Shown here: positions 1 through 64,000 of the stretch, piece after piece
How positions within the stretch are numbered: the stretch's first letter is position 1
How the letters are laid out: each line of letters starts with the position of its first letter
NCBI GenBank assembly: GCA_004555175.1
Contig: SFJE01000002.1
Coordinates: 32,333 to 96,332 of the forward strand
Direction of reading: 5' to 3'
Length of the DNA stretch: 64,000 nucleotides
DNA from: Lentisphaeraceae bacterium
Lineage (GTDB): Bacteria > Verrucomicrobiota > Kiritimatiellia > RFP12 > DVOR01
Translations under genes and position numbers: made by a program
Notes under the pieces: generated by a model
Told to the model about the DNA's origin: nothing
Seen by the model: the letters and a program-made list of their open reading frames with translations, nothing else
Database searches by the model: none

Positions 1-8
1 AATATGCC

Positions 9-980
9 TTAAATCATTGCTTCACGCTGCGCGTCAATGCTCTCCTGCAGACGCTTCGCGTAATCATCCAGCGCCTTCAGGATGGTCTTGGCCGGCGCCT
101 CGCGCTGAATCATCTGCGCTTCGCGGTCATCATCCTTCTCCAGCGACTCCTTGTTCAAAATCGTCTGCACATCGGCCGCGCTCAACTTCATCACTTCAAT
201 CAACGCGCGCAGTTCATCGTCATTCAACTTGCCCCACTGCTCATCAATCTTACCCGAAAGTGAAGCCAGCTGATCCTGGAGCGTAACCGACTCCGCCTCC
301 AACTGTGTCTTGGTGGCCTGAGCGGTCTCCAGATTCGTCCGCGCCACATCGAGATTGGCGGAAGCCCGCGCGGCAGTATTCTGGGCATTGGCGAGCACCT
401 GCTGGGCCTGCGCCAGATTTGCCTGCGCCTGCGCTTGACGGGCCGCGAAGTCGGCATCGCTCTCATCAGGCGCCTGCGTCAGTCCATCGAGCTCGGCCTG
501 GGCATTATCGACAAAGCCCTGGGCGGTCACCACCTCGTGCTGCGCCCGGTCACTCACCCGCTGAGCGGAGGACACATCGCGCTGGGCCTGCTGAATGATG
601 GTATCCTGGCGCGAAATCTCCTGCTCCTTCGCCGAGATGGCCGCCTCAATCTCCTCCATCTCACGGGCATACTGGTCAATCTTGGTATACGCCTCGGAGT
701 GGGCAGAAGCCTGCTGCGCGTTCATCGCCTCAATCAGATCAAGCACCGATGCCAAGCGCTCGCGCGCCATCTTCAAGCGCTTTTCCTCATCCTCCAACTG
801 CATCTGGGCGAGCAACTTCTCCAAGTCGCCCCCGCCCGCCGCAACGCGCACATTCGCGCCCCCCAGAATCGGGGCAGAGGCCTGCGAGCCGCTCATCTCG
901 GCCACGTTCTCGGCGGCGGAAGCCAGGTTAATCGCCGAGACATTCGCCTTCAAATCCGCTGCATTGACATTCAGTTCCAT
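9..980 (-). CDS. Ala/Gln/Glu-rich coiled-coil protein, function unknown
   Basis: ORF 9..1106 trimmed to the ATG at 978-980, which is preceded by GGAGGA 8 nt upstream. Low-complexity heptad-like sequence, no signal peptide. Confidence 0.5.
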   Translation of the reverse strand: MELNVNAADLKANVSAINLASAAENVAEMSGSQASAPILGGANVRVAAGGGDLEKLLAQMQLEDEEKRLKMARERLASVLDLIEAMNAQQASAHSEAYTKIDQYAREMEEIEAAISAKEQEISRQDTIIQQAQRDVSSAQRVSDRAQHEVVTAQGFVDNAQAELDGLTQAPDESDADFAARQAQAQANLAQAQQVLANAQNTAARASANLDVARTNLETAQATKTQLEAESVTLQDQLASLSGKIDEQWGKLNDDELRALIEVMKLSAADVQTILNKESLEKDDDREAQMIQREAPAKTILKALDDYAKRLQESIDAQREAMI

Positions 981-1071
981 AAACGTATTCCTCCGTTCTG
1001 CGTGGTATACGCACGAATGCCGAGCGAGGTTACAGAAAAAGTTTCGCTCCGTACAACTTTTTATCCGGTCC

Positions 1072-1953
1072 TTAATCCGGCGTGACAAACTCCAAGAGTT
1101 GCCCAAAGACCGCGCCGACGATACCCGGCTCGCTCCGCTTCTCCACCTGCCCCCGCCGCTGCCGGAAGAGCCACCGTAACATCGCCGTATCGCCGAAGGC
1201 TCGCGACCAAATATTATGCCCCGCGTTTGGATATTCGGTGTACTTGGTAGCCACCCCCGTCTGCGAGAGGGCCGCTATCAATCGCCGCGTGCAATCCACT
1301 GGCACCGAACTATCGGCCGAACCGTGAAAGGCCCAAATCGACGTCGTTGCCGCCGCCTTTACTGCCGCCTCCTGCGTTGACCCGCCTCCGCAGACCGGCA
1401 CAGCCGCAGCAAAGTAGTCCGGCCACCGCGCGATGGCATCCCAGGTGCCAAAGCCGCCAAGTGAGTAACCGCCAATGTAGATCCGCTCAGGGTCGGCCAC
1501 GCCCTGACACACCAGTTCGTCCAAGTGCTCCTTGACGGTCTTCAACGCCGGGGCCGGATAGCGCGGCAAGCGGTAATCGGGCTTGAAGGCAATCGTCCGC
1601 ACCCAGGCATTGCCTTGCGTGCACTGCGGCAAGAGGTAGAGCGCGGGGGGAATGGTGCTGTCCACTAGAACCGTCTTGTAGAGCGCGTTGAAGGGGCCTA
1701 ACTGCGCGGCATTATCCTGCCCGCACTCGCCGCTCCCGTGCAACAGCACCACCACTGGCACCGGCAAATCCTTGGGCTGATACTTCCGCCAAACCCGCAC
1801 CGGCATTGTCTCGCCAAAGGCGTTGGTAAGCACCTCGGCCGAAAACTGCTCAGCCATCGAAAACTGAGCTTCGGCCACCGAGCACGCCAAGAGCCCCCAC
1901 CCTAGGCAAAGCCCTGCCACCACCGAACCGAATCGCCGCAGCCACTTGCCCAT
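1072..1953 (-). CDS. secreted alpha/beta-hydrolase (esterase/depolymerase-like)
   Basis: Signal peptide, GGYSLGG nucleophile elbow (GxSxG), conserved HGSAD and His near the C-terminus. AGGAGG RBS before the ATG at 1953. Confidence 0.7.
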   Translation of the reverse strand: MGKWLRRFGSVVAGLCLGWGLLACSVAEAQFSMAEQFSAEVLTNAFGETMPVRVWRKYQPKDLPVPVVVLLHGSGECGQDNAAQLGPFNALYKTVLVDSTIPPALYLLPQCTQGNAWVRTIAFKPDYRLPRYPAPALKTVKEHLDELVCQGVADPERIYIGGYSLGGFGTWDAIARWPDYFAAAVPVCGGGSTQEAAVKAAATTSIWAFHGSADSSVPVDCTRRLIAALSQTGVATKYTEYPNAGHNIWSRAFGDTAMLRWLFRQRRGQVEKRSEPGIVGAVFGQLLEFVTPD

Positions 1954-1970
1954 CGCCGCCTCCTAGCGCC

Positions 1971-2786
1971 TTAGCGCCGCACCTCCACCTTGCCCCATGC
2001 CTCCAACTTCGAGGCAATGAAGTCCACGCACTGCGCCTGCGCCTCTTTGGCATTGGCGCGTGTGACGGGGATCACCGGCCCGCACGCAAAGCGCACCGGG
2101 ATTTCCGGATTAACCGGTCCAAAATCCTTCGTATACTTTCCCACCCCCAAGAAGGCCGTCTGCCCAGCCACCGGAACCACCGGCACCCCGGCATTCTGGG
2201 CCAACTTCACCCCCAAGGTATTGAAGTGGTGGCAATCAAAGTAGGGCTGCCGCGTCCCCTGCGGATAGAGTAGCACCGAGGCCTTATCCTCCCGAATGAA
2301 GCGCTCGCCCTGCTCCAACACCGCCTTCAAATCCGCGCGCGGGTCCGTCCGCCCCACCGGGATTGCCTTACGCGAGGCAAAGGTCTTGCCCACCCATGGC
2401 ATCCCCAGTAGCGAAGATTTGAGGACAATCGCCACCTCCCCATACGCTAGCAGCAGCGGCGGGAAGGCAAAGGTCTCGTAAAGACTCATGTGGTTTGAGA
2501 CCACCACCACCGGCCCCACCCCCTTCAGTTGGTCGAAGCCCTCCAAGATAACCTCCGTCCCCAGACGCTCGGTCTCCCAAAAGAGGTGGAAGCCACACTC
2601 CTGCCAACGCACATTGTCAAAGGTCCCCCGACGGGCCAACCACCCCCCACGCAACATTGAGCCCCCCAACGCACGCAGATTGAAGGCGAGCGAGGTCATC
2701 ACCCCGGCTTTCCGCGGCTTACCCAACGCCTCCGGCGGCGTCCGATAAGACCCCGTCTCTTGGAACTGCTTGATAAACGCCTCAAC
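1971..2786 (-). CDS. plsC: 1-acyl-sn-glycerol-3-phosphate acyltransferase family (PlsC-like lysophospholipid acyltransferase)
   Basis: NHxSxxE acyltransferase motif I (VVSNHMSLYE) and a YPQGTR motif III-like block. Start chosen at MRNVEAF with an AGGAG RBS; the longer ORF extends to 2966. Confidence 0.65.
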   Translation of the reverse strand, partial: VEAFIKQFQETGSYRTPPEALGKPRKAGVMTSLAFNLRALGGSMLRGGWLARRGTFDNVRWQECGFHLFWETERLGTEVILEGFDQLKGVGPVVVVSNHMSLYETFAFPPLLLAYGEVAIVLKSSLLGMPWVGKTFASRKAIPVGRTDPRADLKAVLEQGERFIREDKASVLLYPQGTRQPYFDCHHFNTLGVKLAQNAGVPVVPVAGQTAFLGVGKYTKDFGPVNPEIPVRFACGPVIPVTRANAKEAQAQCVDFIASKLEAWGKVEVRR

Positions 2787-2854
2787 ATTCCGCATGGCTC
2801 TTCTCCTGACTTCTCTTCGCGCGCGCACGCGCGCTATTATAAGGTTATCCGTTC

Positions 2855-3685
2855 TCAGTTCACCAACTTCTGGGCCACCCGTTGACCCTTGGTCGGAAAG
2901 ATTCCCAACAACGCCTGCTCGGCCACCTGGCGCGTATCCTCCGGGAAGTCCCCGCGCGTCATCCACTTCAAGTATGCGTGCCCCTCATGCGGATCGTTGG
3001 CCAAATCGCGCAACTTCGTCCCCTTCTTCTTCCCAAAGTTCACGCACACCTCGCCATTCATCCACCGCCAACGCCCCTGGCGATCGACATTCAGCGGATC
3101 CTGCGGATTGAACATCCGGTCCAACGCATCCACGCTCCGTGGCAAATCCGGATAGCGCGCCAGCTGCCCCACCAACACCTCCAGCGTGGCCTGCGCATCC
3201 GCTAAGGCCCCATGCGCATCAGCCCCCAAATCGCGATTGCAATAGAACTTCAAGGCCGCCGTCAGGTCGCGCGGCTCACGCTTGTGGTAGATCTTCTGGG
3301 CATCAACAATCGCGCGCCCATCGGGATGGAAGTCGCGAATACCGCAGCGCAGGAACTCCTCGTTGAGGATCTGCGCATCGAAATAGCCCACCGAGAAGCC
3401 TCCCAGGTCGCACCCCTCAAAGAAGGTAAAGATCTCGAAGGCCTTCTCGGCAAAGGTCGGGCAACTGGCCACCTCTGCGTCTGTGATCCCGTGAATAGCA
3501 ATCGATTCCACCGGAATCTTCACCGTGGGATTAAGCAACCAAACCCGGTCATCGCGCGTTCCATCCGGATTCAACCGCAATGCCGCCAACTCAATAATCC
3601 GATCTGCCCGCGGACTAATCCCCGTCGACTCAATATCAAAGACAATCAACGGCCGCCGCAACACTATGGGAAAGTCAAACTTCAT
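2855..3685 (-). CDS. DnaQ-like 3'-5' exonuclease (DEDDh) with C-terminal extension
   Basis: Exo I motif FDIESTG and Exo III motif HGALADA. The ATG lies 7 nt downstream of an extended -10 box, which suggests a leaderless transcript. Confidence 0.8.
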   Translation of the reverse strand: MKFDFPIVLRRPLIVFDIESTGISPRADRIIELAALRLNPDGTRDDRVWLLNPTVKIPVESIAIHGITDAEVASCPTFAEKAFEIFTFFEGCDLGGFSVGYFDAQILNEEFLRCGIRDFHPDGRAIVDAQKIYHKREPRDLTAALKFYCNRDLGADAHGALADAQATLEVLVGQLARYPDLPRSVDALDRMFNPQDPLNVDRQGRWRWMNGEVCVNFGKKKGTKLRDLANDPHEGHAYLKWMTRGDFPEDTRQVAEQALLGIFPTKGQRVAQKLVN

Positions 3686-3692
3686 ACCTCAT

Positions 3693-3707
3693 AGTATAGC
3701 ACATCCC
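3693..3707 (-). promoter_or_regulatory. extended -10 promoter GGATGTGCTATACT, 7 nt upstream of the exonuclease ATG (leaderless-type)
   Basis: Minus-strand sequence GGGATGTGCTATACT-atgaggt-ATG. The same box recurs at 11449, 18448 and 47189. Confidence 0.5.
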
Positions 3708-3977
3708 AGCCCGGCGCGTGAGCCGCTTACCGAAAGGCCACTCCTCCTCCTGCTTTCTGCAGTTCTGTGGCGCGACATATTGGCCGCGCAGCGAGCGCCT
3801 GCCCCAAAGCTCCCGGCCGCTCCAATGGCCGCGCTTTCGCTACTCCTCCGCCGCGGAAATAAGCCGCGATCGGGGCGGGCGCAAATGGGAGCCGCCCGAT
3901 GTTGGGTTGCCCCCGCCGCCCTTTCACGGCCCACAAGGCCCCTCACGCGAGCGACAGCGCACACCTCCGCAGAAAAA

Positions 3978-4172
3978 TGCAGAAGGAAAGGAACGGCGGC
4001 GCGGATTATCACGCGGCGCGGAGAGAACTAACCGCTCGGCGAAGCGCAACTAATAAGGCCCCGTCTTATTGGCAATAAGACCCCGTCTTATTCGCAACAA
4101 GACCCCGTCTTATTGGCAACAAGGCGGGGCCTTATTTATTCAAGTCGCTCGGGAAGCGAGTTAACCCAGCGC
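3978..4172 (+). repeat. interspersed ~195-bp repeat element copy A, with 4 nested AAGACCCCGTCTT-type palindromic units
   Basis: About 97% identical to 30701..30895 in the same orientation. Contains 3 CCCC-type units and 1 GGGG-type unit. Confidence 0.9.
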
Positions 4173-4202
4173 TTCAGATAAGGGTGCAGCGCAAAAAGGG
4201 CT

Positions 4203-4230
4203 TTGCTTTTGGGGTTTGGTTTGCTACAAT
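4203..4230 (+). promoter_or_regulatory. sigma70-like promoter of metK (TTGCTT-N16-TGcTACAAT)
   Basis: -35 TTGCTT at 4203-4208, a 16-nt spacer, and extended -10 TGcTACAAT at 4222-4230. This predicts a 5' UTR of about 165 nt. Confidence 0.5.
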
Positions 4231-4400
4231 GTGCGGCACGTTTGCGTTGATTTGGAAAGCGCTCCGGCTTGCGGACGCAGACGTCTTGGAACTGCACGCT
4301 AAAATGGAGGCACCGGGAGTTTCCCCATGGCGGCGGCAGGACGTGCGAGTGCACGGTCTGTCGTTTTCTTTTGGGGGCTTTGCGGTCCTGAAAGGACACT

Positions 4401-5585
4401 ATGAGCAAGTTGTTGACACGGCACATTTACACCTCGGAATCGGTTTCGGAGGGGCATCCTGACAAGGTGGCCGACGCCATCTCGGACGCGATTTTGGATG
4501 CGTGCCTGGCCTTGGATGATCGCGCGCATGTGGCGTGCGAGACGGCCTGCGGGAAGAATCTGGTGGTGAACCTGGGCGAGATTACTTGCCGGGGCTTTGA
4601 GACGCTGAACACGAAGGCGATTGCCCAGGAGATCATCCGGCGCGTGGGCTATGACAATCCGGCCGAGGGTTTCTGCTGGCAAGACTTTACCTATATCAAT
4701 AACCTGCACACGCAGTCGCCGGACATTAACCAGGGGGTGAGCCGGGCCGACCCGGAGGAGCAGGGCGCAGGCGACCAGGGGATGATGTATGGCTACGCCA
4801 CCAACGAGACACCCGAGTTTCTGCCCCTGCCGGTGGTCTGCTCGCACCGTATCCTTGCGCGCCTGGCCGAACTGCGCCACAGCGGGGCAATTGAGTGGCT
4901 GCGGCCGGACTCCAAGGCGCAGGTCTCGGTGCTCTACGAGGGCGGAAAACCCCAGGAGATTACCTCGGTGGTCTGCTCGCACCAGACGCGGGAAGTGAGC
5001 GAAGAGACCATCCACGCAGGGTTGGAAGCGGTCATCCGCGAGGTGCTCGCACCCACGGGGCTGCTGACGAACCGGACGGCCTTCCACCTAAACCCCACCG
5101 GGCGCTTTGTGATTGGCGGTCCGGCCGGAGACGCAGGAGTGACCGGGCGCAAGATTATCGTGGATACCTACGGCGGCGTGGGCTCGCACGGCGGTGGAGC
5201 CTTTTCGGGGAAGGATCCCTCGAAGGTCGATCGCTCGGCGGCCTACTACGCGCGCTACGCGGCCAAGCAGATTGTCGCGGCGGGGTTGGCCGAGAAGTGC
5301 GAGATTCAGGTGGCCTACGCCATTGGGCTGGCCAAGCCGATGAGCATCAATGTTTCCACCTACGGCACCGGGAAGGTGAGCGAGGAGGCGCTGGCGCAGT
5401 TGCTCCTTTCGGGCGAACTCTTCGACTTCCGCCCCGCCGCACTCATTCGCGACCTAGATCTCACCCACCCCAAGGGCTGGTCCTACTCCGAAAACTGCAC
5501 CTACGGTCACTTCGGCCGCACCATGGTGCCCTGGGAACGCCTCGACCGCGTGGAGGCGCTGCGCGAGGCGTTTGCTACCCGCTAG
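4401..5585 (+). CDS. metK: S-adenosylmethionine synthetase
   Basis: Hallmark SESVSEGHPDK N-terminus and a GGGAFSGKD P-loop; full length at 394 aa. Confidence 0.95.
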   Translation: MSKLLTRHIYTSESVSEGHPDKVADAISDAILDACLALDDRAHVACETACGKNLVVNLGEITCRGFETLNTKAIAQEIIRRVGYDNPAEGFCWQDFTYINNLHTQSPDINQGVSRADPEEQGAGDQGMMYGYATNETPEFLPLPVVCSHRILARLAELRHSGAIEWLRPDSKAQVSVLYEGGKPQEITSVVCSHQTREVSEETIHAGLEAVIREVLAPTGLLTNRTAFHLNPTGRFVIGGPAGDAGVTGRKIIVDTYGGVGSHGGGAFSGKDPSKVDRSAAYYARYAAKQIVAAGLAEKCEIQVAYAIGLAKPMSINVSTYGTGKVSEEALAQLLLSGELFDFRPAALIRDLDLTHPKGWSYSENCTYGHFGRTMVPWERLDRVEALREAFATR

Positions 5586-5606
5586 TGCGGGCAGATAAGA
5601 GATGAA

Positions 5607-5660
5607 AGATGACAGCGGCCTGTCCGTTGAAGGACACGCCCTGTCATCTATTTCTATCAT
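5607..5660 (+). terminator. probable intrinsic terminator after metK
   Basis: Imperfect long hairpin (agatgacagcggcctgtcc ... ggacacgccctgtcatct) followed by a T-rich tract. Confidence 0.5.
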
Positions 5661-5740
5661 CTCCCCTCTATTTTTCTGCAAAGGTCTAACTTTTCTGCTA
5701 TAATGCGGGGCGTTGTATCACCGTTTTGATGGAGAGAGAC

Positions 5741-6001
5741 ATGAGCGCAACAGTGACCGTTGAAATCTGTATGGGCACCACCTGTTATGTGATGGGCAGT
5801 GCTCAATTAGCCGGTATTGCCGAACGCCTGCCGGAAGAGTGGAAGAGCTGCGTGACCGTGAAGGGAATGCGTTGCACTGGCGCTTGCCAGAAGGCTGAGC
5901 AGTTCGGGCGCGCCCCCTTTGTGCGGGTGAATGGCGAGATTATCGCCGAGGCGGACGAGGGGAAGATCCTCTCGGCCATTCGTGCGGCTCTTGAGCAGTA
6001 A
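5741..6001 (+). CDS. thioredoxin-like [2Fe-2S] ferredoxin (NuoE/HndA-like small subunit)
   Basis: Cys pattern CMGTTC ... CTGAC. GGAGAG RBS 5 nt upstream of the ATG at 5741. A TGcTATAAT promoter box lies at 5696-5704. Confidence 0.7.
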   Translation: MSATVTVEICMGTTCYVMGSAQLAGIAERLPEEWKSCVTVKGMRCTGACQKAEQFGRAPFVRVNGEIIAEADEGKILSAIRAALEQ

Positions 6002-6029
6002 TTGAACGCGGACAAAGAGAGGAAGTGTT

Positions 6030-7472
6030 ATGGCTATCCCGATGATTAGCGAAGCCGACCGCCTGCGGCGCGAGGTGCTGGCCTATGTGATTAAGGCTGT
6101 CAAGGCCGGAACCTATGGCGACATTGACCGGATCCCGATTAAGATGCGCCCGAAGGGGCAGCCCTTCTCGCGTTGCTGCATCTATAAGGACCGCGCAGCC
6201 CTGCGTTATCGTTGCATGTCCGCCCTCGGCTTCCGCGTGGAAGATGAAACCGATGAGCTTAAGACGCTCCAATCCTACGCCGAGGACCTAAAGGATAATC
6301 CGCCGGCCGCCGACCCCTTCCTGACCATCTTCCCGGACGCCTGCTCGGCGTGTATGGAATCGCAGATTATGGTCACGAATATGTGCCGCGGCTGCTTGGC
6401 CCGCCCCTGCACCAATATCTGCCCGCGCAAGGCCATTCAAGTGCGCAACGGCCGCGCGCGCATCTCCCACGAGCTGTGCATCAACTGCGGCAAGTGCGCC
6501 GAGGTCTGCCGCTACCACGCCATCATCCAGGTCCCGCTCGCCTGCGCCGATGCCTGCCCCGTGGGCGCCATTGGTAAGACCGATGACGGCCGCGTAACCG
6601 TCGACCACGAAAAGTGCATCCGCTGCGGCAAGTGCATCAAGGCCTGCCCCTTCGCGGCCATTATGCAGAGTAACCAGGTGGCCCATGTGGTCCGCGCCAT
6701 CGCCGAGGGCAAGAAGGTCATCGCCCTGGTCGCCCCCGCCATCAATGGCTTCTTCCCAACCGAGCCCGGCAAGCTCTACACCGCCCTGCGCCAAGTCGGT
6801 TTCTCGGCGGTCTACGAAGTGGCCCGCGGCGGCGATGACACCGCCATTGCCGAGGCGGCCGAGTGGGCCGAACGCAAGGCCGAGGGCGCGCCCTTTATGA
6901 CCACCAGCTGCTGCCCGGCGTGGATTGAGTGCGTGGAGCGTCATATCCCCGAGCTCAAGCCCTACGTCTCCTCCACCCCCACGCCGATGGCCTACACCGA
7001 TAAGCGCGCGAAGGCTGACCATCCGGACGCGGTGACCGTCTTCATCGGCCCGTGCATGGCCAAGCGTACCGAAGCCCACAAGCACGGCTCGCCCGACTAT
7101 GTCATCACCGCCGAGGAGATTGGCGCCTGGTTGATGGCCGAGAACATTCAGCTTGACGACCTGGAAGCCAGCGAGCCCGAGCTCTCCGGCACCCAGTATG
7201 GCGCCGAGTTCGCCATCAGCGGCGGCGTGGCCAACGCTGTGGCCCACTATCTGCCCGAAGGCGTCCCCACCCCGACGGTCTTCAAGATCAACGGCCTCAA
7301 CAAGAAGAACATCGCCCTCCTGCGCGTCTTCGCCAAGACCAAGAAGGCCCCGGCGGAGATTATCGAAGTGATGGTCTGCCCAGGTGGCTGCGTGGCCGGC
7401 CCCTGCGCCATCAACACCCCCGAAGACGCAGCCAAGCTCATCCAGTCTCGCCGCCCTGAAGGCTTCAAGTAA
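6030..7472 (+). CDS. hydA: [FeFe]-hydrogenase catalytic subunit (two F-cluster ferredoxin domains plus H-cluster domain)
   Basis: H-cluster motifs TSCCPAW, GPCMAKRTE (PCxxKxxE) and EVMVCPGGCVAGPC (ExMxCxxGCxxG). Two CxxCxxCxxxCP ferredoxin motifs. An uncharacterized N-terminal extension of about 100 aa. At 480 aa it resembles a large subunit that lacks the C-terminal tail. Confidence 0.8.
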   Translation: MAIPMISEADRLRREVLAYVIKAVKAGTYGDIDRIPIKMRPKGQPFSRCCIYKDRAALRYRCMSALGFRVEDETDELKTLQSYAEDLKDNPPAADPFLTIFPDACSACMESQIMVTNMCRGCLARPCTNICPRKAIQVRNGRARISHELCINCGKCAEVCRYHAIIQVPLACADACPVGAIGKTDDGRVTVDHEKCIRCGKCIKACPFAAIMQSNQVAHVVRAIAEGKKVIALVAPAINGFFPTEPGKLYTALRQVGFSAVYEVARGGDDTAIAEAAEWAERKAEGAPFMTTSCCPAWIECVERHIPELKPYVSSTPTPMAYTDKRAKADHPDAVTVFIGPCMAKRTEAHKHGSPDYVITAEEIGAWLMAENIQLDDLEASEPELSGTQYGAEFAISGGVANAVAHYLPEGVPTPTVFKINGLNKKNIALLRVFAKTKKAPAEIIEVMVCPGGCVAGPCAINTPEDAAKLIQSRRPEGFK

Positions 7473-7473
7473 G

Positions 7474-8820
7474 ATGGCTGGCGATATCGCCTGCATCGGC
7501 GCCGGGTACATCGGCGGCCCCACAATGGCCGTCATTGCCAAGATGTGCCCCGAGCGCCAGGTGTGGGTGGTAGATTGCGACGAAGCAAAGATTGCCGCCT
7601 GGAACTCCGAGGAACTCCCGGTCTACGAGCCGGGCTTGAAGGAAGTTGTGCTCGCCTGCCGCGGGCGCAACCTCTTCTTCTCCACAGACATTGCCGGGGC
7701 CATTCGGCGTTGCGACCTTATCTTCGTGGGCGTGAACACGCCAACCAAGACCTTCGGCGAAGGGGCGGGCTACGCCTCGGACCTGCAGTTCTGGGAGGCG
7801 GCCGCGCGCACCATCGCCGCCGAGGCCAATGGCGACAAGGTGGTCATCGAGAAGTCGACCCTGCCTGTGCGCACGGCCGACGCGATGGCCGCCGTCCTGC
7901 ACACCCACCCGGAACACACCTTCACCGTCCTCTCCAACCCCGAGTTTCTGGCCGAGGGGTCGGCCATTGAGGACCTCCTTCACCCCGACCGCGTGCTCAT
8001 CGGCGGACCCGAAACGCCCGCTGGCCGGGCCGCCGTGGCCGCGCTGACGGAGGTCTATGCCGCGTGGGTCCCGCGCGAGCGCATCCTCACCACGAATGTG
8101 TGGTCGAGCGAACTCTCCAAGTTGGCCGCCAATGCGATGCTCGCCCAGCGCATCTCCTCAATCAACGCCTTCTCGGCCCTTTGCGAGGTGACCGGGGCAG
8201 ACGTTGACGAAGTGGCCAACGTGTTGGGGATGGACCGCCGGATTGGGCCGCACTTCCTCAAGGCCGGCCCCGGCTTCGGCGGCTCGTGCTTCAAGAAGGA
8301 TGTCCTGAGCCTGGTCTACCTCTGCCGCCAGTTCGGCCTCACCGAGTGCGCGGACTACTGGGAAGGAGTCATCCGGATGAACGAGCGCCAGCAGCGGCGC
8401 ATCGTCGAGCGCACGGTCCACGCCCTCTTCAACACCCTCTCGGGCAAGCGCCTGGCCCTCTTCGGCTTCGCCTTCAAGGCCAACACCGGCGACACGCGCG
8501 AGACCCCGGCCTTGGCCATCGCCCGCCGCCTCCTCGAAGAGCGCGCCCAGCTCGTCATCACCGACCCCCGCGCCCTCCCCAACGCGCGGCGGGACCTCGC
8601 GGGCGAGGCGGTCGACTTCTGTGAAGACCCCTACCGCGCGGCTGAGGGGGCCGATGCCATCCTGATCTTGACCGAGTGGGCCGAGTATCGCGCGTTGGAC
8701 TGGGCGCGCATCTACCGCGCCATGCGCAAGCCCGCTCTTCTCTTCGACACGCGTAACCTCTTCGACCAGGCCGCCCTCAAAGCCCTTGGCTTCCGCGTCC
8801 TGGCCGTAGGCAAGCCCTAA
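7474..8820 (+). CDS. ugd: UDP-glucose 6-dehydrogenase
   Basis: GAGYIGG Rossmann motif and catalytic GGSCFKKD. The ATG is 1 nt after the hydA stop. Confidence 0.9.
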   Translation: MAGDIACIGAGYIGGPTMAVIAKMCPERQVWVVDCDEAKIAAWNSEELPVYEPGLKEVVLACRGRNLFFSTDIAGAIRRCDLIFVGVNTPTKTFGEGAGYASDLQFWEAAARTIAAEANGDKVVIEKSTLPVRTADAMAAVLHTHPEHTFTVLSNPEFLAEGSAIEDLLHPDRVLIGGPETPAGRAAVAALTEVYAAWVPRERILTTNVWSSELSKLAANAMLAQRISSINAFSALCEVTGADVDEVANVLGMDRRIGPHFLKAGPGFGGSCFKKDVLSLVYLCRQFGLTECADYWEGVIRMNERQQRRIVERTVHALFNTLSGKRLALFGFAFKANTGDTRETPALAIARRLLEERAQLVITDPRALPNARRDLAGEAVDFCEDPYRAAEGADAILILTEWAEYRALDWARIYRAMRKPALLFDTRNLFDQAALKALGFRVLAVGKP

Positions 8821-8832
8821 GGGATTCCGCCA

Positions 8833-9279
8833 ATGACCTCCTCTGACCCCGCAGCCGAGGCCGCCGCGCTCTTTACCGGCGGCTATTCTTGTGCCCAAGC
8901 GGTCCTCGCCGCGTGCGGACCGGCCTTGGGGCTCGACCGCGCCACGGCCCTACGCCTGGCCAGCGGCCTCGGGGCCGGTCTGGGCGGTCTGCGCGAAACC
9001 TGCGGGGCCGTGACGGCGATGGCCGCGGTGCTCGGTCTGCGCCACGGCACCACCGAGCCAATGGATGCCAAGACAAAGGCCGCCCTATACAAGGAGGTCC
9101 AGGCCGCGATTGCCGACTTCGAGGCCACCTTTGCCACGCACAACTGCCGCGAGCTCCTGCGCCGGGCCTCCATCGAGAAGCAAGCCGGCGTGGCCCCGGA
9201 GGAGCGCTCGGCGGCCTACTACGCCAAGCGCCCGTGCGAAGCCTTTGTCCGCTTCTGCGCCCAACGCGCCCTCCAATAG
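8833..9279 (+). CDS. C_GCAxxG_C_C family putative redox-active protein
   Basis: Conserved SCAQAVLAAC and TCGAVT Cys motifs typical of the family. Confidence 0.65.
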   Translation: MTSSDPAAEAAALFTGGYSCAQAVLAACGPALGLDRATALRLASGLGAGLGGLRETCGAVTAMAAVLGLRHGTTEPMDAKTKAALYKEVQAAIADFEATFATHNCRELLRRASIEKQAGVAPEERSAAYYAKRPCEAFVRFCAQRALQ

Positions 9280-9285
9280 CCATCT

Positions 9286-9798
9286 ATGCCGCGCGCGCTA
9301 GAACTCTGCCTGGTGCTCATGACCCTGCCGCTCTGGGGCGCGGCCATTCTCCTCATCGCGCTGGTGCTGGCCTTCGACCGGCCTATCTTCTTCCGCCAAG
9401 CGCGCCCCGGCCTCTACGGCCGCCCCTTCACCCTTATCAAGTTCCGCACGATGCGCCCGGGCCCCGAGGCCGACGCCGAGCGCCTGACGCGCCTCGGCCG
9501 CTTCCTCCGCGCCACCTCGCTCGATGAACTCCCCGAACTGCTCAACGTCCTGCGCGGCGAGATGGCCCTCGTCGGCCCCCGCCCGCTCCTGATGGCCTAT
9601 CTGGCCGAATACACGCCCGCCGAGCACCACCGCCACGATGTCCGCCCCGGCATCACCGGCTGGGCGCAGGTCCACGGCCGCAACGCCATCACCCGCGCCG
9701 ACAAGGTCCGCTACGACCTCGACTACATCGCCCGCCGCTCCACGGCCTTCGACTTCTACATCCTCTTCCTCACCATCTTTCACCTGCGGGGAAACTAA
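9286..9798 (+). CDS. small bacterial sugar transferase (PglC/WbaP C-terminal-domain type polyprenyl-phosphate glycosyl-1-phosphate transferase)
   Basis: N-terminal membrane helix and conserved KFRTM and DELPQL-like blocks of the bacterial sugar transferase family. 170 aa. Confidence 0.8.
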   Translation: MPRALELCLVLMTLPLWGAAILLIALVLAFDRPIFFRQARPGLYGRPFTLIKFRTMRPGPEADAERLTRLGRFLRATSLDELPELLNVLRGEMALVGPRPLLMAYLAEYTPAEHHRHDVRPGITGWAQVHGRNAITRADKVRYDLDYIARRSTAFDFYILFLTIFHLRGN

Positions 9799-10691
9799 TG
9801 CGCCACCTCTACGCTCTCCTCCTCACGCTCTGCTTCGCCCTGGCCGCCCCGCTCCGCGCCCAGCCCAATCCCTTCGAGGCCTCGGTGGAGACCGTGCGCG
9901 AAAACCGCGTCCCCTTGCGCATCCACCCGGCCAACAACCTCCAGACCCTTCAGGCCACGCTCAACGGCAAGCCCTGCACCCTCCTCTTCGATACGGGTGC
10001 CTCGCACACCACCTTCAACGATGCCTTCATTAAAGCCGCCTTTCCAGACCTCCCCCGCCAGCCGCTTATTCTGCCAGGCCAAACCAACGTCCGCCAGCGG
10101 CCCGACCTCATTCCCGTTGCCTCCCTCTCGCTCGGCAACACCACTCTGCGCGACTTCTACGCGATGGTCCTCCCCCTCGACCACCTCTCGCGCGCGGTCG
10201 GCACCCCCATCGACGGCATCCTCGGCGCTAACTCCATCGCCTACGCCCCCTGCCTCATCTCCCTGCGCCAAGCGGCCGTCACCTGGGCCCCTTCCGCCAA
10301 CGCGCTCCCGGCGAACTTCGCCGCCGCCCCCGAGCTCCCCCTCGCCCCCGAGTGCGCGCCCCTCGCGCCCATCACCCTCCTGGCCCGCCGCACCCCTGAG
10401 GGCGCCCCCTGCCCCCTTTTGCTCGACACCGGCTCCTCCTACACCTTCCTGCCCACCTCCTTCTGGCCCGCTGCCGAGGAGACCCTCGCCCTCGCCGCCA
10501 CCAACGTCAACGCCTCCAACCAGAAGCGCTACCGGCGCGGCCAGCCCGGTTCGCTCCTCCTCGGCGAGTGTTCGCTCCCCATCACCCCGCTCTTAACCGA
10601 CCAGAACCACCACCAAATCGGTGCCGACCTCCTGGCAAACTACGACCTTTTCGTCGACTTCCGCCGCCGTCTCCTCAAGGTGCTCCCATGA
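9798..10691 (+). CDS. secreted retropepsin-like (clan AA) aspartic protease with two tandem DTG domains
   Basis: Signal peptide; LLFDTGASHTTF and LLLDTGSSYTFL catalytic motifs about 145 aa apart. TAATG overlap with the upstream gene. Confidence 0.7.
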   Translation: MRHLYALLLTLCFALAAPLRAQPNPFEASVETVRENRVPLRIHPANNLQTLQATLNGKPCTLLFDTGASHTTFNDAFIKAAFPDLPRQPLILPGQTNVRQRPDLIPVASLSLGNTTLRDFYAMVLPLDHLSRAVGTPIDGILGANSIAYAPCLISLRQAAVTWAPSANALPANFAAAPELPLAPECAPLAPITLLARRTPEGAPCPLLLDTGSSYTFLPTSFWPAAEETLALAATNVNASNQKRYRRGQPGSLLLGECSLPITPLLTDQNHHQIGADLLANYDLFVDFRRRLLKVLP

Positions 10692-11374
10692 CCCCTGCCA
10701 CCCGCGCCCTCGTCCTCCCCTTTGCCCTCTGGATCGGTGGCATCGTTCTCCTCCTCTTCCCGCATAGCTACGACGCGCCGGCCTACCTCTACGCCGCCAA
10801 GACCCTCCTCTGCGCCCTCGCTCTCCTCGTGCTCAAGCCCTGGCGCTATGCCCCCTGCGCCAAACAGCGCGGTGACCTCGCCCTCGGCCTCCTCGTTGGC
10901 CTAGCCGTCTACGCCCTCTGGGCCCTCCCCGAAAGCACCCCGTGGCCTGCCGTGACCGCCTGGTACCGCCGCTGGCTCGTAATGCTCCCCGGCGCACTCC
11001 CCGATTATAGCGCCTCCTGGTGCTACGCCTACCCAAGTCACCCCCTTCTCGCCCTGGTCAAACTGGTCGGCTCGGCCTTCGTCATCGCCCCCATCGAAGA
11101 GTTCTTCTTCCGCGGCTGGTTGATGCGCTCGCTCACCCAGCGCGACTGGCAGGAGCTGCCCCTGGGCAAGGTCTCCACCGCCGCCTTCTGGGCCACCGTG
11201 GCGGTCTTCGCCTTCGAGCACGACCGCTTCCTCGGTGGCGCCCTTGCCGGTCTGACCTACGGCGCCCTCGCCCGCAACACCAATTCCCTGCGTGCCCCCA
11301 TCATCGCCCACGTCACCACCAACCTCCTCCTCGGTCTCCAAGTCCTCCTCGCCGGCCACTACCACTTCTGGTAA
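10688..11374 (+). CDS. CPBP family (CAAX/Abi) intramembrane metalloprotease
   Basis: EEFFFRGWL (EExxxR), FAFEHDRF (FxxxH) and HVTTN motifs; multiple TM helices. ATGA overlap with the upstream gene. Confidence 0.8.
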   Translation: MTPATRALVLPFALWIGGIVLLLFPHSYDAPAYLYAAKTLLCALALLVLKPWRYAPCAKQRGDLALGLLVGLAVYALWALPESTPWPAVTAWYRRWLVMLPGALPDYSASWCYAYPSHPLLALVKLVGSAFVIAPIEEFFFRGWLMRSLTQRDWQELPLGKVSTAAFWATVAVFAFEHDRFLGGALAGLTYGALARNTNSLRAPIIAHVTTNLLLGLQVLLAGHYHFW

Positions 11375-11448
11375 TCCGCGCTCCCTGCCCGCGACGAAGC
11401 AATCTCCCCGTTATGCATTTAGGGGCAAGTGAGTGCGGGAGCGGGTTA

Positions 11449-11462
11449 GGATGTGGTATACT
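11449..11462 (+). promoter_or_regulatory. extended -10 promoter GGATGTGGTATACT, 7 nt upstream of the ATG (leaderless-type)
   Basis: Sequence ATGTGGTATACTGCGC is identical to 18451-18466 upstream of smc. The ATG is at 11470. Confidence 0.5.
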
Positions 11463-11469
11463 GCGCGAT

Positions 11470-14400
11470 ATGTCGAAAGCTAAGCGAGCGAACTTCTTGG
11501 AGAAGGTCGACCGGCTTGCCTTATGGGTGAGCGGGTTGACGGCCTTTGCGGTCTATCTCCTCTCGCTAGGGCCTTCAATTGGCATGGAGGATGCGGGGGA
11601 GTTGGCAACGGCAGCTGACGTGCTGGGGGTTCCGCATCCGCCAGGGTATCCGCTCTGGACGATGCTCTCGTGGCTCTTTTGCCGGGCCTTTGGGTGGGTG
11701 ACATGGCAGGGGTGGCCGAATCCGGGTTGGGCAGTGGCATTGGCGTCGGCGGTGGCGGGAGCGGCAGCAGTGGGGGTGCTGGCGGCAGTGATTTCGCGCT
11801 CGCTGAAGGCGCCGTTGGGGGCGTTAGAAGGGGGAGAGACGGTACGCGGAATTACGGGAATCGGGGCGGCATTGGCCTTTGCCTTCTCACCGGGGATGTG
11901 GTCGCAGTCAGTGATTGTGGAGGTGTATGCACTGGGAGCACTCTTTTTTTCGCTAGTGATGCTCTTGGCGCTAGATTGGCTCGTGCAGCGGCGTGGTTGG
12001 ACCTTGGTGTGGTTGGGGTTAGTCTTTGGGTTGGGGCTGACGAACTATCAGGTGTTGCTCTTGGCGGCGGTGCCATTGGGAGCGATGGTAGCGATTCGGC
12101 GGTGGCGTCTAGCGCGAAGTTTTCTCGCGGTGGCGATTCCGTTGGGGCTGACGATTTACCTGTTGCAACTGGGCGCGATGGAGAGCGCGGATGCACTTTC
12201 GACGCCAGGAGCACCAGTGATTTTGCGGCCGGAGGCGGCCGTTGAGGTGCGTTATCCCGGGGCACTGGCGCCGGAGGCGGCCGTTGAGGTGCGTTATCCC
12301 GGGGCACTGGCGCCGGTGTGGCTCTATGGCGCGTTGGCGGGGTTGGTGCTGGGGATGGCCGGCGTGGCGTGGGCGCGGCCGCGAGGGCGGTGGTGGGCGT
12401 TAGGTACCTTGGCCGGAGCACTTGGCGCGCTCTTGGCCTTCTCGGCGTGGCGCTTTGCAACGCGGGAGGTGCCCGAGGGTTTTGCGGGAACGCTCTACGG
12501 CTTTGGTCGGGCATGGGTTGTGCACGCAGTGGCATTGGGGGGGCTCTGGGCGCTCTGTTGGCGGTGGCGGCGGGCGCGACGCTTTGCCTTTGTGGTGAGT
12601 GTAGGGCAGATGGGGGCGTTGGGGTTGATGGCGCAGGGGCTGATGATGGGGCTAACGCACCCCACAACGGGGTGGTTCTGGTGGCCAATTGTGTGGAATG
12701 GAGTGGTGTTGGCGCTGGCGTGGCGGCTCTTGCCGGGCGGAAAGTGGGTGGCCGGGACGATTGGGGCAGCCGAGGCCGGGCTCGCGGTCTATGGCTATAT
12801 GCCGCTGGCTTCCGACGCGCTAAATCCGGGGATGAATTGGGGGTATGCGCGGACGTGGGAGGGCTTTAAGCACGCGGTCTCGCGCGGACAGTATGAAGCA
12901 ATTTCGCCGGCAAGCATCTGCTCGGTGGCCTATCTCCGGCAGCTGTGGGTCTATCTGGGGGACCTGCGGATGCAGTTTATGGGGCTAGGGATGACGTTGG
13001 GGGCGGCCGGGCTGGTGAGCGCGCTGGGCGTGGCGCGGCGGCGGGTGCAGGGTTATCGGGGAATGCGGCTGTGGCCGTGGGTGACGGTGGGGCTCTTTGT
13101 GATGATGTCGGCGGTGTTGGTGGCATTGGCGAATCCGACGGGGGACATCCAAGATGGCTTTATTCAGAAGGTGAAGTTCATTACCTCGCACCAGCTCTTC
13201 GCGGTGTGGATTGGCTACGGTCTGGCTTTGGCGGCGGTGGGGCTAGCCAAGTGGCGCGGGACCCGCGCGGCGGCGATTGGAGCAGGCGTGCTGGCTGCAG
13301 CCGTCGCGTTGGGGCCGATGGTGGAGAACTTCCGCGACCGCGAGTTGGTTCGGCGCGTTGGGGCCGCCGAGCAGACGGGGCACGACTTTGGGTGGCAGTT
13401 TGGGGCCTACATGATGGGCGGGGCCGAGCAGATCTTGGCCGAGGTGCGCGCAGATGAAGAGCCGCTCCCGGATCCCTTCTGGCCGCCGCCGATGAGTCCG
13501 GGGGCAGTCTACTTTGGCGGGACAGATGCCGGGCGCTTTGTGCCCACCTACCTGGCCTATGCCGTTGGCTTCCGGCCCGATGTCTGTGTGCTCACGCAGA
13601 ATGCCTTGGCCGACCCCACCTATATGAATGTGGAGCGAGACCTCTATGGCGAGCAGCTCTGGCTCCCGACCGCCGATGAGGTCCGGACGGCCTTTACCGA
13701 TTACACCAATGCGGTCCTGGCTGGAAAGCGCACGTCGCGCGGGAAGATTACCGAGGTCAATGGGCGCGTACAGATTAGCGGCTCGGCGGCCGTGATGGAA
13801 ATTTGCGAGGAGCTGGCCCGGCAGATTTGGGAACGGAACCCTGAGCGGGACTTTTATCTAGAGGAGAGCTACCGGATGCCGTGGATGGATGCGGTGCTCG
13901 AGCCCGCGGGGCTGGCGATGCGCCTGCGGCGCGAGGTGGAGGGGCGCGACCTAGCGGCCGACCGCGCGCGGAATGATGACTTTTGGGATTGGATGGTGCG
14001 CCGGCTCATCACGCGCGCGGCTTATGGGCGGGACTTTGCCGCGCAGAAGAGCTTCTCAAAGTTGCGCTCCTCGCAGGCAGGGATTTATGCGCGCAACGGC
14101 CAGGCTGAGGCGGCCGAACGGGCCTTTGGCGAGGCGATGGCACTCTTCCCCATTTCGCCCGATGCCCTCTTCCGTTACCTGCAAGAGTCGCTCCTGCCCC
14201 AGGGGCGCTTTGAGGTGGCTGGGCGAATGTTGCGGCAGTATCTGCGCGTGGATCGCGGCAATACGCGAGCCTATGCGGCCCTAACGCGCGTGGAGGAACT
14301 AGGGAAGGCCGATGCCACCTTTCGCGCCCTGACCCAAAAGGTGCGCGATCAGCAGGCCACGACCGCCGACATCTGCAATTTGGCCCGCACGGCCGAGGCG

Positions 14401-14859
14401 CTTGACCGCCACGAGATTGCCGCCGCCTACTGGGAGCAGGTGGTCTCGGCCGCCGATTTAACCGCTGGGGACGCGCGCGACGGGTGCATTGCCCTGCAGC
14501 GCCTGCGCAAGAACGAGTCGGCAATGGCCCTTCTGCGACGCGTGCCAGAGGCCGTTTGGCCGACCCTTTCGGGGGCGGAGCTGGTGGCCTCATCTGGCTT
14601 GGCCCAGACCTTTGGAGAGCGACAGTTGGCGCTCGCCCTCCTGCAATGTGCCGTAAAGGCCGAGCCACAATCTGGCCGCGTGTGGCTGGGGATTGCCCTT
14701 TTCTATTATGGCGTCGGGGACGAAGCCCGGGCCTACGAGTACATGCGCACGGCAGTGCGCTTTGGAGCCTCCTCGCTCATTGAGGCAGATGAGGCCGTAG
14801 CAGAGGTCTTCTTGCACCTAGTGCGTCGCTACGGTCCACAGAAAGGAGTCGCGCAATGA
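11470..14859 (+). CDS. DUF2723/TMEM260-like GT-C family membrane glycosyltransferase (putative protein O-mannosyltransferase-like) with C-terminal TPR repeats
   Basis: N-terminal block GELATAADVLGVPHPPGYPLW matches the TMEM260/DUF2723 signature (GVAHPPGYPLF). Many TM helices and a C-terminal TPR-like region. Start chosen at MSKAKRAN; the ORF is open back to 11020. Confidence 0.7.
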   Translation: MSKAKRANFLEKVDRLALWVSGLTAFAVYLLSLGPSIGMEDAGELATAADVLGVPHPPGYPLWTMLSWLFCRAFGWVTWQGWPNPGWAVALASAVAGAAAVGVLAAVISRSLKAPLGALEGGETVRGITGIGAALAFAFSPGMWSQSVIVEVYALGALFFSLVMLLALDWLVQRRGWTLVWLGLVFGLGLTNYQVLLLAAVPLGAMVAIRRWRLARSFLAVAIPLGLTIYLLQLGAMESADALSTPGAPVILRPEAAVEVRYPGALAPEAAVEVRYPGALAPVWLYGALAGLVLGMAGVAWARPRGRWWALGTLAGALGALLAFSAWRFATREVPEGFAGTLYGFGRAWVVHAVALGGLWALCWRWRRARRFAFVVSVGQMGALGLMAQGLMMGLTHPTTGWFWWPIVWNGVVLALAWRLLPGGKWVAGTIGAAEAGLAVYGYMPLASDALNPGMNWGYARTWEGFKHAVSRGQYEAISPASICSVAYLRQLWVYLGDLRMQFMGLGMTLGAAGLVSALGVARRRVQGYRGMRLWPWVTVGLFVMMSAVLVALANPTGDIQDGFIQKVKFITSHQLFAVWIGYGLALAAVGLAKWRGTRAAAIGAGVLAAAVALGPMVENFRDRELVRRVGAAEQTGHDFGWQFGAYMMGGAEQILAEVRADEEPLPDPFWPPPMSPGAVYFGGTDAGRFVPTYLAYAVGFRPDVCVLTQNALADPTYMNVERDLYGEQLWLPTADEVRTAFTDYTNAVLAGKRTSRGKITEVNGRVQISGSAAVMEICEELARQIWERNPERDFYLEESYRMPWMDAVLEPAGLAMRLRREVEGRDLAADRARNDDFWDWMVRRLITRAAYGRDFAAQKSFSKLRSSQAGIYARNGQAEAAERAFGEAMALFPISPDALFRYLQESLLPQGRFEVAGRMLRQYLRVDRGNTRAYAALTRVEELGKADATFRALTQKVRDQQATTADICNLARTAEALDRHEIAAAYWEQVVSAADLTAGDARDGCIALQRLRKNESAMALLRRVPEAVWPTLSGAELVASSGLAQTFGERQLALALLQCAVKAEPQSGRVWLGIALFYYGVGDEARAYEYMRTAVRFGASSLIEADEAVAEVFLHLVRRYGPQKGVAQ
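12229..12312 (+). repeat. exact 42-bp x2 in-frame tandem duplication (PEAAVEVRYPGALA x2) inside the DUF2723 gene
   Basis: Positions 12229-12270 are identical to 12271-12312. Confidence 0.95.
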
Positions 14860-15869
14860 TACGCGTTGTCTTTATGGGATCGGCGGACCTCTCCGCAACG
14901 ATGCTGGAACGGTTGGTGCAGGAGCAGGAGCACCTGCAGGTGGTCGGTTGCGTCACACAGCCCGACAAGCCCGCCGGACGCAGTAAGCGGCTAACGCCGT
15001 GTGCCTGCAAGGCCTTTGTGACCCAAGCGGGAATTCCCTGCCTAACACCCGACCGGGTCAATACCCCCGAGAGCCTGGCGCAGATTGCCGCCTGGTTGCC
15101 GGATGTCATTGTGGTGGTGGCCTATGGGCAGTTCCTCAGCAAGCGACTGTTGGATATCCCAACGATGGGTTGCATCAACATCCACCTCTCGCTCCTGCCG
15201 CGCTACCGCGGGGCTTCGCCCATTCACGCCGCCCTCCTAGCCGGCGACCGCGAGACCGGTGCCACCGCGATGTTGATGGATGAGGGGATGGATTCAGGCC
15301 CCATCCTGATGACGGCCAAGACCCCCATTCGCGATGACGACACACTTGAGACCCTCCACGACCGTCTGGCCGACCTGGGCGCAGACCTCCTGATCCGCGT
15401 TCTGCCCCTCTGGGCCTTCTTCAAGGTCAAGCCCACCCCGCAAGATCCTAAACTTGTCACCACTGCTTACAAGATCCGTAAGAGCGATGGTTTGCTCCAT
15501 TGGACTGACCCGACCGACTTCAACCTCCGCAAGCTGCGCGCCTACACCCCCTGGCCCTCCTGCTTCACCTATATGCCCGAGGATCATAAGGAGCACGGCA
15601 AGATGCTCAAGATTCTCACCGCGCACGCCGAGCCCATCGACCTCAACCGCGAGAAGGTCGCCCCGGGCACCATCCTGGAGGTCGACAAGCGCGGTATTTT
15701 GGTGCGCACGGCAGATGGCGCGCTACGCCTAACTCGGGTTCAATCCGAGGGGGGCAAGCCGATGGAAGCTGCTGCCTGGCTCTGCGGTCACCCCCTGACT
15801 GCCGGCGAAGTCTTCGTGACGCCGCCCGCCCCCGGAGCTAAACAAATTGTCGCCTTCGACCGTAATTAG
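14856..15869 (+). CDS. fmt: methionyl-tRNA formyltransferase
   Basis: Formyltransferase N-domain motifs (HxSLLPxxRG, GxTxM) plus the Fmt C-terminal domain. ATGA overlap with the upstream gene. Confidence 0.9.
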   Translation: MIRVVFMGSADLSATMLERLVQEQEHLQVVGCVTQPDKPAGRSKRLTPCACKAFVTQAGIPCLTPDRVNTPESLAQIAAWLPDVIVVVAYGQFLSKRLLDIPTMGCINIHLSLLPRYRGASPIHAALLAGDRETGATAMLMDEGMDSGPILMTAKTPIRDDDTLETLHDRLADLGADLLIRVLPLWAFFKVKPTPQDPKLVTTAYKIRKSDGLLHWTDPTDFNLRKLRAYTPWPSCFTYMPEDHKEHGKMLKILTAHAEPIDLNREKVAPGTILEVDKRGILVRTADGALRLTRVQSEGGKPMEAAAWLCGHPLTAGEVFVTPPAPGAKQIVAFDRN

Positions 15870-15885
15870 AGAATCCAATAACGCT

Positions 15886-17559
15886 ATGACTGACTGCCAA
15901 CGTCCCACTATCGTCATCGGCCACCGCAATCCGGATACCGATTCTATCGTCTCGGCCATCGCCTACGCCGCCCTCAAACGCCAGCAAGGCTACATCAACT
16001 GCACGCCAGCGCGCGCCGGCCGCCTCACCCCGCAGACCGAGTACATCCTCCGCCGCTTCAATGTCGAGCCGCCCACGTTGATGCCTGACCTGCTCCCCAA
16101 GGTGGGTTACTTCCTGCCCGAAGGCAAGCCCGCCACCGTCCCGGAGAACAGCGCCTTGTGGGACGCGTTGGAATTGATGGACCACGGCCGCCTCCCGGCC
16201 ATTCCCGTGGTTGATTGCGAGGGCCGCTACCGCGCCTTCCTCTCGCACAACACCTTCACTGAAAATATCATCCACAAGACTGATCCCCACCGCAAGGCCA
16301 TCATCCCCACCAGCATCAACCTGCTAATCAAGACCTTGCGCGCCCAGCCGCTGCTCACCTTCAATGGCGATGCGGTCATCAAGAGCCGAATCCTCGTGGC
16401 CGGATCGACCAAGGAGGTCTTTGAGCAAGTTCTCAAGACCGAACTGCCCACCAACGCCATCGCCGTGGTCGAGAACCGTTGCTCCATCCTCGAGCTCTGC
16501 ATTCGCTACAAAGTCCGTGCGATTGTGCTTACCGGTGCCCAGCCGCTCCCCAAAGAGATGTTCGAAAAGGCCAACGCCGCCGGTATCTCCGTGCTCATCT
16601 CCCCCTACGACATCGCCAGCACGATCTACCTGACGCTCTACTCGATGCCTGTCAGCGCCATGACCACCGACGACATCCAGGCGGTCAAGGCCGATGACCT
16701 CGTGCGCGATATTCTCCCCGCCGTCCAAGCCTCCCCCACCCGCTCGCTCCCAGTCACGGACGACGAGGGGCACGTCATTGGCACCATCAACGAGCGCGAC
16801 CTCTACAAGCAGCCGAATCTCGACATCATTATGGTTGACCACAACGAGCTCTCCTTGGCCGTTGAGGGAATGGACCAATTCCACATCATCGAGATTATCG
16901 ACCACCACAAGCTCGGTAACTTCCCCACACACGAGCCTATCAACTTCATTAACCGCGTCGTCGGCTCCACCGCCACCATCGTCTCCTGCCTCTACCAAGA
17001 GCAGAAGGCCACCCTCACCCCCGCCATCGCCGGCCTCCTCCTCTCGGCCATCATCACCGACACCCTCGCGCTCCAATCGCCCACCACCACCGATGTCGAC
17101 CGCAACATGGCCGAGTACCTCTCTGGCCTCCTCAACCTTGAAGTCTCCGCCTTAGCCCACGACATCTTCTCGCACGCTTCCAAGCTCAACGACCTCTCAA
17201 TCGAGAAGATCCTCTCGATGGACACCAAGGCCTACGAGGAGGACGGTGTCACCTTCACCGTCTCGCAGATTGAAACCGGCACCTCCAACGAGCTCGGCGG
17301 CCGCGTGCCCGAACTTCTCGACGCCCTCGCCGCCCGCTGCAAGAACGAAAGGCACTTCTTCGCCGCGCTGATGGTCACCGACATTACCGCCCTCAACTCG
17401 GTCCTCCTCGTGGCGGGCGACCCGCGCTTCATCGCCAAGATCCCCTTCCCGAAGACCGGCAAGGATAATGTCTTCCTCTGCAAGGGCATTATGTCGCGCA
17501 AAAAGCAGCTTCTGCCCCTCCTTCTTGAACAGCTCAAAGCTACCCTCGGAGTTCGCTGA
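15886..17559 (+). CDS. ppaC: CBS-domain-containing family II (Mn-dependent) inorganic pyrophosphatase
   Basis: DHH motif (HRNPDTDS, MVDHN, DHH), an inserted CBS pair, and a DHHA2 C-terminus. Confidence 0.8.
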   Translation: MTDCQRPTIVIGHRNPDTDSIVSAIAYAALKRQQGYINCTPARAGRLTPQTEYILRRFNVEPPTLMPDLLPKVGYFLPEGKPATVPENSALWDALELMDHGRLPAIPVVDCEGRYRAFLSHNTFTENIIHKTDPHRKAIIPTSINLLIKTLRAQPLLTFNGDAVIKSRILVAGSTKEVFEQVLKTELPTNAIAVVENRCSILELCIRYKVRAIVLTGAQPLPKEMFEKANAAGISVLISPYDIASTIYLTLYSMPVSAMTTDDIQAVKADDLVRDILPAVQASPTRSLPVTDDEGHVIGTINERDLYKQPNLDIIMVDHNELSLAVEGMDQFHIIEIIDHHKLGNFPTHEPINFINRVVGSTATIVSCLYQEQKATLTPAIAGLLLSAIITDTLALQSPTTTDVDRNMAEYLSGLLNLEVSALAHDIFSHASKLNDLSIEKILSMDTKAYEEDGVTFTVSQIETGTSNELGGRVPELLDALAARCKNERHFFAALMVTDITALNSVLLVAGDPRFIAKIPFPKTGKDNVFLCKGIMSRKKQLLPLLLEQLKATLGVR

Positions 17560-18419
17560 TGGAGCTCTTCATCGCCGAGCCGCACGGAATGTGCACCGGG
17601 GTGGCGCGTGCCTTGCGCATCGTCCGGCGCACGCTCGAAGAGCACCCCGGTGAGCCGCTCTGGTGCTTCCACGAGATTGTCCACAACGAGCATGTGGTCT
17701 CCAACCTGCGTGCTCAGGGGGTTCGGTTTGTCAATGATTTGGCCGATGTTCCCCCCGGCTCGCGCCTCCTCTTCTCCGCGCACGGCGTGAGCCCAGCCGT
17801 TCGCGCCCAGGCGGCCGAACGCAATCTGGAGGTGGTCGACGCCACCTGCCCCTTCGTAGCCAAAGTCCATGCAGAAGCCAAGGTCTTCGCCTCCCAAGCT
17901 CTCCCCATCGCCCTCGTGGGCCACAAAGGGCACGACGAAGTGGTCGGCATCCTCGGCGAAGCGCCCACCGCCATCCGCGTCATTGAAACCGCAGCCGATG
18001 TTGCCGCCCTCCGCCAGGAGCTCCCCGCTGTGCGCGACCTCGCCCTCCTCAGTCAGACCACCGTCAGTGGCGAGATGTTCACCGAGCGACTCGCCAACCT
18101 CCGTGCCGCCGGCTTCACTCCCCGCCTCCCCAACCATCGCGACATCTGCTACGCCACCCAAGAACGCCAGGATGCCGTCCGCGAGCTCGCCGGCCGCGTC
18201 GACCGCCTCCTCGTGCTCGGCTCGCGCACCTCTTCCAACTCCAAGCGCCTAGCCGAAGTTGCACAAACGGCCGGCTGCCCCGCCACGCTCATTGCCTCGC
18301 CTGACGAGCTTGACACCCTCGACCTCTCCGGCGTTGAGCGCCTCGGCCTCACCTCCGGCGCCTCCACCCCCGAAGAACTCCTCACTGAAGTTGCCCACCG
18401 CCTCTCCCAGCACGCCTAA
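17559..18419 (+). CDS. ispH: 4-hydroxy-3-methylbut-2-enyl diphosphate reductase
   Basis: LytB family. Conserved Cys (MCTGV, ATCPFV, ICYAT) and SSNS motif. Confidence 0.9.
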   Translation: MELFIAEPHGMCTGVARALRIVRRTLEEHPGEPLWCFHEIVHNEHVVSNLRAQGVRFVNDLADVPPGSRLLFSAHGVSPAVRAQAAERNLEVVDATCPFVAKVHAEAKVFASQALPIALVGHKGHDEVVGILGEAPTAIRVIETAADVAALRQELPAVRDLALLSQTTVSGEMFTERLANLRAAGFTPRLPNHRDICYATQERQDAVRELAGRVDRLLVLGSRTSSNSKRLAEVAQTAGCPATLIASPDELDTLDLSGVERLGLTSGASTPEELLTEVAHRLSQHA

Positions 18420-18447
18420 GCTCTAGGCCCCCCCGCCTCTGCACGCA

Positions 18448-18462
18448 GGAATGTGGTATACT
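18448..18462 (+). promoter_or_regulatory. extended -10 promoter GGAATGTGGTATACT, 8 nt upstream of the smc ATG (leaderless-type)
   Basis: Shares 16 identical nt with the box at 11451-11466. Confidence 0.5.
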
Positions 18463-18470
18463 GCGCAACG

Positions 18471-21400
18471 ATGTACCTCAAAGCGCTTGAGATTCAGGGC
18501 TTCAAGAGTTTTGCCGATAAGACCCGACTGACCTTCGAGCCGGGGATGATTGCTATTGTTGGCCCGAATGGGTGCGGCAAGAGCAATGTCTCGGATGCGA
18601 TTCGCTGGGTCTTGGGCGAGCAGCGGCCGAGCGCATTGCGGTGTGGCAAGATGCAGGACCTCATCTTCAATGGCACCGACACGCGCAAGCCCTTGGGAAT
18701 GGTGGAGGTGACGCTACACTTCGCCGACTGCGAGGCGGCGCTCGGGACCGCTTATAGCGAGGTCTCGATTACCCGGCGGGCGGACCGATCGGGGGCCAAT
18801 ACCTACTTTCTAAACAAGACGCCTTGCCGCTTGAAGGATATCCAGCGTCTCTTTATGGGCACGGGCGTGGGGACGACCTCCTACTCGGTGATGGCCCAGG
18901 GGCAAATCGATGCCATCCTCTCTTCAAGACCCGAGGACCGCCGGGCGGTCTTTGAGGAGGCCGCCGGCGTGACGAAGTTCAAGGCCGACCGCAAGGAGGC
19001 CCTGCGTAAAATCGCCCAGACCGAGGAGAATTTGACGCGCCTGACGGACATCCTTCGCGAACTCAAGCGCCAGAGCACCCTTTTGCAGCGGCAGGCTGAA
19101 AAGGCCGAGCGGGCCCGGACATTGCGGACTGAATTGCGCGGGCTCGATCTCTTCCTCTCTAAGAAACGCGCGCGCGCGTTGGAGGCGGCGATTGCCGAGG
19201 CCGGGATGGCGGTGGCCCAAGCGGCCGGGCGGATTCTGGCCATTCAGGACGAGGCCGAGGCCGGGGCGCGGGCGATTGCTTCGGCTAATGAGCGCATCCA
19301 CGCCGGCGAAGAGCAGATTGCGCGCTTGATGGAGCAGGCGGCCGCCAGCTCGGCGCGTCACGCCCGGGCGCTTGAGATTATTCAGACCAATGAGGCGCGC
19401 GTGGAAGAGTATCGCCGCTGGGCCGAGGGGCTTGAGCGCGAGGCCGCCGTCGCCCGCGAACAGATTGCCAAGGCGCAGGCGAACCCCGAGGCTGGGCCCG
19501 ATTTGGAGCAGTTTGAGGAAGAGCGCGAGGCACTCCAAACCCTGCTCGAGGATGCGCAGGCTGAGTATGACGACCATCGGCAGATGTTGGAGGCCACACG
19601 CCGCGCCCTGCAGCAGGCGCGAGAGGCGTTGGCCCAGTGCGACCGTCAGCAACTGCTTTGGCAGCAGCGCCTCACACAGGCCGATGCCGAGCGCGAGGCA
19701 CAGTTGCTCCGGCGCGAACGATTAGCCGCCGAGGCCGCTGAAGCCAAGCGCCTCTTGGTCGAACGGCAGGCGGCCAAGGCCTCGGCCGAAAGCGAAGCCC
19801 AGGCCCATCGCGAGGCGGCTGAAGAGGCACGCGAAGCCTTGATTACCTTGGATGAAGACCGCTCCTTTGTGGCCGACGACCGCGCGCAAGCGCAGGCCCG
19901 CCAGGAGGCGCGTCGGCGGCAGAAGGCGGCCTTGGAGGCCCAGCGCGAGGTGCTACTCAAGCCCGCCGCTGGGGAGGTGCCCGATGGTGCCCTGCGCGTG
20001 CTCTCGCCGGATAACCCCTTTGGCGTGGCGCCGGGCGAGGTGTTGGGTCCGCTAGCCGAGGCGTTGGAGATTGCGCCGGAGGCGCGGCGGGCGGCCGAGA
20101 CGGCTTTGGCCCCATGGGCACGGGCGCTGGTGGTGCGGTCAGGCGAGGTAGCCCGACGGTTGCTCGCCCAGGCGCAAACGCACTGCCCGGAGGCGACCTT
20201 GCAGATGTTGGTGGCCGAGGCGGCAGGCGCACCGGTCTTACCCGGCTCCCTGGCTGAAGCGGTGCAGGCCAAGCCGGGCTTTGAGGGGGTCTGCGCGCGG
20301 ATCTTGGGAAGGATTTGCCAGGTAGCGGAATTGGCCGCGATACCGGCAGTGTGGCCGGAGGGGGTGCGGGCCTTTGTGACGCGCCAGGGGGAGATCATTT
20401 GGCGCACAGGCGATGGCGAGCGGCTGGCCGAAGGCTGCGCAGCCGACCCGGTGGCTCGCAAGGTGATGTGCGATGAGATTGCCGAGCGGATTGCCGCACT
20501 GGAGGGTGAGATGGCCGCCGAAGAGGCCACCTTGGCCGAGGCGCAAGCGCGGTTGGAGGCGATGACCGCCAAGCTACGCGATACGCAACGGGTTCTGGAA
20601 AAGGTTCAGCGGCAGGCTGACCAGGCCGCCGGCGCCCTGGCCGCCGCCACGCGCGATGAGCGCCAAGCTGCCGTGCGGGCTCAAGAGGCCGAGCGGGCGT
20701 TGGCTGAGGTTGAGGCCGATCAGACGCATGAGCGCGACGACCGAGAGGCCGCCCGGCAGGGGTTGGCCCAGTTGACGGCGGTGCGTGCGGCACGGACGCA
20801 GGAGAGCGCCGAAGCAACCGAGCGGCTGACCGCGCTGGAGGGGGCCTACGAGACAGCTTCGGCCCGGTTGAGCGAGGCGCGCTTTAAGATGGCCGGCTTT
20901 AACCAGAAGTGCGAGCATCTCTTGGCACAGCAGCGCGACCGTGAAGCGCGGTTGCGGGAGTTGGCGCAGACGGTGGCCCAGCGCGAGCGGAGCATCCAAT
21001 CGTGCACCGAGAACATTGCGCGGCTACAGCGCGAGAGCGAACAGTTGGTCGCCTCCCTTGCCTCACTCGACGAAGAGACGCAGGCGCTGCAGGGGCAGAT
21101 TGAAACCGCGCGGCAGGCGCGTCAGGCCTTGGCCGAAATGCGCGAACGCTTGGAACAGGAGACCGCTTCGGCTCGAAAGACATTGCTGGAAGCGCAGGAG
21201 GCCAAGACCAAAGCCGAAGTGGCAATGGCCGAGGGGCGCGAGCGGTATGCCGCCTTGATGGCGCGGCTGACGAATGAGTATGGCACCCAGCCCGAAACAT
21301 TGCAGGATGAACCGTGCGCCGAGTGGCCCGAGGGCGAAACGCCCGAGGATACGTGGTTGGAGGCGCGGATGGCCGACATTCGCGAAGAGCTCGAGCGCCT

Positions 21401-22028
21401 GGGGCCAGTCAACCTCTTGGCGATTGACGAATACAAGCAGTTGGAGGAGCGCCACGCCTTCTATCAGGCGCAGGCGGACGACTTGACGCGCTCGCGCGAT
21501 GAGTTGATGGCCCTAATTAAGACCATCAATGACACCTCTGGCAAGCGCTTCCGCGACACCTTTGACCGCGCCAACGCGAACTTCGAGCGGATGTTCACGC
21601 GCCTCTTTCACGGTGGCGAGGCCAAACTCGTCCTCCTGGATAACACCGAAGACCCCCTGGAGTGCGGCATTGACATCATTGCACGCCCCCCGGGCAAGCG
21701 GCCACAAACGATTTCGTTGCTCTCCGGCGGCGAGCGCACGATGACGGCCGTCTCACTCCTCTTCGCCATCTTCCTCATCAAGCCCGCCCCCTTCTGTCTG
21801 CTCGATGAGCTCGATGCCGCCCTCGACGACTCCAACATCGGGCGCTTTGTCGAGGCGCTCAAGGACTTCCTTATCCACTCTCAGTTCCTTATTATCACCC
21901 ACAATCAGCACACGATTGCCGGGTCGGACATCGTCTATGGTGTGACAATGCCAGAGAAAGGGGTCTCCAAGACGCTCTCGATGCGCTTTGGGGCCACTAC
22001 AGCCCCCCAGGAGGCCCCAAATGCCTAA
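18471..22028 (+). CDS. smc: chromosome segregation protein SMC
   Basis: Walker A GPNGCGKSN at the N-terminus, long coiled coils, a hinge, and C-terminal LSGGE signature with Walker B. About 1185 aa. Confidence 0.95.
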   Translation: MYLKALEIQGFKSFADKTRLTFEPGMIAIVGPNGCGKSNVSDAIRWVLGEQRPSALRCGKMQDLIFNGTDTRKPLGMVEVTLHFADCEAALGTAYSEVSITRRADRSGANTYFLNKTPCRLKDIQRLFMGTGVGTTSYSVMAQGQIDAILSSRPEDRRAVFEEAAGVTKFKADRKEALRKIAQTEENLTRLTDILRELKRQSTLLQRQAEKAERARTLRTELRGLDLFLSKKRARALEAAIAEAGMAVAQAAGRILAIQDEAEAGARAIASANERIHAGEEQIARLMEQAAASSARHARALEIIQTNEARVEEYRRWAEGLEREAAVAREQIAKAQANPEAGPDLEQFEEEREALQTLLEDAQAEYDDHRQMLEATRRALQQAREALAQCDRQQLLWQQRLTQADAEREAQLLRRERLAAEAAEAKRLLVERQAAKASAESEAQAHREAAEEAREALITLDEDRSFVADDRAQAQARQEARRRQKAALEAQREVLLKPAAGEVPDGALRVLSPDNPFGVAPGEVLGPLAEALEIAPEARRAAETALAPWARALVVRSGEVARRLLAQAQTHCPEATLQMLVAEAAGAPVLPGSLAEAVQAKPGFEGVCARILGRICQVAELAAIPAVWPEGVRAFVTRQGEIIWRTGDGERLAEGCAADPVARKVMCDEIAERIAALEGEMAAEEATLAEAQARLEAMTAKLRDTQRVLEKVQRQADQAAGALAAATRDERQAAVRAQEAERALAEVEADQTHERDDREAARQGLAQLTAVRAARTQESAEATERLTALEGAYETASARLSEARFKMAGFNQKCEHLLAQQRDREARLRELAQTVAQRERSIQSCTENIARLQRESEQLVASLASLDEETQALQGQIETARQARQALAEMRERLEQETASARKTLLEAQEAKTKAEVAMAEGRERYAALMARLTNEYGTQPETLQDEPCAEWPEGETPEDTWLEARMADIREELERLGPVNLLAIDEYKQLEERHAFYQAQADDLTRSRDELMALIKTINDTSGKRFRDTFDRANANFERMFTRLFHGGEAKLVLLDNTEDPLECGIDIIARPPGKRPQTISLLSGGERTMTAVSLLFAIFLIKPAPFCLLDELDAALDDSNIGRFVEALKDFLIHSQFLIITHNQHTIAGSDIVYGVTMPEKGVSKTLSMRFGATTAPQEAPNA

Positions 22029-22692
22029 GTCCCTCCCGGCGGCCCGCGCGCTGGTCGTCGAACTTGATCCGCTCCTGCTCGATGGCTTCACCCTCTCGGC
22101 CGAAACGCTCGATGAGCGACTGAAGAAGTATGGTCTGCCCGCGAACGATCCCTACCGCTTTGTTCGCCAAATCTACGGCAAACCCTTTAGCGAGGCGCTG
22201 GCGGCCCTGTTGCCGACAACGCTCGATCAAGCCCACGTGGAGCGGCGCCTAGCCGCCACTTATAGCGCCCTCTTGCAGCAGCGCGCCCAGCAGGTCCAGA
22301 CCACCATCCGCACGATGTTCCGCCCGCTAGCCGCCGCCGGAGTGCGCGTGGCCGTCATTACGCGGTTACGGGCTGATATTGTGGCCGAACTCGCGGTCGG
22401 GCTGCCCGGAGAGGTGCTGGCAATCTTCGACCCCTCGCCGCTGGCCGTTGGCCTTGCGCCCGAGACACTGCAGGCGGCCGTCGTGGCCCTGGCCGTGCCC
22501 ATCCGCGACTGCCGCGCCTTAGTGGCTTGCGGCGTGAGTGTGCGCTCAGCTGTGCGAATCGGGTTGCGAACGACAATCGTGCCTAGCGAAATGGTTGCCT
22601 TTGAGAATTGCGCTGGTGCCGATTGGATGGCCGAACGGCTCGACCGCGCCTTCCTCCGCCGCCTAAAGGTCTATCTTTGCGCAGATGCCTAA
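22021..22692 (+). CDS. hypothetical protein, possibly a degenerate HAD-like fold
   Basis: Overlaps the smc stop by 8 nt. Has an ELDPLLLDG block where HAD motif I (DxDG) would sit, without the first Asp. Confidence 0.35.
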   Translation: MPKSLPAARALVVELDPLLLDGFTLSAETLDERLKKYGLPANDPYRFVRQIYGKPFSEALAALLPTTLDQAHVERRLAATYSALLQQRAQQVQTTIRTMFRPLAAAGVRVAVITRLRADIVAELAVGLPGEVLAIFDPSPLAVGLAPETLQAAVVALAVPIRDCRALVACGVSVRSAVRIGLRTTIVPSEMVAFENCAGADWMAERLDRAFLRRLKVYLCADA

Positions 22693-22710
22693 ACGCACAC
22701 GCGCCCAACT

Positions 22711-22721
22711 TGTGATACACT
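22711..22721 (+). promoter_or_regulatory. extended -10 box TGTGATACACT upstream of nfu
   Basis: Followed by the AAGGAAG SD at 22732-22738 and the ATG at 22746. Confidence 0.4.
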
Positions 22722-22745
22722 ACGCCCCCGAAAGGAAGACTGACT

Positions 22746-22976
22746 ATGACCGAACTCAATGACCGTATTTGCGCCAAGCTCGAAGAACTCCGCGGCATGT
22801 TGCAGGCCGATGGCGGCGACTTGGAAGTCGTTAGCATCGAAGGCAAGGTTGTCAACCTGCGCCTACGTGGCGCTTGCGGTTGCTGCCCGCACGCGATGAT
22901 GACCCTCAAGAGCGGGATCGAACGCGTCTTGCGCGAAGAGATCGACCCCGAGCTGACCGTCGAACGCGTGATGTAA
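22746..22976 (+). CDS. nfu: NifU-like (Nfu C-terminal domain) Fe-S cluster assembly protein
   Basis: CGCCPH CxxC motif in a fold of about 75 aa. Confidence 0.8.
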   Translation: MTELNDRICAKLEELRGMLQADGGDLEVVSIEGKVVNLRLRGACGCCPHAMMTLKSGIERVLREEIDPELTVERVM

Positions 22977-22977
22977 G

Positions 22978-23415
22978 ATGGAGTTCCCGGCGCGAGAGCT
23001 GAAAACCTTGGGCGACACGGCAGCCCTTGCTGCCACCGTGGCGCCCCTGCTCGCTCCCGGAACGGCCCTCCTCTTGGAAGGAGATCTCGGTGCGGGCAAA
23101 ACCACCTTTGTCCAAGCCCTCGCCAAGTGTTTTGGCGTGGCGCGAATGGTAACGAGCCCCACCTTCACCCTGGCCAACGAATATCCCCTCCCGCAAGGCG
23201 GTAAGCTGGTCCACTACGACCTCTATCGCCTGGCCACGCCCGAAGGCATCTACGACCTTGGGCTGGAAGACGCGCTTGAATCCGGCGCGCGCCTACTCAT
23301 CGAGTGGCCCGAGCGCGCCCAGCGCGTCCTCGATCGCGAACTTCTCCACCCCCTTTGCCTCCGCCTGACGCACACGCCGCAAGGTACGCGCAAGGCGGAA
23401 TTGGTGCGCCTGTAA
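22978..23415 (+). CDS. tsaE: tRNA threonylcarbamoyladenosine biosynthesis ATPase TsaE
   Basis: P-loop GDLGAGKTTF, YjeE family size and motifs. Confidence 0.85.
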   Translation: MEFPARELKTLGDTAALAATVAPLLAPGTALLLEGDLGAGKTTFVQALAKCFGVARMVTSPTFTLANEYPLPQGGKLVHYDLYRLATPEGIYDLGLEDALESGARLLIEWPERAQRVLDRELLHPLCLRLTHTPQGTRKAELVRL

Positions 23416-23433
23416 ACCGGAAAGGAGCGCGCA

Positions 23434-24468
23434 ATGATCACCGATGAAATCCGCCAGTACCGCGAACAGTGGGGCGATCGCTTGCTCATCCTAGGGCATC
23501 ACTACCAACGCTCGGAGATTGTCGCCTGTTGCGATGCCGTTGGCGACTCCCTGGAGCTCTCGCGCCTGGCCGCCGACTCCAAGGCTGAGCGCATCGTCTT
23601 CTGCGGCGTGCGCTTTATGGCCGAGACGGCCGACATTCTCTCCCGCGCCGAGGATGGCCGCCCCTGCGGGCGCAGTGTGTGGTTGCCCGATCCGGCGGCT
23701 GGTTGCCCAATGGCTGACATGGCCACAGAGCCCGCGCTCGAAGCCGCGTGGCAAGCCCTGAGCGAGGTCGCTGGCGAGCCCTTGGTGCCGGTGGTCTATG
23801 TCAACTCTTCAGCTGAAGTCAAGGCCTTCTGCGGGCGCCATGGCGGCTCGGCCTGTACCTCAGGGAATGGCCGGCGAGTGGTCAAGCACTTCCTCGACCA
23901 GGGCAAACGCCTCTTCTTCGCCCCCGATCAGCATCTGTGTACCAATATCCTGCGCGAACTGGGCTATCCGCCTTCGGCCGTGGCGATCTGGCGGCGGGGA
24001 CTGGAACTCGGCGGCCTAACGGCCGATCGCATTCAGACCGCGCGCCTCATCGCCTGGGATGGCTGCTGCCCTATTCACGCCGGCTACACCATCCAGGATG
24101 TCTCCACCGCCAGAGCGCAACATCCCGGAGCACGATTGGTCATCCACCCCGAGGCCCCCTCCCCCGTTGCCGCGCTGGCCGATCAGACCGGCTCGACCCG
24201 CGCTATTATCGACGCCGTCCGGCGCAGCGATGAAGGCGAGACCTTCCTCGTCGGCACCGAGCAGCACCTTGTCGAGCGCCTAGCGCGCGACTTCCCCGGC
24301 AAGACTATCCACCCCCTGCGCCCCATTGTCTGTGGCGATATGGACCGCACCTCGCCCGAGCAACTCCTCGAACTCCTCACCACCTGGCCCGAGGAATGCT
24401 TGGTTCAGGTACCCGACGCGATTGTCCCCGATGCCCGCACCTGCGTTGAGCGGATGCTCGCGCTCTAA
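23434..24468 (+). CDS. nadA: quinolinate synthase
   Basis: NadA family conserved Cys and domain blocks (ILGHHYQ, VNSSAEVK, VGTEQHL). Confidence 0.85.
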   Translation: MITDEIRQYREQWGDRLLILGHHYQRSEIVACCDAVGDSLELSRLAADSKAERIVFCGVRFMAETADILSRAEDGRPCGRSVWLPDPAAGCPMADMATEPALEAAWQALSEVAGEPLVPVVYVNSSAEVKAFCGRHGGSACTSGNGRRVVKHFLDQGKRLFFAPDQHLCTNILRELGYPPSAVAIWRRGLELGGLTADRIQTARLIAWDGCCPIHAGYTIQDVSTARAQHPGARLVIHPEAPSPVAALADQTGSTRAIIDAVRRSDEGETFLVGTEQHLVERLARDFPGKTIHPLRPIVCGDMDRTSPEQLLELLTTWPEECLVQVPDAIVPDARTCVERMLAL

Positions 24469-24487
24469 CACCCCCTCCTTGAATGAC

Positions 24488-24523
24488 AAAAAGCGGGGCG
24501 GCCATTGGCCGCCCCGCTTTGTT
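24488..24523. terminator. bidirectional intrinsic terminator between convergent nadA and the repeat protein
   Basis: Perfect 11-bp GC stem (gcggggcggcc attg ggccgccccgc) flanked by AAAAA on one side and TTTGTT on the other. Confidence 0.7.
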
Positions 24524-24538
24524 ACGCTGGCTTTAGGT

Positions 24539-24997
24539 TCACTCCCAGTGGCCCGGCACCCAGACACGCGTGGCTTCTCGCCCATCCGGCGTCCGTGTCA
24601 CGCGCCAATAGCCCTCCACCCAGGTGCGCGGCGTGCCAACCTGCGGCTGAACCACAGGCTGTTGCACAACCACCGGCTGCTGGACAACAACCGGCTGTTG
24701 CACCACCGGCTGCTGCACCACAATGGTGCGCTCTTCACGAATAACCGGCTCGGGCGTGACGAGCGGCAGGGAGATGCCAATCGCGCCGTAGCGCCCAACG
24801 CGGGTGCCAATGCCCAGCGAGACTCCGCCGGGGCAGAAGTTAAGCCCCCAGCCCCAAGAGGGCGCCTTCCAATGGCGGTTATGATGCACCGGCGGCGGAG
24901 GCGGCGGTGCAGGACGGTGCGCGGGTCCCCGCGGCCGAGCCTCAACCGAAGCCACCGCACACAGGGTCAAGAACGATGCTAACAAGACTTTCTTCAT
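24539..24997 (-). CDS. secreted protein with (V)VQQP tandem repeats and a Trp-rich C-terminus
   Basis: Strong AAAGGAG RBS. Signal peptide MKKVLLASFLTLCAVASVEA, a PPPPPP tract, VVQQPVV repeats encoded by a ~15-bp DNA tandem repeat at 24640-24730, and a C-terminal W-x-x-G-x-W-type motif. Confidence 0.6.
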   Translation of the reverse strand: MKKVLLASFLTLCAVASVEARPRGPAHRPAPPPPPPVHHNRHWKAPSWGWGLNFCPGGVSLGIGTRVGRYGAIGISLPLVTPEPVIREERTIVVQQPVVQQPVVVQQPVVVQQPVVQPQVGTPRTWVEGYWRVTRTPDGREATRVWVPGHWE

Positions 24998-25123
24998 AGC
25001 ACTACTCCTTTCGTTTACGCCCATAGGATAACACGCAAGCGGAGCGCGAAGCAAGCAATAAACATACCTCTAGGTATGTCTGCATACAACTGTAGGCACC
25101 CACCCCCACTCCACTGCGCGGTC

Positions 25124-26242
25124 CTAGCAGCGATGGAGGTGGTAAGTCTGGGTACCGATGCCGAGCCGCTCGGCGTGGACAAGGCAGGAGCGCCAGTCGG
25201 TCTCGGGGGAGACGCGGCCAAAGTGGTCGCGCTCAGGATGGGCGGGGGCGTTCTTAGCCAGGAGCGAGCCGGGGAGCGCGGGCTGAGCGTTGACGGCATC
25301 GGCGCAAGCGCGATCGAGGGCCACGGGGTCGAAGGAGGCGAAGAAGCCAATGTCCGGGACGATGGGGACATCGTTCTCGGCGTGGCAATCGCAGAAGGGG
25401 GAGACGTCGATGGCCAGGGAGATGTGGAAGTGGGGGCGGCCGTGGACGACGGCAAGGGCGTACTCTGCCATCTTGCAGTTGAGGACATCGTTGGCTTCGT
25501 CGTACTGCGGCTCGATGGCATCGCGCGGACAGACGCCAATGCAACGGCCGCAGCCAACGCAGCGGGCGTGGTCGATGGCGGCCTTGCCATTGGCCAGAAT
25601 TGGAGCATCATGGGCGCAGATGGCGCGACAACGACCGCAGCCGACGCAGGCTTCGGTGGCAACGACAGGCTTGCCGGCCGCGTGCATCTCCATCTTGCCA
25701 GCGCGCGAGCCGCAGCCCATCCCGAGGTTCTTGAGCGCGCCCCCAAAGCCGGTCAGCTCGTGGCCCTTGAAGTGGTTGAGGGAGATGACGATGTCGGCAT
25801 CCATGATTGCCCGGCCGATCTTGGCGCGCTGGACGTAGGTGCCGCCGGGGACCGGAACCTCGACTTCATCGGTGCCCTTGAGACCGTCGGCGATGATTGT
25901 GTGCACGCCTGTGACGAGGGGGTTGTAGCCATTGGCGTAGGCAGAATCGAGGTGGTCGAGGGCCTGCTTGCGCCCGCCAACGTAGAGGGTGTTACAGTCG
26001 GTCAAGAAGGGGCGTCCGCCAAGGCGCTTGATAAGGTCACAGAGCGTACGCGCGTAGTTCGGGCGCAGGAAGGCTAGGTTACCCGGTTCGCCGAAATGGG
26101 TCTTCACCGCCACGAAGCGACCGGCAAAGTCAATCTGCTCAATGCCGGCCTTGAGCATGAGCTTCTCGAGCTTCTTCTGCAGACCGTCGCCCATGGCCAC
26201 GGTGTGAAGGTCGGTAAAGTAGACATCGGAGGGGTGCTGCAT
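25124..26242 (-). CDS. DUF362 domain protein with 2x[4Fe-4S] ferredoxin motifs
   Basis: DUF362 N-terminal region plus CVGCGRCRAICAHDAP and CVGCGRCIGVCPRDAI motifs. Confidence 0.65.
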   Translation of the reverse strand: MQHPSDVYFTDLHTVAMGDGLQKKLEKLMLKAGIEQIDFAGRFVAVKTHFGEPGNLAFLRPNYARTLCDLIKRLGGRPFLTDCNTLYVGGRKQALDHLDSAYANGYNPLVTGVHTIIADGLKGTDEVEVPVPGGTYVQRAKIGRAIMDADIVISLNHFKGHELTGFGGALKNLGMGCGSRAGKMEMHAAGKPVVATEACVGCGRCRAICAHDAPILANGKAAIDHARCVGCGRCIGVCPRDAIEPQYDEANDVLNCKMAEYALAVVHGRPHFHISLAIDVSPFCDCHAENDVPIVPDIGFFASFDPVALDRACADAVNAQPALPGSLLAKNAPAHPERDHFGRVSPETDWRSCLVHAERLGIGTQTYHLHRC

Positions 26243-26249
26243 AAGGCTC

Positions 26250-27617
26250 CTATTCAATCATTTGGATGGTTTCCCAGCGCCCGCGCAGAAAGCGAATCAA
26301 GAGACCGCAACCGGCGAGCGTAACGTAAAGGACAATCGACAGCCACAGGGCCACAATCCCAAAGCCGGCCAGATAGAGGCCAAAGAGCGCAGGCATCCAC
26401 AGAAAAACGGCCACCGAGCAGACCCAGCCCATCACGAAGTGCGTGTCGCCCGCGCCCTTCAACGCGCCGCCCAAGACGATGTTCCAGGTATCAAAGAGCG
26501 CCCAAACCAGGAAGATAACGATGAGCTTTTGACTCAAAGGAAGGAACTCGGCGTAGGTGAAGGGGGCGTGCGCGGGGAAAAAGGCACGCAGGATAGGGCC
26601 ATTGAAGCCTAGGATAACCGCCGTGCAGAGGACCAGGTAGCCCCAGCCCAAAAGCACGCAGTTGCGGCCAACGCGCCGAGCGCCGACGACATCCCGCTCG
26701 CCCATACACTGCCCCGTGAGAATGTTCGCCGCCATTCCTAACCCCATCAGCGGGGCAAAGACCAGATGATTGATCGAGAAGGCGATATTGCTCGCCGCAA
26801 ACGAGAGCGCGTCCAACCGCCCGGTCAGAAAGACAAAGACCGTAAAGGTGCCCACATCCAACAAGACATGGCTTCCGCTGGGCAAACCAAAACGCATCAC
26901 CCTCAAGAGCTCCTGCGTCTGCCAAGCGAAGGCCACGCGCCGGCGGCGACGCGTGGCAAAGTGTGTTTCGCGGCAGAGCGCCACCACCAAAATCGCCAAG
27001 ACGAGATACTGCGCCAACGCCGTTGCCAATCCAGCCCCGGCGATGCCGAGCTCCGGCAACCCCCACCACCCCCAAATCAGAAAGGGATCAAGCGCCACAT
27101 TAAAGACATTCCCCGCCACATTGGCCACCATCACCAAGCGTGTAAAGCCCTGTCCGGTGAAGAAGCCAGAGAGCGCCGCCACAAAGGGAATCGCCAGGCT
27201 GCCAAAGACAAGCATCCGGTAGTAGCTCACCTCCTCGTTCACCACCTCAGGCGCATGGCCCACCAGCGCAAAGAGCCAGTTCCCCAGCGGCAACGTCAAG
27301 AGCAACACCGGCACGCACAGCACCGCCAGCCAGACCCCCTGCCCCATCGCCCGCGCACAGGCTGCCCGCGCCCCCGCGCCGGCATACTGCGCCACAAAGG
27401 TCCCCGAATAGGCCACCACATTCTGCAAAAAGGCCAGGATGATAAAGCTCATCAATCCCGCCGGCATCGCCGCCTGAATGCTCACGGCACTATAACGCGC
27501 CAAGAAGAGGCGATCGGCAAACATCATTACCGCCTGCGCAGCCATCGCCAACACCAATGGCCAAGCCACCGTCAGGCACGACCCCAGACTGCCACGTGCG
27601 TGCGTCCGTTCCGCCAT
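26250..27617 (-). CDS. MATE family efflux transporter
   Basis: 12-TM topology and NorM-like conserved blocks. Confidence 0.85.
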   Translation of the reverse strand: MAERTHARGSLGSCLTVAWPLVLAMAAQAVMMFADRLFLARYSAVSIQAAMPAGLMSFIILAFLQNVVAYSGTFVAQYAGAGARAACARAMGQGVWLAVLCVPVLLLTLPLGNWLFALVGHAPEVVNEEVSYYRMLVFGSLAIPFVAALSGFFTGQGFTRLVMVANVAGNVFNVALDPFLIWGWWGLPELGIAGAGLATALAQYLVLAILVVALCRETHFATRRRRRVAFAWQTQELLRVMRFGLPSGSHVLLDVGTFTVFVFLTGRLDALSFAASNIAFSINHLVFAPLMGLGMAANILTGQCMGERDVVGARRVGRNCVLLGWGYLVLCTAVILGFNGPILRAFFPAHAPFTYAEFLPLSQKLIVIFLVWALFDTWNIVLGGALKGAGDTHFVMGWVCSVAVFLWMPALFGLYLAGFGIVALWLSIVLYVTLAGCGLLIRFLRGRWETIQMIE

Positions 27618-27620
27618 CGC

Positions 27621-28289
27621 CTAGCCCCTGGCACCCTCGGCGCAAAGGGCCTGCACCCGCGCCACCGTCACCTCGCGCAAACTCTCTACCACCGGATAAC
27701 CGGCTCGAACTAGGCGCTCAGGCGTCTGGTGACCCGCTGCGCACAGCAGACACTGCCACCCCTGCGCGCGCGCCACCTCGGCATCATGTAGCGTATCGCC
27801 AATAAGCACCACCGGCCCGCGCAAAGCCAACCGTTCAGCAGCCTTGGCCTTTGAGGCGCCCTCGTAGTTGCTGCTGCCCAGCACAAAGTCCATTCCCTCG
27901 GCCAACCCGAACTGCTGCAACTGCATCTCCAGCAACCCCTGCTCCAGCGCCGAGAGAACCCCCTGACGCAGGCGCCCTTCACGGAAGGCGCTTACGCACT
28001 CACGCGCCCCCGGCTGCAGCCGCAGGTGCTTGGAGAAGAGGTAACGCAGATGAAAACTCTCGGCGAGGGCCTCCCAGTCGAAGGGCGTAGCCGGCGCCAT
28101 CCCTAGCGAGTGATAGAAGGAAGCCACGGGGAAGTCGAAGCGCCGGCGGTAATCCTCGCGCGACAGGGGCGGGAGGCGATGGGCGCGCAGAATGGCATTG
28201 AGAGCATCAAGGCACGCCTGCAAATCGTCGATCAGCGTGCCATTGAAGTCCCAAATCACAGTCACAGGGGAGGTTGAAGGCGGGGTCAT
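27621..28289 (-). CDS. HAD-superfamily hydrolase (phosphoglycolate phosphatase-like)
   Basis: Motif I VIWDFNGTL, with motif II and III blocks present. Confidence 0.75.
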   Translation of the reverse strand: MTPPSTSPVTVIWDFNGTLIDDLQACLDALNAILRAHRLPPLSREDYRRRFDFPVASFYHSLGMAPATPFDWEALAESFHLRYLFSKHLRLQPGARECVSAFREGRLRQGVLSALEQGLLEMQLQQFGLAEGMDFVLGSSNYEGASKAKAAERLALRGPVVLIGDTLHDAEVARAQGWQCLLCAAGHQTPERLVRAGYPVVESLREVTVARVQALCAEGARG

Positions 28290-29404
28290 ACGGTAAACGA
28301 GACAGGTTTAAGGGTGTTTGCTTCGGGGTCGATTTCTTGATTGAGCGTAACGCGGCCGACCCCCAGGAGGATGCCGACAGCGGAGAACGAGGCCAGAAGG
28401 CAGGAGCCGCCATAGGAGAGAAAGGGCAAAGCCAGTCCCTTCGTCGGAAAGAGGTGTGTGACCACGGCCATATTGGCCGCGCCCTGCGCGCAGAGAAGCA
28501 TGGTTGCCCCAAAGGCTAGGAGCGTTCCCTGCTTATCCTTGGCACGGAAGGCAATCGTCGCCCCGCCGCCCAGGAGTAGCAAATAGGCCAACCAAACTCC
28601 GCCGGTGGCCACGAGCCCCATATCCTCAGCCACCACAGCAAAGATGAAGTCGGTATGGCACTCGGGCAGATAATACTCCTTCTGCATGCCCTGCCCGATG
28701 CCCACGCCACGCAAACCGCCGTTGCGAAAGGCAATCTCAGACTGCAACGCCTGGTCGTTCTCGTCGTTCGCCTCTTTACGCAGGCGCGCCATCCGGTTTG
28801 GATTGAGCGCCACCAGAATACCAATCGCAGCGACCCCAATCGCCCCTAGCAACAGACAGCGCCGAATCGAGACGCCCCCCAACAGCAATGTCAGCCCGCA
28901 GAGCGCGCAATAGACAAAGGACCCCCCAAAGTCCGGCTGCGCCAAGGTCAACATCAGCGGCACGGCCACCAGCGCCATCGGCACGACGAAACCACGGCCA
29001 AAGCGCCGAATCAGTCCCCCCTGCACCTCTAGGTAGGCCGAGAGCACCACAATGATGAAGAGCTTAACGAACTCAATGGGCTGCAGACTAAACGGCCCTA
29101 GGTTAATCCACCGGTGCGCGCCCTTGGCCGCGCGCCCAAGCCCCGGCACAAACACCGCCACCAGCGCGCACACCATCAGCGCAAAAAGCGTCCACATCAC
29201 CGCCGGGCGCCGATAAAAGCGATAATCAATGAAGTAGAAGAATGTGGCCAACACAATCCCCAACACCAAAAAGGCGCTCTGCATAATGCAGTAATGATAG
29301 GGCCCAAGCCCCTGCGACTTGCTGGCATACGAAATCACCATCACCCCGAACACTGCGAGGGCGAAGGTGACAATCATAATCGTGCGAAGGGCAAGCTTGA
29401 GCAT
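28286..29404 (-). CDS. SEDS family peptidoglycan glycosyltransferase (FtsW/RodA)
   Basis: Ten-TM SEDS blocks (DFGGSF, LPFLSYGGS). ATGA overlap with the HAD gene. Confidence 0.85.
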   Translation of the reverse strand: MLKLALRTIMIVTFALAVFGVMVISYASKSQGLGPYHYCIMQSAFLVLGIVLATFFYFIDYRFYRRPAVMWTLFALMVCALVAVFVPGLGRAAKGAHRWINLGPFSLQPIEFVKLFIIVVLSAYLEVQGGLIRRFGRGFVVPMALVAVPLMLTLAQPDFGGSFVYCALCGLTLLLGGVSIRRCLLLGAIGVAAIGILVALNPNRMARLRKEANDENDQALQSEIAFRNGGLRGVGIGQGMQKEYYLPECHTDFIFAVVAEDMGLVATGGVWLAYLLLLGGGATIAFRAKDKQGTLLAFGATMLLCAQGAANMAVVTHLFPTKGLALPFLSYGGSCLLASFSAVGILLGVGRVTLNQEIDPEANTLKPVSFTV

Positions 29405-29495
29405 CGCTGCGGGCCTATCAAGGGAAAAAAGGAGCGGATTGCAAGTGGCGCGGGCCAGGGTGCAATCCGCCATCTATCAGCGCCAAGCGCTGGGC

Positions 29496-30557
29496 TTAGT
29501 GCTTCGGGATACGGAGCGTAGTGCCAGGAGCCACCGCATTATTCGTGGTATCCTCAAGGTTATTTGCCGCACGCAGGTCGGTCAAGAGCACATTGAACCT
29601 CAACGAGATGCTCACCAGGTCCTCCTTCTCGCCCACCACGTAGGTGGTGAACTCATCGGCCGGCGCCGCCGGCTGCTGCTGGGGCACCGGAGGCTGGGGC
29701 GCAGCCTCCTCCACGGGCGCCACCGGGGGCGGCGGCAACGCTTCCTCGCCCTGCTGGGCGTCCACCGGCGTAACAATCACCGTCTGCTCTTCAGCGGCCG
29801 GGACCGGCTGCTCGACCACAGGCTTCTGCTCAACAGGCTTCTGCTCCACCGGCTTCGCAGCAGGCTTCTGGGTAGCAGGCTTCGCGGCGGACTTCTGAGC
29901 GGGCTTCTTCGTCGCACCCGGGATAGCGAGCTTCTGGCCCACCCAAATCGTGTCGCCCTTCAAGTTGTTGGCCTTCTTGATGGCCTCCACCTTCACCCCA
30001 TGCTTACGCGCAATCGTGCCAAGCACATCACCGGACTTGACCGTATAGGTCGTCGACCCGGCCGGCGCCGCCGGCTTCGCCGCACGCGGCTTGGCCTTGA
30101 CCGTCACATCCGTTCCTGCCGGCAAGAGCACCTTCTGCCCGATGCGCAGGTTGTTCGGATTCCCGCGCAACGAGGGGTTGAGGGCCAGAATATCAGGCTG
30201 ACGGACTTTGAAGCGAGTGGCGAGCGCGCTCACCGAATCCCCCGCCGTCACCGTGTAACTCACCGGCTGAGGATGAACCGCCTCGGGCTTCTTCGCCTCA
30301 GGCTTGGCTTCGGGCTGCGTAGCGGGCGCGGGCTTGACCTCGGGCTCAGCCGTCTCAGGTGCCACTTCGGCCTCATTCGGAGTAACCGTCGGCTCGGCGC
30401 TCACCTCGGCTTCGACCTGCTCAGCCTCTTGGCGATTGACCTCAATGGCTTCCTGCTGCGCCTGGCTAGCCGCAGCCTCCTGCTTCGTGGCGCAACCAGT
30501 CAGCACCACAGCGGAACACGCCGTTAGACAAAGGGAAAACAACACTTGCTTCTTCAT
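29496..30557 (-). CDS. lipoprotein with LysM peptidoglycan-binding domains and Pro/Lys/Glu-rich linkers
   Basis: Lipobox LTGC, and three LysM-like repeats (YTVTAGDSVSALA, YTVKSGDVLGTIA, YVVGEKEDLVSIS). Confidence 0.8.
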   Translation of the reverse strand: MKKQVLFSLCLTACSAVVLTGCATKQEAAASQAQQEAIEVNRQEAEQVEAEVSAEPTVTPNEAEVAPETAEPEVKPAPATQPEAKPEAKKPEAVHPQPVSYTVTAGDSVSALATRFKVRQPDILALNPSLRGNPNNLRIGQKVLLPAGTDVTVKAKPRAAKPAAPAGSTTYTVKSGDVLGTIARKHGVKVEAIKKANNLKGDTIWVGQKLAIPGATKKPAQKSAAKPATQKPAAKPVEQKPVEQKPVVEQPVPAAEEQTVIVTPVDAQQGEEALPPPPVAPVEEAAPQPPVPQQQPAAPADEFTTYVVGEKEDLVSISLRFNVLLTDLRAANNLEDTTNNAVAPGTTLRIPKH

Positions 30558-30700
30558 TGATAAACTCCTGATCTCGAGGCTTAATCACCCTCAAAACGGC
30601 TCGAACTATACCAAACCATCACCTAAAAGGCAAGCATTTGTACCACCTGCACCCTCATTCTGCGCTCCCCGGGAACTCCGGAAATTCCGGAATAAGGGTG

Positions 30701-30895
30701 TGCAGAAGGAAAGGAACGGCGGCGCGGATTATCACGCGGCGCGAAGAGAACTAACCGCTCGGCGGAGCGCAACTAATAAGGCCCCGTCTTATTGGTAACA
30801 AGGCCCCGTCTTATTGGCAACAAGACCCCGTCTTATTGGCAACAAGGCGGGGCCTTATTTATTCAAGTCGCTCGGGAAGCGAGTTAACCCAGCGC
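30701..30895 (+). repeat. interspersed ~195-bp repeat element copy B
   Basis: About 97% identical to 3978..4172 in the same orientation. Confidence 0.9.
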
Positions 30896-31219
30896 GGAGG
30901 TGTGATGTAATGGCGGTGCTTGAACGGTTGAAACTGTCTAACGTGAAAGGAGTATGACAATGAGCAAACAGACTGATACGGACGCTGTATAAATATCAAT
31001 AGAATTGCGCACGAGGGCGGCATCGCCCCTTGCGCTTCGCCCCCGCTACGCACATCACGCTGCACGCATTTACACGCCAACCCAACGCCTCACAACAGAA
31101 AACTTTCCACCGCTATCACATTCCCGATAACCGCATCTGCTAACCCACTCCCCTCCGTCGCCTCTCCTTTCCTACCCCCCTCGCGACAAGGGGCAGCCCC
31201 TGCATAGCCTATAAAAGAG

Positions 31220-31250
31220 GCGCTCGCCAAGCATCTCTCTTGGCGAGCGC
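31220..31250 (-). terminator. 12-bp perfect hairpin (gcgctcgccaag/cttggcgagcgc) plus T-rich tail next to the duplicated ssrA 3' end
   Basis: On the minus strand this is followed by CTCTTTTAT. It looks like an orphaned original ssrA terminator. Confidence 0.4.
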
Positions 31251-31261
31251 GCGCTCAAAAA

Positions 31262-31485
31262 TTGGTGGAGGTGGCGGAAATGAGGACCTGCAAACACAAG
31301 TCTATCTTGAGATCCTATCTTGAAACTCTATCTTAATTCAACCCAAAAAACGTATAGTCCAGATAGGAAATGCAACAGAAAGTATGAAAATGCAAAAAAC
31401 AAAAATGGTGAAAAAATGGTTAAAACCAAAAAGCCCTACATACACAAAAAACTCCTTAAAGCATTGTGCTTTAAGGAGTTAAACT
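31262..31485 (-). mobile_element. putative remnant of an ssrA-targeted integrative element (att-like duplicate of the tmRNA 3' end plus ~200-bp AT-rich insert)
   Basis: The 16-nt sequence TTGGTGGAGGTGGCGG at 31262-31277 duplicates the ssrA 3' end at 31485-31500. The intervening 31279-31455 is strongly AT-rich, unlike the rest of the window. Confidence 0.35.
31456..31482 (-). terminator. intrinsic terminator of ssrA
   Basis: Hairpin ctccttaaagc acaat gctttaaggag followed by TTTTTT on the minus strand. Confidence 0.7.
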
Positions 31486-31841
31486 TGGTGGAGGTGGCGG
31501 GAATTGAACCCGCGTCCAAAGCAGCTTCACAGCGATGTCTACGTGCGTAGCCGGATCTTTGTGTCGCGCAAGGCAAGCCAACCGGCGGGCCAGACCTTGA
31601 GCCACCCTTCATGATGGTACGGTTACGTGTTCCCGAGGGGCCGGTTCACGCAGAGACCTGCGGGTTGACGCGTCCGCCCTTAGCAGGTGTCAGGGGTTCA
31701 GCGACGGGCCAAAAAGGTTAGGCCGCGTAGGCGAAGTTATCGTTCGCAGTTAGGTTTTTGATCGATGTTTTACGGGGCCAACGATCATCCCCGGCACGCA
31801 ACCGAAGTTCCGACATGCCCTGTCGAGACCTGGTCACCCCC
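31486..31841 (-). ncRNA. ssrA: tmRNA (ssrA); encoded tag peptide ANDNFAYAA
   Basis: 5' end GGGGGUGACCAGG and 3' end GGACGCGGGUUCAAUUCCCGCCACCUCCACCA (T-arm plus CCA). Resume codon and tag ORF GCGAACGATAACTTCGCCTACGCGGCCTAA. Confidence 0.9.
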
Positions 31842-31900
31842 GAAAATCGGGAAAACGGGGCGCAGGATAGCAAAAAGGGGTTGGGAAGTCCAGTGAAAAG

Positions 31901-31909
31901 TGCTACAAT
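31901..31909 (+). promoter_or_regulatory. extended -10 TGcTACAAT, 6 nt upstream of the rsmE ATG (leaderless-type)
   Basis: tgctacaat-ctcggt-ATG. Confidence 0.45.
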
Positions 31910-31915
31910 CTCGGT

Positions 31916-32680
31916 ATGATTAGGCAGAAAGTATCGACCGAGGAGATTATGCGCGAGGGGCTGGTGCTCTTCGGCGAGGCGGCGCATCACCTCTTGCACG
32001 TGCTTCGGGTTAAGCCCGGGGCGGAGATTGGATGTTTCGATGGGGCTGGGCATACGCGGCTTTATCATGTGACCGAACGCGGGGAGGCCGAACTGACCTT
32101 GCAGGCCAAACAACCCGTCTTCGACTGCGCGCAGCCTCCGGTGGAGTTAGTGCTCTTTGCCTGCATTCCCAAGGGCGAGCGGATGGATTGGTTACTTGAG
32201 AAGGCCACCGAGCTGGGCGTGGGGCGAATTGTGCCGGTGATGAGCGCACGGACGGTGGTGCGGCTGGCTGGGGCGCAGGCGGAGGCTAAGCGCGCGCGGT
32301 GGCAGCGAATTGTCGAGGCGGCCTCGCGCCAATGTGGGGCCACGCGTGTGCCAGAGGTGACCTTGCCCGTGCCCTTTAAGGAGACCGAGCCGATGATGCG
32401 CGCGTGCTCGACCCTCATCGTCGCAGCCCTCATTCCCCAAGCCAAGCCCCTTAAGCCGGTGCTTGATACGCTCGACCCGGCGCGCCCGGGCCAGGTGTGG
32501 GGGTGGTGGTGCGGCCCGGAGGGGGACTTCACCCCCGGCGAGATGGAGGCGATCCTCGCGTGCGGCGCCACGCCGGTCACCCTAGGCCCGCTCATTTTAC
32601 GTGTCGAGACAGCCGCCATTTACGGTCTAGCCAACCTCGGCTGCGTTCGCAACAACCTGCCGCAGACACAGGAGGCATAA
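31916..32680 (+). CDS. rsmE: 16S rRNA (uracil1498-N3)-methyltransferase
   Basis: RsmE family PUA-like N-domain and SPOUT C-domain blocks. Confidence 0.8.
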   Translation: MIRQKVSTEEIMREGLVLFGEAAHHLLHVLRVKPGAEIGCFDGAGHTRLYHVTERGEAELTLQAKQPVFDCAQPPVELVLFACIPKGERMDWLLEKATELGVGRIVPVMSARTVVRLAGAQAEAKRARWQRIVEAASRQCGATRVPEVTLPVPFKETEPMMRACSTLIVAALIPQAKPLKPVLDTLDPARPGQVWGWWCGPEGDFTPGEMEAILACGATPVTLGPLILRVETAAIYGLANLGCVRNNLPQTQEA

Positions 32681-32684
32681 AATA

Positions 32685-33518
32685 ATGGACGACGTGCTTT
32701 TCCCCACCGTAGGCATCGCGGGCATTGGCCTCATCGGCGGCTCGTTGGCCAAGGACCTGCGGACCTTTGGGCTCACCAACCGCTTGATCGGTTGGAACCG
32801 CACCGCCGCGCACGCTGAGCGCGCGCTCGAGCTCGGGCTGGTTGACGACCTGGCGCCTTCGCTTGAAGCGTTGGTGGCAGCGTGTGACCTGACCGTCCTG
32901 GCGATGCCGGTGGATGTACTGGTGCGCCTGCTGCCCGGGCTTCTCTCCACCCTCCGCCCCGGCCAGGTGCTCATCGATGTGGGCTCCACCAAACAGGCCA
33001 TTGCGCAGGCGGCCGCCAACCACCCCAACCGCCGCCAGTTCGTGGCCTGCCACCCCATGGCCGGCACCGAAAAGAGCGGCCCGGATGCAGCCATCGACAA
33101 CCTCTTCCGTAACCGCTTCACCCTCCTTATCGATCCGGAGGCCAGTGATCCCGAGGCCCTTGCGCGCGTCAGCGCCATGTGGCAGCGCGTCGGCGCGGTC
33201 CTCGCCACCCTCTCGGCCGAAGCGCACGACCGCACCGCCGCCCTCCTCTCGCACATGCCCCATGTCTTGGCTTACGCCTTGGCGCGGACGATTAAGGAGG
33301 CCGAACGTAACCAGGCCCTCAACGCCCGCTTCGCCGGCGGCGGCCTAGCCTCGATGACGCGCATTGCCCACTCGCCCATCACCATGTGGCAGCCAATCTT
33401 TCGCCAGAACCGCGAGGCCCTTCTCACGGCCATTGATGCCTTTTCTGCGCACCTCGCCGCCTTCCGCAAAGCCATTGCTGAGGGTGACGACGACGCGCTC
33501 GTTGAACTGATGCGTTAA
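32685..33518 (+). CDS. tyrA: prephenate/arogenate dehydrogenase
   Basis: GIGLIGGS Rossmann motif and conserved HPMAG catalytic block. Confidence 0.85.
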   Translation: MDDVLFPTVGIAGIGLIGGSLAKDLRTFGLTNRLIGWNRTAAHAERALELGLVDDLAPSLEALVAACDLTVLAMPVDVLVRLLPGLLSTLRPGQVLIDVGSTKQAIAQAAANHPNRRQFVACHPMAGTEKSGPDAAIDNLFRNRFTLLIDPEASDPEALARVSAMWQRVGAVLATLSAEAHDRTAALLSHMPHVLAYALARTIKEAERNQALNARFAGGGLASMTRIAHSPITMWQPIFRQNREALLTAIDAFSAHLAAFRKAIAEGDDDALVELMR

Positions 33519-33536
33519 CATTATAAGGAGTAACCG

Positions 33537-33800
33537 ATGAAACCGATCTTGATGATGGTAATGGCCGGCTGCCCGCACTGCCGCCACGCCCGGGAGCTAA
33601 TGGACCAACTCTTCAAAGAGCACCCCATCTACGCCGACATCCCCCTGCGTATCGTCGACGAGACCGAAGAGCCCGCCTTCGCCGAAACGCTCGATTACTA
33701 CTACGTCCCCACCTTCTTCGTGGGCGACCAAAAGATGCACGAAGGCGTCCCCACCCGCGAGGCCATTGAGGCCGTCTTCCTCGCCGCGCTCAAAGACTAA
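33537..33800 (+). CDS. glutaredoxin-like thioredoxin-fold protein
   Basis: CPHC active-site motif in an 87-aa protein. Confidence 0.6.
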   Translation: MKPILMMVMAGCPHCRHARELMDQLFKEHPIYADIPLRIVDETEEPAFAETLDYYYVPTFFVGDQKMHEGVPTREAIEAVFLAALKD

Positions 33801-33805
33801 GCGCC

Positions 33806-34168
33806 ATGTCCTTACTCCTCTTCGTGCCGCTCGCCGGGGCTCTTGGCGCGCTGTGCCGCTGGGGTTGTGTTCGCGCGCTGACCGCCCTCGGGGCCGGCGC
33901 GCCCTGGGGCACCCTAGCGGTCAACCTCCTGGGCAGCTTCCTCGCGGGTCTGCTTTACGCGCCCCTGCGCGCCCACCATCCCCTTCTGGCCCAAATCCTC
34001 TTCCTGGGCTTCCTCGGGGCCTTCACCACCTTCTCCACCTACACCCTCGAGACCGCCAACCTCGCCCTCCAAGGCCACCTGGCCAAGGCGCTCCTCAACC
34101 TTACCCTCCAAAACGGCCTCGGCCTTCTCGCCGCCCTCGCCGGTCTCCTCCTCACCTCGCGCCCCTAA
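33806..34168 (+). CDS. crcB: fluoride ion channel CrcB/FluC
   Basis: GFLGAFTTFSTY signature; 4 TM; 120 aa. Confidence 0.85.
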   Translation: MSLLLFVPLAGALGALCRWGCVRALTALGAGAPWGTLAVNLLGSFLAGLLYAPLRAHHPLLAQILFLGFLGAFTTFSTYTLETANLALQGHLAKALLNLTLQNGLGLLAALAGLLLTSRP

Positions 34169-34312
34169 TAACCGCGCGCTTCCCTTTCGCCAATTCGCGC
34201 TTCGGGCTTAGGGATATACTTTTGAGTGTCTTTTGAGACGCTTTTCGTATATAATGCAGCCCATTTCGGCATCCAAAAGAGGGGCCGAGGCGATGAGTGA
34301 AAGGATGAGACC

Positions 34313-37300
34313 ATGAATTGGATGTGCGCGCACGGAATAGCTGCGGTTTGCTTATGGATCGGGACGCTGCTCCCGGGAGTGGCGGCAGCGACAAGCTTGG
34401 AGGGCGCAACGCTTTGGCGCGCAGTGCGCGAGCGCTTCCCGGAGCTAGCGTTGACCGAGGATGTTTCGCCGACGGTGCGCGTGGCCACGGATCGGGCCTC
34501 GCTTCAGGATGCCTTGACGGCGGCTGTAACCGAGGCGGGGGAGGACCTCATTCTCTTGGATGGTCGAACCTCAGCCGAATGGACGGGTTCAACCTCAGTG
34601 ACAGTAACGATGGCCAATGGCGGCATTACCGTGGTCTCCCAAAATCCCGAGACGGGCGACTTTGAAACGCCGGTCACCTTCAAGGGCTTTGGCTTTGCCG
34701 CCACCCTATCTGCCTCTGCGCCCCTGCGCCTAGCCAACTTCGCCATTGTCGAAGCCACGACACAGCAAGCGAGTCCCATTTTTTGCTGTGCGTTGAACTT
34801 TGTGGGTTCAGGTATGGTGGTTGGAAGCGCCCTTTCAATTGTTAACTGTGGCGCAACATCAAGTACGGTTTATGCAGGTGGCGTTTATGCAATGGGTTCA
34901 ACGGTTTCGCTTTACAACACAACCATCGCCAATACGTTCACAGCGTTGTATGGAGCGGTTACCACGACGAGTGCCACGGTGACCCTAACGCATTGCACCC
35001 TCTCCGGGAACAAGAGTGCCAATGGGACAACCGTGACGACTGTTACGCGCAACGGTTCTGATGCCACCGCCCTCAATTGTTGGATGCCCGATTCGGCGGC
35101 GGTGGTGACGATGGGCGCGGGGTTGCCCCATTGCGTGCCGAAGGCCTCCGACGCGGCTATTGATGGGGCGACGGCGGAGAGCATTCTCGCGTTCGATGCG
35201 CTCGGGCGAACGCGGAAGAGTGGCGCGGCGGCGGATTTGGGCGCAGTCGAGGTCCAGGAGAGCGTAACCGTGGAGCCGCCGGCGGACCTGGTGGCGATGC
35301 CGTCGGGTCCACGCCAGGTCTACCTGGGCTGGAGCGCCATTCCGCGGGCGCAGGGCTACACCCTTGCGCGCGCGAACTCCGAGGCGGGTCCGTGGGAGGA
35401 TATTTCGGCGCAGACGCTCTGGCGCTCGCCGGGAACGGGGCGCGCGGACACGATTGCTGGTTGGGCGAGTGCGCGCTTTGTCGCGGCCAAACCGGGGAGT
35501 GCGGCCTACTATCGTCTCTCGATTCTTGTGGAGGGACAGGAGACGATCCAGTGCGAGCCCATGTACGTTGAGACCCCGGCAGCGGAGGCCGTGTCTGCCT
35601 ACCATTCGCGTCCCGGGGCAACGCGGTGCATCTATCTGGACTTTACGGGCTATGTGGAGGACTCGGCTGCACTGGTCGCCGCCGCCCGCGAGGAGCTCTC
35701 GGAGCCAGAGATGACCTATATCGCCACAGCCCCCTTTGAATATGTTGGGCGCTTTGGCGATCGCTCGCAGGTCTACCCCACGGCCTCCGCCATTTACGAC
35801 ATTTGGCGAATGGTAGCCGAAGACTTCGCTGCTTTCGACGTGGATGTCACCACCGAGCCACCCGCGTATGAGGCGTTGGTGAAGGAATCGGATGAGGATG
35901 AGGTCTACGGCAAGCGAGTGGTCATTGGCTACGCGCAGGGGACCTCGAGCCCGTGGTATTCGGGCGGTGGGGCCTTTGCCGGCGGCGGGTACTTCGGCGA
36001 GCGCGTCGATCGGCCGGTCTTCATCTTCAGCGTCCAGTCGCGCCAGAACATTGCCGCGCAGGTCACGCATGAAGTCTCGCACACCCTCGGGCTCTCGCAC
36101 GATAGCGGCAATGTCTGGTTTGGCGACTTTCGTGGTTCGCAGACCTACTACCAAGGCGTGGAGCTCACCCGCAGTGGCGAATTGAACACGAGTGCCACCT
36201 GGGAGAGCAACATCACATGGTACCCGGTGATGGGCGCAGCCCCGACGGTCCAGAAGGCAACCACCTCCGCCGGCGAGTATTACTACTATGACAGTGGCGA
36301 CTTCATCAACCAGTGGAGCCGCGGCAGCTACGCCTCGGCCACGAACCAGGAGGACGACTTTGCCATCCTGCTCGGCCTAGCTGTGGGCTCCGGCACGCAG
36401 TTTGTTGGGGAGCCGGACTTTGAGGCTGCCGCGCGGAACCTGGTGCTGGCCGCGGATGAAGCCGGGGATACCCCCGCTCAGGCCGCTGACCTTGGCGCAC
36501 TGGATGTGGGCGGAGATCAAGCCGCGCAGGGGGTGATTGGCAAGCACGTCACCGAGGCAGGCGCGGTGACCGAGGATGTGGATTGCTACGCCTTGGAGGT
36601 CGCGCAGGGCGGCTGGCTGGAGGCGGCGGTGGTGCCCGGTTTTGAGGGACTAACTGAAGGTGCCTCGCTTGATGCCTGCCTCGAACTTCTCTCCCCCGAG
36701 GGCGATCTCCTCGCCCGCGCCGAGTTGCCCCTGGGCATTGTGGAGGAGGTCACCTTCTCGCGCGTTCGCGAGGCGGGGCTTCGGATGCTTGTGCCAGCGG
36801 CCGGGCGCTACATCCTGCGCGTCTCGGGCACCGTCCACCCCGTCTTTAGCACCACCCTTTCGCCCGACGGCTCGGCCTCGGCCGAGACCCCGTGGTTCTT
36901 CAATGACCGCGAGGCTTATGGCTCCATCGGCCCCTACTCGCTCTCGGCAACCCTCTCCGCAGCCTCGGCCGCAGACCTGCCCGCCTTCCCCAAGCCCCTC
37001 GCAGGCGACGACTCCGCCTACACCCCCGCCGCCCAGCGCGCCCTCTACCAAGCGGCCAACGGGAGTGTCCCCGTCTCAATCCGCGCCACCGATGGCCGCA
37101 CGGAGGTCCTCTCCGCCCAGGCCATCAGTGAAGCCCTCGCTTGCCTCTCCGGCGCGCTTGTCCCCGAGGGCGAAGGCCTAGCGCTCGACTATCGTTTTGA
37201 GGTGACCCATCTCACCCTCGCCGAGGATTCGCTGACCGTTACCGTCGCCCTCTCCTCGCCCTTGGAGGGGTGCGACATCGCCTTCGCCGAGGGCATCACC

Positions 37301-37441
37301 TTCATTCTAACCGACTGGCGCACGGGCTCGGAGATTCGCATCGAGGCCTCCGCCGTCACGGAAGTGGACGCACGCACCCGCCGCTTTGCCCTCACACCCC
37401 CCGCCGGACTCACCTGCTTCCGCGTTCGCGTAAAGCATTAG
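34313..37441 (+). CDS. secreted multidomain metzincin-type zinc metalloprotease (beta-helix repeats, FN3, HExxHxxGxxHD catalytic domain, PPC-like C-terminal domains)
   Basis: Signal peptide; HEVSHTLGLSHD motif. TATAAT at 34245 with AAGGA SD. Confidence 0.65.
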   Translation: MNWMCAHGIAAVCLWIGTLLPGVAAATSLEGATLWRAVRERFPELALTEDVSPTVRVATDRASLQDALTAAVTEAGEDLILLDGRTSAEWTGSTSVTVTMANGGITVVSQNPETGDFETPVTFKGFGFAATLSASAPLRLANFAIVEATTQQASPIFCCALNFVGSGMVVGSALSIVNCGATSSTVYAGGVYAMGSTVSLYNTTIANTFTALYGAVTTTSATVTLTHCTLSGNKSANGTTVTTVTRNGSDATALNCWMPDSAAVVTMGAGLPHCVPKASDAAIDGATAESILAFDALGRTRKSGAAADLGAVEVQESVTVEPPADLVAMPSGPRQVYLGWSAIPRAQGYTLARANSEAGPWEDISAQTLWRSPGTGRADTIAGWASARFVAAKPGSAAYYRLSILVEGQETIQCEPMYVETPAAEAVSAYHSRPGATRCIYLDFTGYVEDSAALVAAAREELSEPEMTYIATAPFEYVGRFGDRSQVYPTASAIYDIWRMVAEDFAAFDVDVTTEPPAYEALVKESDEDEVYGKRVVIGYAQGTSSPWYSGGGAFAGGGYFGERVDRPVFIFSVQSRQNIAAQVTHEVSHTLGLSHDSGNVWFGDFRGSQTYYQGVELTRSGELNTSATWESNITWYPVMGAAPTVQKATTSAGEYYYYDSGDFINQWSRGSYASATNQEDDFAILLGLAVGSGTQFVGEPDFEAAARNLVLAADEAGDTPAQAADLGALDVGGDQAAQGVIGKHVTEAGAVTEDVDCYALEVAQGGWLEAAVVPGFEGLTEGASLDACLELLSPEGDLLARAELPLGIVEEVTFSRVREAGLRMLVPAAGRYILRVSGTVHPVFSTTLSPDGSASAETPWFFNDREAYGSIGPYSLSATLSAASAADLPAFPKPLAGDDSAYTPAAQRALYQAANGSVPVSIRATDGRTEVLSAQAISEALACLSGALVPEGEGLALDYRFEVTHLTLAEDSLTVTVALSSPLEGCDIAFAEGITFILTDWRTGSEIRIEASAVTEVDARTRRFALTPPAGLTCFRVRVKH

Positions 37442-37467
37442 GCGCCGTATCCTCCCCCCACCCCACG

Positions 37468-37508
37468 AAGTTGGGTCTAGTTCACCACGAACTAGGCCCA
37501 ACTTTTTT
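37468..37508 (+). terminator. intrinsic terminator of the metzincin gene
   Basis: 16-bp stem aagttgggtctagttc / gaactaggcccaactt followed by TTTTTT. Confidence 0.7.
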
Positions 37509-37531
37509 GAGCGATGATTGGTGACCTGGCA

Positions 37532-37575
37532 CTAAAAGAAAACCATCAGGGGGCCTTGAGGAGGCCACCCTGATG
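37532..37575 (-). terminator. intrinsic terminator of the queD operon
   Basis: Hairpin catcagggggcc ... ggccaccctgatg with a T-run on the minus strand (AAAAGAAAA on plus). Confidence 0.6.
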
Positions 37576-37610
37576 ATTCTGGAGGAGGGGATCGGTCCCG
37601 AGATTGCGCG

Positions 37611-38033
37611 TTAGGGGCGATAGGTGGCGCAGGATTCGGGTGTCTCGCGGAGGGAGACGGCGGTGACGGGGAGGCCGCGAGCGGCGATCTTGGCGAAGAA
37701 GTGCTTGGCCAGGAGTTCGGAGGTGGTGCGGTGCGGGAGGGGATAGACGCGTAGGCCGTGCTTTTGGAGGACGGAAGCGATGTCGGTCTCAACGGCGGAG
37801 GTGGTGTTATAGAGGAAGGCGTGGTCGCAGCAGGAGACGATTTCCTCTTGGAGGACGGTCTTGACCTCCTTGAAGTCCATCACCATATCCTCCGGCTGGC
37901 CGGGGATGGGGGGAACGTTACCGAGCTCGACGGTGAGTTGGTAGGTATGGCCGTGGAGGTTACGGCACTGGCCGGCGTGGCCGGTGAGCAGGTGGGCGGC
38001 ATCGAAGGAGACGGTCTTGGTGACAATGAGCAT
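37611..38033 (-). CDS. queD: 6-carboxy-5,6,7,8-tetrahydropterin synthase
   Basis: PTPS fold motifs (CxxxHGH, catalytic H/E blocks). Confidence 0.85.
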   Translation of the reverse strand: MLIVTKTVSFDAAHLLTGHAGQCRNLHGHTYQLTVELGNVPPIPGQPEDMVMDFKEVKTVLQEEIVSCCDHAFLYNTTSAVETDIASVLQKHGLRVYPLPHRTTSELLAKHFFAKIAARGLPVTAVSLRETPESCATYRP

Positions 38034-38041
38034 GGCGGACC

Positions 38042-39322
38042 TCACGGGCGGGGGCGTTTAACGGCGGCAAAGAAGGGTTTTGAGCGGGCGCTCGCGGCGG
38101 CGGGCTTGGCTGGGCGCGGCGGACGGGGCTGGGGGGCACGCTTGGGGCGGACGGCCTCGGCGCCCATCGCGTTGCGAGCATGTTCGGAGTGGAAGGGCTG
38201 CTCGACATCTTGGGGGATGGGGCGGCCGATGAAGTGCTCGATGTCGCGCAGGGCTTGGCGGTCGTGCGGGCAGACGAGGCTGATGGCTTCGCCTTCGGCG
38301 CCGGCGCGAGCGGTGCGGCCAATGCGGTGAACGTAGGTTTCGGGCTCGTCGGGCAGGTCGTAGTTGATGACGTGGGTGACCTCGTCGACATCAATTCCGC
38401 GGGCGGCAATGTCGGTGGCCACGAGGACTTGGACCTTGCCCGAGCGGAAGCCTTCGAGGGCGCGCAGGCGGGCGGCCTGGCTCTTGTCGCCATGGAGGGC
38501 GGCGGCGGGGAAGCCATCGCGCGTGAGCTGCTTGCAGAGGCGGTCGGCCCCATGCTTCATGCGCGGAAAGACAATGACGCGGAAGCACTTGGGCGTATCG
38601 AGGACCCACTTGAGGAGGGAATACTTCTTCTCCTTATCCACAAAGAGGACGCGCTGGCGGATTGTGTCAACGGTCGGCGCCTCGGGGTTGATGCGAATGG
38701 AGACGGCGTGGCCCTGGATGAACTGCTTGGCCAAGGCCGTGACCTCCGGCGAGAGGGTGGCCGAGAAGAAGAGCGATTGGCGCTTGTGCGGCAATTTGGC
38801 CAGGACCTTGCGGATGTCGGGCAGAAAGCCCATATCAAGCATCCGGTCGGCCTCATCGAGCACCACCGCTTGGACGCTCTCGAGCGAGAGTGCGCCCTGC
38901 CCCTCCAGGTCCAAGAGCCGCCCGGGGGTGGCCACGAGCACGGCCACCCCCTTGGCCAAGGCCGCCACCTGCGGCTTGATGTTCACGCCGCCAAAGACCA
39001 CCGCACAGGGCAGGTCCAGCCCTTTGGCGTAGGCAGAGCAATTCGCCTCAATCTGCGCGGCCAGTTCGCGCGTGGGAGCCAAGATGAGCACCAACGGTCG
39101 TTTGGGGCGGAGCGTGGCGTGCGCCTGGGCGAGCCGGTGCAGGAGCGGTAAGGCGAAGGCGGCCGTCTTGCCAGTGCCGGTCTGGGCGCAGCCCATGAGG
39201 TGCTTGCCGGCGAGGATGGGCTTGATGGCCGCTTCCTGGATGGGCGTGGGGCGTTGATACCCCATCGCCGCGATGGCCTGTTGCAAGGCCGGGTGGAGAT
39301 GCGCGAAGACCGTCCCCTTCAT
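38042..39322 (-). CDS. DEAD-box ATP-dependent RNA helicase (RhlE-like) with basic C-terminal tail
   Basis: Q motif, AQTGTGKT, DEAD, SAT, HRIGRTAR. Confidence 0.9.
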   Translation of the reverse strand: MKGTVFAHLHPALQQAIAAMGYQRPTPIQEAAIKPILAGKHLMGCAQTGTGKTAAFALPLLHRLAQAHATLRPKRPLVLILAPTRELAAQIEANCSAYAKGLDLPCAVVFGGVNIKPQVAALAKGVAVLVATPGRLLDLEGQGALSLESVQAVVLDEADRMLDMGFLPDIRKVLAKLPHKRQSLFFSATLSPEVTALAKQFIQGHAVSIRINPEAPTVDTIRQRVLFVDKEKKYSLLKWVLDTPKCFRVIVFPRMKHGADRLCKQLTRDGFPAAALHGDKSQAARLRALEGFRSGKVQVLVATDIAARGIDVDEVTHVINYDLPDEPETYVHRIGRTARAGAEGEAISLVCPHDRQALRDIEHFIGRPIPQDVEQPFHSEHARNAMGAEAVRPKRAPQPRPPRPAKPAAASARSKPFFAAVKRPRP

Positions 39323-41055
39323 TGGCGCGCCTCCCGCCGCTTGCCGGGATGGCCCTTGCCGCGGCCCTTAAAGTTGCCCTTGAAGGGGCCCTTACGGCCC
39401 TTGGGGCCTTTGGGGCGGGGCGACTCGGGGGTAGCCTCCACGAACTTGGGGTTGAGCGGCCGGCCATCAAAGTCGGCCTCGCACAAGGCTTCTAGGACGC
39501 GCTCGCCGAGTTCGGCGCGCACATCGAAGAAGGCGAACTCACGCTTGATGGCAATGGCTCCGATGTCCGAGGCTTGAATACCGGCCAGTTCGCAGGCCAA
39601 GCGGACAACGGCGCCCTCGCGCAGGTGGTCTAGTCGCCCCACGTGGAGCATCAGGCGCTTGCGCTCACCGAAGGCCGCGTCGCGTTCGGCGCGGGAGGGA
39701 GCGGCCACGGGGTTGAGGTCTCGCGCGTCTTCATAGGCCTCCATCAACGAACTCAGGCGCAGCTGGAGGATACGCGCCAGGACCTCGGTGGCGGAGAGTT
39801 GGCCCATCAGCGGGGCCACGGCCGGCAAGAGCTCCTGGATGGCCGGGTTAATCTCCTGGACCTGGCGGACCTGTTCGGCCAGCCAGAAGACGTGCTTTTG
39901 GCGGACATCGTCGGCAGTCGGGATGGCGCGCTGCTCGAAGCGCAGACCGCAGATGCGCTCGATGAGGCGGAGCTTCTGGCGGTCGCGCGGGGTGACCAAG
40001 GTGATCGAGATGCCCGCCTTGCCGGCGCGGGCGGTGCGGCCGGAGCGATGGGTGTAGACGGCCGCGTCATCGGGCAGATGGTAGTGAATGACATGGGTGA
40101 TGTCCTCGACATCCAGGCCGCGCGCGGCGACATCGGTGGCCACGAGGATGCGGACAGCCTTGTCGCGGAACTTGCGCATCACCGCGTCGCGTTGGGCCTG
40201 GGAGAGGTCGCCGTGGAGGGCTTCGGCGTAGACGCCATCGTGCATCAACGCCTCGCTCAGCTTCTGGGTGTCGGCCCGCGTGCGGCAGAAGACCAAGCCA
40301 TACATTTCGGGAACGAAGTCGATAATCCGCCGCAGGGCACCGTAGCGATTCTTCTCGGCCACGGCGTAGGCGTGGTGCTCAATATTGGCCTGGGCCACAT
40401 TGCGCGTGCCGACGGTAATCTCTAGGGGCTGGTGGATGTAGCGCCCGGCGATGGCCTCGACTTCTGGCGGCATCGTGGCCGAGAAGAGCCACTTCGCGGC
40501 AGAAGCCGGCACGCGCTCGAGAATGAAGTCAAGCTCCTCGCGAAAACCCAGGTCGAGCATCTCGTCGGCTTCGTCAAGGACGCAGGTACGCACCGTGTCT
40601 AGGGCGATAGCCTCGCGCCGGAGGAGGTCGCAGAGTCGCCCGGGGGTGGCCACCACCACCTGCGCCCCGCGTTCAAGCTTGGCAATCTGCTGGCCGATTG
40701 GCGCGCCGCCGTAGCAAGCCACCACGCGCACCTGCGCCAGGTGCTTGGCAAAGCGGGCCAACTCCTCGCCAATCTGCAAGCAGAGTTCACGCGTTGGGGC
40801 CAGAATCAGCCCCTGCACGGAGGTCGCTTCGCCTTGAACCCGGGCCAAGAGCGGCAGACCGTAGGCGCAGGTCTTGCCAGTGCCCGTGGCAGCCAGGGCC
40901 ACGCAGTCGGGCGCCTCGGCAGCCAACAGGGGCGGAATAGCGGCAGCCTGAATCGGCATCGGGGCCTTAAAGCCCAGCCCCTCAACGGCCCGCAGCAACG
41001 GCTCGGGCAATCCCAAACTCCGGAACTCTCCGGTCTCTTCGCACATCGTCATCAA
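39319..41055 (-). CDS. DEAD-box RNA helicase with DbpA/CsdA-like C-terminal RNA-binding domain
   Basis: ATGTGKT, DEAD, SAT, HRSGRTAR, plus a C-terminal DbpA-like region and an RGG/K-rich tail. Confidence 0.9.
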   Translation of the reverse strand: MMTMCEETGEFRSLGLPEPLLRAVEGLGFKAPMPIQAAAIPPLLAAEAPDCVALAATGTGKTCAYGLPLLARVQGEATSVQGLILAPTRELCLQIGEELARFAKHLAQVRVVACYGGAPIGQQIAKLERGAQVVVATPGRLCDLLRREAIALDTVRTCVLDEADEMLDLGFREELDFILERVPASAAKWLFSATMPPEVEAIAGRYIHQPLEITVGTRNVAQANIEHHAYAVAEKNRYGALRRIIDFVPEMYGLVFCRTRADTQKLSEALMHDGVYAEALHGDLSQAQRDAVMRKFRDKAVRILVATDVAARGLDVEDITHVIHYHLPDDAAVYTHRSGRTARAGKAGISITLVTPRDRQKLRLIERICGLRFEQRAIPTADDVRQKHVFWLAEQVRQVQEINPAIQELLPAVAPLMGQLSATEVLARILQLRLSSLMEAYEDARDLNPVAAPSRAERDAAFGERKRLMLHVGRLDHLREGAVVRLACELAGIQASDIGAIAIKREFAFFDVRAELGERVLEALCEADFDGRPLNPKFVEATPESPRPKGPKGRKGPFKGNFKGRGKGHPGKRREARQ

Positions 41056-41064
41056 TCGTCATCC

Positions 41065-42321
41065 TTAAATCATCGCCGCTTGCAGAGCGCGGGCGAAAGC
41101 CTCGGCATCCGCCGGCAGGCCCAACTCCACTTCGGAGGCATAGGCCACGGCCGTCCCGGGACCCGAGGCGCGCCCATGCGTGCCGCGAATTCGCTCGACC
41201 GCTTGCGACACATGCCACGGCACGCGCCCAAAGAAGAGCTCGCAGGGGTCGAAGCCCGGCTTGTTGTGAATATCAACGTGCGTGGCATAGTCCGGCGCCT
41301 CGCGCGGATCCTGCCACCACGGCCAGGCAAACCAACAGCCCGGCTTGGCCTCGGCAATCCAGTCCGGCCCCTCGCCACCAGGCCCGGGGAGGACACTTTC
41401 CACTTGCGGCAGGGCGGCCAAGACCGCGCGGGCGGCCTCGGAGGCGGATTCGTCCTGCACATAGAGCAAAACCACCTGGTGATCGCAAATCGCCACCGCG
41501 CGGCTCCGGTAGAAATCGGGATAGGCCATCTGGCGAATGGTGCGCGTGGCGAAAAGGCCGCTCTCGCGCAGGGCCCGATTGGGGAAGGCCACACCGGTGG
41601 CCCCAGGCAAGGTGGGGGTAATGGCGTAGTCGCCGGCAATGATCAGCGCATAGCCCTCGCGCCGGGCGGCCTCGGCCACCGCCTCAATCTGCCGCAAGGC
41701 GTGTTGGAGCGAAGCGGCCGCGCGCGGATGATCCGGCCCGTGGCGCTGCAAATCGTAATCCAAGGTCGGCAGATAGGCCAATATCACCTCGGGCGCATCG
41801 CCGCGTTGCAAGCGGCCAATCAGCGCCTGAGCAATCCCCCACCCCACCTTCGGCGAAGCCAGCGGCCCCCAATAGCGCCAGAGCGGGATTGGATTCTCCA
41901 CGCCCAGAACGCGCGTCGGCTTTTGGTAGGTGGCCATAATCAGCCCGCCGCCGTGGGTGTGTATCGGCGCAGGCGAGACAATCTCATCAACCGCCTCGCC
42001 CAGCAACTGCTGAAAGAAGTAGAGCCCCACCCGCGCGCCCCGCTGCCGAGCCGCTTCCCAAATCCGCGCCCCGTGCACCAACTTGGCCGACTGGTTCCAG
42101 AAGGCCGGAGCCATCGTCTCGCGGAAGTAGCGCCCATTGGCCGGCATCCCGTGGACTTCTGGCGCCAGCGCGGTCCGCAAGGTGGCCTGCGCGGTGCAGG
42201 TGACGGCCGGGAAGGCTGGCGCCATCGCCCGAATGGGCAGCCCTGCTAGACGCGTAATGCGGTGCTTGGCCAAAAGGTCTGCACCCAAGGCCGCAACCGA
42301 GAGTATGAGGAGCTTCTTCAC
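41065..42321 (-). CDS. alkaline-phosphatase-superfamily nucleotide pyrophosphatase/phosphodiesterase (NPP-like)
   Basis: Type I phosphodiesterase blocks. GTG start with AGGAGG RBS, overlapping the upstream stop (GTGA). Confidence 0.6.
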   Translation of the reverse strand: MKKLLILSVAALGADLLAKHRITRLAGLPIRAMAPAFPAVTCTAQATLRTALAPEVHGMPANGRYFRETMAPAFWNQSAKLVHGARIWEAARQRGARVGLYFFQQLLGEAVDEIVSPAPIHTHGGGLIMATYQKPTRVLGVENPIPLWRYWGPLASPKVGWGIAQALIGRLQRGDAPEVILAYLPTLDYDLQRHGPDHPRAAASLQHALRQIEAVAEAARREGYALIIAGDYAITPTLPGATGVAFPNRALRESGLFATRTIRQMAYPDFYRSRAVAICDHQVVLLYVQDESASEAARAVLAALPQVESVLPGPGGEGPDWIAEAKPGCWFAWPWWQDPREAPDYATHVDIHNKPGFDPCELFFGRVPWHVSQAVERIRGTHGRASGPGTAVAYASEVELGLPADAEAFARALQAAMI

Positions 42322-42839
42322 GGCGCCTCCTGCCCGGCCGCTTGCTCTAGGTGCTGCGAGCGCACGCGCGCTTCGCCTTGAGCCGCAGGGTCATACAGAA
42401 AAGGCTCCTCCCAACCATCCTCCAAGGCCGCTTGGCGCAGCAATCCCTCGCTAACCAACTCCTCCAGCTTTGCCGGCGCGCTCCCCCCATAGGCCAGCGA
42501 ATACTCCAAGAGTGCCGCCCGGATTTGCCGCAAGCGCAGGAGCGTTACCCGCCGCGCTTCAACGCCGGGCATCACATAGCGATACCATGAGCCTGTTGCG
42601 TCATCCGTTTGATAGGCCTCGCCCGGGGCCTTGACCGCCCGGCCGAGGTTTCCATAGCAAATGCCAATCCCCATGCCGATGGTAATAGCCGCAATCACGG
42701 CACAGACCGGCCCCGAGAAACGAGCGGCACGCGCCTGTTTCTGGCGCGCCAAACGCCTCTCCGGCACCCGGCTCTTCGCCTGAGAGGGGCGCCGGAGAGA
42801 GGCTTTGGGGCGATGGCGTCTGCGCCGGACGTGTGCCAT
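42318..42839 (-). CDS. hypothetical single-TM protein, weak GspG-pseudopilin-like C-terminal region
   Basis: Basic N-terminus, one TM helix, LLEYSLAYGG ... DPAAQGE block. Start overlaps the glyA stop (TAATG). Confidence 0.35.
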   Translation of the reverse strand: MAHVRRRRHRPKASLRRPSQAKSRVPERRLARQKQARAARFSGPVCAVIAAITIGMGIGICYGNLGRAVKAPGEAYQTDDATGSWYRYVMPGVEARRVTLLRLRQIRAALLEYSLAYGGSAPAKLEELVSEGLLRQAALEDGWEEPFLYDPAAQGEARVRSQHLEQAAGQEAP

Positions 42840-44524
42840 TACGGCACCGGGAAGTGCGCCACGAGCGCGCGCACCTCTTCACGCACGCGCTGCTGGAGCG
42901 CGGTGTCTTCGGGCGACTTGAGGATCTCGACGATCCAACCGCCGAGCTTGACCATCTCGGGCTCCTTCATTCCGCGCGTGGTCACCGCAGCGGTACCGAT
43001 GCGGATACCGGAGGTGACGAAGGGGCTCTCGGTGTCGTAGGGGATGGTGTTCTTGTTGCAGATGATGCCCGCAGCATCCAACGCCGCGGCCGCCAGCTTA
43101 CCCGTCAGCCCCGAGGCCTTCACGTCCACCAGGAAGAGGTGGTTATCCGTGCCCCCGGAGACGAGCCGGAAGCCAGCCTCCTGCAACACCTTTGCCAGCG
43201 CCTGCGTATTGGCGACAATCTGCGCGGCATAGGCGTGCGCATCGCGGTGGAGCCACTCGTTAAAGCAAACCGCCTTGGCCGCGATAACATTCTCCAGCGG
43301 ACCGCCCTGGATGCCCGGGAAGACCGTCTTATTGATGGCCCCGATGTACTTCTCCTTGCAGAGAATGAGGCCCGAGCGCGGGCCGCGCAAGGTCTTGTGT
43401 GTAGTGGTGGTCACGAAGTCGGCATAAGGCACCGGCGAGGGGTGAACGCCGCCAGCAATCAGACCGGCAATGTGGGCCATATCCACCATCAAGTAGGCGC
43501 CCACCTTGTCGGCAATCGCCCGGAAGCGGGCAAAGTCAATCACGCGCGGATAGGCCGAAGCGCCCGCCAAGATGAGCTGGGGCTTGACCTCCATCGCCTG
43601 CGCCTCAATCGCGTCATAATCGAGCTGCTCGGTCTCCTTGTTCACCACGTAGGGGACAATGTTGTAGAGCTTGCCCGAGAAGTTCACCGGCGAGCCGTGG
43701 CTCAAGTGGCCGCCCTGATCCAGGCTCATCGAGAGAATCGTGTCACCCGGCTTGAGCATCGCAAAAAAGACCGCCATATTCGCCGCGCTGCCGCAGTGCG
43801 GCTGGACATTCGCCGCCTCGGCCCCGAAGAGCTTCTTGGCGCGCTCGATGGCCAACTGCTCGACCGCGTCCACCGGCAAACATCCGCTATACCAGCGCTT
43901 GCCCGGATAGCCCTCGGCGTACTTGTTATTCAGCACCGAGCCCTGCGCCTCGCGCACGGCCGCGGAGGTGTAGTTCTCCGAGGCTATCAGGTTGACCGTC
44001 TCATCCTCCTGCTTCACCTGCGCGACAATCGCCGCATGCACCTCAGGGTCGGCCCACGCCAAGAGCGAAGACTCGGCCAGACGGCCCGCGCGGTCGCACT
44101 TCACCAGGCGTCGGGCGTGACGCTCAGCCCCCGAGAACGGCGTATCCAGCCACACGCCCAGGGCGCGCTCGGCCGCAGCCTCGCTCAACGCGCGGGCCGA
44201 AAGGATTAGGACATTGGCATCATTATGCTCGCGCGAGAGCTTCGCCACCGCTTCATCGGTGACAATCGCCGCGCGAATACCGGTGAAACGGTTGGCCGTG
44301 ATGCTCATCCCAATCCCCGTCGAGCACAATAGCACCCCGCGATCGGCCTTCTTCTCCAAAACCGCCTCGCAGACCGCCACCGCAAAGTCCGGATAGTCAT
44401 CAGCGGCTTCGGCGTTGAATGAACCCACATCCACCACCGTCTCGCCGCGCGCTTCCAGCACCGCAGCCAACTTCGCCTTCAGGGCTACGCCCGCATGATC
44501 GCAACCAATCGCAATCGTACTCAT
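42839..44524 (-). CDS. rpiB-glyA: fusion protein: ribose-5-phosphate isomerase B (N-terminal ~145 aa) fused to serine hydroxymethyltransferase
   Basis: RpiB signature IAIGCDHAG ... [11 protein letters not shown] followed in the same frame by SHMT blocks [36 protein letters not shown]. Start at MSTIAIG with AGAGGAG upstream. Confidence 0.8.
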
Positions 44525-44609
44525 CTCTCTCGTATGCTCCTCTTTCGGAATGTCGAATAAAGAAAACGGCGAAAGTATACCACAATCCCACCCCGTACGC
44601 GCACAATGC

Positions 44610-46748
44610 CTACGGCAGAAAGACGAGTTTGCCACCCTTACTATTCTTGAAAAGAGCCTCTGGCGGGAACCAATCTGGCCGTAGCCCCGTGCGATAATCG
44701 TTGGTGCGATAGAGCGCAAAGTTCAAGTGAAGTTGTGGGGCGGAGGGATCTGCAGCATCGGGCCGATAGCCGTCAATCAGTGTGGTGGTCAAACCATAGA
44801 GTGCGCGCGAATCATAGGTGGGCGTGCGGACGCACAGCACGGGCTTGCCAGCCTCAAGTGAGGCCTTGATCCGCGGGAGCAAGAGCGGCAGGGTGACTTC
44901 ATCCAGCGTAACGATGGGCCCAAGGAGGGCTCTCGTCTGCTCTGGCGTGAGCCCCACTGCGCGCGCCTCCGTGGCGAAACTGGGCGGAATCTGCGAGGGG
45001 CCCGGCTTGAGTTGCAGGGCGCGGGTGCAACTCGCATCAAAGTCCTCGGGGAAGGCCCCGGCATAGAGTCCGGCCTCCTCGGCAAGAGAGATGGCCCAAT
45101 GGTAGGCGGCCGCAAGGTCTTGGATTGTGGGGCTATAGCGCGCATAGGGGCAACCGGGGAGGATGTTGTTGGGCTGCAGATGGAGGCGTTGACAGTTGAA
45201 ATCGGGCTTCTTGCTAGTCTTCCCAACAGGATGATGCCAGAGGGCCATCAACTTCACCAAGGCACACGCGCCGCTCTTGTTATAGAGGTAGCCTTCGGAA
45301 TCGTAGTGCAAATCGCGCGGTGGGACGGTGTAGCCATCTAGCAACAACGCTGGCACTTCGTCCACCTCTTTCGGCAGCGTAACCTGATGGCACTCAGGAG
45401 AGTACGCCACGCCATAGGCATTCTTGGCATAGGCGCGCACATACAGCGTAGAGCCGGGCTTGAGACCGGTGATGCGCGTGGTGTCACGCCAATCCGAAAA
45501 GCCCCAAAGCGGCCAAAGCCCCTGCTTGATGGTGGGGTTGGGGGTGGACGCGTAGCAAAAGCCGTAGTCGGTGTAGGGCTCTTCTCCGCGGAAGTGCACG
45601 GTGAGGGTGGCGCGCAGGCTGGTGGGCAAGAGCTCGCGGGGCTCTTCCAGGTGAACCACTGGCAACATCGAGCGCTTGAGCGCTTGCCCGGAGAGGCGGC
45701 TTGCGGGGACGGTCACCGTCACCTCTGCGCCCGTTTCATCCTGGGGTCCAAAGGTGATCTCAACGCCCGTGGGCAGGCAGTTAGGGAGGCGATTAGGCGG
45801 GTCACTCTCGACCGAGAAGTCATCTCCCTCACGAAAGATCGCCAAGGGACTCTCTGGCTTGATGCGCTCATAGCGGAAACGCCCGGGCGCGACCTGCACC
45901 CGTTGATACCCTTCCTTGGCGTTGGGGTCCGGGGCCGAGCGCCCGCGGAAGTAGGGATCGCGCTTGCGATAGGAATAGACCAAGTCGGGCGTGCCGTGAT
46001 AGGGATCAGACTGTGGCACGTTAATATAGTAGATAAGGATGCCGCCGCGCGGAGAGTACGAATCTGTAACCTTCCCGATGGTGTTCTCTGTGGGGCCGTT
46101 GTCAAAGGTCTGCACCTCATCGGGTTCATACTCCAAGTGCAGGAGGTAGTTAGGGTGCTCGGTGGGGATAAAGATGCCCAGGGGTGTCTTGCCATCAAAC
46201 TCGCCCCAGCGCGGGGCCAACTTCACTGTGGTGCTTTGGTGCAGCGTGGGATAGGCTGCCGCCGGCAACAGACCGCAATAGCGGTAGCGGCAGTAGAGCG
46301 GCGCGGTAGGCCCGCCGCCGGCGATGACGGGATGACCGGGAATGCCGTTATCCTTCTGCGGAGCGTGATAGGTGTCAGGAGCACCCAGCACATGCCCCAA
46401 CTCGTGAATCATCGTGCTGGCACCCCCCTCGGCTTTGACGATAATGCGCGAGTTCGGCCACAAAGGCTCCCCCCAGGCAATGTAGAAGTTGGGGTTGTAA
46501 TCCTTGAGCGGATCTATGTCGCGATCCTCGCGGAAGCCGACGGCCCGCCGTTCATCTTCACTCTGGGAGTAGTGACTGACGGGGTAAAGCTTGCGCAACT
46601 CCGGCAACTGCTCCAGCGAGCGCGGATGGGTTGAATCCTTGCTGGTGACCGGCAGAATCTTCGTGGCGTAGGCCAGCACGCGCACATCCACCTTATCAGC
46701 CCGTTTGGAGGAGCTCCTCAACGCCGCAACACCCCCACCACTCCACAT
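44610..46748 (-). CDS. putative HExxH zinc metallopeptidase (M6/InhA-like motif [13 protein letters not shown]) with FN3-like region; N-terminus uncertain
   Basis: No signal peptide or RBS at any in-frame start; the ORF opens with TTG at 46775. Possibly truncated. Confidence 0.45.
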
Positions 46749-46974
46749 GCTAGCCGCGTGCGCGTGTGCACGCAAGTCGACAGTGAACAGTCGACAGGAC
46801 GCGGCAAGCCGCGACGGACGGGCTCTCGTTAGAAGTATTGAGCTTCATCGTTTCAGACTTTCGCTTGTTCGTCGCGTTAGCGCACGGCGACTCGACTGTC
46901 GACTATTCACTCTCCTCTGTCGGCCGGGCGCAACCTCCCCCATGCCGGGCGAAAACCTCCTCCCGGGGCGGGAG

Positions 46975-47047
46975 GAATTATTAAGACCCCGTCTTAATTC
47001 AAACAAGACGGGGTCTTATTTGCAATAAGACGGGGTCTTATTAGTTT
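46975..47047. repeat. partial copy C of the palindromic-unit repeat (3 AAGACSSSGTCTT units, mixed orientation)
   Basis: ttattaagaccccgtcttaatt ... aagacggggtcttatt ... aataagacggggtcttatt. Confidence 0.8.
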
Positions 47048-47188
47048 GTATATGGGCGAGAGGCAATTTCCTGGTGGTGTGATTGAAATGGCCCTTGCGT
47101 GAAGGCGGCGCAGAAGGTGCGAATGGGCCTAGCGCAAAGGCCAGACGCGTTGCAAGTGGGAGTGCTGTCACGTGCACATCGAGTAAGG

Positions 47189-47202
47189 GGATGTGCTATA
47201 AT
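47189..47202 (+). promoter_or_regulatory. extended -10 promoter GGATGTGCTATAAT of dnaB
   Basis: Same GGATGTGSTATAMT box as at 3693, 11449 and 18448. GGAG SD at 47218 and ATG at 47229. Confidence 0.5.
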
Positions 47203-47228
47203 GCGGCCTCTTTTTTGGAGCAGGTGAT

Positions 47229-48740
47229 ATGGCAGCGGGACAACGGAAACCAAAGCGGAATGCAGCAACAATCGGAGCGGATCGTGCACTGGAAGCGCCT
47301 TTGGCGCGGCAGGTGCCGCAGTCGATTGAGGCGGAGCGGGCGCTGTTGGGGGCGATTTTGATTGATAGCGCGCGCGTGCTGGAGTTGTGCGCGGCCAAGC
47401 GGGTGGTGCCGGAGGCCTTTGTTGAGCCGGCCCATCGGCGCATCTACACGGCAATGATGCATCTCTCTTCGCGCGGGATGCCGGTGGACGCAGTGACGCT
47501 CGGGGAGTGTCTGCGGGGAATGCAGGAGGAGGCGGCGAGTGCAGTGGGGCTGGAGATGCTCTCGGAGTTGGTGATTTCGACGCCGACGAGCGCGCACGCT
47601 GGCTACTATATTGGCGTGGTGATGGAGCAGTATCTGCGCCGGCAGATTTTGGGCGTGACGCGGGAAATCGAGGAGCGGGTCTACGACCCGGCACAGGGGG
47701 CGGACTATGTGCTGGGCGAAGCGGAGCAAGCGATTTTGGCCATTGGCGAGGGGCGGGCGCAGCAGGGCTCGACGGTGGATTGGAAGACTTCGGTGGGCGA
47801 GACCTTGGCGATGCTGACGCGGCAGTTGGATGCGCCGGGGCAACTGTCGGGGCTTTCGACGGGCTTCAAGGCGCTCGACGAGAAGACGCGCGGGATGCAC
47901 AAGGGGGCGATGATTGTGCTGGCGGCGCGCCCGGCGATGGGCAAGACGTCGCTGGCGATGAACGTGGCCGAGTGCGTGGCGCGCGGGCTGGACATTATGG
48001 GCCGGCCAATCAAGAGCGCCGATGGGCTGCGCCACAAGCACACGGTGCTGGTCTTTTCGCTGGAAATGCCGCAGGTGCAGTTGACCACGCGTATGCTCTG
48101 TGGAATGGCGGAGGTTTCGGCGCGCGAGGTGGAGCGCGGGCAGTTTGTGAAGAAGGAAGTGGTGTTGCCGCGGCTGAATGCGGCGGCGCGCGAGCTGGCC
48201 GATACACCGATTCTCTGCGATGACCAGGGCGGGTTGGATGTGTTGGAACTGCGAGCGCGGGCACGGCATATCCACAAGAAGACGCCCGTTGACCTGATTG
48301 TGATTGACTACCTGCAGCTGCTGGGCTACCGTGAGTATTCCGCGCAAGGTCAGCAGGTGATGGTCTCGAAGATCTCCGGCGAAATTAAGGCGATGGCCAA
48401 GGAGCTAAATGTGCCGGTGCTCGTGCTCTCGCAGCTCTCGCGTAATAGCGAAAACCGCAATGGCGACGAGCGGCCGAGGAACTCGGACTTGCGCGACTCG
48501 GGCGCGATCGAGCAGGACGCGGATATGATTTGGCTCCTGCGCCGCCCGAGTTATATGGGTTCGCGCGTGCCCGAGCACGACGACCGGCTGCTGGCGATTG
48601 TCGACGTCTCAAAGAACCGCAATGGCGCCACCGGCGAAGTGCGGTTGAACTTCGATGGCAGTATCACGCGCTTCAAGGACCGAATTGAGACGAACCCGGA
48701 GATGATGGGCGGCGATATGGAGCCAGTGGATACGCCTTAA
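47229..48740 (+). CDS. dnaB: replicative DNA helicase
   Basis: DnaB N-domain, Walker A ARPAMGKTS and RecA-like C-domain blocks. Confidence 0.95.
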   Translation: MAAGQRKPKRNAATIGADRALEAPLARQVPQSIEAERALLGAILIDSARVLELCAAKRVVPEAFVEPAHRRIYTAMMHLSSRGMPVDAVTLGECLRGMQEEAASAVGLEMLSELVISTPTSAHAGYYIGVVMEQYLRRQILGVTREIEERVYDPAQGADYVLGEAEQAILAIGEGRAQQGSTVDWKTSVGETLAMLTRQLDAPGQLSGLSTGFKALDEKTRGMHKGAMIVLAARPAMGKTSLAMNVAECVARGLDIMGRPIKSADGLRHKHTVLVFSLEMPQVQLTTRMLCGMAEVSAREVERGQFVKKEVVLPRLNAAARELADTPILCDDQGGLDVLELRARARHIHKKTPVDLIVIDYLQLLGYREYSAQGQQVMVSKISGEIKAMAKELNVPVLVLSQLSRNSENRNGDERPRNSDLRDSGAIEQDADMIWLLRRPSYMGSRVPEHDDRLLAIVDVSKNRNGATGEVRLNFDGSITRFKDRIETNPEMMGGDMEPVDTP

Positions 48741-48766
48741 GACTTTGGAAAAGAGAAGGACAGCGA

Positions 48767-51142
48767 ATGAAACGCATTGCTTCGTTTTTGGCCGTGGCCC
48801 TGCTAACAGGGGCGTTGTGGGCCGAGCGCGTGACCGTGCAGGATGTGCAGGTGCGCGCGAATGACAACTTCGGGGTGGATCCCTCGGCCGATGTGCGCCA
48901 GATTTGCTCCATCAAGCCGGGGTGGACCGCTGAGCAGGCCGACATTCAGGCCGCGATGAGCGCGGACGTGAAGGCGCTCTTGGCCAACCCGCTCTATGCG
49001 CGCGTGGATGTGGCAATCGGCCAGGATGAGCAGGGAGGCTGGGTCATTATCTACACCGTCGAGCGCCGAGCGCTCTTGGCCGAGGACCCGGTCATCGAGG
49101 GGCTCAATGGCGCCATCCGAATGGGCAAAGCCGAGGAGGCCGTCAAGCTGACCTGGCACGACCGCATCGATGAATCGATTGCCGCAGCCGCCGCCGGGCG
49201 CTTGCGCGACAAGTTGGCCACCGAGGGCTTCGTTGATGCCAAGGTGACCTTCGACTTGCGCTACGCCGACAAGCCCGGCTATGCCTTCCTCACCCTCTAC
49301 GCTGAGCCCGGCATTGAGCGCCAAATCCGCGACTACGCCTTCGAGGGCAATACGGCCTTTGACCACGATACGCTTGCCTCCTCCTTCGGCTGGCTCCCCC
49401 TTTGGAACCCTCTGAGCTGGTTCTTGGATATGCCGTTGACCGATGAGAAGCTCGACGACGCCCGCGCCGCCGTTTTGGGCGTCTACACCGACGCCGGTTA
49501 TCTGGATGCCGAAGTGGCCACGCCCGACCTGCGGCAGATTCCCGGCAAGGGCCCCGGGCGCGTGGATGCCGTCTTCCAGGTCACCGAGGGCGAGTGCTAC
49601 ACCGTTGGCACCGTGAAGGTGGAGGGCGCGAGCATCTACCCCACCGCCGCGCTGGAGGCCGCCGCCGCGCAGGTGCTCGTTGAGCACGGGCGGACGGCCA
49701 CAGCCGCCACCCGCGCGGCCTTGCGCGAAGCCATTGAGCTCTACTACGGCTCGCGCGGGTATGTGGATACCTACGCCGTGCCCACCGTGGTGCCGCGCAT
49801 CGATGAGCCGGTCATCGACATCACCTACAAGCTCACCGAAGGCGTGCAGGTCAACATCCGCAACATTGAAATCCGCGGCAACGCCGTCACCCAAGACAAG
49901 GTCATCCGCCGCGAGTTGGTGACCCAGCCGGGCGAAGGCTACGATCAGCGTCTGGTCAACCTCTCGCAGACGCGCATCCGCAACTTGGGCTACTTCGCCG
50001 AGGAGAGCGGGGTGACCGCCTACACCGTCAAGACGCCCAACGAGCACGAGCGCGACCTGGTCTTCGAGGTGCGCGAGGTGCCGACGATGGAGACGATGGT
50101 GGGCGTGAGCGTGAGCACGGTCGACAGCGTCTTCCTCCACGCAGGCGTTTCGCAGCCGAACTTTGACCTCTTCAACCCCGGAAACGGCTTCCGTGGCGGC
50201 GGCCAGCGCGCCAGCGCCCGCGCCGAAATCGGCTCGCGCCGCCAAACTATCGACCTCAGCTGGACCCAACCCTGGCTCTTCGATATGCCCCTCTCCTTCA
50301 CCGTCAACCCCTACCGCAAGATGCGCTGGTTCGACGAGTATGACGAGATTCACATGGGCGCGGCCTTTACCCTCTCCTGGAAGCCTCAGCCCATCCCCAC
50401 GCCCTTCGGCGACATCCAGCTCGACCGTATTGGCGTGCGCTACACCCTCGAGCAGGTCTCCTACGACGATGCGGAGTCTGGCACCTGGTACACCGCCAAC
50501 GGCGACAAGCCCTTCCGTTTCACCGACCTGGATGACAGCATCAACAGCAAGTTCCGCTTCTTCTGGAACGAAGAGCACCGCAACCGGCCCCTCTTCCCCA
50601 CCGATGGTTGGAATAGCCAAGTCTATGCCGAGTTCGGTGCCGGCGGGGACGCGAAAGACTACGGCTTCGGCTTCGTCTTCAATAAGTACACGCCCTTGTG
50701 GTGGGACCACGTCCTCCAAGCCCGCGTGCGCTTCGACACGGTGGAAGCCTACAGCGGCGATGTGCCGATCTTTGACCGCTACTTTATCGGCGGCTTGCGC
50801 ACCATCCGCGGCTTTGAGTTCCGCGATGGCGGCCCGAAGGCCTACCAGCGCCCCGGCCGGCGCGGCGACCACGTCTCCATTGGCGGCCAGACCCTCTGGT
50901 GCGCCACCTTGGAATACAACATTCCTATCAATAGCATGCTCCGCTTCGCCGTCTTCTCCGACATCGGCGCGGTGGGCGAGGACTTCTGCGACCTGGGCGG
51001 CGACCTGCTCTGGTCGGTCGGGTGCGGTCTGCGCCTCGACTTGGCCAAGTTCCCGATCCGCCTCGACGTGGCCAAGCCCATCACCAACGATGATGACACC
51101 GAGGAAGAGGTCTTCTCCTTCTCCTTGGGCTACACCGATTGA
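48767..51142 (+). CDS. bamA: outer membrane protein assembly factor BamA (POTRA repeats plus Omp85 barrel)
   Basis: Signal peptide, five POTRA-like segments, C-terminal Omp85 barrel with terminal aromatic residue. Confidence 0.85.
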   Translation: MKRIASFLAVALLTGALWAERVTVQDVQVRANDNFGVDPSADVRQICSIKPGWTAEQADIQAAMSADVKALLANPLYARVDVAIGQDEQGGWVIIYTVERRALLAEDPVIEGLNGAIRMGKAEEAVKLTWHDRIDESIAAAAAGRLRDKLATEGFVDAKVTFDLRYADKPGYAFLTLYAEPGIERQIRDYAFEGNTAFDHDTLASSFGWLPLWNPLSWFLDMPLTDEKLDDARAAVLGVYTDAGYLDAEVATPDLRQIPGKGPGRVDAVFQVTEGECYTVGTVKVEGASIYPTAALEAAAAQVLVEHGRTATAATRAALREAIELYYGSRGYVDTYAVPTVVPRIDEPVIDITYKLTEGVQVNIRNIEIRGNAVTQDKVIRRELVTQPGEGYDQRLVNLSQTRIRNLGYFAEESGVTAYTVKTPNEHERDLVFEVREVPTMETMVGVSVSTVDSVFLHAGVSQPNFDLFNPGNGFRGGGQRASARAEIGSRRQTIDLSWTQPWLFDMPLSFTVNPYRKMRWFDEYDEIHMGAAFTLSWKPQPIPTPFGDIQLDRIGVRYTLEQVSYDDAESGTWYTANGDKPFRFTDLDDSINSKFRFFWNEEHRNRPLFPTDGWNSQVYAEFGAGGDAKDYGFGFVFNKYTPLWWDHVLQARVRFDTVEAYSGDVPIFDRYFIGGLRTIRGFEFRDGGPKAYQRPGRRGDHVSIGGQTLWCATLEYNIPINSMLRFAVFSDIGAVGEDFCDLGGDLLWSVGCGLRLDLAKFPIRLDVAKPITNDDDTEEEVFSFSLGYTD

Positions 51143-51165
51143 TTTCCAACCCCGAAAGGAATCCT

Positions 51166-51777
51166 ATGAAAACCCTCCTTTGCGCCTGTGCGCTCCTCTG
51201 CGCCTTCAACCTGAAGGCCGCCTCGGTCCCCTCCATCGTTGTGGTGGATATGGAGGCCATTATTGCCCACCACCCCAACACCCCCAACGACAAGAAGTTG
51301 CTTGAGGACACCCTCGCCGAATTCTCCCAAGAACGCGATGCCCTGCGCGCGGCCATCAAGGCCAAGCAGACCGATCTGGAAAAGCAGGTCCAGGAGGCCC
51401 AGAACCCGATGATTGCCCCGGCCAAGGCCGAAGAACTGCGCAAGGCCTGCGAGGCCAAGTTCCGCGAAATCCAACGCGACACCGATGCCGCCGAGCAGAA
51501 GATGGCCAGCCGCTCCCGCGAACTCTCCGACCTCGAGGACCGCCTGCTCAAGCGCACCACCAAGGAAATCCAAGCCCACATCGCCGCCTACGCCAAGGAG
51601 AAGGGTTTCCAGGTGGTGCTCTATAAGAATATGGTCCCCTATGTCACCCCCGAGCGGGACATCACTGACCTCATCATCGTGCTCTGCGGCGGCAGGCCCG
51701 AGCCTAAGGACTCCTCCAAGGGCGCCGACGAGCTCAAGCCCGCCGCCACGCTCGAAGACTCTCTTCCCACCAAGTAA
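51166..51777 (+). CDS. skp: OmpH/Skp-like periplasmic chaperone
   Basis: Signal peptide and a coiled-coil OmpH family protein immediately downstream of bamA. Confidence 0.75.
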   Translation: MKTLLCACALLCAFNLKAASVPSIVVVDMEAIIAHHPNTPNDKKLLEDTLAEFSQERDALRAAIKAKQTDLEKQVQEAQNPMIAPAKAEELRKACEAKFREIQRDTDAAEQKMASRSRELSDLEDRLLKRTTKEIQAHIAAYAKEKGFQVVLYKNMVPYVTPERDITDLIIVLCGGRPEPKDSSKGADELKPAATLEDSLPTK

Positions 51778-51799
51778 CCCCTACCCCAAGGAACCCCAC

Positions 51800-52228
51800 A
51801 TGTCCCACGAACTCGAAGAAGGCCTCACGCTGCAGCTCGACTTCACGAAGATTGCCAAGGTCGCTGCCAACATCAAGGAAGAGAAGGACAACGTCATCCC
51901 CGTGGCCGTCCAGCACGCCGACACCAAGGAGGTCATCCTCGTGGCCTACACCAACCGCCTGGCGATGGAACTCACCTTCAAGACCCGCACCCTTACCCTC
52001 TGGTCCACCTCCCGCAACGTCCTCTGGGAGAAGGGCAAGACCTCCGGCGAGAGCTTTGAGGTCCTCGAAGCGCGCGTCAATTGCGAGCAGAACTCCCTGC
52101 TTTACATCGTCCGCCCGCGCCGCGGCAACATCTGCCACACCAAGAACAGCGCCGGCCACCCGCGCAACTGCTACTACCGCGCGGTCAACCTCGACGACGG
52201 CTCCACCCTCGTCAACCTCGACCCCTAA
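51800..52228 (+). CDS. hisI: phosphoribosyl-AMP cyclohydrolase
   Basis: HisI blocks VAVQHADTKEVILVAY, WSTSRNVLWEKGKTSG, and CEQNSLLYIV with the C-x-C region. Confidence 0.8.
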   Translation: MSHELEEGLTLQLDFTKIAKVAANIKEEKDNVIPVAVQHADTKEVILVAYTNRLAMELTFKTRTLTLWSTSRNVLWEKGKTSGESFEVLEARVNCEQNSLLYIVRPRRGNICHTKNSAGHPRNCYYRAVNLDDGSTLVNLDP

Positions 52229-52245
52229 CCGAGCCGGTTTTCCCC

Positions 52246-53994
52246 GTGCTTTCGGTCATCCTGCCGTTTCACAACGAAGGGCCTGAGCGCGCCGAGCGCA
52301 ATCTCGGCGCGCTCTCGGCATACCTCTGCGCGCAAGGCCTCGACTTCCGCCTCATCCCCGTGGATGACGGCTCCACCGACGGCACCGCCCAGGCCCTACA
52401 CGCCTTCGCCGAAAGCCATCCCGCCTGCCGCCCCATCCTCCTCCCCGAAAACCGCGGCAAAGGCGCTGCCCTCCTTGCTGGCCTCCCCGAGGTCGCCGGC
52501 GACTGGGTCCTCCTCCTTGATGGCGACTTCGATCTCGATCCTGCGATGCTCCCGCACTTCTTCGCCGAAGCCGAACGCACCAGCGCGGACATCGTCGTTG
52601 GCAGCAAACGCCACCCCCGCGCCGAGGTCCACTATCCCCTCCGCCGCCGCCTCCTCAGCGCCTGCTACCACGCCCTCACCCGCCACGCCCTCCACCTCCC
52701 GATCAGCGACACCCAAAGCGGGATGAAGCTCATCCGCACCGAGGTCCTTCGCTACGCCGCCGAACGGATGCTCGTTAAAGCCTTCGCCTTCGACCTCGAA
52801 CTCCTCGTCGTGGCCCTCGGCGGCGGCTACCGCGTGGCCGAGGCCCCCGTGCGCATCGCCCACTTCGGTCACCGCTGGGGCTGCATCTCCGCGCGAATGC
52901 TCTGGCGCACCCTCATCGACACCCTGGCCATCCTCTACCGCGAGCGCATCCTCCACTACTACGCCTCCCTCACCCCGCCCCCCGCGCCGGAAGCTGCCCC
53001 CGCACAAGGCCCGCGCTTCAGCCTCATCGTTGCCTGCCCCGGCGATAGCGCCGTCCTCCGCCGCCTCATCGATGCCCTGCGCGCGCAAACCTACCGCAAC
53101 TTTGAAGTCCTCTTCCTCCCCGACCACCTCCTCGTCCGCCCCGAAACCAACTACCGCTTCCGCATCCTCGCCACCGGCAGTGTCCGCCCCGCCCGCAAAC
53201 GTAATATGGGCGCCCTCGCCGCCACTGGCGACATCCTCGTCTTCATCGACGACGATGCCTACCCCCGCGCCGACTGGCTCGCCAATGCCGCCGCCCGCTT
53301 CGCCGACCCCGCCATTCACGCCCTCGGCGGCCCCGGCCTCACCCCGCCCGAAGATCCCCCCCTCGCCCAACTCTCCGGCACCGTCTTCGCCTCCCCCCTC
53401 GTCTCTGGCAACTTCCGCTACCGCTACTTCATCCAAGGCGCTCTCCGCCGCGTGGAAGACTTCCCCAGTTGCAACCTCTTCATCCGCCGCACCGCCTTCG
53501 ATGCCATCGGCGGCTTCCGCGAAAACTTCTGGCCCGGCGAAGACACCCTCCTCTGCGCCGACCTCCAACGCCACGGCTATAGCCTCTGGTACGACCCGCG
53601 CGTCGTCGTCTACCACCACCGCCGCCCCCTCTTCGGCCCCCACCTCCGCCAAGTCGGCCGCTACGCCCTCCACCGCGGCTACTTCGCCCGCCGCATCGGC
53701 CTCAACTCCCGCCGCCTCTCCTACCACCTCCCCGCCCTCTTCGTCCTCGGCCTCCTCTTGGGCCTCCCCGCCGCCTACTTCCTCCCCCTCCTCGCGCTCC
53801 CCTACTGCGCCACCATCGCCCTCTACCTCACCCTCACCGCCGCTGACGCCCTCCTCGAAGCCCCCGCCCTCCGCACCGTCCCCACCGTCTGGGCTGGTAT
53901 CATCCTCACCCACTTGTGGTACGGCCTCCGCTTCCTCCAAGGTCTCTTCGCCCGCCGAATGCCCTGCGGCGTCCGCCCCTTCGACCACCGTTAA
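52246..53994 (+). CDS. tandem two-domain family 2 glycosyltransferase
   Basis: Two GT2 domains (VILPFHNE ... DGDFD and LIVACPGD ... FIDDDAY), C-terminal TM segments. GTG start. Confidence 0.75.
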   Translation: MLSVILPFHNEGPERAERNLGALSAYLCAQGLDFRLIPVDDGSTDGTAQALHAFAESHPACRPILLPENRGKGAALLAGLPEVAGDWVLLLDGDFDLDPAMLPHFFAEAERTSADIVVGSKRHPRAEVHYPLRRRLLSACYHALTRHALHLPISDTQSGMKLIRTEVLRYAAERMLVKAFAFDLELLVVALGGGYRVAEAPVRIAHFGHRWGCISARMLWRTLIDTLAILYRERILHYYASLTPPPAPEAAPAQGPRFSLIVACPGDSAVLRRLIDALRAQTYRNFEVLFLPDHLLVRPETNYRFRILATGSVRPARKRNMGALAATGDILVFIDDDAYPRADWLANAAARFADPAIHALGGPGLTPPEDPPLAQLSGTVFASPLVSGNFRYRYFIQGALRRVEDFPSCNLFIRRTAFDAIGGFRENFWPGEDTLLCADLQRHGYSLWYDPRVVVYHHRRPLFGPHLRQVGRYALHRGYFARRIGLNSRRLSYHLPALFVLGLLLGLPAAYFLPLLALPYCATIALYLTLTAADALLEAPALRTVPTVWAGIILTHLWYGLRFLQGLFARRMPCGVRPFDHR

Positions 53995-54182
53995 CCCGCC
54001 CCCGAGCGCCCCGCATGCTCGGCGAAAGGGCCTCTCTCCCTCTAGCGTAAACAAAAAAAAGCTCCCCTCTCCGCCCTTTTGAGGTAGGGGCGGGGCGCAA
54101 TCGCGCTCGCCCCGAGGAGGCGTGGTACGCCAATTGGGGTACTTGAGCTTATCGAGCGGAAGGAGAAGGGGCACGGGGAAGA

Positions 54183-54208
54183 CAAAAAAGGCGCGGCAGT
54201 GCCGCGCC
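54183..54208 (-). terminator. intrinsic terminator of the GH2 gene
   Basis: ggcgcggcagtgccgcgcc hairpin with a T6 run on the minus strand. Confidence 0.7.
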
Positions 54209-54233
54209 TAAAGGGAGAGCAGAAGGGCTCCGC

Positions 54234-57200
54234 TTACTCGATGATGGTGATTTCAGCCATCGAAGCGAACTCTTGCCCGTGCTGCTCGGAGAGGCCAGTG
54301 AAGCGGAGGTAGCGGACATTCGCAGCCGGGGTGGCGAAGAGGACCTTCTGCCCATCGGCACTGTTGGCCAGCTGGCCTTCGGCGGCCACGGTCCACGCCT
54401 TGCGATCGGGCGAGACTTCGACGCGGAAGTCCTTGATGCGCCCATTGGTGCCCTCCTGGCGGCCGAAGCAGGTGATGCCCTTGAGGGTGCGGACCTTGCG
54501 CAGGTCGATGGTCACGCTGTGGGGGTACTTGCCAAGGGTGACGCCATACTGCGTGTGCCAGATGGTGCCGAGGTCGCCATCGCAGACCTTACCGCCTTCG
54601 TTGCCGGGCTCCTGCGAGGTGCACTCCACGGCGGTGAAGGTCTCCGGCGGCGGAGGCATCGTCTCATCGAGGGCGACGACCTGCTCGCGCACCGTGGCGG
54701 TCTCGGCCTGCTTGAGTGCAGCCGGGCGAATGGCGAAGTTCAGGCGGTAGGGCTTATCGGCGCGCGGGATGTCACGGTTGAGCGGACCCGGACCGCAGCT
54801 GGCACCGCCGAGGCCGCGGTTAGTGGCCAGGAGCGTGAGAACGGTCTTCTCGCCAGGTGCGGGGAGCTCAGCCGGGTGCTTGGTCAGGCAGAGGTCAGTG
54901 GCCGTGTAGGGCAGGGCCGAGAAGGCGAAGGCTTCGCCATTGAGCGCCGAGAAGGTCAGCCCGCCAGTCTCGCCAAAGAGGGTCACGCCGGAGGCCTCTT
55001 CGCGGTTACCCATATCGTTGGGACGCGCATAGTTGACAACCATGTTGGCCACGGTGTCCTGATAGAGGCCCGGGAAGGCACCGGCCTTACGGTCGGGGTA
55101 GTTCTCGAAGGGACCGCGGGCGGCGTAGCGGACGGTGTCGAGGGCCGGATTGAGAATGAGCGAGTAGCCCAAGCGCCCGAGTTCAATGACGCGGCCGCGC
55201 GGCAGAATGGCCGACTGAACAGTCACGGTGCCATCGGGGTAGACCTTCCAGGCGGCGTTGACCACAAAGTGGGTGTTCCGCTTGGAGACGGGGGTGCGCA
55301 AGACCTCGAAGGAGGTTGGCGCATCGCCATCGAAGGAGACCATCTTCTCCAGTTGGCGGCCCATCACGGTGGTGGAAGTAAGGAAGGTGACGCAGTCGCC
55401 ATCGCGGTTGAGGTTGGTGATTTCTGCCTTCACCGGCACAAGGGTGCGCAGGCCTTGCTGAGCCCATTCGGCCCCCTTCCACACTTCGTTGGAGGAGGGG
55501 CAACGGAAGGCATCGACAGCCAACGGCGCTTGCAGCAGCTTGCGACCGTTGAGCTCATACTGCGCCAGGAAGCCGGAGGCCTTACAGAAGGAGATTGAGA
55601 AGTGCTTACCGGAGACCACGAGGGCCTTATCCGTCTCCTTCACGCGCACCTCACCCTGGGCCTGAATGGCGATGGGGGCGCGCTTCTGCAGGGTAATCTG
55701 ATCGGAGGCAACACAGGTTCCGGCCTTGAGAAGCCCCTCGTCAGCCTTCAAGCAGAACGTGATGCGCAAATCGTAGCCATCGAGCGAACGCGGCACGCGC
55801 ACGGGTAGCGGGAAGGTGGCCTGAGCCTGCGGGCCGATGGCGGCCACATCAAAGGTGCCCGAGCCGGCGGATTCGCCGTTCTTCAGGAGGGTCCAGGTGG
55901 CCGTCACGTAATCGAGCGGGCGGAAGTAGTTCTTGTTACGGATCGTAATCTGCCCATCGGCGAAGGTGGCCTTGATGTTTTGGTAGACGTAGGCGACCTC
56001 GTAGTAGCCAGGCTCAGGGGTACGGTCGGAGAGGATCGTGCCGTTGCAGTCGAACTGGCCAGAGTTGGGGTGGTCGCCCCAGTCACCGCCATAGGCGAGA
56101 ATGCGCTTGCCGGTGCGCGGCGAATCGTACCACAGGCCCTGGTCAATCCAGTCCCAAATGGCCCCGCCGAGGATAACATCCGAGCTCTCAATGGCATCCT
56201 GATAGTCGATAAAGTTGCCCATCGCGTTCATCATGTTGTGGGCGTATTCGGAGATGTAGAAGGGCTTGGGATCCTTGAGGTCGGCAGCCTTCCACTGCAC
56301 CCAGCCCACGCCGGGATACTGGTTCGAGCCCATATCCACAATGTCGTTATTGCGCTCGTAGTGCGTGGGGCGGGTGAAGTCGCGCGCCTTGATGGTGCGC
56401 TCGGCCACGGCGAAGTTGCGCCCGGGGCCAGCTTCGTTGCCCAACGACCAAATCACCACGCAGGGCTGGTTCTTGTTACGTTCGACCATGTTCATCACGC
56501 GGTCAACATGCGCATCCATCCACTCCACCGGGTGCGAGAGCGACTCCTTGCCGTAGTAGTAGCCGTGCGACTCGATGTTCGCCTCGTCCTCCACATAGAT
56601 GCCGTACTTGTTGCAGAGATAGTAGAAGTAGGGCGAAGCAGGATAGTGAGAGCAACGAACATGGTTGATGCTCGCAGCCTTCATCAGGCGGATTTCCTCC
56701 TCGATGGCCGCATCTGGGACTGCATGGCCCATCCAGGGGTCCGTCTCGTGGCGGTTGACACCTTTGAGCTTGATCTTCTGGCCGTTGACCCAGAAGCGCT
56801 TCTCGGTCTGGCCCTTGCGTGCGGCCACCTCCACCTTACGGAAGCCCAGCTGCGCAGGCACCGCCTCAATCAGCACCCCGCGGTCATCGCGCAACGTCAA
56901 GAGCAATGTGTAGAGATTCGGGCACTCGGCCGACCAGAGTTTGGGGCTGTCGAAACGCAGCTTAAGCCCCGTGCGCCAAAGCTTCTGCCCGGTCAGATTC
57001 ACCGACTTCTCGGCAATGCCATCCCACGGATAATCAACCGGCTGAACGGCCGCAACCTCGTTCCCCTTGCCATCCACCACCTTGGCCGAGAGAATAGCCA
57101 CCGCCGCGCTCTCCGGCGCGTTGAGGTTCTCGAGCTCCACATCCACCGTCAACTCCCAGCGCCCATCCATCTGCTCCCACTTGAGCGGCTCGGTGGTGGC

Positions 57201-58010
57201 GAAGAAGTCGCGAATGTGCAGCTTGGGCACAGCGTAGAGCTGAACCGTGCGGAAGAGGCCCGACAGGCGCGTCATGTCCTGACACTCGAGGTAAGCCGCA
57301 TCGCTATGGCGGTAGACCTCGGCCGCCAGGACATTGTTGCCCGGCTTGAGGAAGGGCGTGATGCGGAAGGCCGCCGGATTGCGCGAATCCTTCGAGAAGC
57401 CCACATACTTGCCGTTGATCCACAGGTAGAAGAAGGAGTCCACACCGTCAAACTGAAGGTAAATCTCCTCGCCGGCCCACTCAGCGGGCACCGTGAAGTC
57501 GCGCCGATAGGAGCCCACCGGGTTGCGCGCCTCGTAGTTGGTGTAGTGCTTGGGCGGGGTGGTCATCACCCGCGGCCAATCGCGCGCGAAGGGATAGGGC
57601 TGATTGGAGTAGAGCGCCGTCCCCCACCCCTTAACGCGCTCGGGATGCGCGCCCATCGCCTGCCACGAAGCCGGCACCACAATCGTCTCCCAGGCCGACA
57701 CATCGTAGGCCGGATCCTGGAAGCCCACCGGCCGCGACGCCGGGTCCTTACTCCACTTAAACTTCCACGCCGTGGTGCTATCCAAGCTCAACCAGCGCGC
57801 GCTAAATCGCGGCAAAATCTGCTTGGCCGTCTCCTCGCTCGTAAAGCTAAACGCCCACGCGCGTGCAGGCTCCTTATTATAGGAGAGGTTTTGCTCCTGC
57901 TCCCACTCCAGACCCGTCGGCGCAGGCGCCGTTCCAAAGCCGTGCACAGCGAAAGCCGCAGTTGCCAAGCAACAAATGCCTCCGATGGCCAAAGCATTCT
58001 TCATCATCAT
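54234..58010 (-). CDS. secreted GH2 family beta-galactosidase with C-terminal F5/8 type C (discoidin) domain
   Basis: Signal peptide and LacZ-like GH2 blocks (sugar-binding, Ig-like, TIM barrel with WSLGNE and ISEYAH), plus a C-terminal discoidin-like domain. AAAGGAG RBS. Confidence 0.85.
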   Translation of the reverse strand: MMMKNALAIGGICCLATAAFAVHGFGTAPAPTGLEWEQEQNLSYNKEPARAWAFSFTSEETAKQILPRFSARWLSLDSTTAWKFKWSKDPASRPVGFQDPAYDVSAWETIVVPASWQAMGAHPERVKGWGTALYSNQPYPFARDWPRVMTTPPKHYTNYEARNPVGSYRRDFTVPAEWAGEEIYLQFDGVDSFFYLWINGKYVGFSKDSRNPAAFRITPFLKPGNNVLAAEVYRHSDAAYLECQDMTRLSGLFRTVQLYAVPKLHIRDFFATTEPLKWEQMDGRWELTVDVELENLNAPESAAVAILSAKVVDGKGNEVAAVQPVDYPWDGIAEKSVNLTGQKLWRTGLKLRFDSPKLWSAECPNLYTLLLTLRDDRGVLIEAVPAQLGFRKVEVAARKGQTEKRFWVNGQKIKLKGVNRHETDPWMGHAVPDAAIEEEIRLMKAASINHVRCSHYPASPYFYYLCNKYGIYVEDEANIESHGYYYGKESLSHPVEWMDAHVDRVMNMVERNKNQPCVVIWSLGNEAGPGRNFAVAERTIKARDFTRPTHYERNNDIVDMGSNQYPGVGWVQWKAADLKDPKPFYISEYAHNMMNAMGNFIDYQDAIESSDVILGGAIWDWIDQGLWYDSPRTGKRILAYGGDWGDHPNSGQFDCNGTILSDRTPEPGYYEVAYVYQNIKATFADGQITIRNKNYFRPLDYVTATWTLLKNGESAGSGTFDVAAIGPQAQATFPLPVRVPRSLDGYDLRITFCLKADEGLLKAGTCVASDQITLQKRAPIAIQAQGEVRVKETDKALVVSGKHFSISFCKASGFLAQYELNGRKLLQAPLAVDAFRCPSSNEVWKGAEWAQQGLRTLVPVKAEITNLNRDGDCVTFLTSTTVMGRQLEKMVSFDGDAPTSFEVLRTPVSKRNTHFVVNAAWKVYPDGTVTVQSAILPRGRVIELGRLGYSLILNPALDTVRYAARGPFENYPDRKAGAFPGLYQDTVANMVVNYARPNDMGNREEASGVTLFGETGGLTFSALNGEAFAFSALPYTATDLCLTKHPAELPAPGEKTVLTLLATNRGLGGASCGPGPLNRDIPRADKPYRLNFAIRPAALKQAETATVREQVVALDETMPPPPETFTAVECTSQEPGNEGGKVCDGDLGTIWHTQYGVTLGKYPHSVTIDLRKVRTLKGITCFGRQEGTNGRIKDFRVEVSPDRKAWTVAAEGQLANSADGQKVLFATPAANVRYLRFTGLSEQHGQEFASMAEITIIE

Positions 58011-58042
58011 TCAATCTCCTTTGGTAAGGTTTAACGACTTCA

Positions 58043-58070
58043 TAGTAGACCATCTAGGCCTTGAAGTCAA
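58043..58070 (-). promoter_or_regulatory. sigma70-like promoter of the GH2 gene (TTGACT-N16-TACTAT)
   Basis: -35 and -10 hexamers are the reverse complements of plus-strand agtcaa (58065-58070) and atagta (58043-58048). Confidence 0.5.
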
Positions 58071-58365
58071 CGCAAAAATACCTGCAATCTTCCGCTGCGA
58101 CCTTTTGTATGCACCCCCGCGCGCCCGATACCCTAAAAAAGGTAGGGCCTACCTCGACCCGACCTAGGCCCTAGGTCACCTCGAGGTAGGCCCTAGGTCG
58201 AAATGAACTAGGCGCGGGGGAACAGCGCATCAGAGTTGGCAGTTTTTTTTTGGGGGGGGAGTTGCCGGCGATGCGTGCGACGGCTTCGAGGAGGAGATGG
58301 CGCGGACCGAGGGGAGGTATTCGGCGAGGGTGTCGAGGTTCTTTTTGAGGGATAACAGATGACAG

Positions 58366-58392
58366 AAAGCCGACGTGTCCAGAGGGCACGTC
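58366..58392 (-). terminator. probable terminator after nadE
   Basis: Perfect 9-bp stem gccgacgtg ... cacgtcggc with a T-rich minus-strand tail, about 63 nt after the nadE stop. Confidence 0.45.
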
Positions 58393-58454
58393 GGCCGGAG
58401 TGGAGCGCACCGCGCCCCCGAGGTGTAGGGCGATTAGCCCCACATAGGCGGGGA

Positions 58455-60304
58455 TTAGAGGGAAAAGGCGGCGTCGGAGGGCATCCGCCAGTCGCCGCGG
58501 GGGGAGAGGGCGATGGTGCCGACCTTGGGGCCGTCGGGGATGGCCGAGCGCTTGAATTGCTGTTGCACGAAACGGCGGGCAAAGATGTCGAGGGTGCGGT
58601 CGATCTCCTCGGGGGAGAACTGGTCACCCAGGAGCAGGCGAGCGAGGGCTGAGAGTTCGGCGCGCGAGCAGCCGTACTTCTGGAAGTAGTAGAGGAAGAA
58701 GTCGTGGAGCTCGTATTGGCCGACGATGGCCTCGGTGTGTTGTTCGCCGGGGAGGAGCTCGGGGGAGACGGGCGTATCGCAAATGTCGCGCAAGACGGCG
58801 GCGAGGTCGGCTTCACTCTCACGGGCGACGGTCTCGACGCACCAGCGCACGAGGGTCTTGGGCACACCACAGTTGACGGCATACATGCTCATGTGGTCGC
58901 CATTATAGGTGCTCCAGCCCAGCGCGATCTCCGAGAGGTCGCCCGTGCCGACTAGGAGGCCGCCGCTCTGGTTGGCCAGGTCCATCAGCAGATAGGTGCG
59001 GGCGCGGGCCTGGGCATTCTCGTAGGTGACATCGTGGCAGGCGGGGTCGTGGCCAATATCGCGGAAGTGCTGCTCCACGCCGGGGACAATCGAGATTTCG
59101 CGCAACTCCGCACCCAGGAGTTCGGCTAGGGCACCGGCATTCGAGCGTGTCCGCTTGCTAGTCCCGAAGCCAGGCATCGTGACGGCCAGAATGGTCTTGC
59201 CAGGCAGCCCGAGTGCGCGGCACATCTGGGCGCAGACGAGGAGGGCCAAGGTGGAGTCGAGCCCGCCGGAGAGGCCAATGACCAAGCGTTTACTGTGGGT
59301 GTGGGAGAAGCGCTTGGCCAATCCAGCCACCTGAATGCGAAAGATCTCGCGGCAGCGCTCTATGCGCCGGGCATCATCGGCAGGCACAAAGGGATGGGCT
59401 TCCAACCCAGCAAGCGTGCCATCGGCTTCGCGAAGCGCCTCCGGCAGCGGACAAGTCACGCGCCGCATCGCCACGCGCGGCAGGTCGGGGAAGGAGGTCT
59501 CCCGCTGACGCACCACATCCACCCAATGGGGATTGAAGTCCATCAGGCTAATCCCCTCGCTCCACCGCGCCTCCGCTAGGACGCGCCCATTGTTCGCCAG
59601 AATGCGATGACCGCCATAGACCACATCGGTGGTCGATTCGCCCATCCCGGCGGCGGCATAGGCATAGGCGCAGGCCAGGCGCCCGGACTGCATCCGCACC
59701 AAGTCGCGCCGATAGGTAGCCTTGCCCACCGCCTCAGTACTCGCCGAAAGGTTCACAATCAGCTGCGCCCGAGCAGCGGCTAAACGGTTCGAAGGCGCGT
59801 CGACGGCCCAAAGATCCTCGCAAATCTCCACACCAAAACGCAGGTCGCCCACCGTAAACAGGAGGTCCGTGCCAAAGGGGATACCACGCCAGGTGGTCCC
59901 TTCGGGCACGGTGGTGCCGCTGACGAAGTGGCGTTTTTCGTAGAACTCGCGATAGGTGGGCAAGTGCACCTTCGGCACCAATCCCAAAAGTTGCCCTCGC
60001 TGCAACACCGCCGCGCAGTTGTAGAGGCGGTCTTCCCAACGAATGGGCAGCCCCACCACGGCCACGAGTCCCTCAGGCAAGGCCACGAGCAATTCTGCCA
60101 AGGCCGCCTCGACCTGCGCTTCGAGCGACTGCATCCCAAAGAGGTCGGCGCAGGTGTAACCCGTGAGGGAGAGTTCCGGCGCTACGGCGAGCGCGGCACC
60201 CTGCGCTGCGGCCGCCCGGAGTAGTTCCAACAAAGCCGCCGCATTCGCCTGCGGATTGGCCACTTGAACCTGCGGCGTCACCGCCGCCACGCGAACAAAA
60301 CCCT

Positions 60305-60308
<4 letters not shown>
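58455..60308 (-). CDS. nadE: glutamine-dependent NAD+ synthetase
   Basis: N-terminal nitrilase-like (CN hydrolase) domain plus a C-terminal NAD synthetase domain with the SGGLDS P-loop. Confidence 0.9.
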
Positions 60309-62718
<2,410 letters not shown>

Positions 62719-63777
62719 CTAAAACAAAATCATTACCGCCATCACCACCAGCGCCAAGACCAACACCGCGGCCCCCGCCAACATCACCCACCCCCACAGC
62801 CCAATGCGTTTGCGCTGAAAGGGCTTACCCCGATGCGCCCGCAACTCCGCCGCCGAAATCCGAATCGTCCGCTCCGCCCGACCCCACTTGGCCGGATTGG
62901 GGAGCGCAATCACCGCACCGGCATCATCGCCCTCGGCGGGCGCTTCGCCGCGTAAAGATGCCGCTAGATCGCACACCACCTCGTCCCAATCGGCATAACG
63001 CTCGGCCGCAGCGCGGCGCGTCATCCGCCCCAAGACCGCCGCCAAAGGCCGCGGGAAACCCTTGACCACATCGCACGGTGACGGGATCTGGTCGCGCAAT
63101 TTACGCTCAAGAATCTCCTCAGCCGGAATGGCCCCGAAGGGCACTTGCCCCGTACCCAGTGCATAGAGCGTCATGCCCAAAGCGAACATATCCGCGCGCG
63201 TATCCACTGTTCCCGGCGCCATATACTGCTCAGGCGCCACGTAGGGGGCCGACCCCACCAACGCCCACTCCGGCGGATTGGTCCCCCACCCCGCTTCAAA
63301 ACTCATAGGCGAAAAGTCCGGCAAGAGCGGTTCGTTGCCATCCACCAAATAGACCTTACTCGGGCGCAGGCCACCATAGACCAAGTGCTCCTGCGCCAAG
63401 GTCGCGAACCCCTCGGCTAACTTCATCCCCAGCCGCACCAAGCGCTCGGGCTCCACCCGCTTCCCATCCAGCAGCGACATCAGCGGCGCAGCGTGCGCGT
63501 CCTCCAAGATGACATAGCCTGTGTCTGCCTCACGGCGAATATCAATCACATCCGGGAGCAACGGCGTCTTCACCTGCGTCAACTTCCGCACCAATTCAAA
63601 GAGTGCATCGGCCAACGCCCTATCAGCCAGCACCTCCTTTGAGAAGACGGCCACCAGCACATCGCGCTCTAGCGCGCACTGCACCGCGCGCCACAACACA
63701 CAACGCGTCGACTGCGCCAAGCGCTGCCGAAACTCAAAACCCGCCATCTCAGGGGTGTCCATCATATTGCCTCTCAT
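62719..63777 (-). CDS. membrane-anchored protein-kinase-like protein, probably catalytically inactive
   Basis: Hanks-type kinase fold blocks (VAPEQ and DxFALG-like), but the HRD catalytic loop reads YGGLRPSKV and DFG reads DFS. C-terminal TM helix. Alternative start at 63765. Confidence 0.55.
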   Translation of the reverse strand: MRGNMMDTPEMAGFEFRQRLAQSTRCVLWRAVQCALERDVLVAVFSKEVLADRALADALFELVRKLTQVKTPLLPDVIDIRREADTGYVILEDAHAAPLMSLLDGKRVEPERLVRLGMKLAEGFATLAQEHLVYGGLRPSKVYLVDGNEPLLPDFSPMSFEAGWGTNPPEWALVGSAPYVAPEQYMAPGTVDTRADMFALGMTLYALGTGQVPFGAIPAEEILERKLRDQIPSPCDVVKGFPRPLAAVLGRMTRRAAAERYADWDEVVCDLAASLRGEAPAEGDDAGAVIALPNPAKWGRAERTIRISAAELRAHRGKPFQRKRIGLWGWVMLAGAAVLVLALVVMAVMILF

Positions 63778-63862
63778 TCTAGCATAAATCCCACCCCAGG
63801 CAAAAACACCTTGGGCGCAGCCTATGCCGCGCCCAAGGTGTTTACAACAATTACGTCTGCCT

Positions 63863-64000
63863 TACTCAACCGAAGTCGTCCGGCGCGTACGCTTCGGCGC
63901 CACCGGCGTCGGGGCCAAGGTGGCCTTCATCGTCGGCGTATCGGTGGTCGGTTGCGGCGCGGGAGGAATAACCTCGGGCTCGGTAGTGGTCACCGTCTGC
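63863..64000 (-). CDS. C-terminal fragment of a Pro/Thr-rich protein running off the window
   Basis: Open frame to the window edge ending TAA at 63863-63865 (... PTMKATLAPTPVAPKRTRRTTSVE*). Confidence 0.3.

Follow-up and report, generated by a model that had tools for sequence, protein, structure and literature searches.

How the 3′ end of an intact tmRNA gene came to be present twice, in direct orientation and with AT-rich DNA between the two copies, is the question raised by the ssrA locus of Candidatus Spyradenecus, a member of the gut Kiritimatiellae. The locus lies in the window, a term used here for the whole stretch of 64,000 nucleotides that was analyzed. The best explanation, with a probability of roughly 80%, is that a 223-bp unit at this locus represents the decayed, att-flanked remnant of an integrative element that targeted ssrA. 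A degraded island or att remnant had already been proposed in the initial annotation, and this reading is supported by the duplication itself, by empty sites in relatives, by a clean 223-bp indel, and by a displaced hairpin. The gene and the two copies of its 3′ end, referred to below as the core, are placed as follows in window coordinates.

31486 to 31841, minus strand: ssrA, the tmRNA gene, intact, identified with ARAGORN and with Rfam RF00023
31485 to 31500, minus strand: proximal core copy, an exact 16-mer placed with the Rfam structure line, the attR-like junction in tmRNA orientation
31262 to 31277, minus strand: distal core copy, an exact 16-mer, the attL-like junction in tmRNA orientation

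The gene matches RF00023 in Rfam over its full length (model positions 1 to 374) with 160.6 bits, and ARAGORN assigns it the tag peptide ANDNFAYAA. The 16-mer TTGGTGGAGGTGGCGG is found exactly on the plus strand at both core positions, 31262 to 31277 and 31485 to 31500, with an offset of 223 bp between the direct copies. A third match in the 64 kb, obtained when up to 2 mismatches are allowed, lies at position 53637 on the minus strand and is unrelated; three matches were found in 0 of 100 shuffled sequences. Mapped on the Rfam structure line, the core reads CCGC-CACCUCC-ACCA-A on the transcript. It is comprised of the last 4 bases of the 3′ strand of the T stem, the 3′ strand of the acceptor, the discriminator with CCA, and 1 base past the mature end. 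The exact direct repeat had been described previously as the 3′ 16 nucleotides of ssrA; the repeat stands, but the 16-mer consists of 15 nucleotides of the mature tmRNA and 1 base past the CCA. The likeness between the copies continues imperfectly on both sides, giving 24 nucleotides with 2 mismatches (31258 to 31281 versus 31481 to 31504). This extension fits an identity block shared by attP and attB, unlike a target duplication produced by a transposase.

The DNA between the two copies shows the following organization.

31278 to 31484, no strand assigned: element-derived insert of 207 bp, with 32.9% GC and without a credible ORF, missing in relatives with an empty site
31301 to 31367, no strand assigned: four copies of YCTATCTKRA, three of them direct with 13-bp spacing (31301, 31314, and 31327) and one inverted (31358 to 31367)
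31387 to 31432, plus strand: A-tract run in the center of the insert, including two copies of AAAAATGGTKA at 31401 to 31422

With 32.9% GC, the insert lies far below the window (63.5%) and its immediate flanks (61%). The initial annotation had recognized the AT-rich character of the segment and its contrast with the remainder of the window, and both hold; the limits are 31278 to 31484 instead of 31279 to 31455, and the GC content of the window is 63.5% instead of about 65%. The insert contains no credible gene, only short and nonconserved ORFs. A coding role was considered for the best of these, a 32-amino-acid ORF at 31384 to 31482, and was rejected because the internal ATG at 31390 to 31392 is destroyed in one of the insert haplotypes (L032 and L033). 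This ATG is the only start of the ORF that has a plausibly spaced Shine-Dalgarno-like GAAAG. An Rfam scan of the insert and the flank returned the tmRNA 3′ end only, with all other matches far below the threshold.

Small size, AT richness, lack of coding capacity, and direct repeats at both sides are also properties of transposon-like DNA. The insert could accordingly be viewed as a MITE or an insertion sequence derivative with a 16-bp target-site duplication, or as a local duplication followed by an unrelated insertion. Such an origin is highly improbable on the structure of the locus. The insert has no terminal inverted repeats, as 5 of 20 terminal bases match and the best local score is trivial. 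It is single copy and confined to ssrA in the 643 kb formed by the window and 63 related loci. The extension to 24 nucleotides with 2 mismatches is unexpected for a target-site duplication, and the duplicated block stops at the 3′ end of the tDNA, as in islands of the integrase type (PMC4383910). The insert resembles MITEs in being short, AT rich, noncoding, bounded by direct repeats, and polymorphic among strains. It differs from them in the absence of terminal inverted repeats, in its restriction to one locus, and in its flanking repeat, a 16-nucleotide tDNA end with an imperfect extension instead of a duplication of fixed length. The insert is not a MITE.

Evidence for an insertion comes from the comparison of occupied and empty ssrA loci, which the initial annotation had suggested as a check. 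The RsmE gene (31916 to 32680), beginning 75 bp upstream of ssrA, served as the anchor, and same-species contigs, in which RsmE differs by 0 to 4 amino acids, were drawn from a 90%-identity RsmE cluster. A sister species, L001, has an RsmE that is 94% identical and shows the same GC-rich hairpin directly 3′ of ssrA, the end of the gene (...CTTGGCGAGCGCGAGCTCAAAC) passing straight into the hairpin (TTGGTGGAGGTGGCGGGAATTG...). The window and L001 are collinear in the alignment apart from one clean gap of 223 bp, corresponding to the insert and one core. Twelve same-species contigs are likewise empty, with an identical hairpin (L031, L035, L039, L040, L052 to L054, L057, L059, L060, L063, and L066), and more distant loci (L002, L003, L030, L041 to L047, L050, and L051) have one core copy with a related GC-rich hairpin in the same place. 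Five same-species contigs are occupied (L026, L032, L033, L034, and L061, the last in truncated form). Each same-species locus examined is empty, carries the insert, or is cut at ssrA. Both states thus exist, the AT-rich DNA together with one core constitutes an insertion, and the insert is a presence/absence polymorphism, not a spacer conserved in relatives. The integrative unit measures 223 bp, namely, the 207-bp insert and one core. Since the chromosomal sequence beyond the distal core is the same as at the empty sites, this core is the displaced original end of ssrA, and the last 15 nucleotides of the window ssrA are now element derived.

The occupied contigs also settle a technical concern. 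The window stems from a metagenome-assembled genome, and several Logan/ENA contigs (L036 to L038, L058, and L064) are interrupted at the 3′ end of ssrA or close to it, so a chimeric join at a short repeat, created during assembly or binning, has to be considered. The same structure was assembled independently in at least five other samples or assemblies (L026, L032, L033, L034, and L061), with small sequence differences, and an artifact is thereby effectively refuted. Contig breaks at the core were also considered as a sign of mixed alleles within a sample; they are suggestive only, because most of them coincide with single-nucleotide polymorphisms in the T loop and not with the att boundary.

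A different occupant is indicated by another same-species contig, L065 (Logan SRR23253244). At its positions 1 to 84, a different AT-rich sequence (...GGAATTAAAATCAAAATTTGAAG) directly adjoins the CCA of ssrA, and the contig extends no more than 84 bp past this end. The sequence has no match in IMG/VR. It probably belongs to another integrative element in the same ssrA site, and an AT-rich end at the CCA would mean that at least one other element targets this site in the species.

The insertion has also left two terminators at the locus.

31210 to 31250, minus strand: displaced ancestral ssrA terminator, with a 12-bp GC-rich stem and a T-rich tail
31440 to 31480, minus strand: element-supplied intrinsic terminator, with a perfect 14-bp AT-rich stem formed by 31450 to 31463 and 31467 to 31480

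In the minus-strand reading direction, a terminator comes after either core copy: an AT-rich one after the proximal copy and a GC-rich one after the distal copy. The GC-rich hairpin at 31220 to 31250 is built from arms at 31220 to 31231 and 31239 to 31250, with 12 perfect pairs and a 7-nucleotide loop. Its tail on the minus strand is CTCTTTTATA, also given as CUCUUUUAUA, and its folding energy is −26.1 kcal/mol (z = −4.4). The terminator of the insert at 31450 to 31480 ends in the U-run tail UUUUUUGUGUAU, folds with −18.7 kcal/mol (z = −5.9), and is unchanged in all insert haplotypes. This second structure was missing from the description in the initial annotation, which had noted the perfect 12-bp hairpin with a T-rich tail behind the distal core and had taken it for the ancestral ssrA terminator. 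The hairpin is confirmed at 31220 to 31250, and so is its identity, as it abuts ssrA in L001 and in the 12 empty same-species contigs. The direct junction of the hairpin with ssrA at empty sites, together with the clean 223-bp indel, identifies it as the displaced ancestral terminator. The 14-bp terminator of the insert now serves ssrA. The locus represents a very clean case of terminator swapping: an essential RNA gene ends in element DNA and uses the terminator of the element, while its own old terminator lies idle 223 bp away.

These observations can be arranged into a multistep scheme. The attP of an integrative element would have recombined with the 3′ end of ssrA, most likely by means of a tyrosine integrase. 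The crossover would lie inside the 16-nucleotide identity block, which reaches from the junction of the T stem and the acceptor stem to the CCA end. In this exchange, the last 15 nucleotides of ssrA would have been replaced by an identical copy from the element along with the new AT-rich terminator, and the original 3′ end with its GC-rich terminator would have been moved to the far end of the element. The interior, with the integrase gene, may then have been lost in a later deletion. The remaining 207 bp would consist of two att-proximal arms, one containing the terminator and the other containing three or four repeats resembling arm-type sites.

The scheme follows what is known from genomic islands. 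The attP of an island carries a fragment of the tDNA, and integration leaves a regenerated tDNA and a displaced fragment (PMC4383910). Hudson et al. describe an attP of about 250 bp and crossover subsites that include the junction of the T stem and the acceptor stem, termed subsite J (PMC4383910). The tmRNA gene is the most enriched integration target (PMC4383910). Similar to islands of the Islander type, the locus shows an intact, regenerated ssrA at one end and a displaced, direct 3′ fragment at the other end, an identity block running from subsite J to the 3′ end, DNA of foreign composition between the copies, and empty sites in relatives. The Islander filters require an integrase and a length of 2 to 200 kb (PMC4383910). 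Unlike the islands, the insert has 207 bp and contains neither an integrase nor cargo, and these filters would reject it. With both the integrase and the kilobase size lacking, the unit is classified as a remnant instead of an island.

A second counterpart is found in the CIMEs, decayed ICEs or IMEs that keep attL and attR and have lost the genes for integration and transfer (PMC5704250). The unit shares with them the att-like flanks, the lack of recombination genes, a position at the 3′ end of an RNA gene, and intact cores to which a new element could be added by accretion. Candidate counterparts of attL and attR are the two exact cores and the adjacent, repeat-bearing arms, which are unchanged across haplotypes; the gene loss typical of CIMEs is matched by an insert without any genes. 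Described CIMEs are kilobase sized and have known parent ICEs, and their mobilization has been shown. In contrast, no parent of the unit was found in the IMG/VR, JGI, phage, and plasmid collections, and no accretion partner is present.

The arms of the insert show further features of a recombination site. YCTATCTKRA occurs five times in the 64-kb window, compared with an expectation of 0.28, and four of the five copies fall inside 67 bp of the insert. All four are unchanged across the insert haplotypes, and the direct triplet lies in the arm adjoining the distal core. By analogy, these copies are candidate arm-type sites of an integrase. In phages of the lambda type, attP is formed by a core with flanking arms that contain repeated arm-type Int sites and bending sites. 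The unit may be compared with such an attP in its size (about 220 to 250 bp), its A-tract-rich center, and its three tandem direct 10-bp repeats 24 to 59 bp from one core plus an inverted copy. It differs in having no known cognate integrase, and a deletion may have brought its arms together, in which case they would not form a native attP. Variation within the insert is highest in the A-tract run, which could serve as a bend or accessory-factor region or could mark the junction of an internal deletion.

The size of the unit, 223 bp, is about that of one attP and also fits an element that was never larger. In that case, the unit would be a complete, nonautonomous miniature element of the integrative type, essentially an attP and its two arms, that has lost no interior at this site. 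It would be inserted and excised by an integrase provided in trans from a full-length element of the same population. This alternative is rather unlikely, although several findings fit it: the correspondence with the attP size of about 250 bp (PMC4383910); two ends that are unchanged, including the four motif copies, with 7 of 7 variable sites in the central part; and the second AT-rich sequence at the CCA end in L065, which points to ssrA-targeting elements circulating in the species. Against it stands the fact that neither an integrase nor a donor nor a circle junction has been seen. The single copy, at ssrA only, in the 643 kb would be predicted by a dead scar as well.

The population pattern bears on both readings. 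Three insert haplotypes are distinguished, represented by the window and L026, by L032 and L033, and by L034. They differ by six substitutions and the length of one A run, all within 31342 to 31451, and the 64 bp adjoining the distal core and 33 bp of the terminator are unchanged. The clustering of the seven variable sites in the center is not significant for the left arm alone (p ≈ 0.08) and reaches p ≈ 0.01 for both ends, a value to be read with the caveat that constraint on the terminator is expected anyway. Pairwise divergence is 1.4 to 2.4% in the insert, 1.3 to 2% in the right flank (1.9 kb), and 3 to 7% in the left noncoding flank. Since the insert has diverged to an extent comparable to that of its flanks, it has evolved in place for about as long as the strains have been diverging. 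This favors one old insertion inherited in place over a miniature element that moves in and out.

No flanking single-nucleotide polymorphism is private to the occupied alleles. At least two haplotypes of the left flank, marked by TT or GC about 98 bp from the core, occur with the insert, and both also occur empty. In a tree of the 1.2-kb flank, which is star-like and poorly resolved, the occupied alleles are not monophyletic. The scar is an old insertion-deletion polymorphism, because the insert occurs on more than one flank haplotype. A mobile miniature element would explain its presence or absence among strains with identical or near-identical RsmE and different flank haplotypes, as well as the nonmonophyletic occupied alleles; homologous recombination or slippage at the 16-nucleotide repeats gives the same pattern, and the flank tree is star-like. 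The distribution is most simply explained by a single old insertion and, subsequently, recurrent precise loss or exchange of alleles. Empty alleles may be ancestral or may have arisen by precise deletion between the 16-nucleotide direct repeats or by allelic replacement. Possible routes of loss are slippage or recombination between these repeats, the action of an integrase in trans, and homologous recombination between strains. If the unit were a live miniature element after all, it would be a parasite of the integrase of full-length ssrA elements in Ca. Spyradenecus, moving in and out of ssrA. It would represent an integrase-dependent analogue of a MITE, equipped with conserved arm sites and its own terminator and missed by finders that need an integrase and at least 2 kb.

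The search for a recombinase and for a parent of the proposed remnant covered the window and several sequence collections. No integrase was found among 29 annotated ORFs of the window, in agreement with the initial annotation; the check covered 27 ORFs spread across the window with Pfam and the precomputed calls to the right of ssrA. Only housekeeping functions were found, including LysM, FtsW/RodA, HAD, MatE, NadA, RsmE, prephenate dehydrogenase, CrcB, DnaB, BamA, and LigA. An attP-type junction of the 223-bp unit would read ...GGAGTTAAAC, followed by TTGGTGGAGGTGGCGG and by AAATGAGGACC..., joining position 31484 through the core to position 31278. When IMG/VR was scanned for exact matches to the attL-side and attR-side junctions, the triple repeat, a two-site repeat pattern, and an attP-type core, nothing relevant was returned. 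Two IMG/VR matches belong to giant-virus metagenome-assembled genomes and resemble chance hits. The scan of JGI metagenomes led to one contig; its match, located within a phage-like coding sequence rich in glycine instead of at a tmRNA end, was dismissed as chance. In phage and plasmid collections, blastn with the unit as the query returned the tmRNA core only, for example, from mycobacteriophages.

In a generic scan of IMG/VR with the core, more than 120 viral contigs contained the 3′-end sequence of the tmRNA. A quick ARAGORN run left 59 of 73 tmRNA-like viral matches without a full tmRNA gene, some of these being cut by contig ends. The frequency of the core in viral contigs fits its use as an att core. 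None of the more than 120 viral core loci resembles the insert or the end of L065. A search for distal junctions anchored on LysM yielded contigs that all stop in a cassette of 22-bp repeats, short of ssrA. A full-length element with these arms was not found in IMG/VR, JGI, or the phage and plasmid collections, which leaves the recombinase type unproven and the internal deletion hypothetical.

The mechanism as such is already known, comprising integration at the 3′ end of ssrA, terminator swapping, decay, and persistence as an indel. The scar is of an ordinary, well-understood kind and leaves current understanding unchanged; it is a clean example in an understudied phylum. In cultured phyla, integrative elements are well documented to come and go at the tmRNA gene, and the scar shows that they do so in gut Kiritimatiellae (Ca. 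Spyradenecus) as well. Pipelines for finding islands discard integrase-less scars below 2 kb, although these mark past integrations. In practical terms, the ssrA scar is an indel suitable for strain typing, and its two intact cores are possible landing pads for new elements.

Several further observations concern the neighborhood of the locus. A C-rich noncoding stretch (31025 to 31215) without an ORF or an Rfam match lies just past the ancestral ssrA terminator. It is conserved in all same-species loci and, at about 82%, in L001, and may represent a promoter, a leader, or a small RNA. Next to it lies a noncoding cassette of about 330 bp (30693 to 31024), located between sequences conserved in L001 and itself nonhomologous to L001. 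Within the cassette, a 22-bp unit, AAGRCCCCGTCTTATTGGYAAC, is found three times in direct orientation; the last unit is inverted and similar to a plus-strand terminator, and the repeats cover 30775 to 30859. The same place in L001 (about 6040 to 6120) and L002 (1 to 60) is taken by different 22-bp units built on the palindrome TTAATTCAATTA, and L063 (7860 to 7945) shares the unit version of the window. The cassette resembles an array of palindromic sites or hairpins that would be allelic and swappable. All seven Logan/ENA contigs with the LysM protein of the window (L187 to L193) end 70 to 270 bp upstream of LysM, in or beside the cassette, which indicates that the cassette breaks short-read assemblies or is heterogeneous within samples.

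Beyond the ssrA terminator, close relatives differ completely. The LysM gene is present in the window (29496 to 30557) and in L001. Its place is taken by a 2,394-amino-acid protein in L063 (1 to 7700), by TPR and XseB in L055 (1 to 3425), whose RsmE is the same as that of other same-species contigs, and by dus in a 92 to 93% group (L003, L030, L041 to L047, L050, and L051). None of these alternative flank genes is found anywhere in the window. The 3′ flank of ssrA is a synteny breakpoint.

Two minor observations were made on the other side of ssrA. ARAGORN reports a 92-nucleotide tRNA-Leu(CAG) at 39776 to 39867, inside a 578-amino-acid DEAD/DbpA-like ORF on the minus strand (39319 to 41055). 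Rfam gives no tRNA there at the gathering score, and the call is probably a false positive. An ORF of 1,042 amino acids at 34313 to 37441 has no Pfam match and is found at the same position in same-species contigs, where it is called with 1,019 to 1,044 amino acids.

Follow-up and report, generated by a model that had tools for sequence, protein, structure and literature searches.

A single minus-strand reading frame in the 64-kb stretch of DNA analysed here (the window) encodes an RpiB-type sugar-phosphate isomerase followed, in frame, by a serine hydroxymethyltransferase (SHMT). The locus raises the question of whether the two enzymes are truly joined in one polypeptide and, if so, how the fusion arose and what it might do for the cell.

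Integrity of the RpiB-SHMT reading frame

The stop-free minus-strand frame covers 42839..44719 in the ORF list, and the ATG at 44524, which is kept in the aligned homologues, gives a protein of 561 aa that is identical to MGN0856153.1 from Candidatus Spyradenecus sp. in GenBank. The preliminary description of this DNA had read the frame as a complete RpiB ahead of a full-length SHMT and had proposed domain HMMs as a check. Both Pfam and NCBIfam profiles found the two halves intact, with scores exceeding the curated cut-offs. The Pfam family LacAB_rpiB (PF02502) matched aa 4-141 over profile positions 1-136 of 138 with 165.3 bits (cut-off 24.7), and SHMT (PF00464) matched aa 157-531 over positions 3-399 of 399 with 514.7 bits. 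The NCBIfam rpiB equivalog TIGR01120 scored 150.3 bits, above its curated cut-off of 138.65, and the SHMT model NF000586 reached 616.9 bits against a cut-off of 335, spanning aa 159-560 and profile positions 1-403 of 404. No second copy of rpiA, rpiB, or glyA was found within the 64-kb window. The coordinates of the gene, its parts, and its neighbors are collected in Table 1.

Table 1. Features of the fusion locus (positions in the window)
Feature	Position	Strand	Remarks
RpiB-SHMT fusion gene	42839..44524	minus	561 codons + stop at 42839-42841
RpiB domain, aa 1-148	44081..44524	minus	PF02502, TIGR01120; closes with helix 134-148 (AF2 model)
Junction turn, aa 149-153 (LAESS)	44066..44080	minus	AF2 model; sole non-helical part between both enzymes
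SHMT domain, aa 154-561	42842..44065	minus	PF00464, NF000586
Spacer, 85 nt, between upstream same-strand gene and fusion	44525..44609	minus	GAGGAG Shine-Dalgarno-like element
173-aa protein	42318..42839	minus	one predicted membrane helix; ATG overlaps fusion stop by 1 nt
Same-strand run, tightly packed	37611..42321	minus	three junctions are 4-nt overlaps
NPP-type phosphodiesterase	41065-42321	minus	domain search
DEAD-box helicase with DbpA domain	39319-41055	minus	domain search
DEAD-box helicase	38042-39322	minus	domain search
QueD/PTPS	37611-38045	minus	domain search

Alignments with solved RpiBs extend to aa 143-145, and those with solved SHMTs begin at aa 153-159. The AF2 monomer model (pTM 0.82) passes from the last RpiB helix (134-148) through a 5-residue turn (149-153) into SHMT helices from aa 154, with a pLDDT of ∼88-89 over aa 141-160, indicating that the junction is ordered. 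The join is ∼5 residues between two helices and not the ∼40-aa linker described earlier, a count that probably included the N-terminal SHMT helix. In all fused forms, the RH and SEN motifs lie 47-51 aa apart. Within the Kiritimatiellia group, the junction motif 'xxERHxRRLxKxDRxGRLxE' is kept; the fused PVC/Verrucomicrobiota loci L004, L006, and L008 retain the canonical 'FEGGRH' end. Our search of the PDB returned no chain covering both domains.

In other phyla, separate rpiB and glyA genes are often directly adjacent, with 43-144 nt between matched ends, so one sequencing error that introduced a frameshift or hid a stop could mimic a fusion. However, the identical 561-aa protein occurs on seven contigs, and the six examined each come from a different sample or assembly (NCBI, ENA, Logan). 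Within the gene, each of these six shows 31-81 nucleotide differences from the window, all of them synonymous (7-25 in the RpiB part, 22-54 in the SHMT part, and 0-2 in the junction); the flanking proteins on the same contigs carry 1-53 amino acid replacements. The fusion gene is thus under strong purifying selection. Moreover, the length and sequence of the junction are conserved, and more than 120 homologue clusters at 66-100% identity share the architecture and length, with both Pfam domains present in all of the best 120. The chance that an assembly or sequencing artefact merged the two genes is vanishingly small, and the earlier reading that no stop or frameshift separates the halves holds. 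Together, these data show that a complete RpiB and a complete SHMT are truly encoded in frame as one fused protein.

Active sites and predicted activities

The RpiB half aligns over its full length with the solved, stand-alone RpiBs of Clostridium thermocellum (3he8), Thermotoga maritima (1o1x), and Escherichia coli (1nn4), with all active-site residues present; its top PDB matches are themselves authentic RpiBs. The cysteine of the LLCSTGIG motif, previously proposed as the active-site residue, is Cys67 (codon 44324-44326), which corresponds in the alignment to catalytic Cys66 in the E. coli enzyme. In the alignment, Asp9, His10, Cys67, Thr69, His100, and Asn101 match all three structures; we take the E. 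coli counterparts to be Cys66 with Thr68, Asp9/His10, and His99/Asn100. The C-terminal phosphate-binding Arg-His...Arg is formed by Arg135, His136, and Arg139, presumably Arg133/His134/Arg137 in E. coli RpiB, and is invariant in fused homologues. Conservation was assessed in 18 fused homologues at 41-100% identity and in 64 at 66-100%. The catalytic and phosphate-binding residues were invariant in both sets, Thr69 excepted, a position that holds Thr or Ser (Thr in at least 90% of the 64). The window protein also has a one-residue insertion before the RH motif ('GAERH' versus 'EGGRH'). The conserved residues point to a predicted ribose-5-phosphate isomerase of the non-oxidative pentose-phosphate pathway.

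The SHMT half aligns in a single stretch (aa 156-554) with residues 5-403 of Bacillus stearothermophilus SHMT (1kkj), a separate protein of ∼62% identity, and the offset is 151 at both ends. Its PLP lysine is Lys377 (codon 43394-43396) in a T-T-T-H-K motif, and Tyr202, Glu204, Tyr212, His273, Asp348, His351, and Arg508 are also present, presumably equivalent to Tyr51/Glu53/Tyr61/His122/Asp197/His200/Arg357 of the B. stearothermophilus enzyme. These catalytic residues are invariant in fused homologues, with Glu204 found in at least 90%. When the SHMT half of the AF2 model was compared by Foldseek, it superposed on 4ot8 and 1kkj with a target-normalised TM score of 0.93, an rmsd of 2.6 Å, and 60-62% identity. 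As modelled, this half is a fold type I PLP enzyme with the SHMT fold. It is predicted to catalyse folate-dependent serine/glycine interconversion, in which PLP on Lys377 would serve the reversible conversion of serine and tetrahydrofolate to glycine and 5,10-methylene-tetrahydrofolate.

Other roles for either half had to be weighed against these assignments. The preliminary description had suggested that the RpiB-like domain may have a different substrate, in which case it would be an isomerase for allose-6-P, galactose-6-P, erythrulose-4-P, or a sulfo-sugar, with SHMT tied to another pathway. Such a role could be accommodated by a family (RpiB/LacAB) that spans several specificities, including LacA/B, DerI, and actinobacterial Rpi, and PF02502 is named in two papers about sulfoquinovose degradation. 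The Kiritimatiellia-type domain, moreover, has a CSTG/CTTG motif and 'xxERH' in place of 'EGGRH'. Nevertheless, we do not favour this reading and regard it as improbable, as TIGR01120 is the only specificity model to exceed its curated cut-off, whereas LacB (94 versus 234), LacA (71 versus 164), DerI (79 versus 240), and RPI_actino (125 versus 168) all fall short. The closest structures and the invariant Cys/Thr/His/Asn and Arg/His/Arg sets likewise argue for ribose 5-phosphate, and the ancestral unfused neighbor of glyA in Mycoplasma and Bacillus is a housekeeping RpiB. It is more improbable still, to the point of being scarcely credible, that one half has lost catalysis and serves as a scaffold or regulatory domain, in which case the protein would be monofunctional, either an SHMT bearing an RpiB-derived appendage or an RpiB bearing an SHMT-derived one. 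GenBank records do label each member as just one of the two, "ribose 5-phosphate isomerase B" or "serine hydroxymethyltransferase," but these single names come from annotation pipelines. Even in fused homologues of 41% identity, both halves keep all their catalytic residues, and the strain divergence described above is synonymous-only in both.

Distribution, origin, and earlier records

We scanned the GTDB species genomes and read the gene order in the best 80 loci. Among these, single-ORF fusions were found only in eight PVC MAGs (Kiritimatiellae, Pontiella, Verrucomicrobiota), and the source records name the fusion carriers as Ca. Spyradenecus sp., Kiritimatiellae, and Victivallales. The search in related genomes that had been proposed at the outset thus located the fusion across PVC relatives. 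Separate, adjacent rpiB and glyA genes, in that order, occur in Desulfobacterota, Bacillota, Alphaproteobacteria including Pelagibacter, Planctomycetia, Omnitrophota, and Eggerthellales; at least 20 loci, from at least eight lineages, have the unfused pair 43-144 nt apart. A further gene lies between them in Bacillaceae (630-900 nt). The unfused pairs of Mycoplasma mycoides JCVI-syn and B. subtilis (ywlF...glyA) have the same enzymes, order, and strand as the fusion, but they encode two polypeptides, which leaves stoichiometry and assembly free to vary. Co-transcription of rpiB and glyA is on record for the minimal Mycoplasma genome (M. mycoides JCVI-syn _0800/_0799). In 37 of the best 80 loci, rpiB is preceded on its own strand by an LMW phosphatase gene, and triple phosphatase-RpiB-SHMT fusions were also found (L006, P0123, and P0127). 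The linkage takes three forms: neighboring genes in many phyla, fusions whose junctions are of at least two unrelated types, and triple fusions that include the LMW phosphatase.

This gene order suggests an ancestral string in which the LMW phosphatase, rpiB, and glyA were separate cistrons, and the fusion would have formed when the stop codon and the short spacer between rpiB and glyA were lost. We would place the loss of the rpiB stop in an ancestor within the PVC superphylum, with the fusion then retained by purifying selection. In neighbour-joining trees of 58 SHMT-half and 49 RpiB-half sequences, monophyly of the fused sequences received bootstrap support of at most 14 in 100 replicates for both halves. 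The classes of junction sequence are a weaker argument than trees on the number of fusion events.

The fusion is genuine but ordinary, an already known architecture. The pairing had not been recognised as standard in the preliminary description, but it recurs across PVC bacteria, stems from a conserved rpiB-glyA pair, and is already in print. Our literature search found passing remarks (Minf_1669 in 2008 and Limisphaera in 2026) and no dedicated study of the fusion, nor any enzymatic, expression, or structural work on a fusion member. An RpiB with an additional SHMT domain is recorded in Limisphaera and "different verrucomicrobia," where the authors treat RpiB-SHMT as the ribose-5-phosphate isomerase of the non-oxidative pentose-phosphate pathway (Life 2026;16:1543, PMC13608581). 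Compared by description, the Limisphaera type shares the order of an N-terminal RpiB and a C-terminal SHMT in a single ORF and belongs to the PVC/Verrucomicrobiota lineage, whereas the window protein falls on the Kiritimatiellae/Ca. Spyradenecus side and carries a conserved junction of a distinct type. Minf_1669 of Methylacidiphilum infernorum V4 consists of an LMW phosphatase, RpiB, and SHMT (Hou et al. 2008, PMC2474590). Like the window protein, it joins RpiB and SHMT in one polypeptide of a PVC bacterium; unlike it, the window protein has no phosphatase domain, and its first residue is the RpiB methionine. Upstream of that start, the in-frame sequence overlaps the preceding gene, and no LMW phosphatase (LMWPc) homologue was found within the 64-kb window.

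Several other fusions (DHFR-SHMT, DHFR-thymidylate kinase-SHMT, FolB-SHMT, and MeaB-SHMT) indicate that SHMT likewise tolerates large N-terminal additions and that it has repeatedly been joined to enzymes of related function. Except for MeaB, those partners belong to folate/thymidylate metabolism and have an obvious pathway link, whereas RpiB shares no step with SHMT.

Proposed role and gene neighborhood

Our data very probably describe a bifunctional housekeeping enzyme that arose from two merged neighboring cistrons; its activities, oligomeric state, and selective benefit are predicted from the features above. Because the isomerase and SHMT reactions share no intermediate, each domain would most likely act independently. 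The fusion would instead fix equal, co-regulated expression of two nucleotide-precursor streams, one providing ribose 5-phosphate, the precursor of PRPP, and the other supplying purine-ring and dTMP synthesis with glycine and one-carbon units. In B. subtilis, glyA is a member of the PurR regulon, and the effector of PurR is PRPP. The RpiA and RpiB families show negative phyletic coupling, which fits a housekeeping role for RpiB in those organisms that carry it. The parent enzymes RpiB and SHMT are both obligate dimers with active sites built from two subunits. Given these two parents and the short, ordered joint, the fusion would be expected to form a defined oligomer with both dimer interfaces in place. 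As no shared metabolite links RpiB and SHMT, the nucleotide-precursor rationale is a suggestion, and the fusion could be selectively neutral.

A tighter metabolic connection has also been suggested. From the domain composition of Minf_1669, Hou et al. (PMC2474590) proposed for the methanotroph that the fusion couples serine-pathway (formaldehyde/one-carbon) assimilation to the pentose-phosphate pathway, which could involve a metabolic hand-off or allosteric cross-talk. By Rosetta-stone logic, the recurrent fusions, the differing junction types, and the conservation of the gene pair in many phyla would agree with such a coupling. We nonetheless consider it very unlikely, since no substrate or product is common to the two reactions and the protein displays only canonical, independent active sites. 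The same linkage exists in Bacillus, Mycoplasma, and Pelagibacter, which, to our knowledge, have no serine cycle. The window organism is named as a Ca. Spyradenecus/Kiritimatiellae-type MAG and not a methylotroph, and the methanotroph rationale is unlikely to apply to it. A direct interaction between RpiB and SHMT behind the linkage, for example as allosteric tuning of one-carbon flux by pentose-phosphate levels or as a phosphatase-regulated complex, is slightly more plausible but still unlikely. If true, the fused PVC protein would offer a model for a complex assembled non-covalently in Bacillus, Mycoplasma, or Pelagibacter.

The bifunctional reading has a practical consequence for annotation. 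GenBank and IMG label fusion members by one of the two activities only, so automated metabolic reconstructions can wrongly score one pathway as incomplete; this affects MAGs of Kiritimatiellia, Lentisphaerota, and Verrucomicrobiota, where the pathway scored in error may be the non-oxidative pentose-phosphate pathway or else serine/glycine one-carbon metabolism. The fusion also serves as a Rosetta-stone pointer to a link within the widespread string of LMW phosphatase, rpiB, and glyA.

Finally, we inspected the genes around the fusion. The preliminary description had placed it at the head of a long minus-strand operon. The same-strand run downstream is borne out, and the NPP-like phosphodiesterase, the two DEAD-box helicases, and QueD/PTPS named there were identified by domain search; that the fusion heads the operon is uncertain, as a same-strand gene ends at 44610, 85 nt upstream. 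The 173-aa neighbor, earlier called GspG-like, does show weak C-terminal similarity to T2SSG (PF08334), but the match is confined to aa 122-169 and is sub-threshold (E 0.021, 15.3 bits, below the 21-bit cut-off), and no G/FTLIE-type prepilin motif was seen at the N terminus of the translation. The gene for this protein adjoins the fusion only in close relatives (L001 and L081-L086). It is shared, together with the NPP gene, with L001 (86% identity), and L002-L008 share none of the neighbors. The operon was considered as a functional clue to the fusion and rejected; because the cluster is conserved in close relatives only, the neighborhood says nothing about the fusion's function.

Regarding the upstream region, a consensus scan for promoters and terminators over 37000-47500 did not yield more sites than shuffled controls did, and the spacer itself contained no site. 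Because glyA is often under the control of ZTP, THF, or glycine riboswitches, the Rfam models were also applied; there was no match above the gathering thresholds anywhere in the window, nor any with E ≤ 1 in the interval 44400-44750. By eye, the spacer contains a candidate extended -10-like string, TGgTATACT, at ∼44574-44582.

Architecture and authenticity of the fused gene

The minus-strand frame encoding the RpiB-SHMT fusion is free of stop codons over 42839..44719, and translation from the ATG at 44524 yields a 561-aa protein. This start residue is common to the homologues in an alignment of fused proteins, and extending the frame beyond it would run into the preceding gene, whose end lies at 44610. 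The preliminary description of a complete RpiB and a complete SHMT in a single frame was borne out by domain models. Pfam placed LacAB_rpiB at residues 4-141 (profile 1-136 of 138, 165 bits) and SHMT at residues 157-531 (profile 3-399 of 399, 515 bits), and NCBIfam gave 150.3 bits for the rpiB equivalog TIGR01120 (cut-off, 138.65) and 616.9 bits for the SHMT model NF000586 over residues 159-560 (cut-off, 335).

A linker of ~40 amino acids had been proposed between the domains, which our alignments show to be incorrect. T. maritima RpiB ends at residues 143-145 of the fusion, with other solved RpiBs aligning equally far, and solved SHMTs align from residues 153-159, residue 5 of the B. stearothermophilus enzyme corresponding to residue 156. 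In an AlphaFold2 model built with 64 homologues as input (mean pLDDT 84.6, pTM 0.82), the RpiB C-terminal helix (134-148) leads through a five-residue turn (149-153) into the SHMT N-terminal helices (154-158 and 160-175), with a pLDDT of ~88-89 over the joint. RpiB and SHMT are fused essentially end to end. Comparison with solved structures found no PDB chain covering both domains.

The idea that a sequencing or assembly artefact had joined two genes is refuted by the recurrence of the fusion. The identical 561 residues are encoded on seven contigs, and GenBank holds the exact protein, under Candidatus Spyradenecus sp., as MGN0856153.1 and MGN0885907.1. The six contigs examined, each traced to a distinct sample or assembly (two from NCBI, two from ENA, and two Logan runs), share 93-98% DNA identity with the window. 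Each differs from it at 31-81 nt of the 1686-nt gene, and every difference is synonymous (7-25 in RpiB, 0-2 in the junction, and 22-54 in SHMT). In these strains the proteins flanking the fusion carry 1-53 residue differences from the window. The pattern shows strong purifying selection on the entire fused frame and takes the place of the read-level check suggested in the preliminary description. In a collection of 5.8 billion proteins, both Pfam domains were present in every one of the best 120 clusters (66-100% identity), with lengths of 551-563 aa save for two fragments.

Predicted activities and possible rationale of the fusion

We aligned the RpiB half to RpiB of E. coli, T. maritima, and C. 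thermocellum. In the E. coli numbering of the structural literature, Asp9/His10 and His100/Asn101 match active-site residues Asp9/His10 and His99/Asn100, Cys67/Thr69 match the catalytic base and its partner (Cys66/Thr68), and Arg135/His136/Arg139 match the phosphate-binding Arg133/His134/Arg137. An offset of 151 to B. stearothermophilus SHMT, the same at either alignment end, identifies Tyr202, Glu204, Tyr212, His273, Asp348, His351, Lys377 (the PLP lysine), and Arg508 in the SHMT half. Among 18 fused homologues with identities as low as 41%, and among 64 nearer ones, each of these residues in both halves is either invariant or conserved to at least 90%, and the SHMT part of the model matches solved SHMTs with a TM of 0.93. 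Both halves look catalytically competent, and the protein is very probably a genuine bifunctional enzyme. A different substrate for the RpiB-like domain had been considered; the models for LacA, LacB, DerI, and actinobacterial Rpi all score under their curated cut-offs, so this reading is not favored and appears unlikely. RpiA and RpiB behave phyletically as alternatives, which fits RpiB as the housekeeping isomerase where it is present.

Because the two reactions have no metabolite in common, each domain would run its own canonical reaction independently. The fusion could lock in 1:1 co-expression of two activities that feed nucleotide synthesis, one supplying R5P for PRPP and the other supplying glycine and one-carbon units from which purines and dTMP are made. 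We give this co-expression rationale an even chance against its rivals, namely that the fusion is a neutral merger or that RpiB and SHMT interact directly. The proposed link between the two supplies has a regulatory counterpart in B. subtilis, where glyA belongs to the regulon of PurR, whose effector is PRPP. In the parent enzymes, the C-terminal helix of RpiB and the N-terminal helix of SHMT, which meet at the joint, make subunit contacts; the short conserved joint would imply a defined oligomer.

Distribution and ancestry

The fusion has already been described and is found widely among PVC bacteria. Hou et al. 2008 (PMC2474590) called Minf_1669 of Methylacidiphilum infernorum an "unusual protein", having an SHMT domain and domains homologous to LMW phosphatase and RpiB. 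Minf_1669 is a triple fusion, whereas the window protein has two domains and lacks the phosphatase. An RpiB carrying an extra SHMT domain has also been noted for Limisphaera and "different verrucomicrobia" (Life 2026;16:1543, PMC13608581). Literature searches found no biochemical, structural, or expression study of an RpiB-SHMT fusion, and the window protein is a further member of a family already noted descriptively. Its members are named after one activity of two, a caveat for annotation.

We scanned GTDB with one genome per species and classed 80 loci by whether both halves lie in one stop-free frame. In this sample, ranked by match score and so over-representing loci with both genes, single-ORF fusions occur in L001-L008 only (Kiritimatiellae from sheep rectum and goat rumen, a Kiritimatiellia MAG, a Pontiella sp., a "PVC group" MAG, and three "Verrucomicrobiota" MAGs), and separate, directly adjoining rpiB and glyA, with 43-144 nt between matched ends, in 20/80. 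The latter hosts comprise Syntrophobacteraceae, Desulfobacterales, Tepidanaerobacteraceae and other Bacillota, Erysipelothrix, Eggerthellales, Alphaproteobacteria (BAL199, Pelagibacter), Planctomycetia, and Omnitrophota; in Bacillaceae and relatives, one gene lies between the two. In the minimal Mycoplasma genome, expression of glyA (_0799) needs read-through from rpiB (_0800) upstream. The fusion descends from adjacent genes, co-transcribed at least in Mycoplasma.

In 37 of the 80 loci, rpiB is preceded on the same strand by an LMW phosphatase gene. The phosphatase immediately precedes the RpiB-SHMT region in L004-L008; in L006 the two are joined, and this complete triple fusion has the CTGNTCRS P-loop. 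None adjoins the fusion in L001-L003 or occurs anywhere in the 64-kb window. When 1.84 billion representatives were searched exhaustively, RpiB plus SHMT appeared in approximately nine 50%-identity clusters, two of which (P0123 and P0127) also have an N-terminal LMW phosphatase domain. The picture is of an old gene string, phosphatase, rpiB, glyA, which keeps together across bacteria and of which the last two or all three merged in PVC bacteria.

The junction sequences fall into several mutually unalignable classes: one of Kiritimatiellia type (xxERHxRRLxKxDRxGRLxE), one of Pontiella/Verrucomicrobiota type that keeps the canonical FEGGRH ending and has variants in L005 and L007, and others, all with 47-51 aa from the RH motif to SEN. 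This diversity of sequence hints at more than one fusion event; neighbor-joining trees of the SHMT and RpiB halves (58 and 49 sequences) supported monophyly of the fused sequences in at most 14 of 100 bootstraps.

As called, P0123 and P0127 start with the Met inside the phosphatase motif CRSPMAE and are without the CX5R P-loop. These short starts look like gene-calling errors rather than dead domains, since L006 (128-2329) has the full P-loop CTGNTCRSPMAE in frame. Other N-terminal SHMT fusions in the protein library (P0133, P0140, P0147, and P0236) are DHFR-SHMT, DHFR-thymidylate kinase-SHMT, FolB (dihydroneopterin aldolase)-SHMT, and MeaB GTPase-SHMT. Source labels for the window clade are inconsistent. 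Candidatus Spyradenecus is classified by NCBI under Lentisphaerota (Lentisphaeraceae incertae sedis), and in the GTDB-based collection the species-representative genome nearest to the window (L001, 86% identity) is labeled Kiritimatiellae.

Genomic neighborhood

Features around the fusion gene (window coordinates)
Feature	Position	Strand	Remark
tmRNA gene, full-length	31486-31841	-	Rfam RF00023, 160.6 bits
QueD/PTPS	37611-38045	-	4-nt overlap with preceding gene
DEAD-box helicase	38042-39322	-	4-nt overlap with preceding gene
DEAD-box helicase with DbpA domain	39319-41055	-	9-nt gap to preceding gene
NPP-type phosphodiesterase	41065-42321	-	4-nt overlap with preceding gene
173-aa membrane protein	42318-42839	-	start overlaps fusion stop codon by 1 nt
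RpiB-SHMT fusion	42839-44524	-	RpiB aa 1-148, SHMT aa 154-561
TGgTATACT string	~44574-44582		candidate lead only, in spacer
Upstream gene	44610-46775	-	HEXXH zinc-protease-like motif
DnaB replicative helicase	47229-48740	+	divergent from fusion cluster

The fusion had been described as heading a long minus-strand operon. The genes that follow it are genuine and closely spaced. On its upstream side, another gene of the same strand stops 85 nt away, and the fusion is therefore not necessarily the first cistron. Rfam and consensus scans of this 85-nt spacer found no riboswitch, terminator, or consensus promoter. The whole downstream set lies beside the fusion in the same species only (contigs L081-L086), in part in L001, and not at all in L002-L008.

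The 173-aa protein has an Arg/Lys-rich N terminus, one hydrophobic helix, and a weakly T2SS-G-like C terminus (E 0.021, below cut-off); in sister assemblies its start is called 29-30 codons further downstream, giving 143-144 aa. The tandem DEAD-box helicases are ~43% identical to each other, the first carrying the DbpA RNA-binding domain. In the upstream gene, no Pfam domain was found, with a weak Peptidase_M6 match (E 0.19). It is a 721-aa mechanical ORF in the window versus 903-910 aa called in sister strains (L081/L082 ~3200-5915), and its N-terminal region could not be aligned from one strain to another (window 46729-46882 versus ~670 nt in L082). The tmRNA is the sole Rfam family at gathering score in the 64-kb window. 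The divergent DnaB arrangement is kept in every sister contig long enough to show it.
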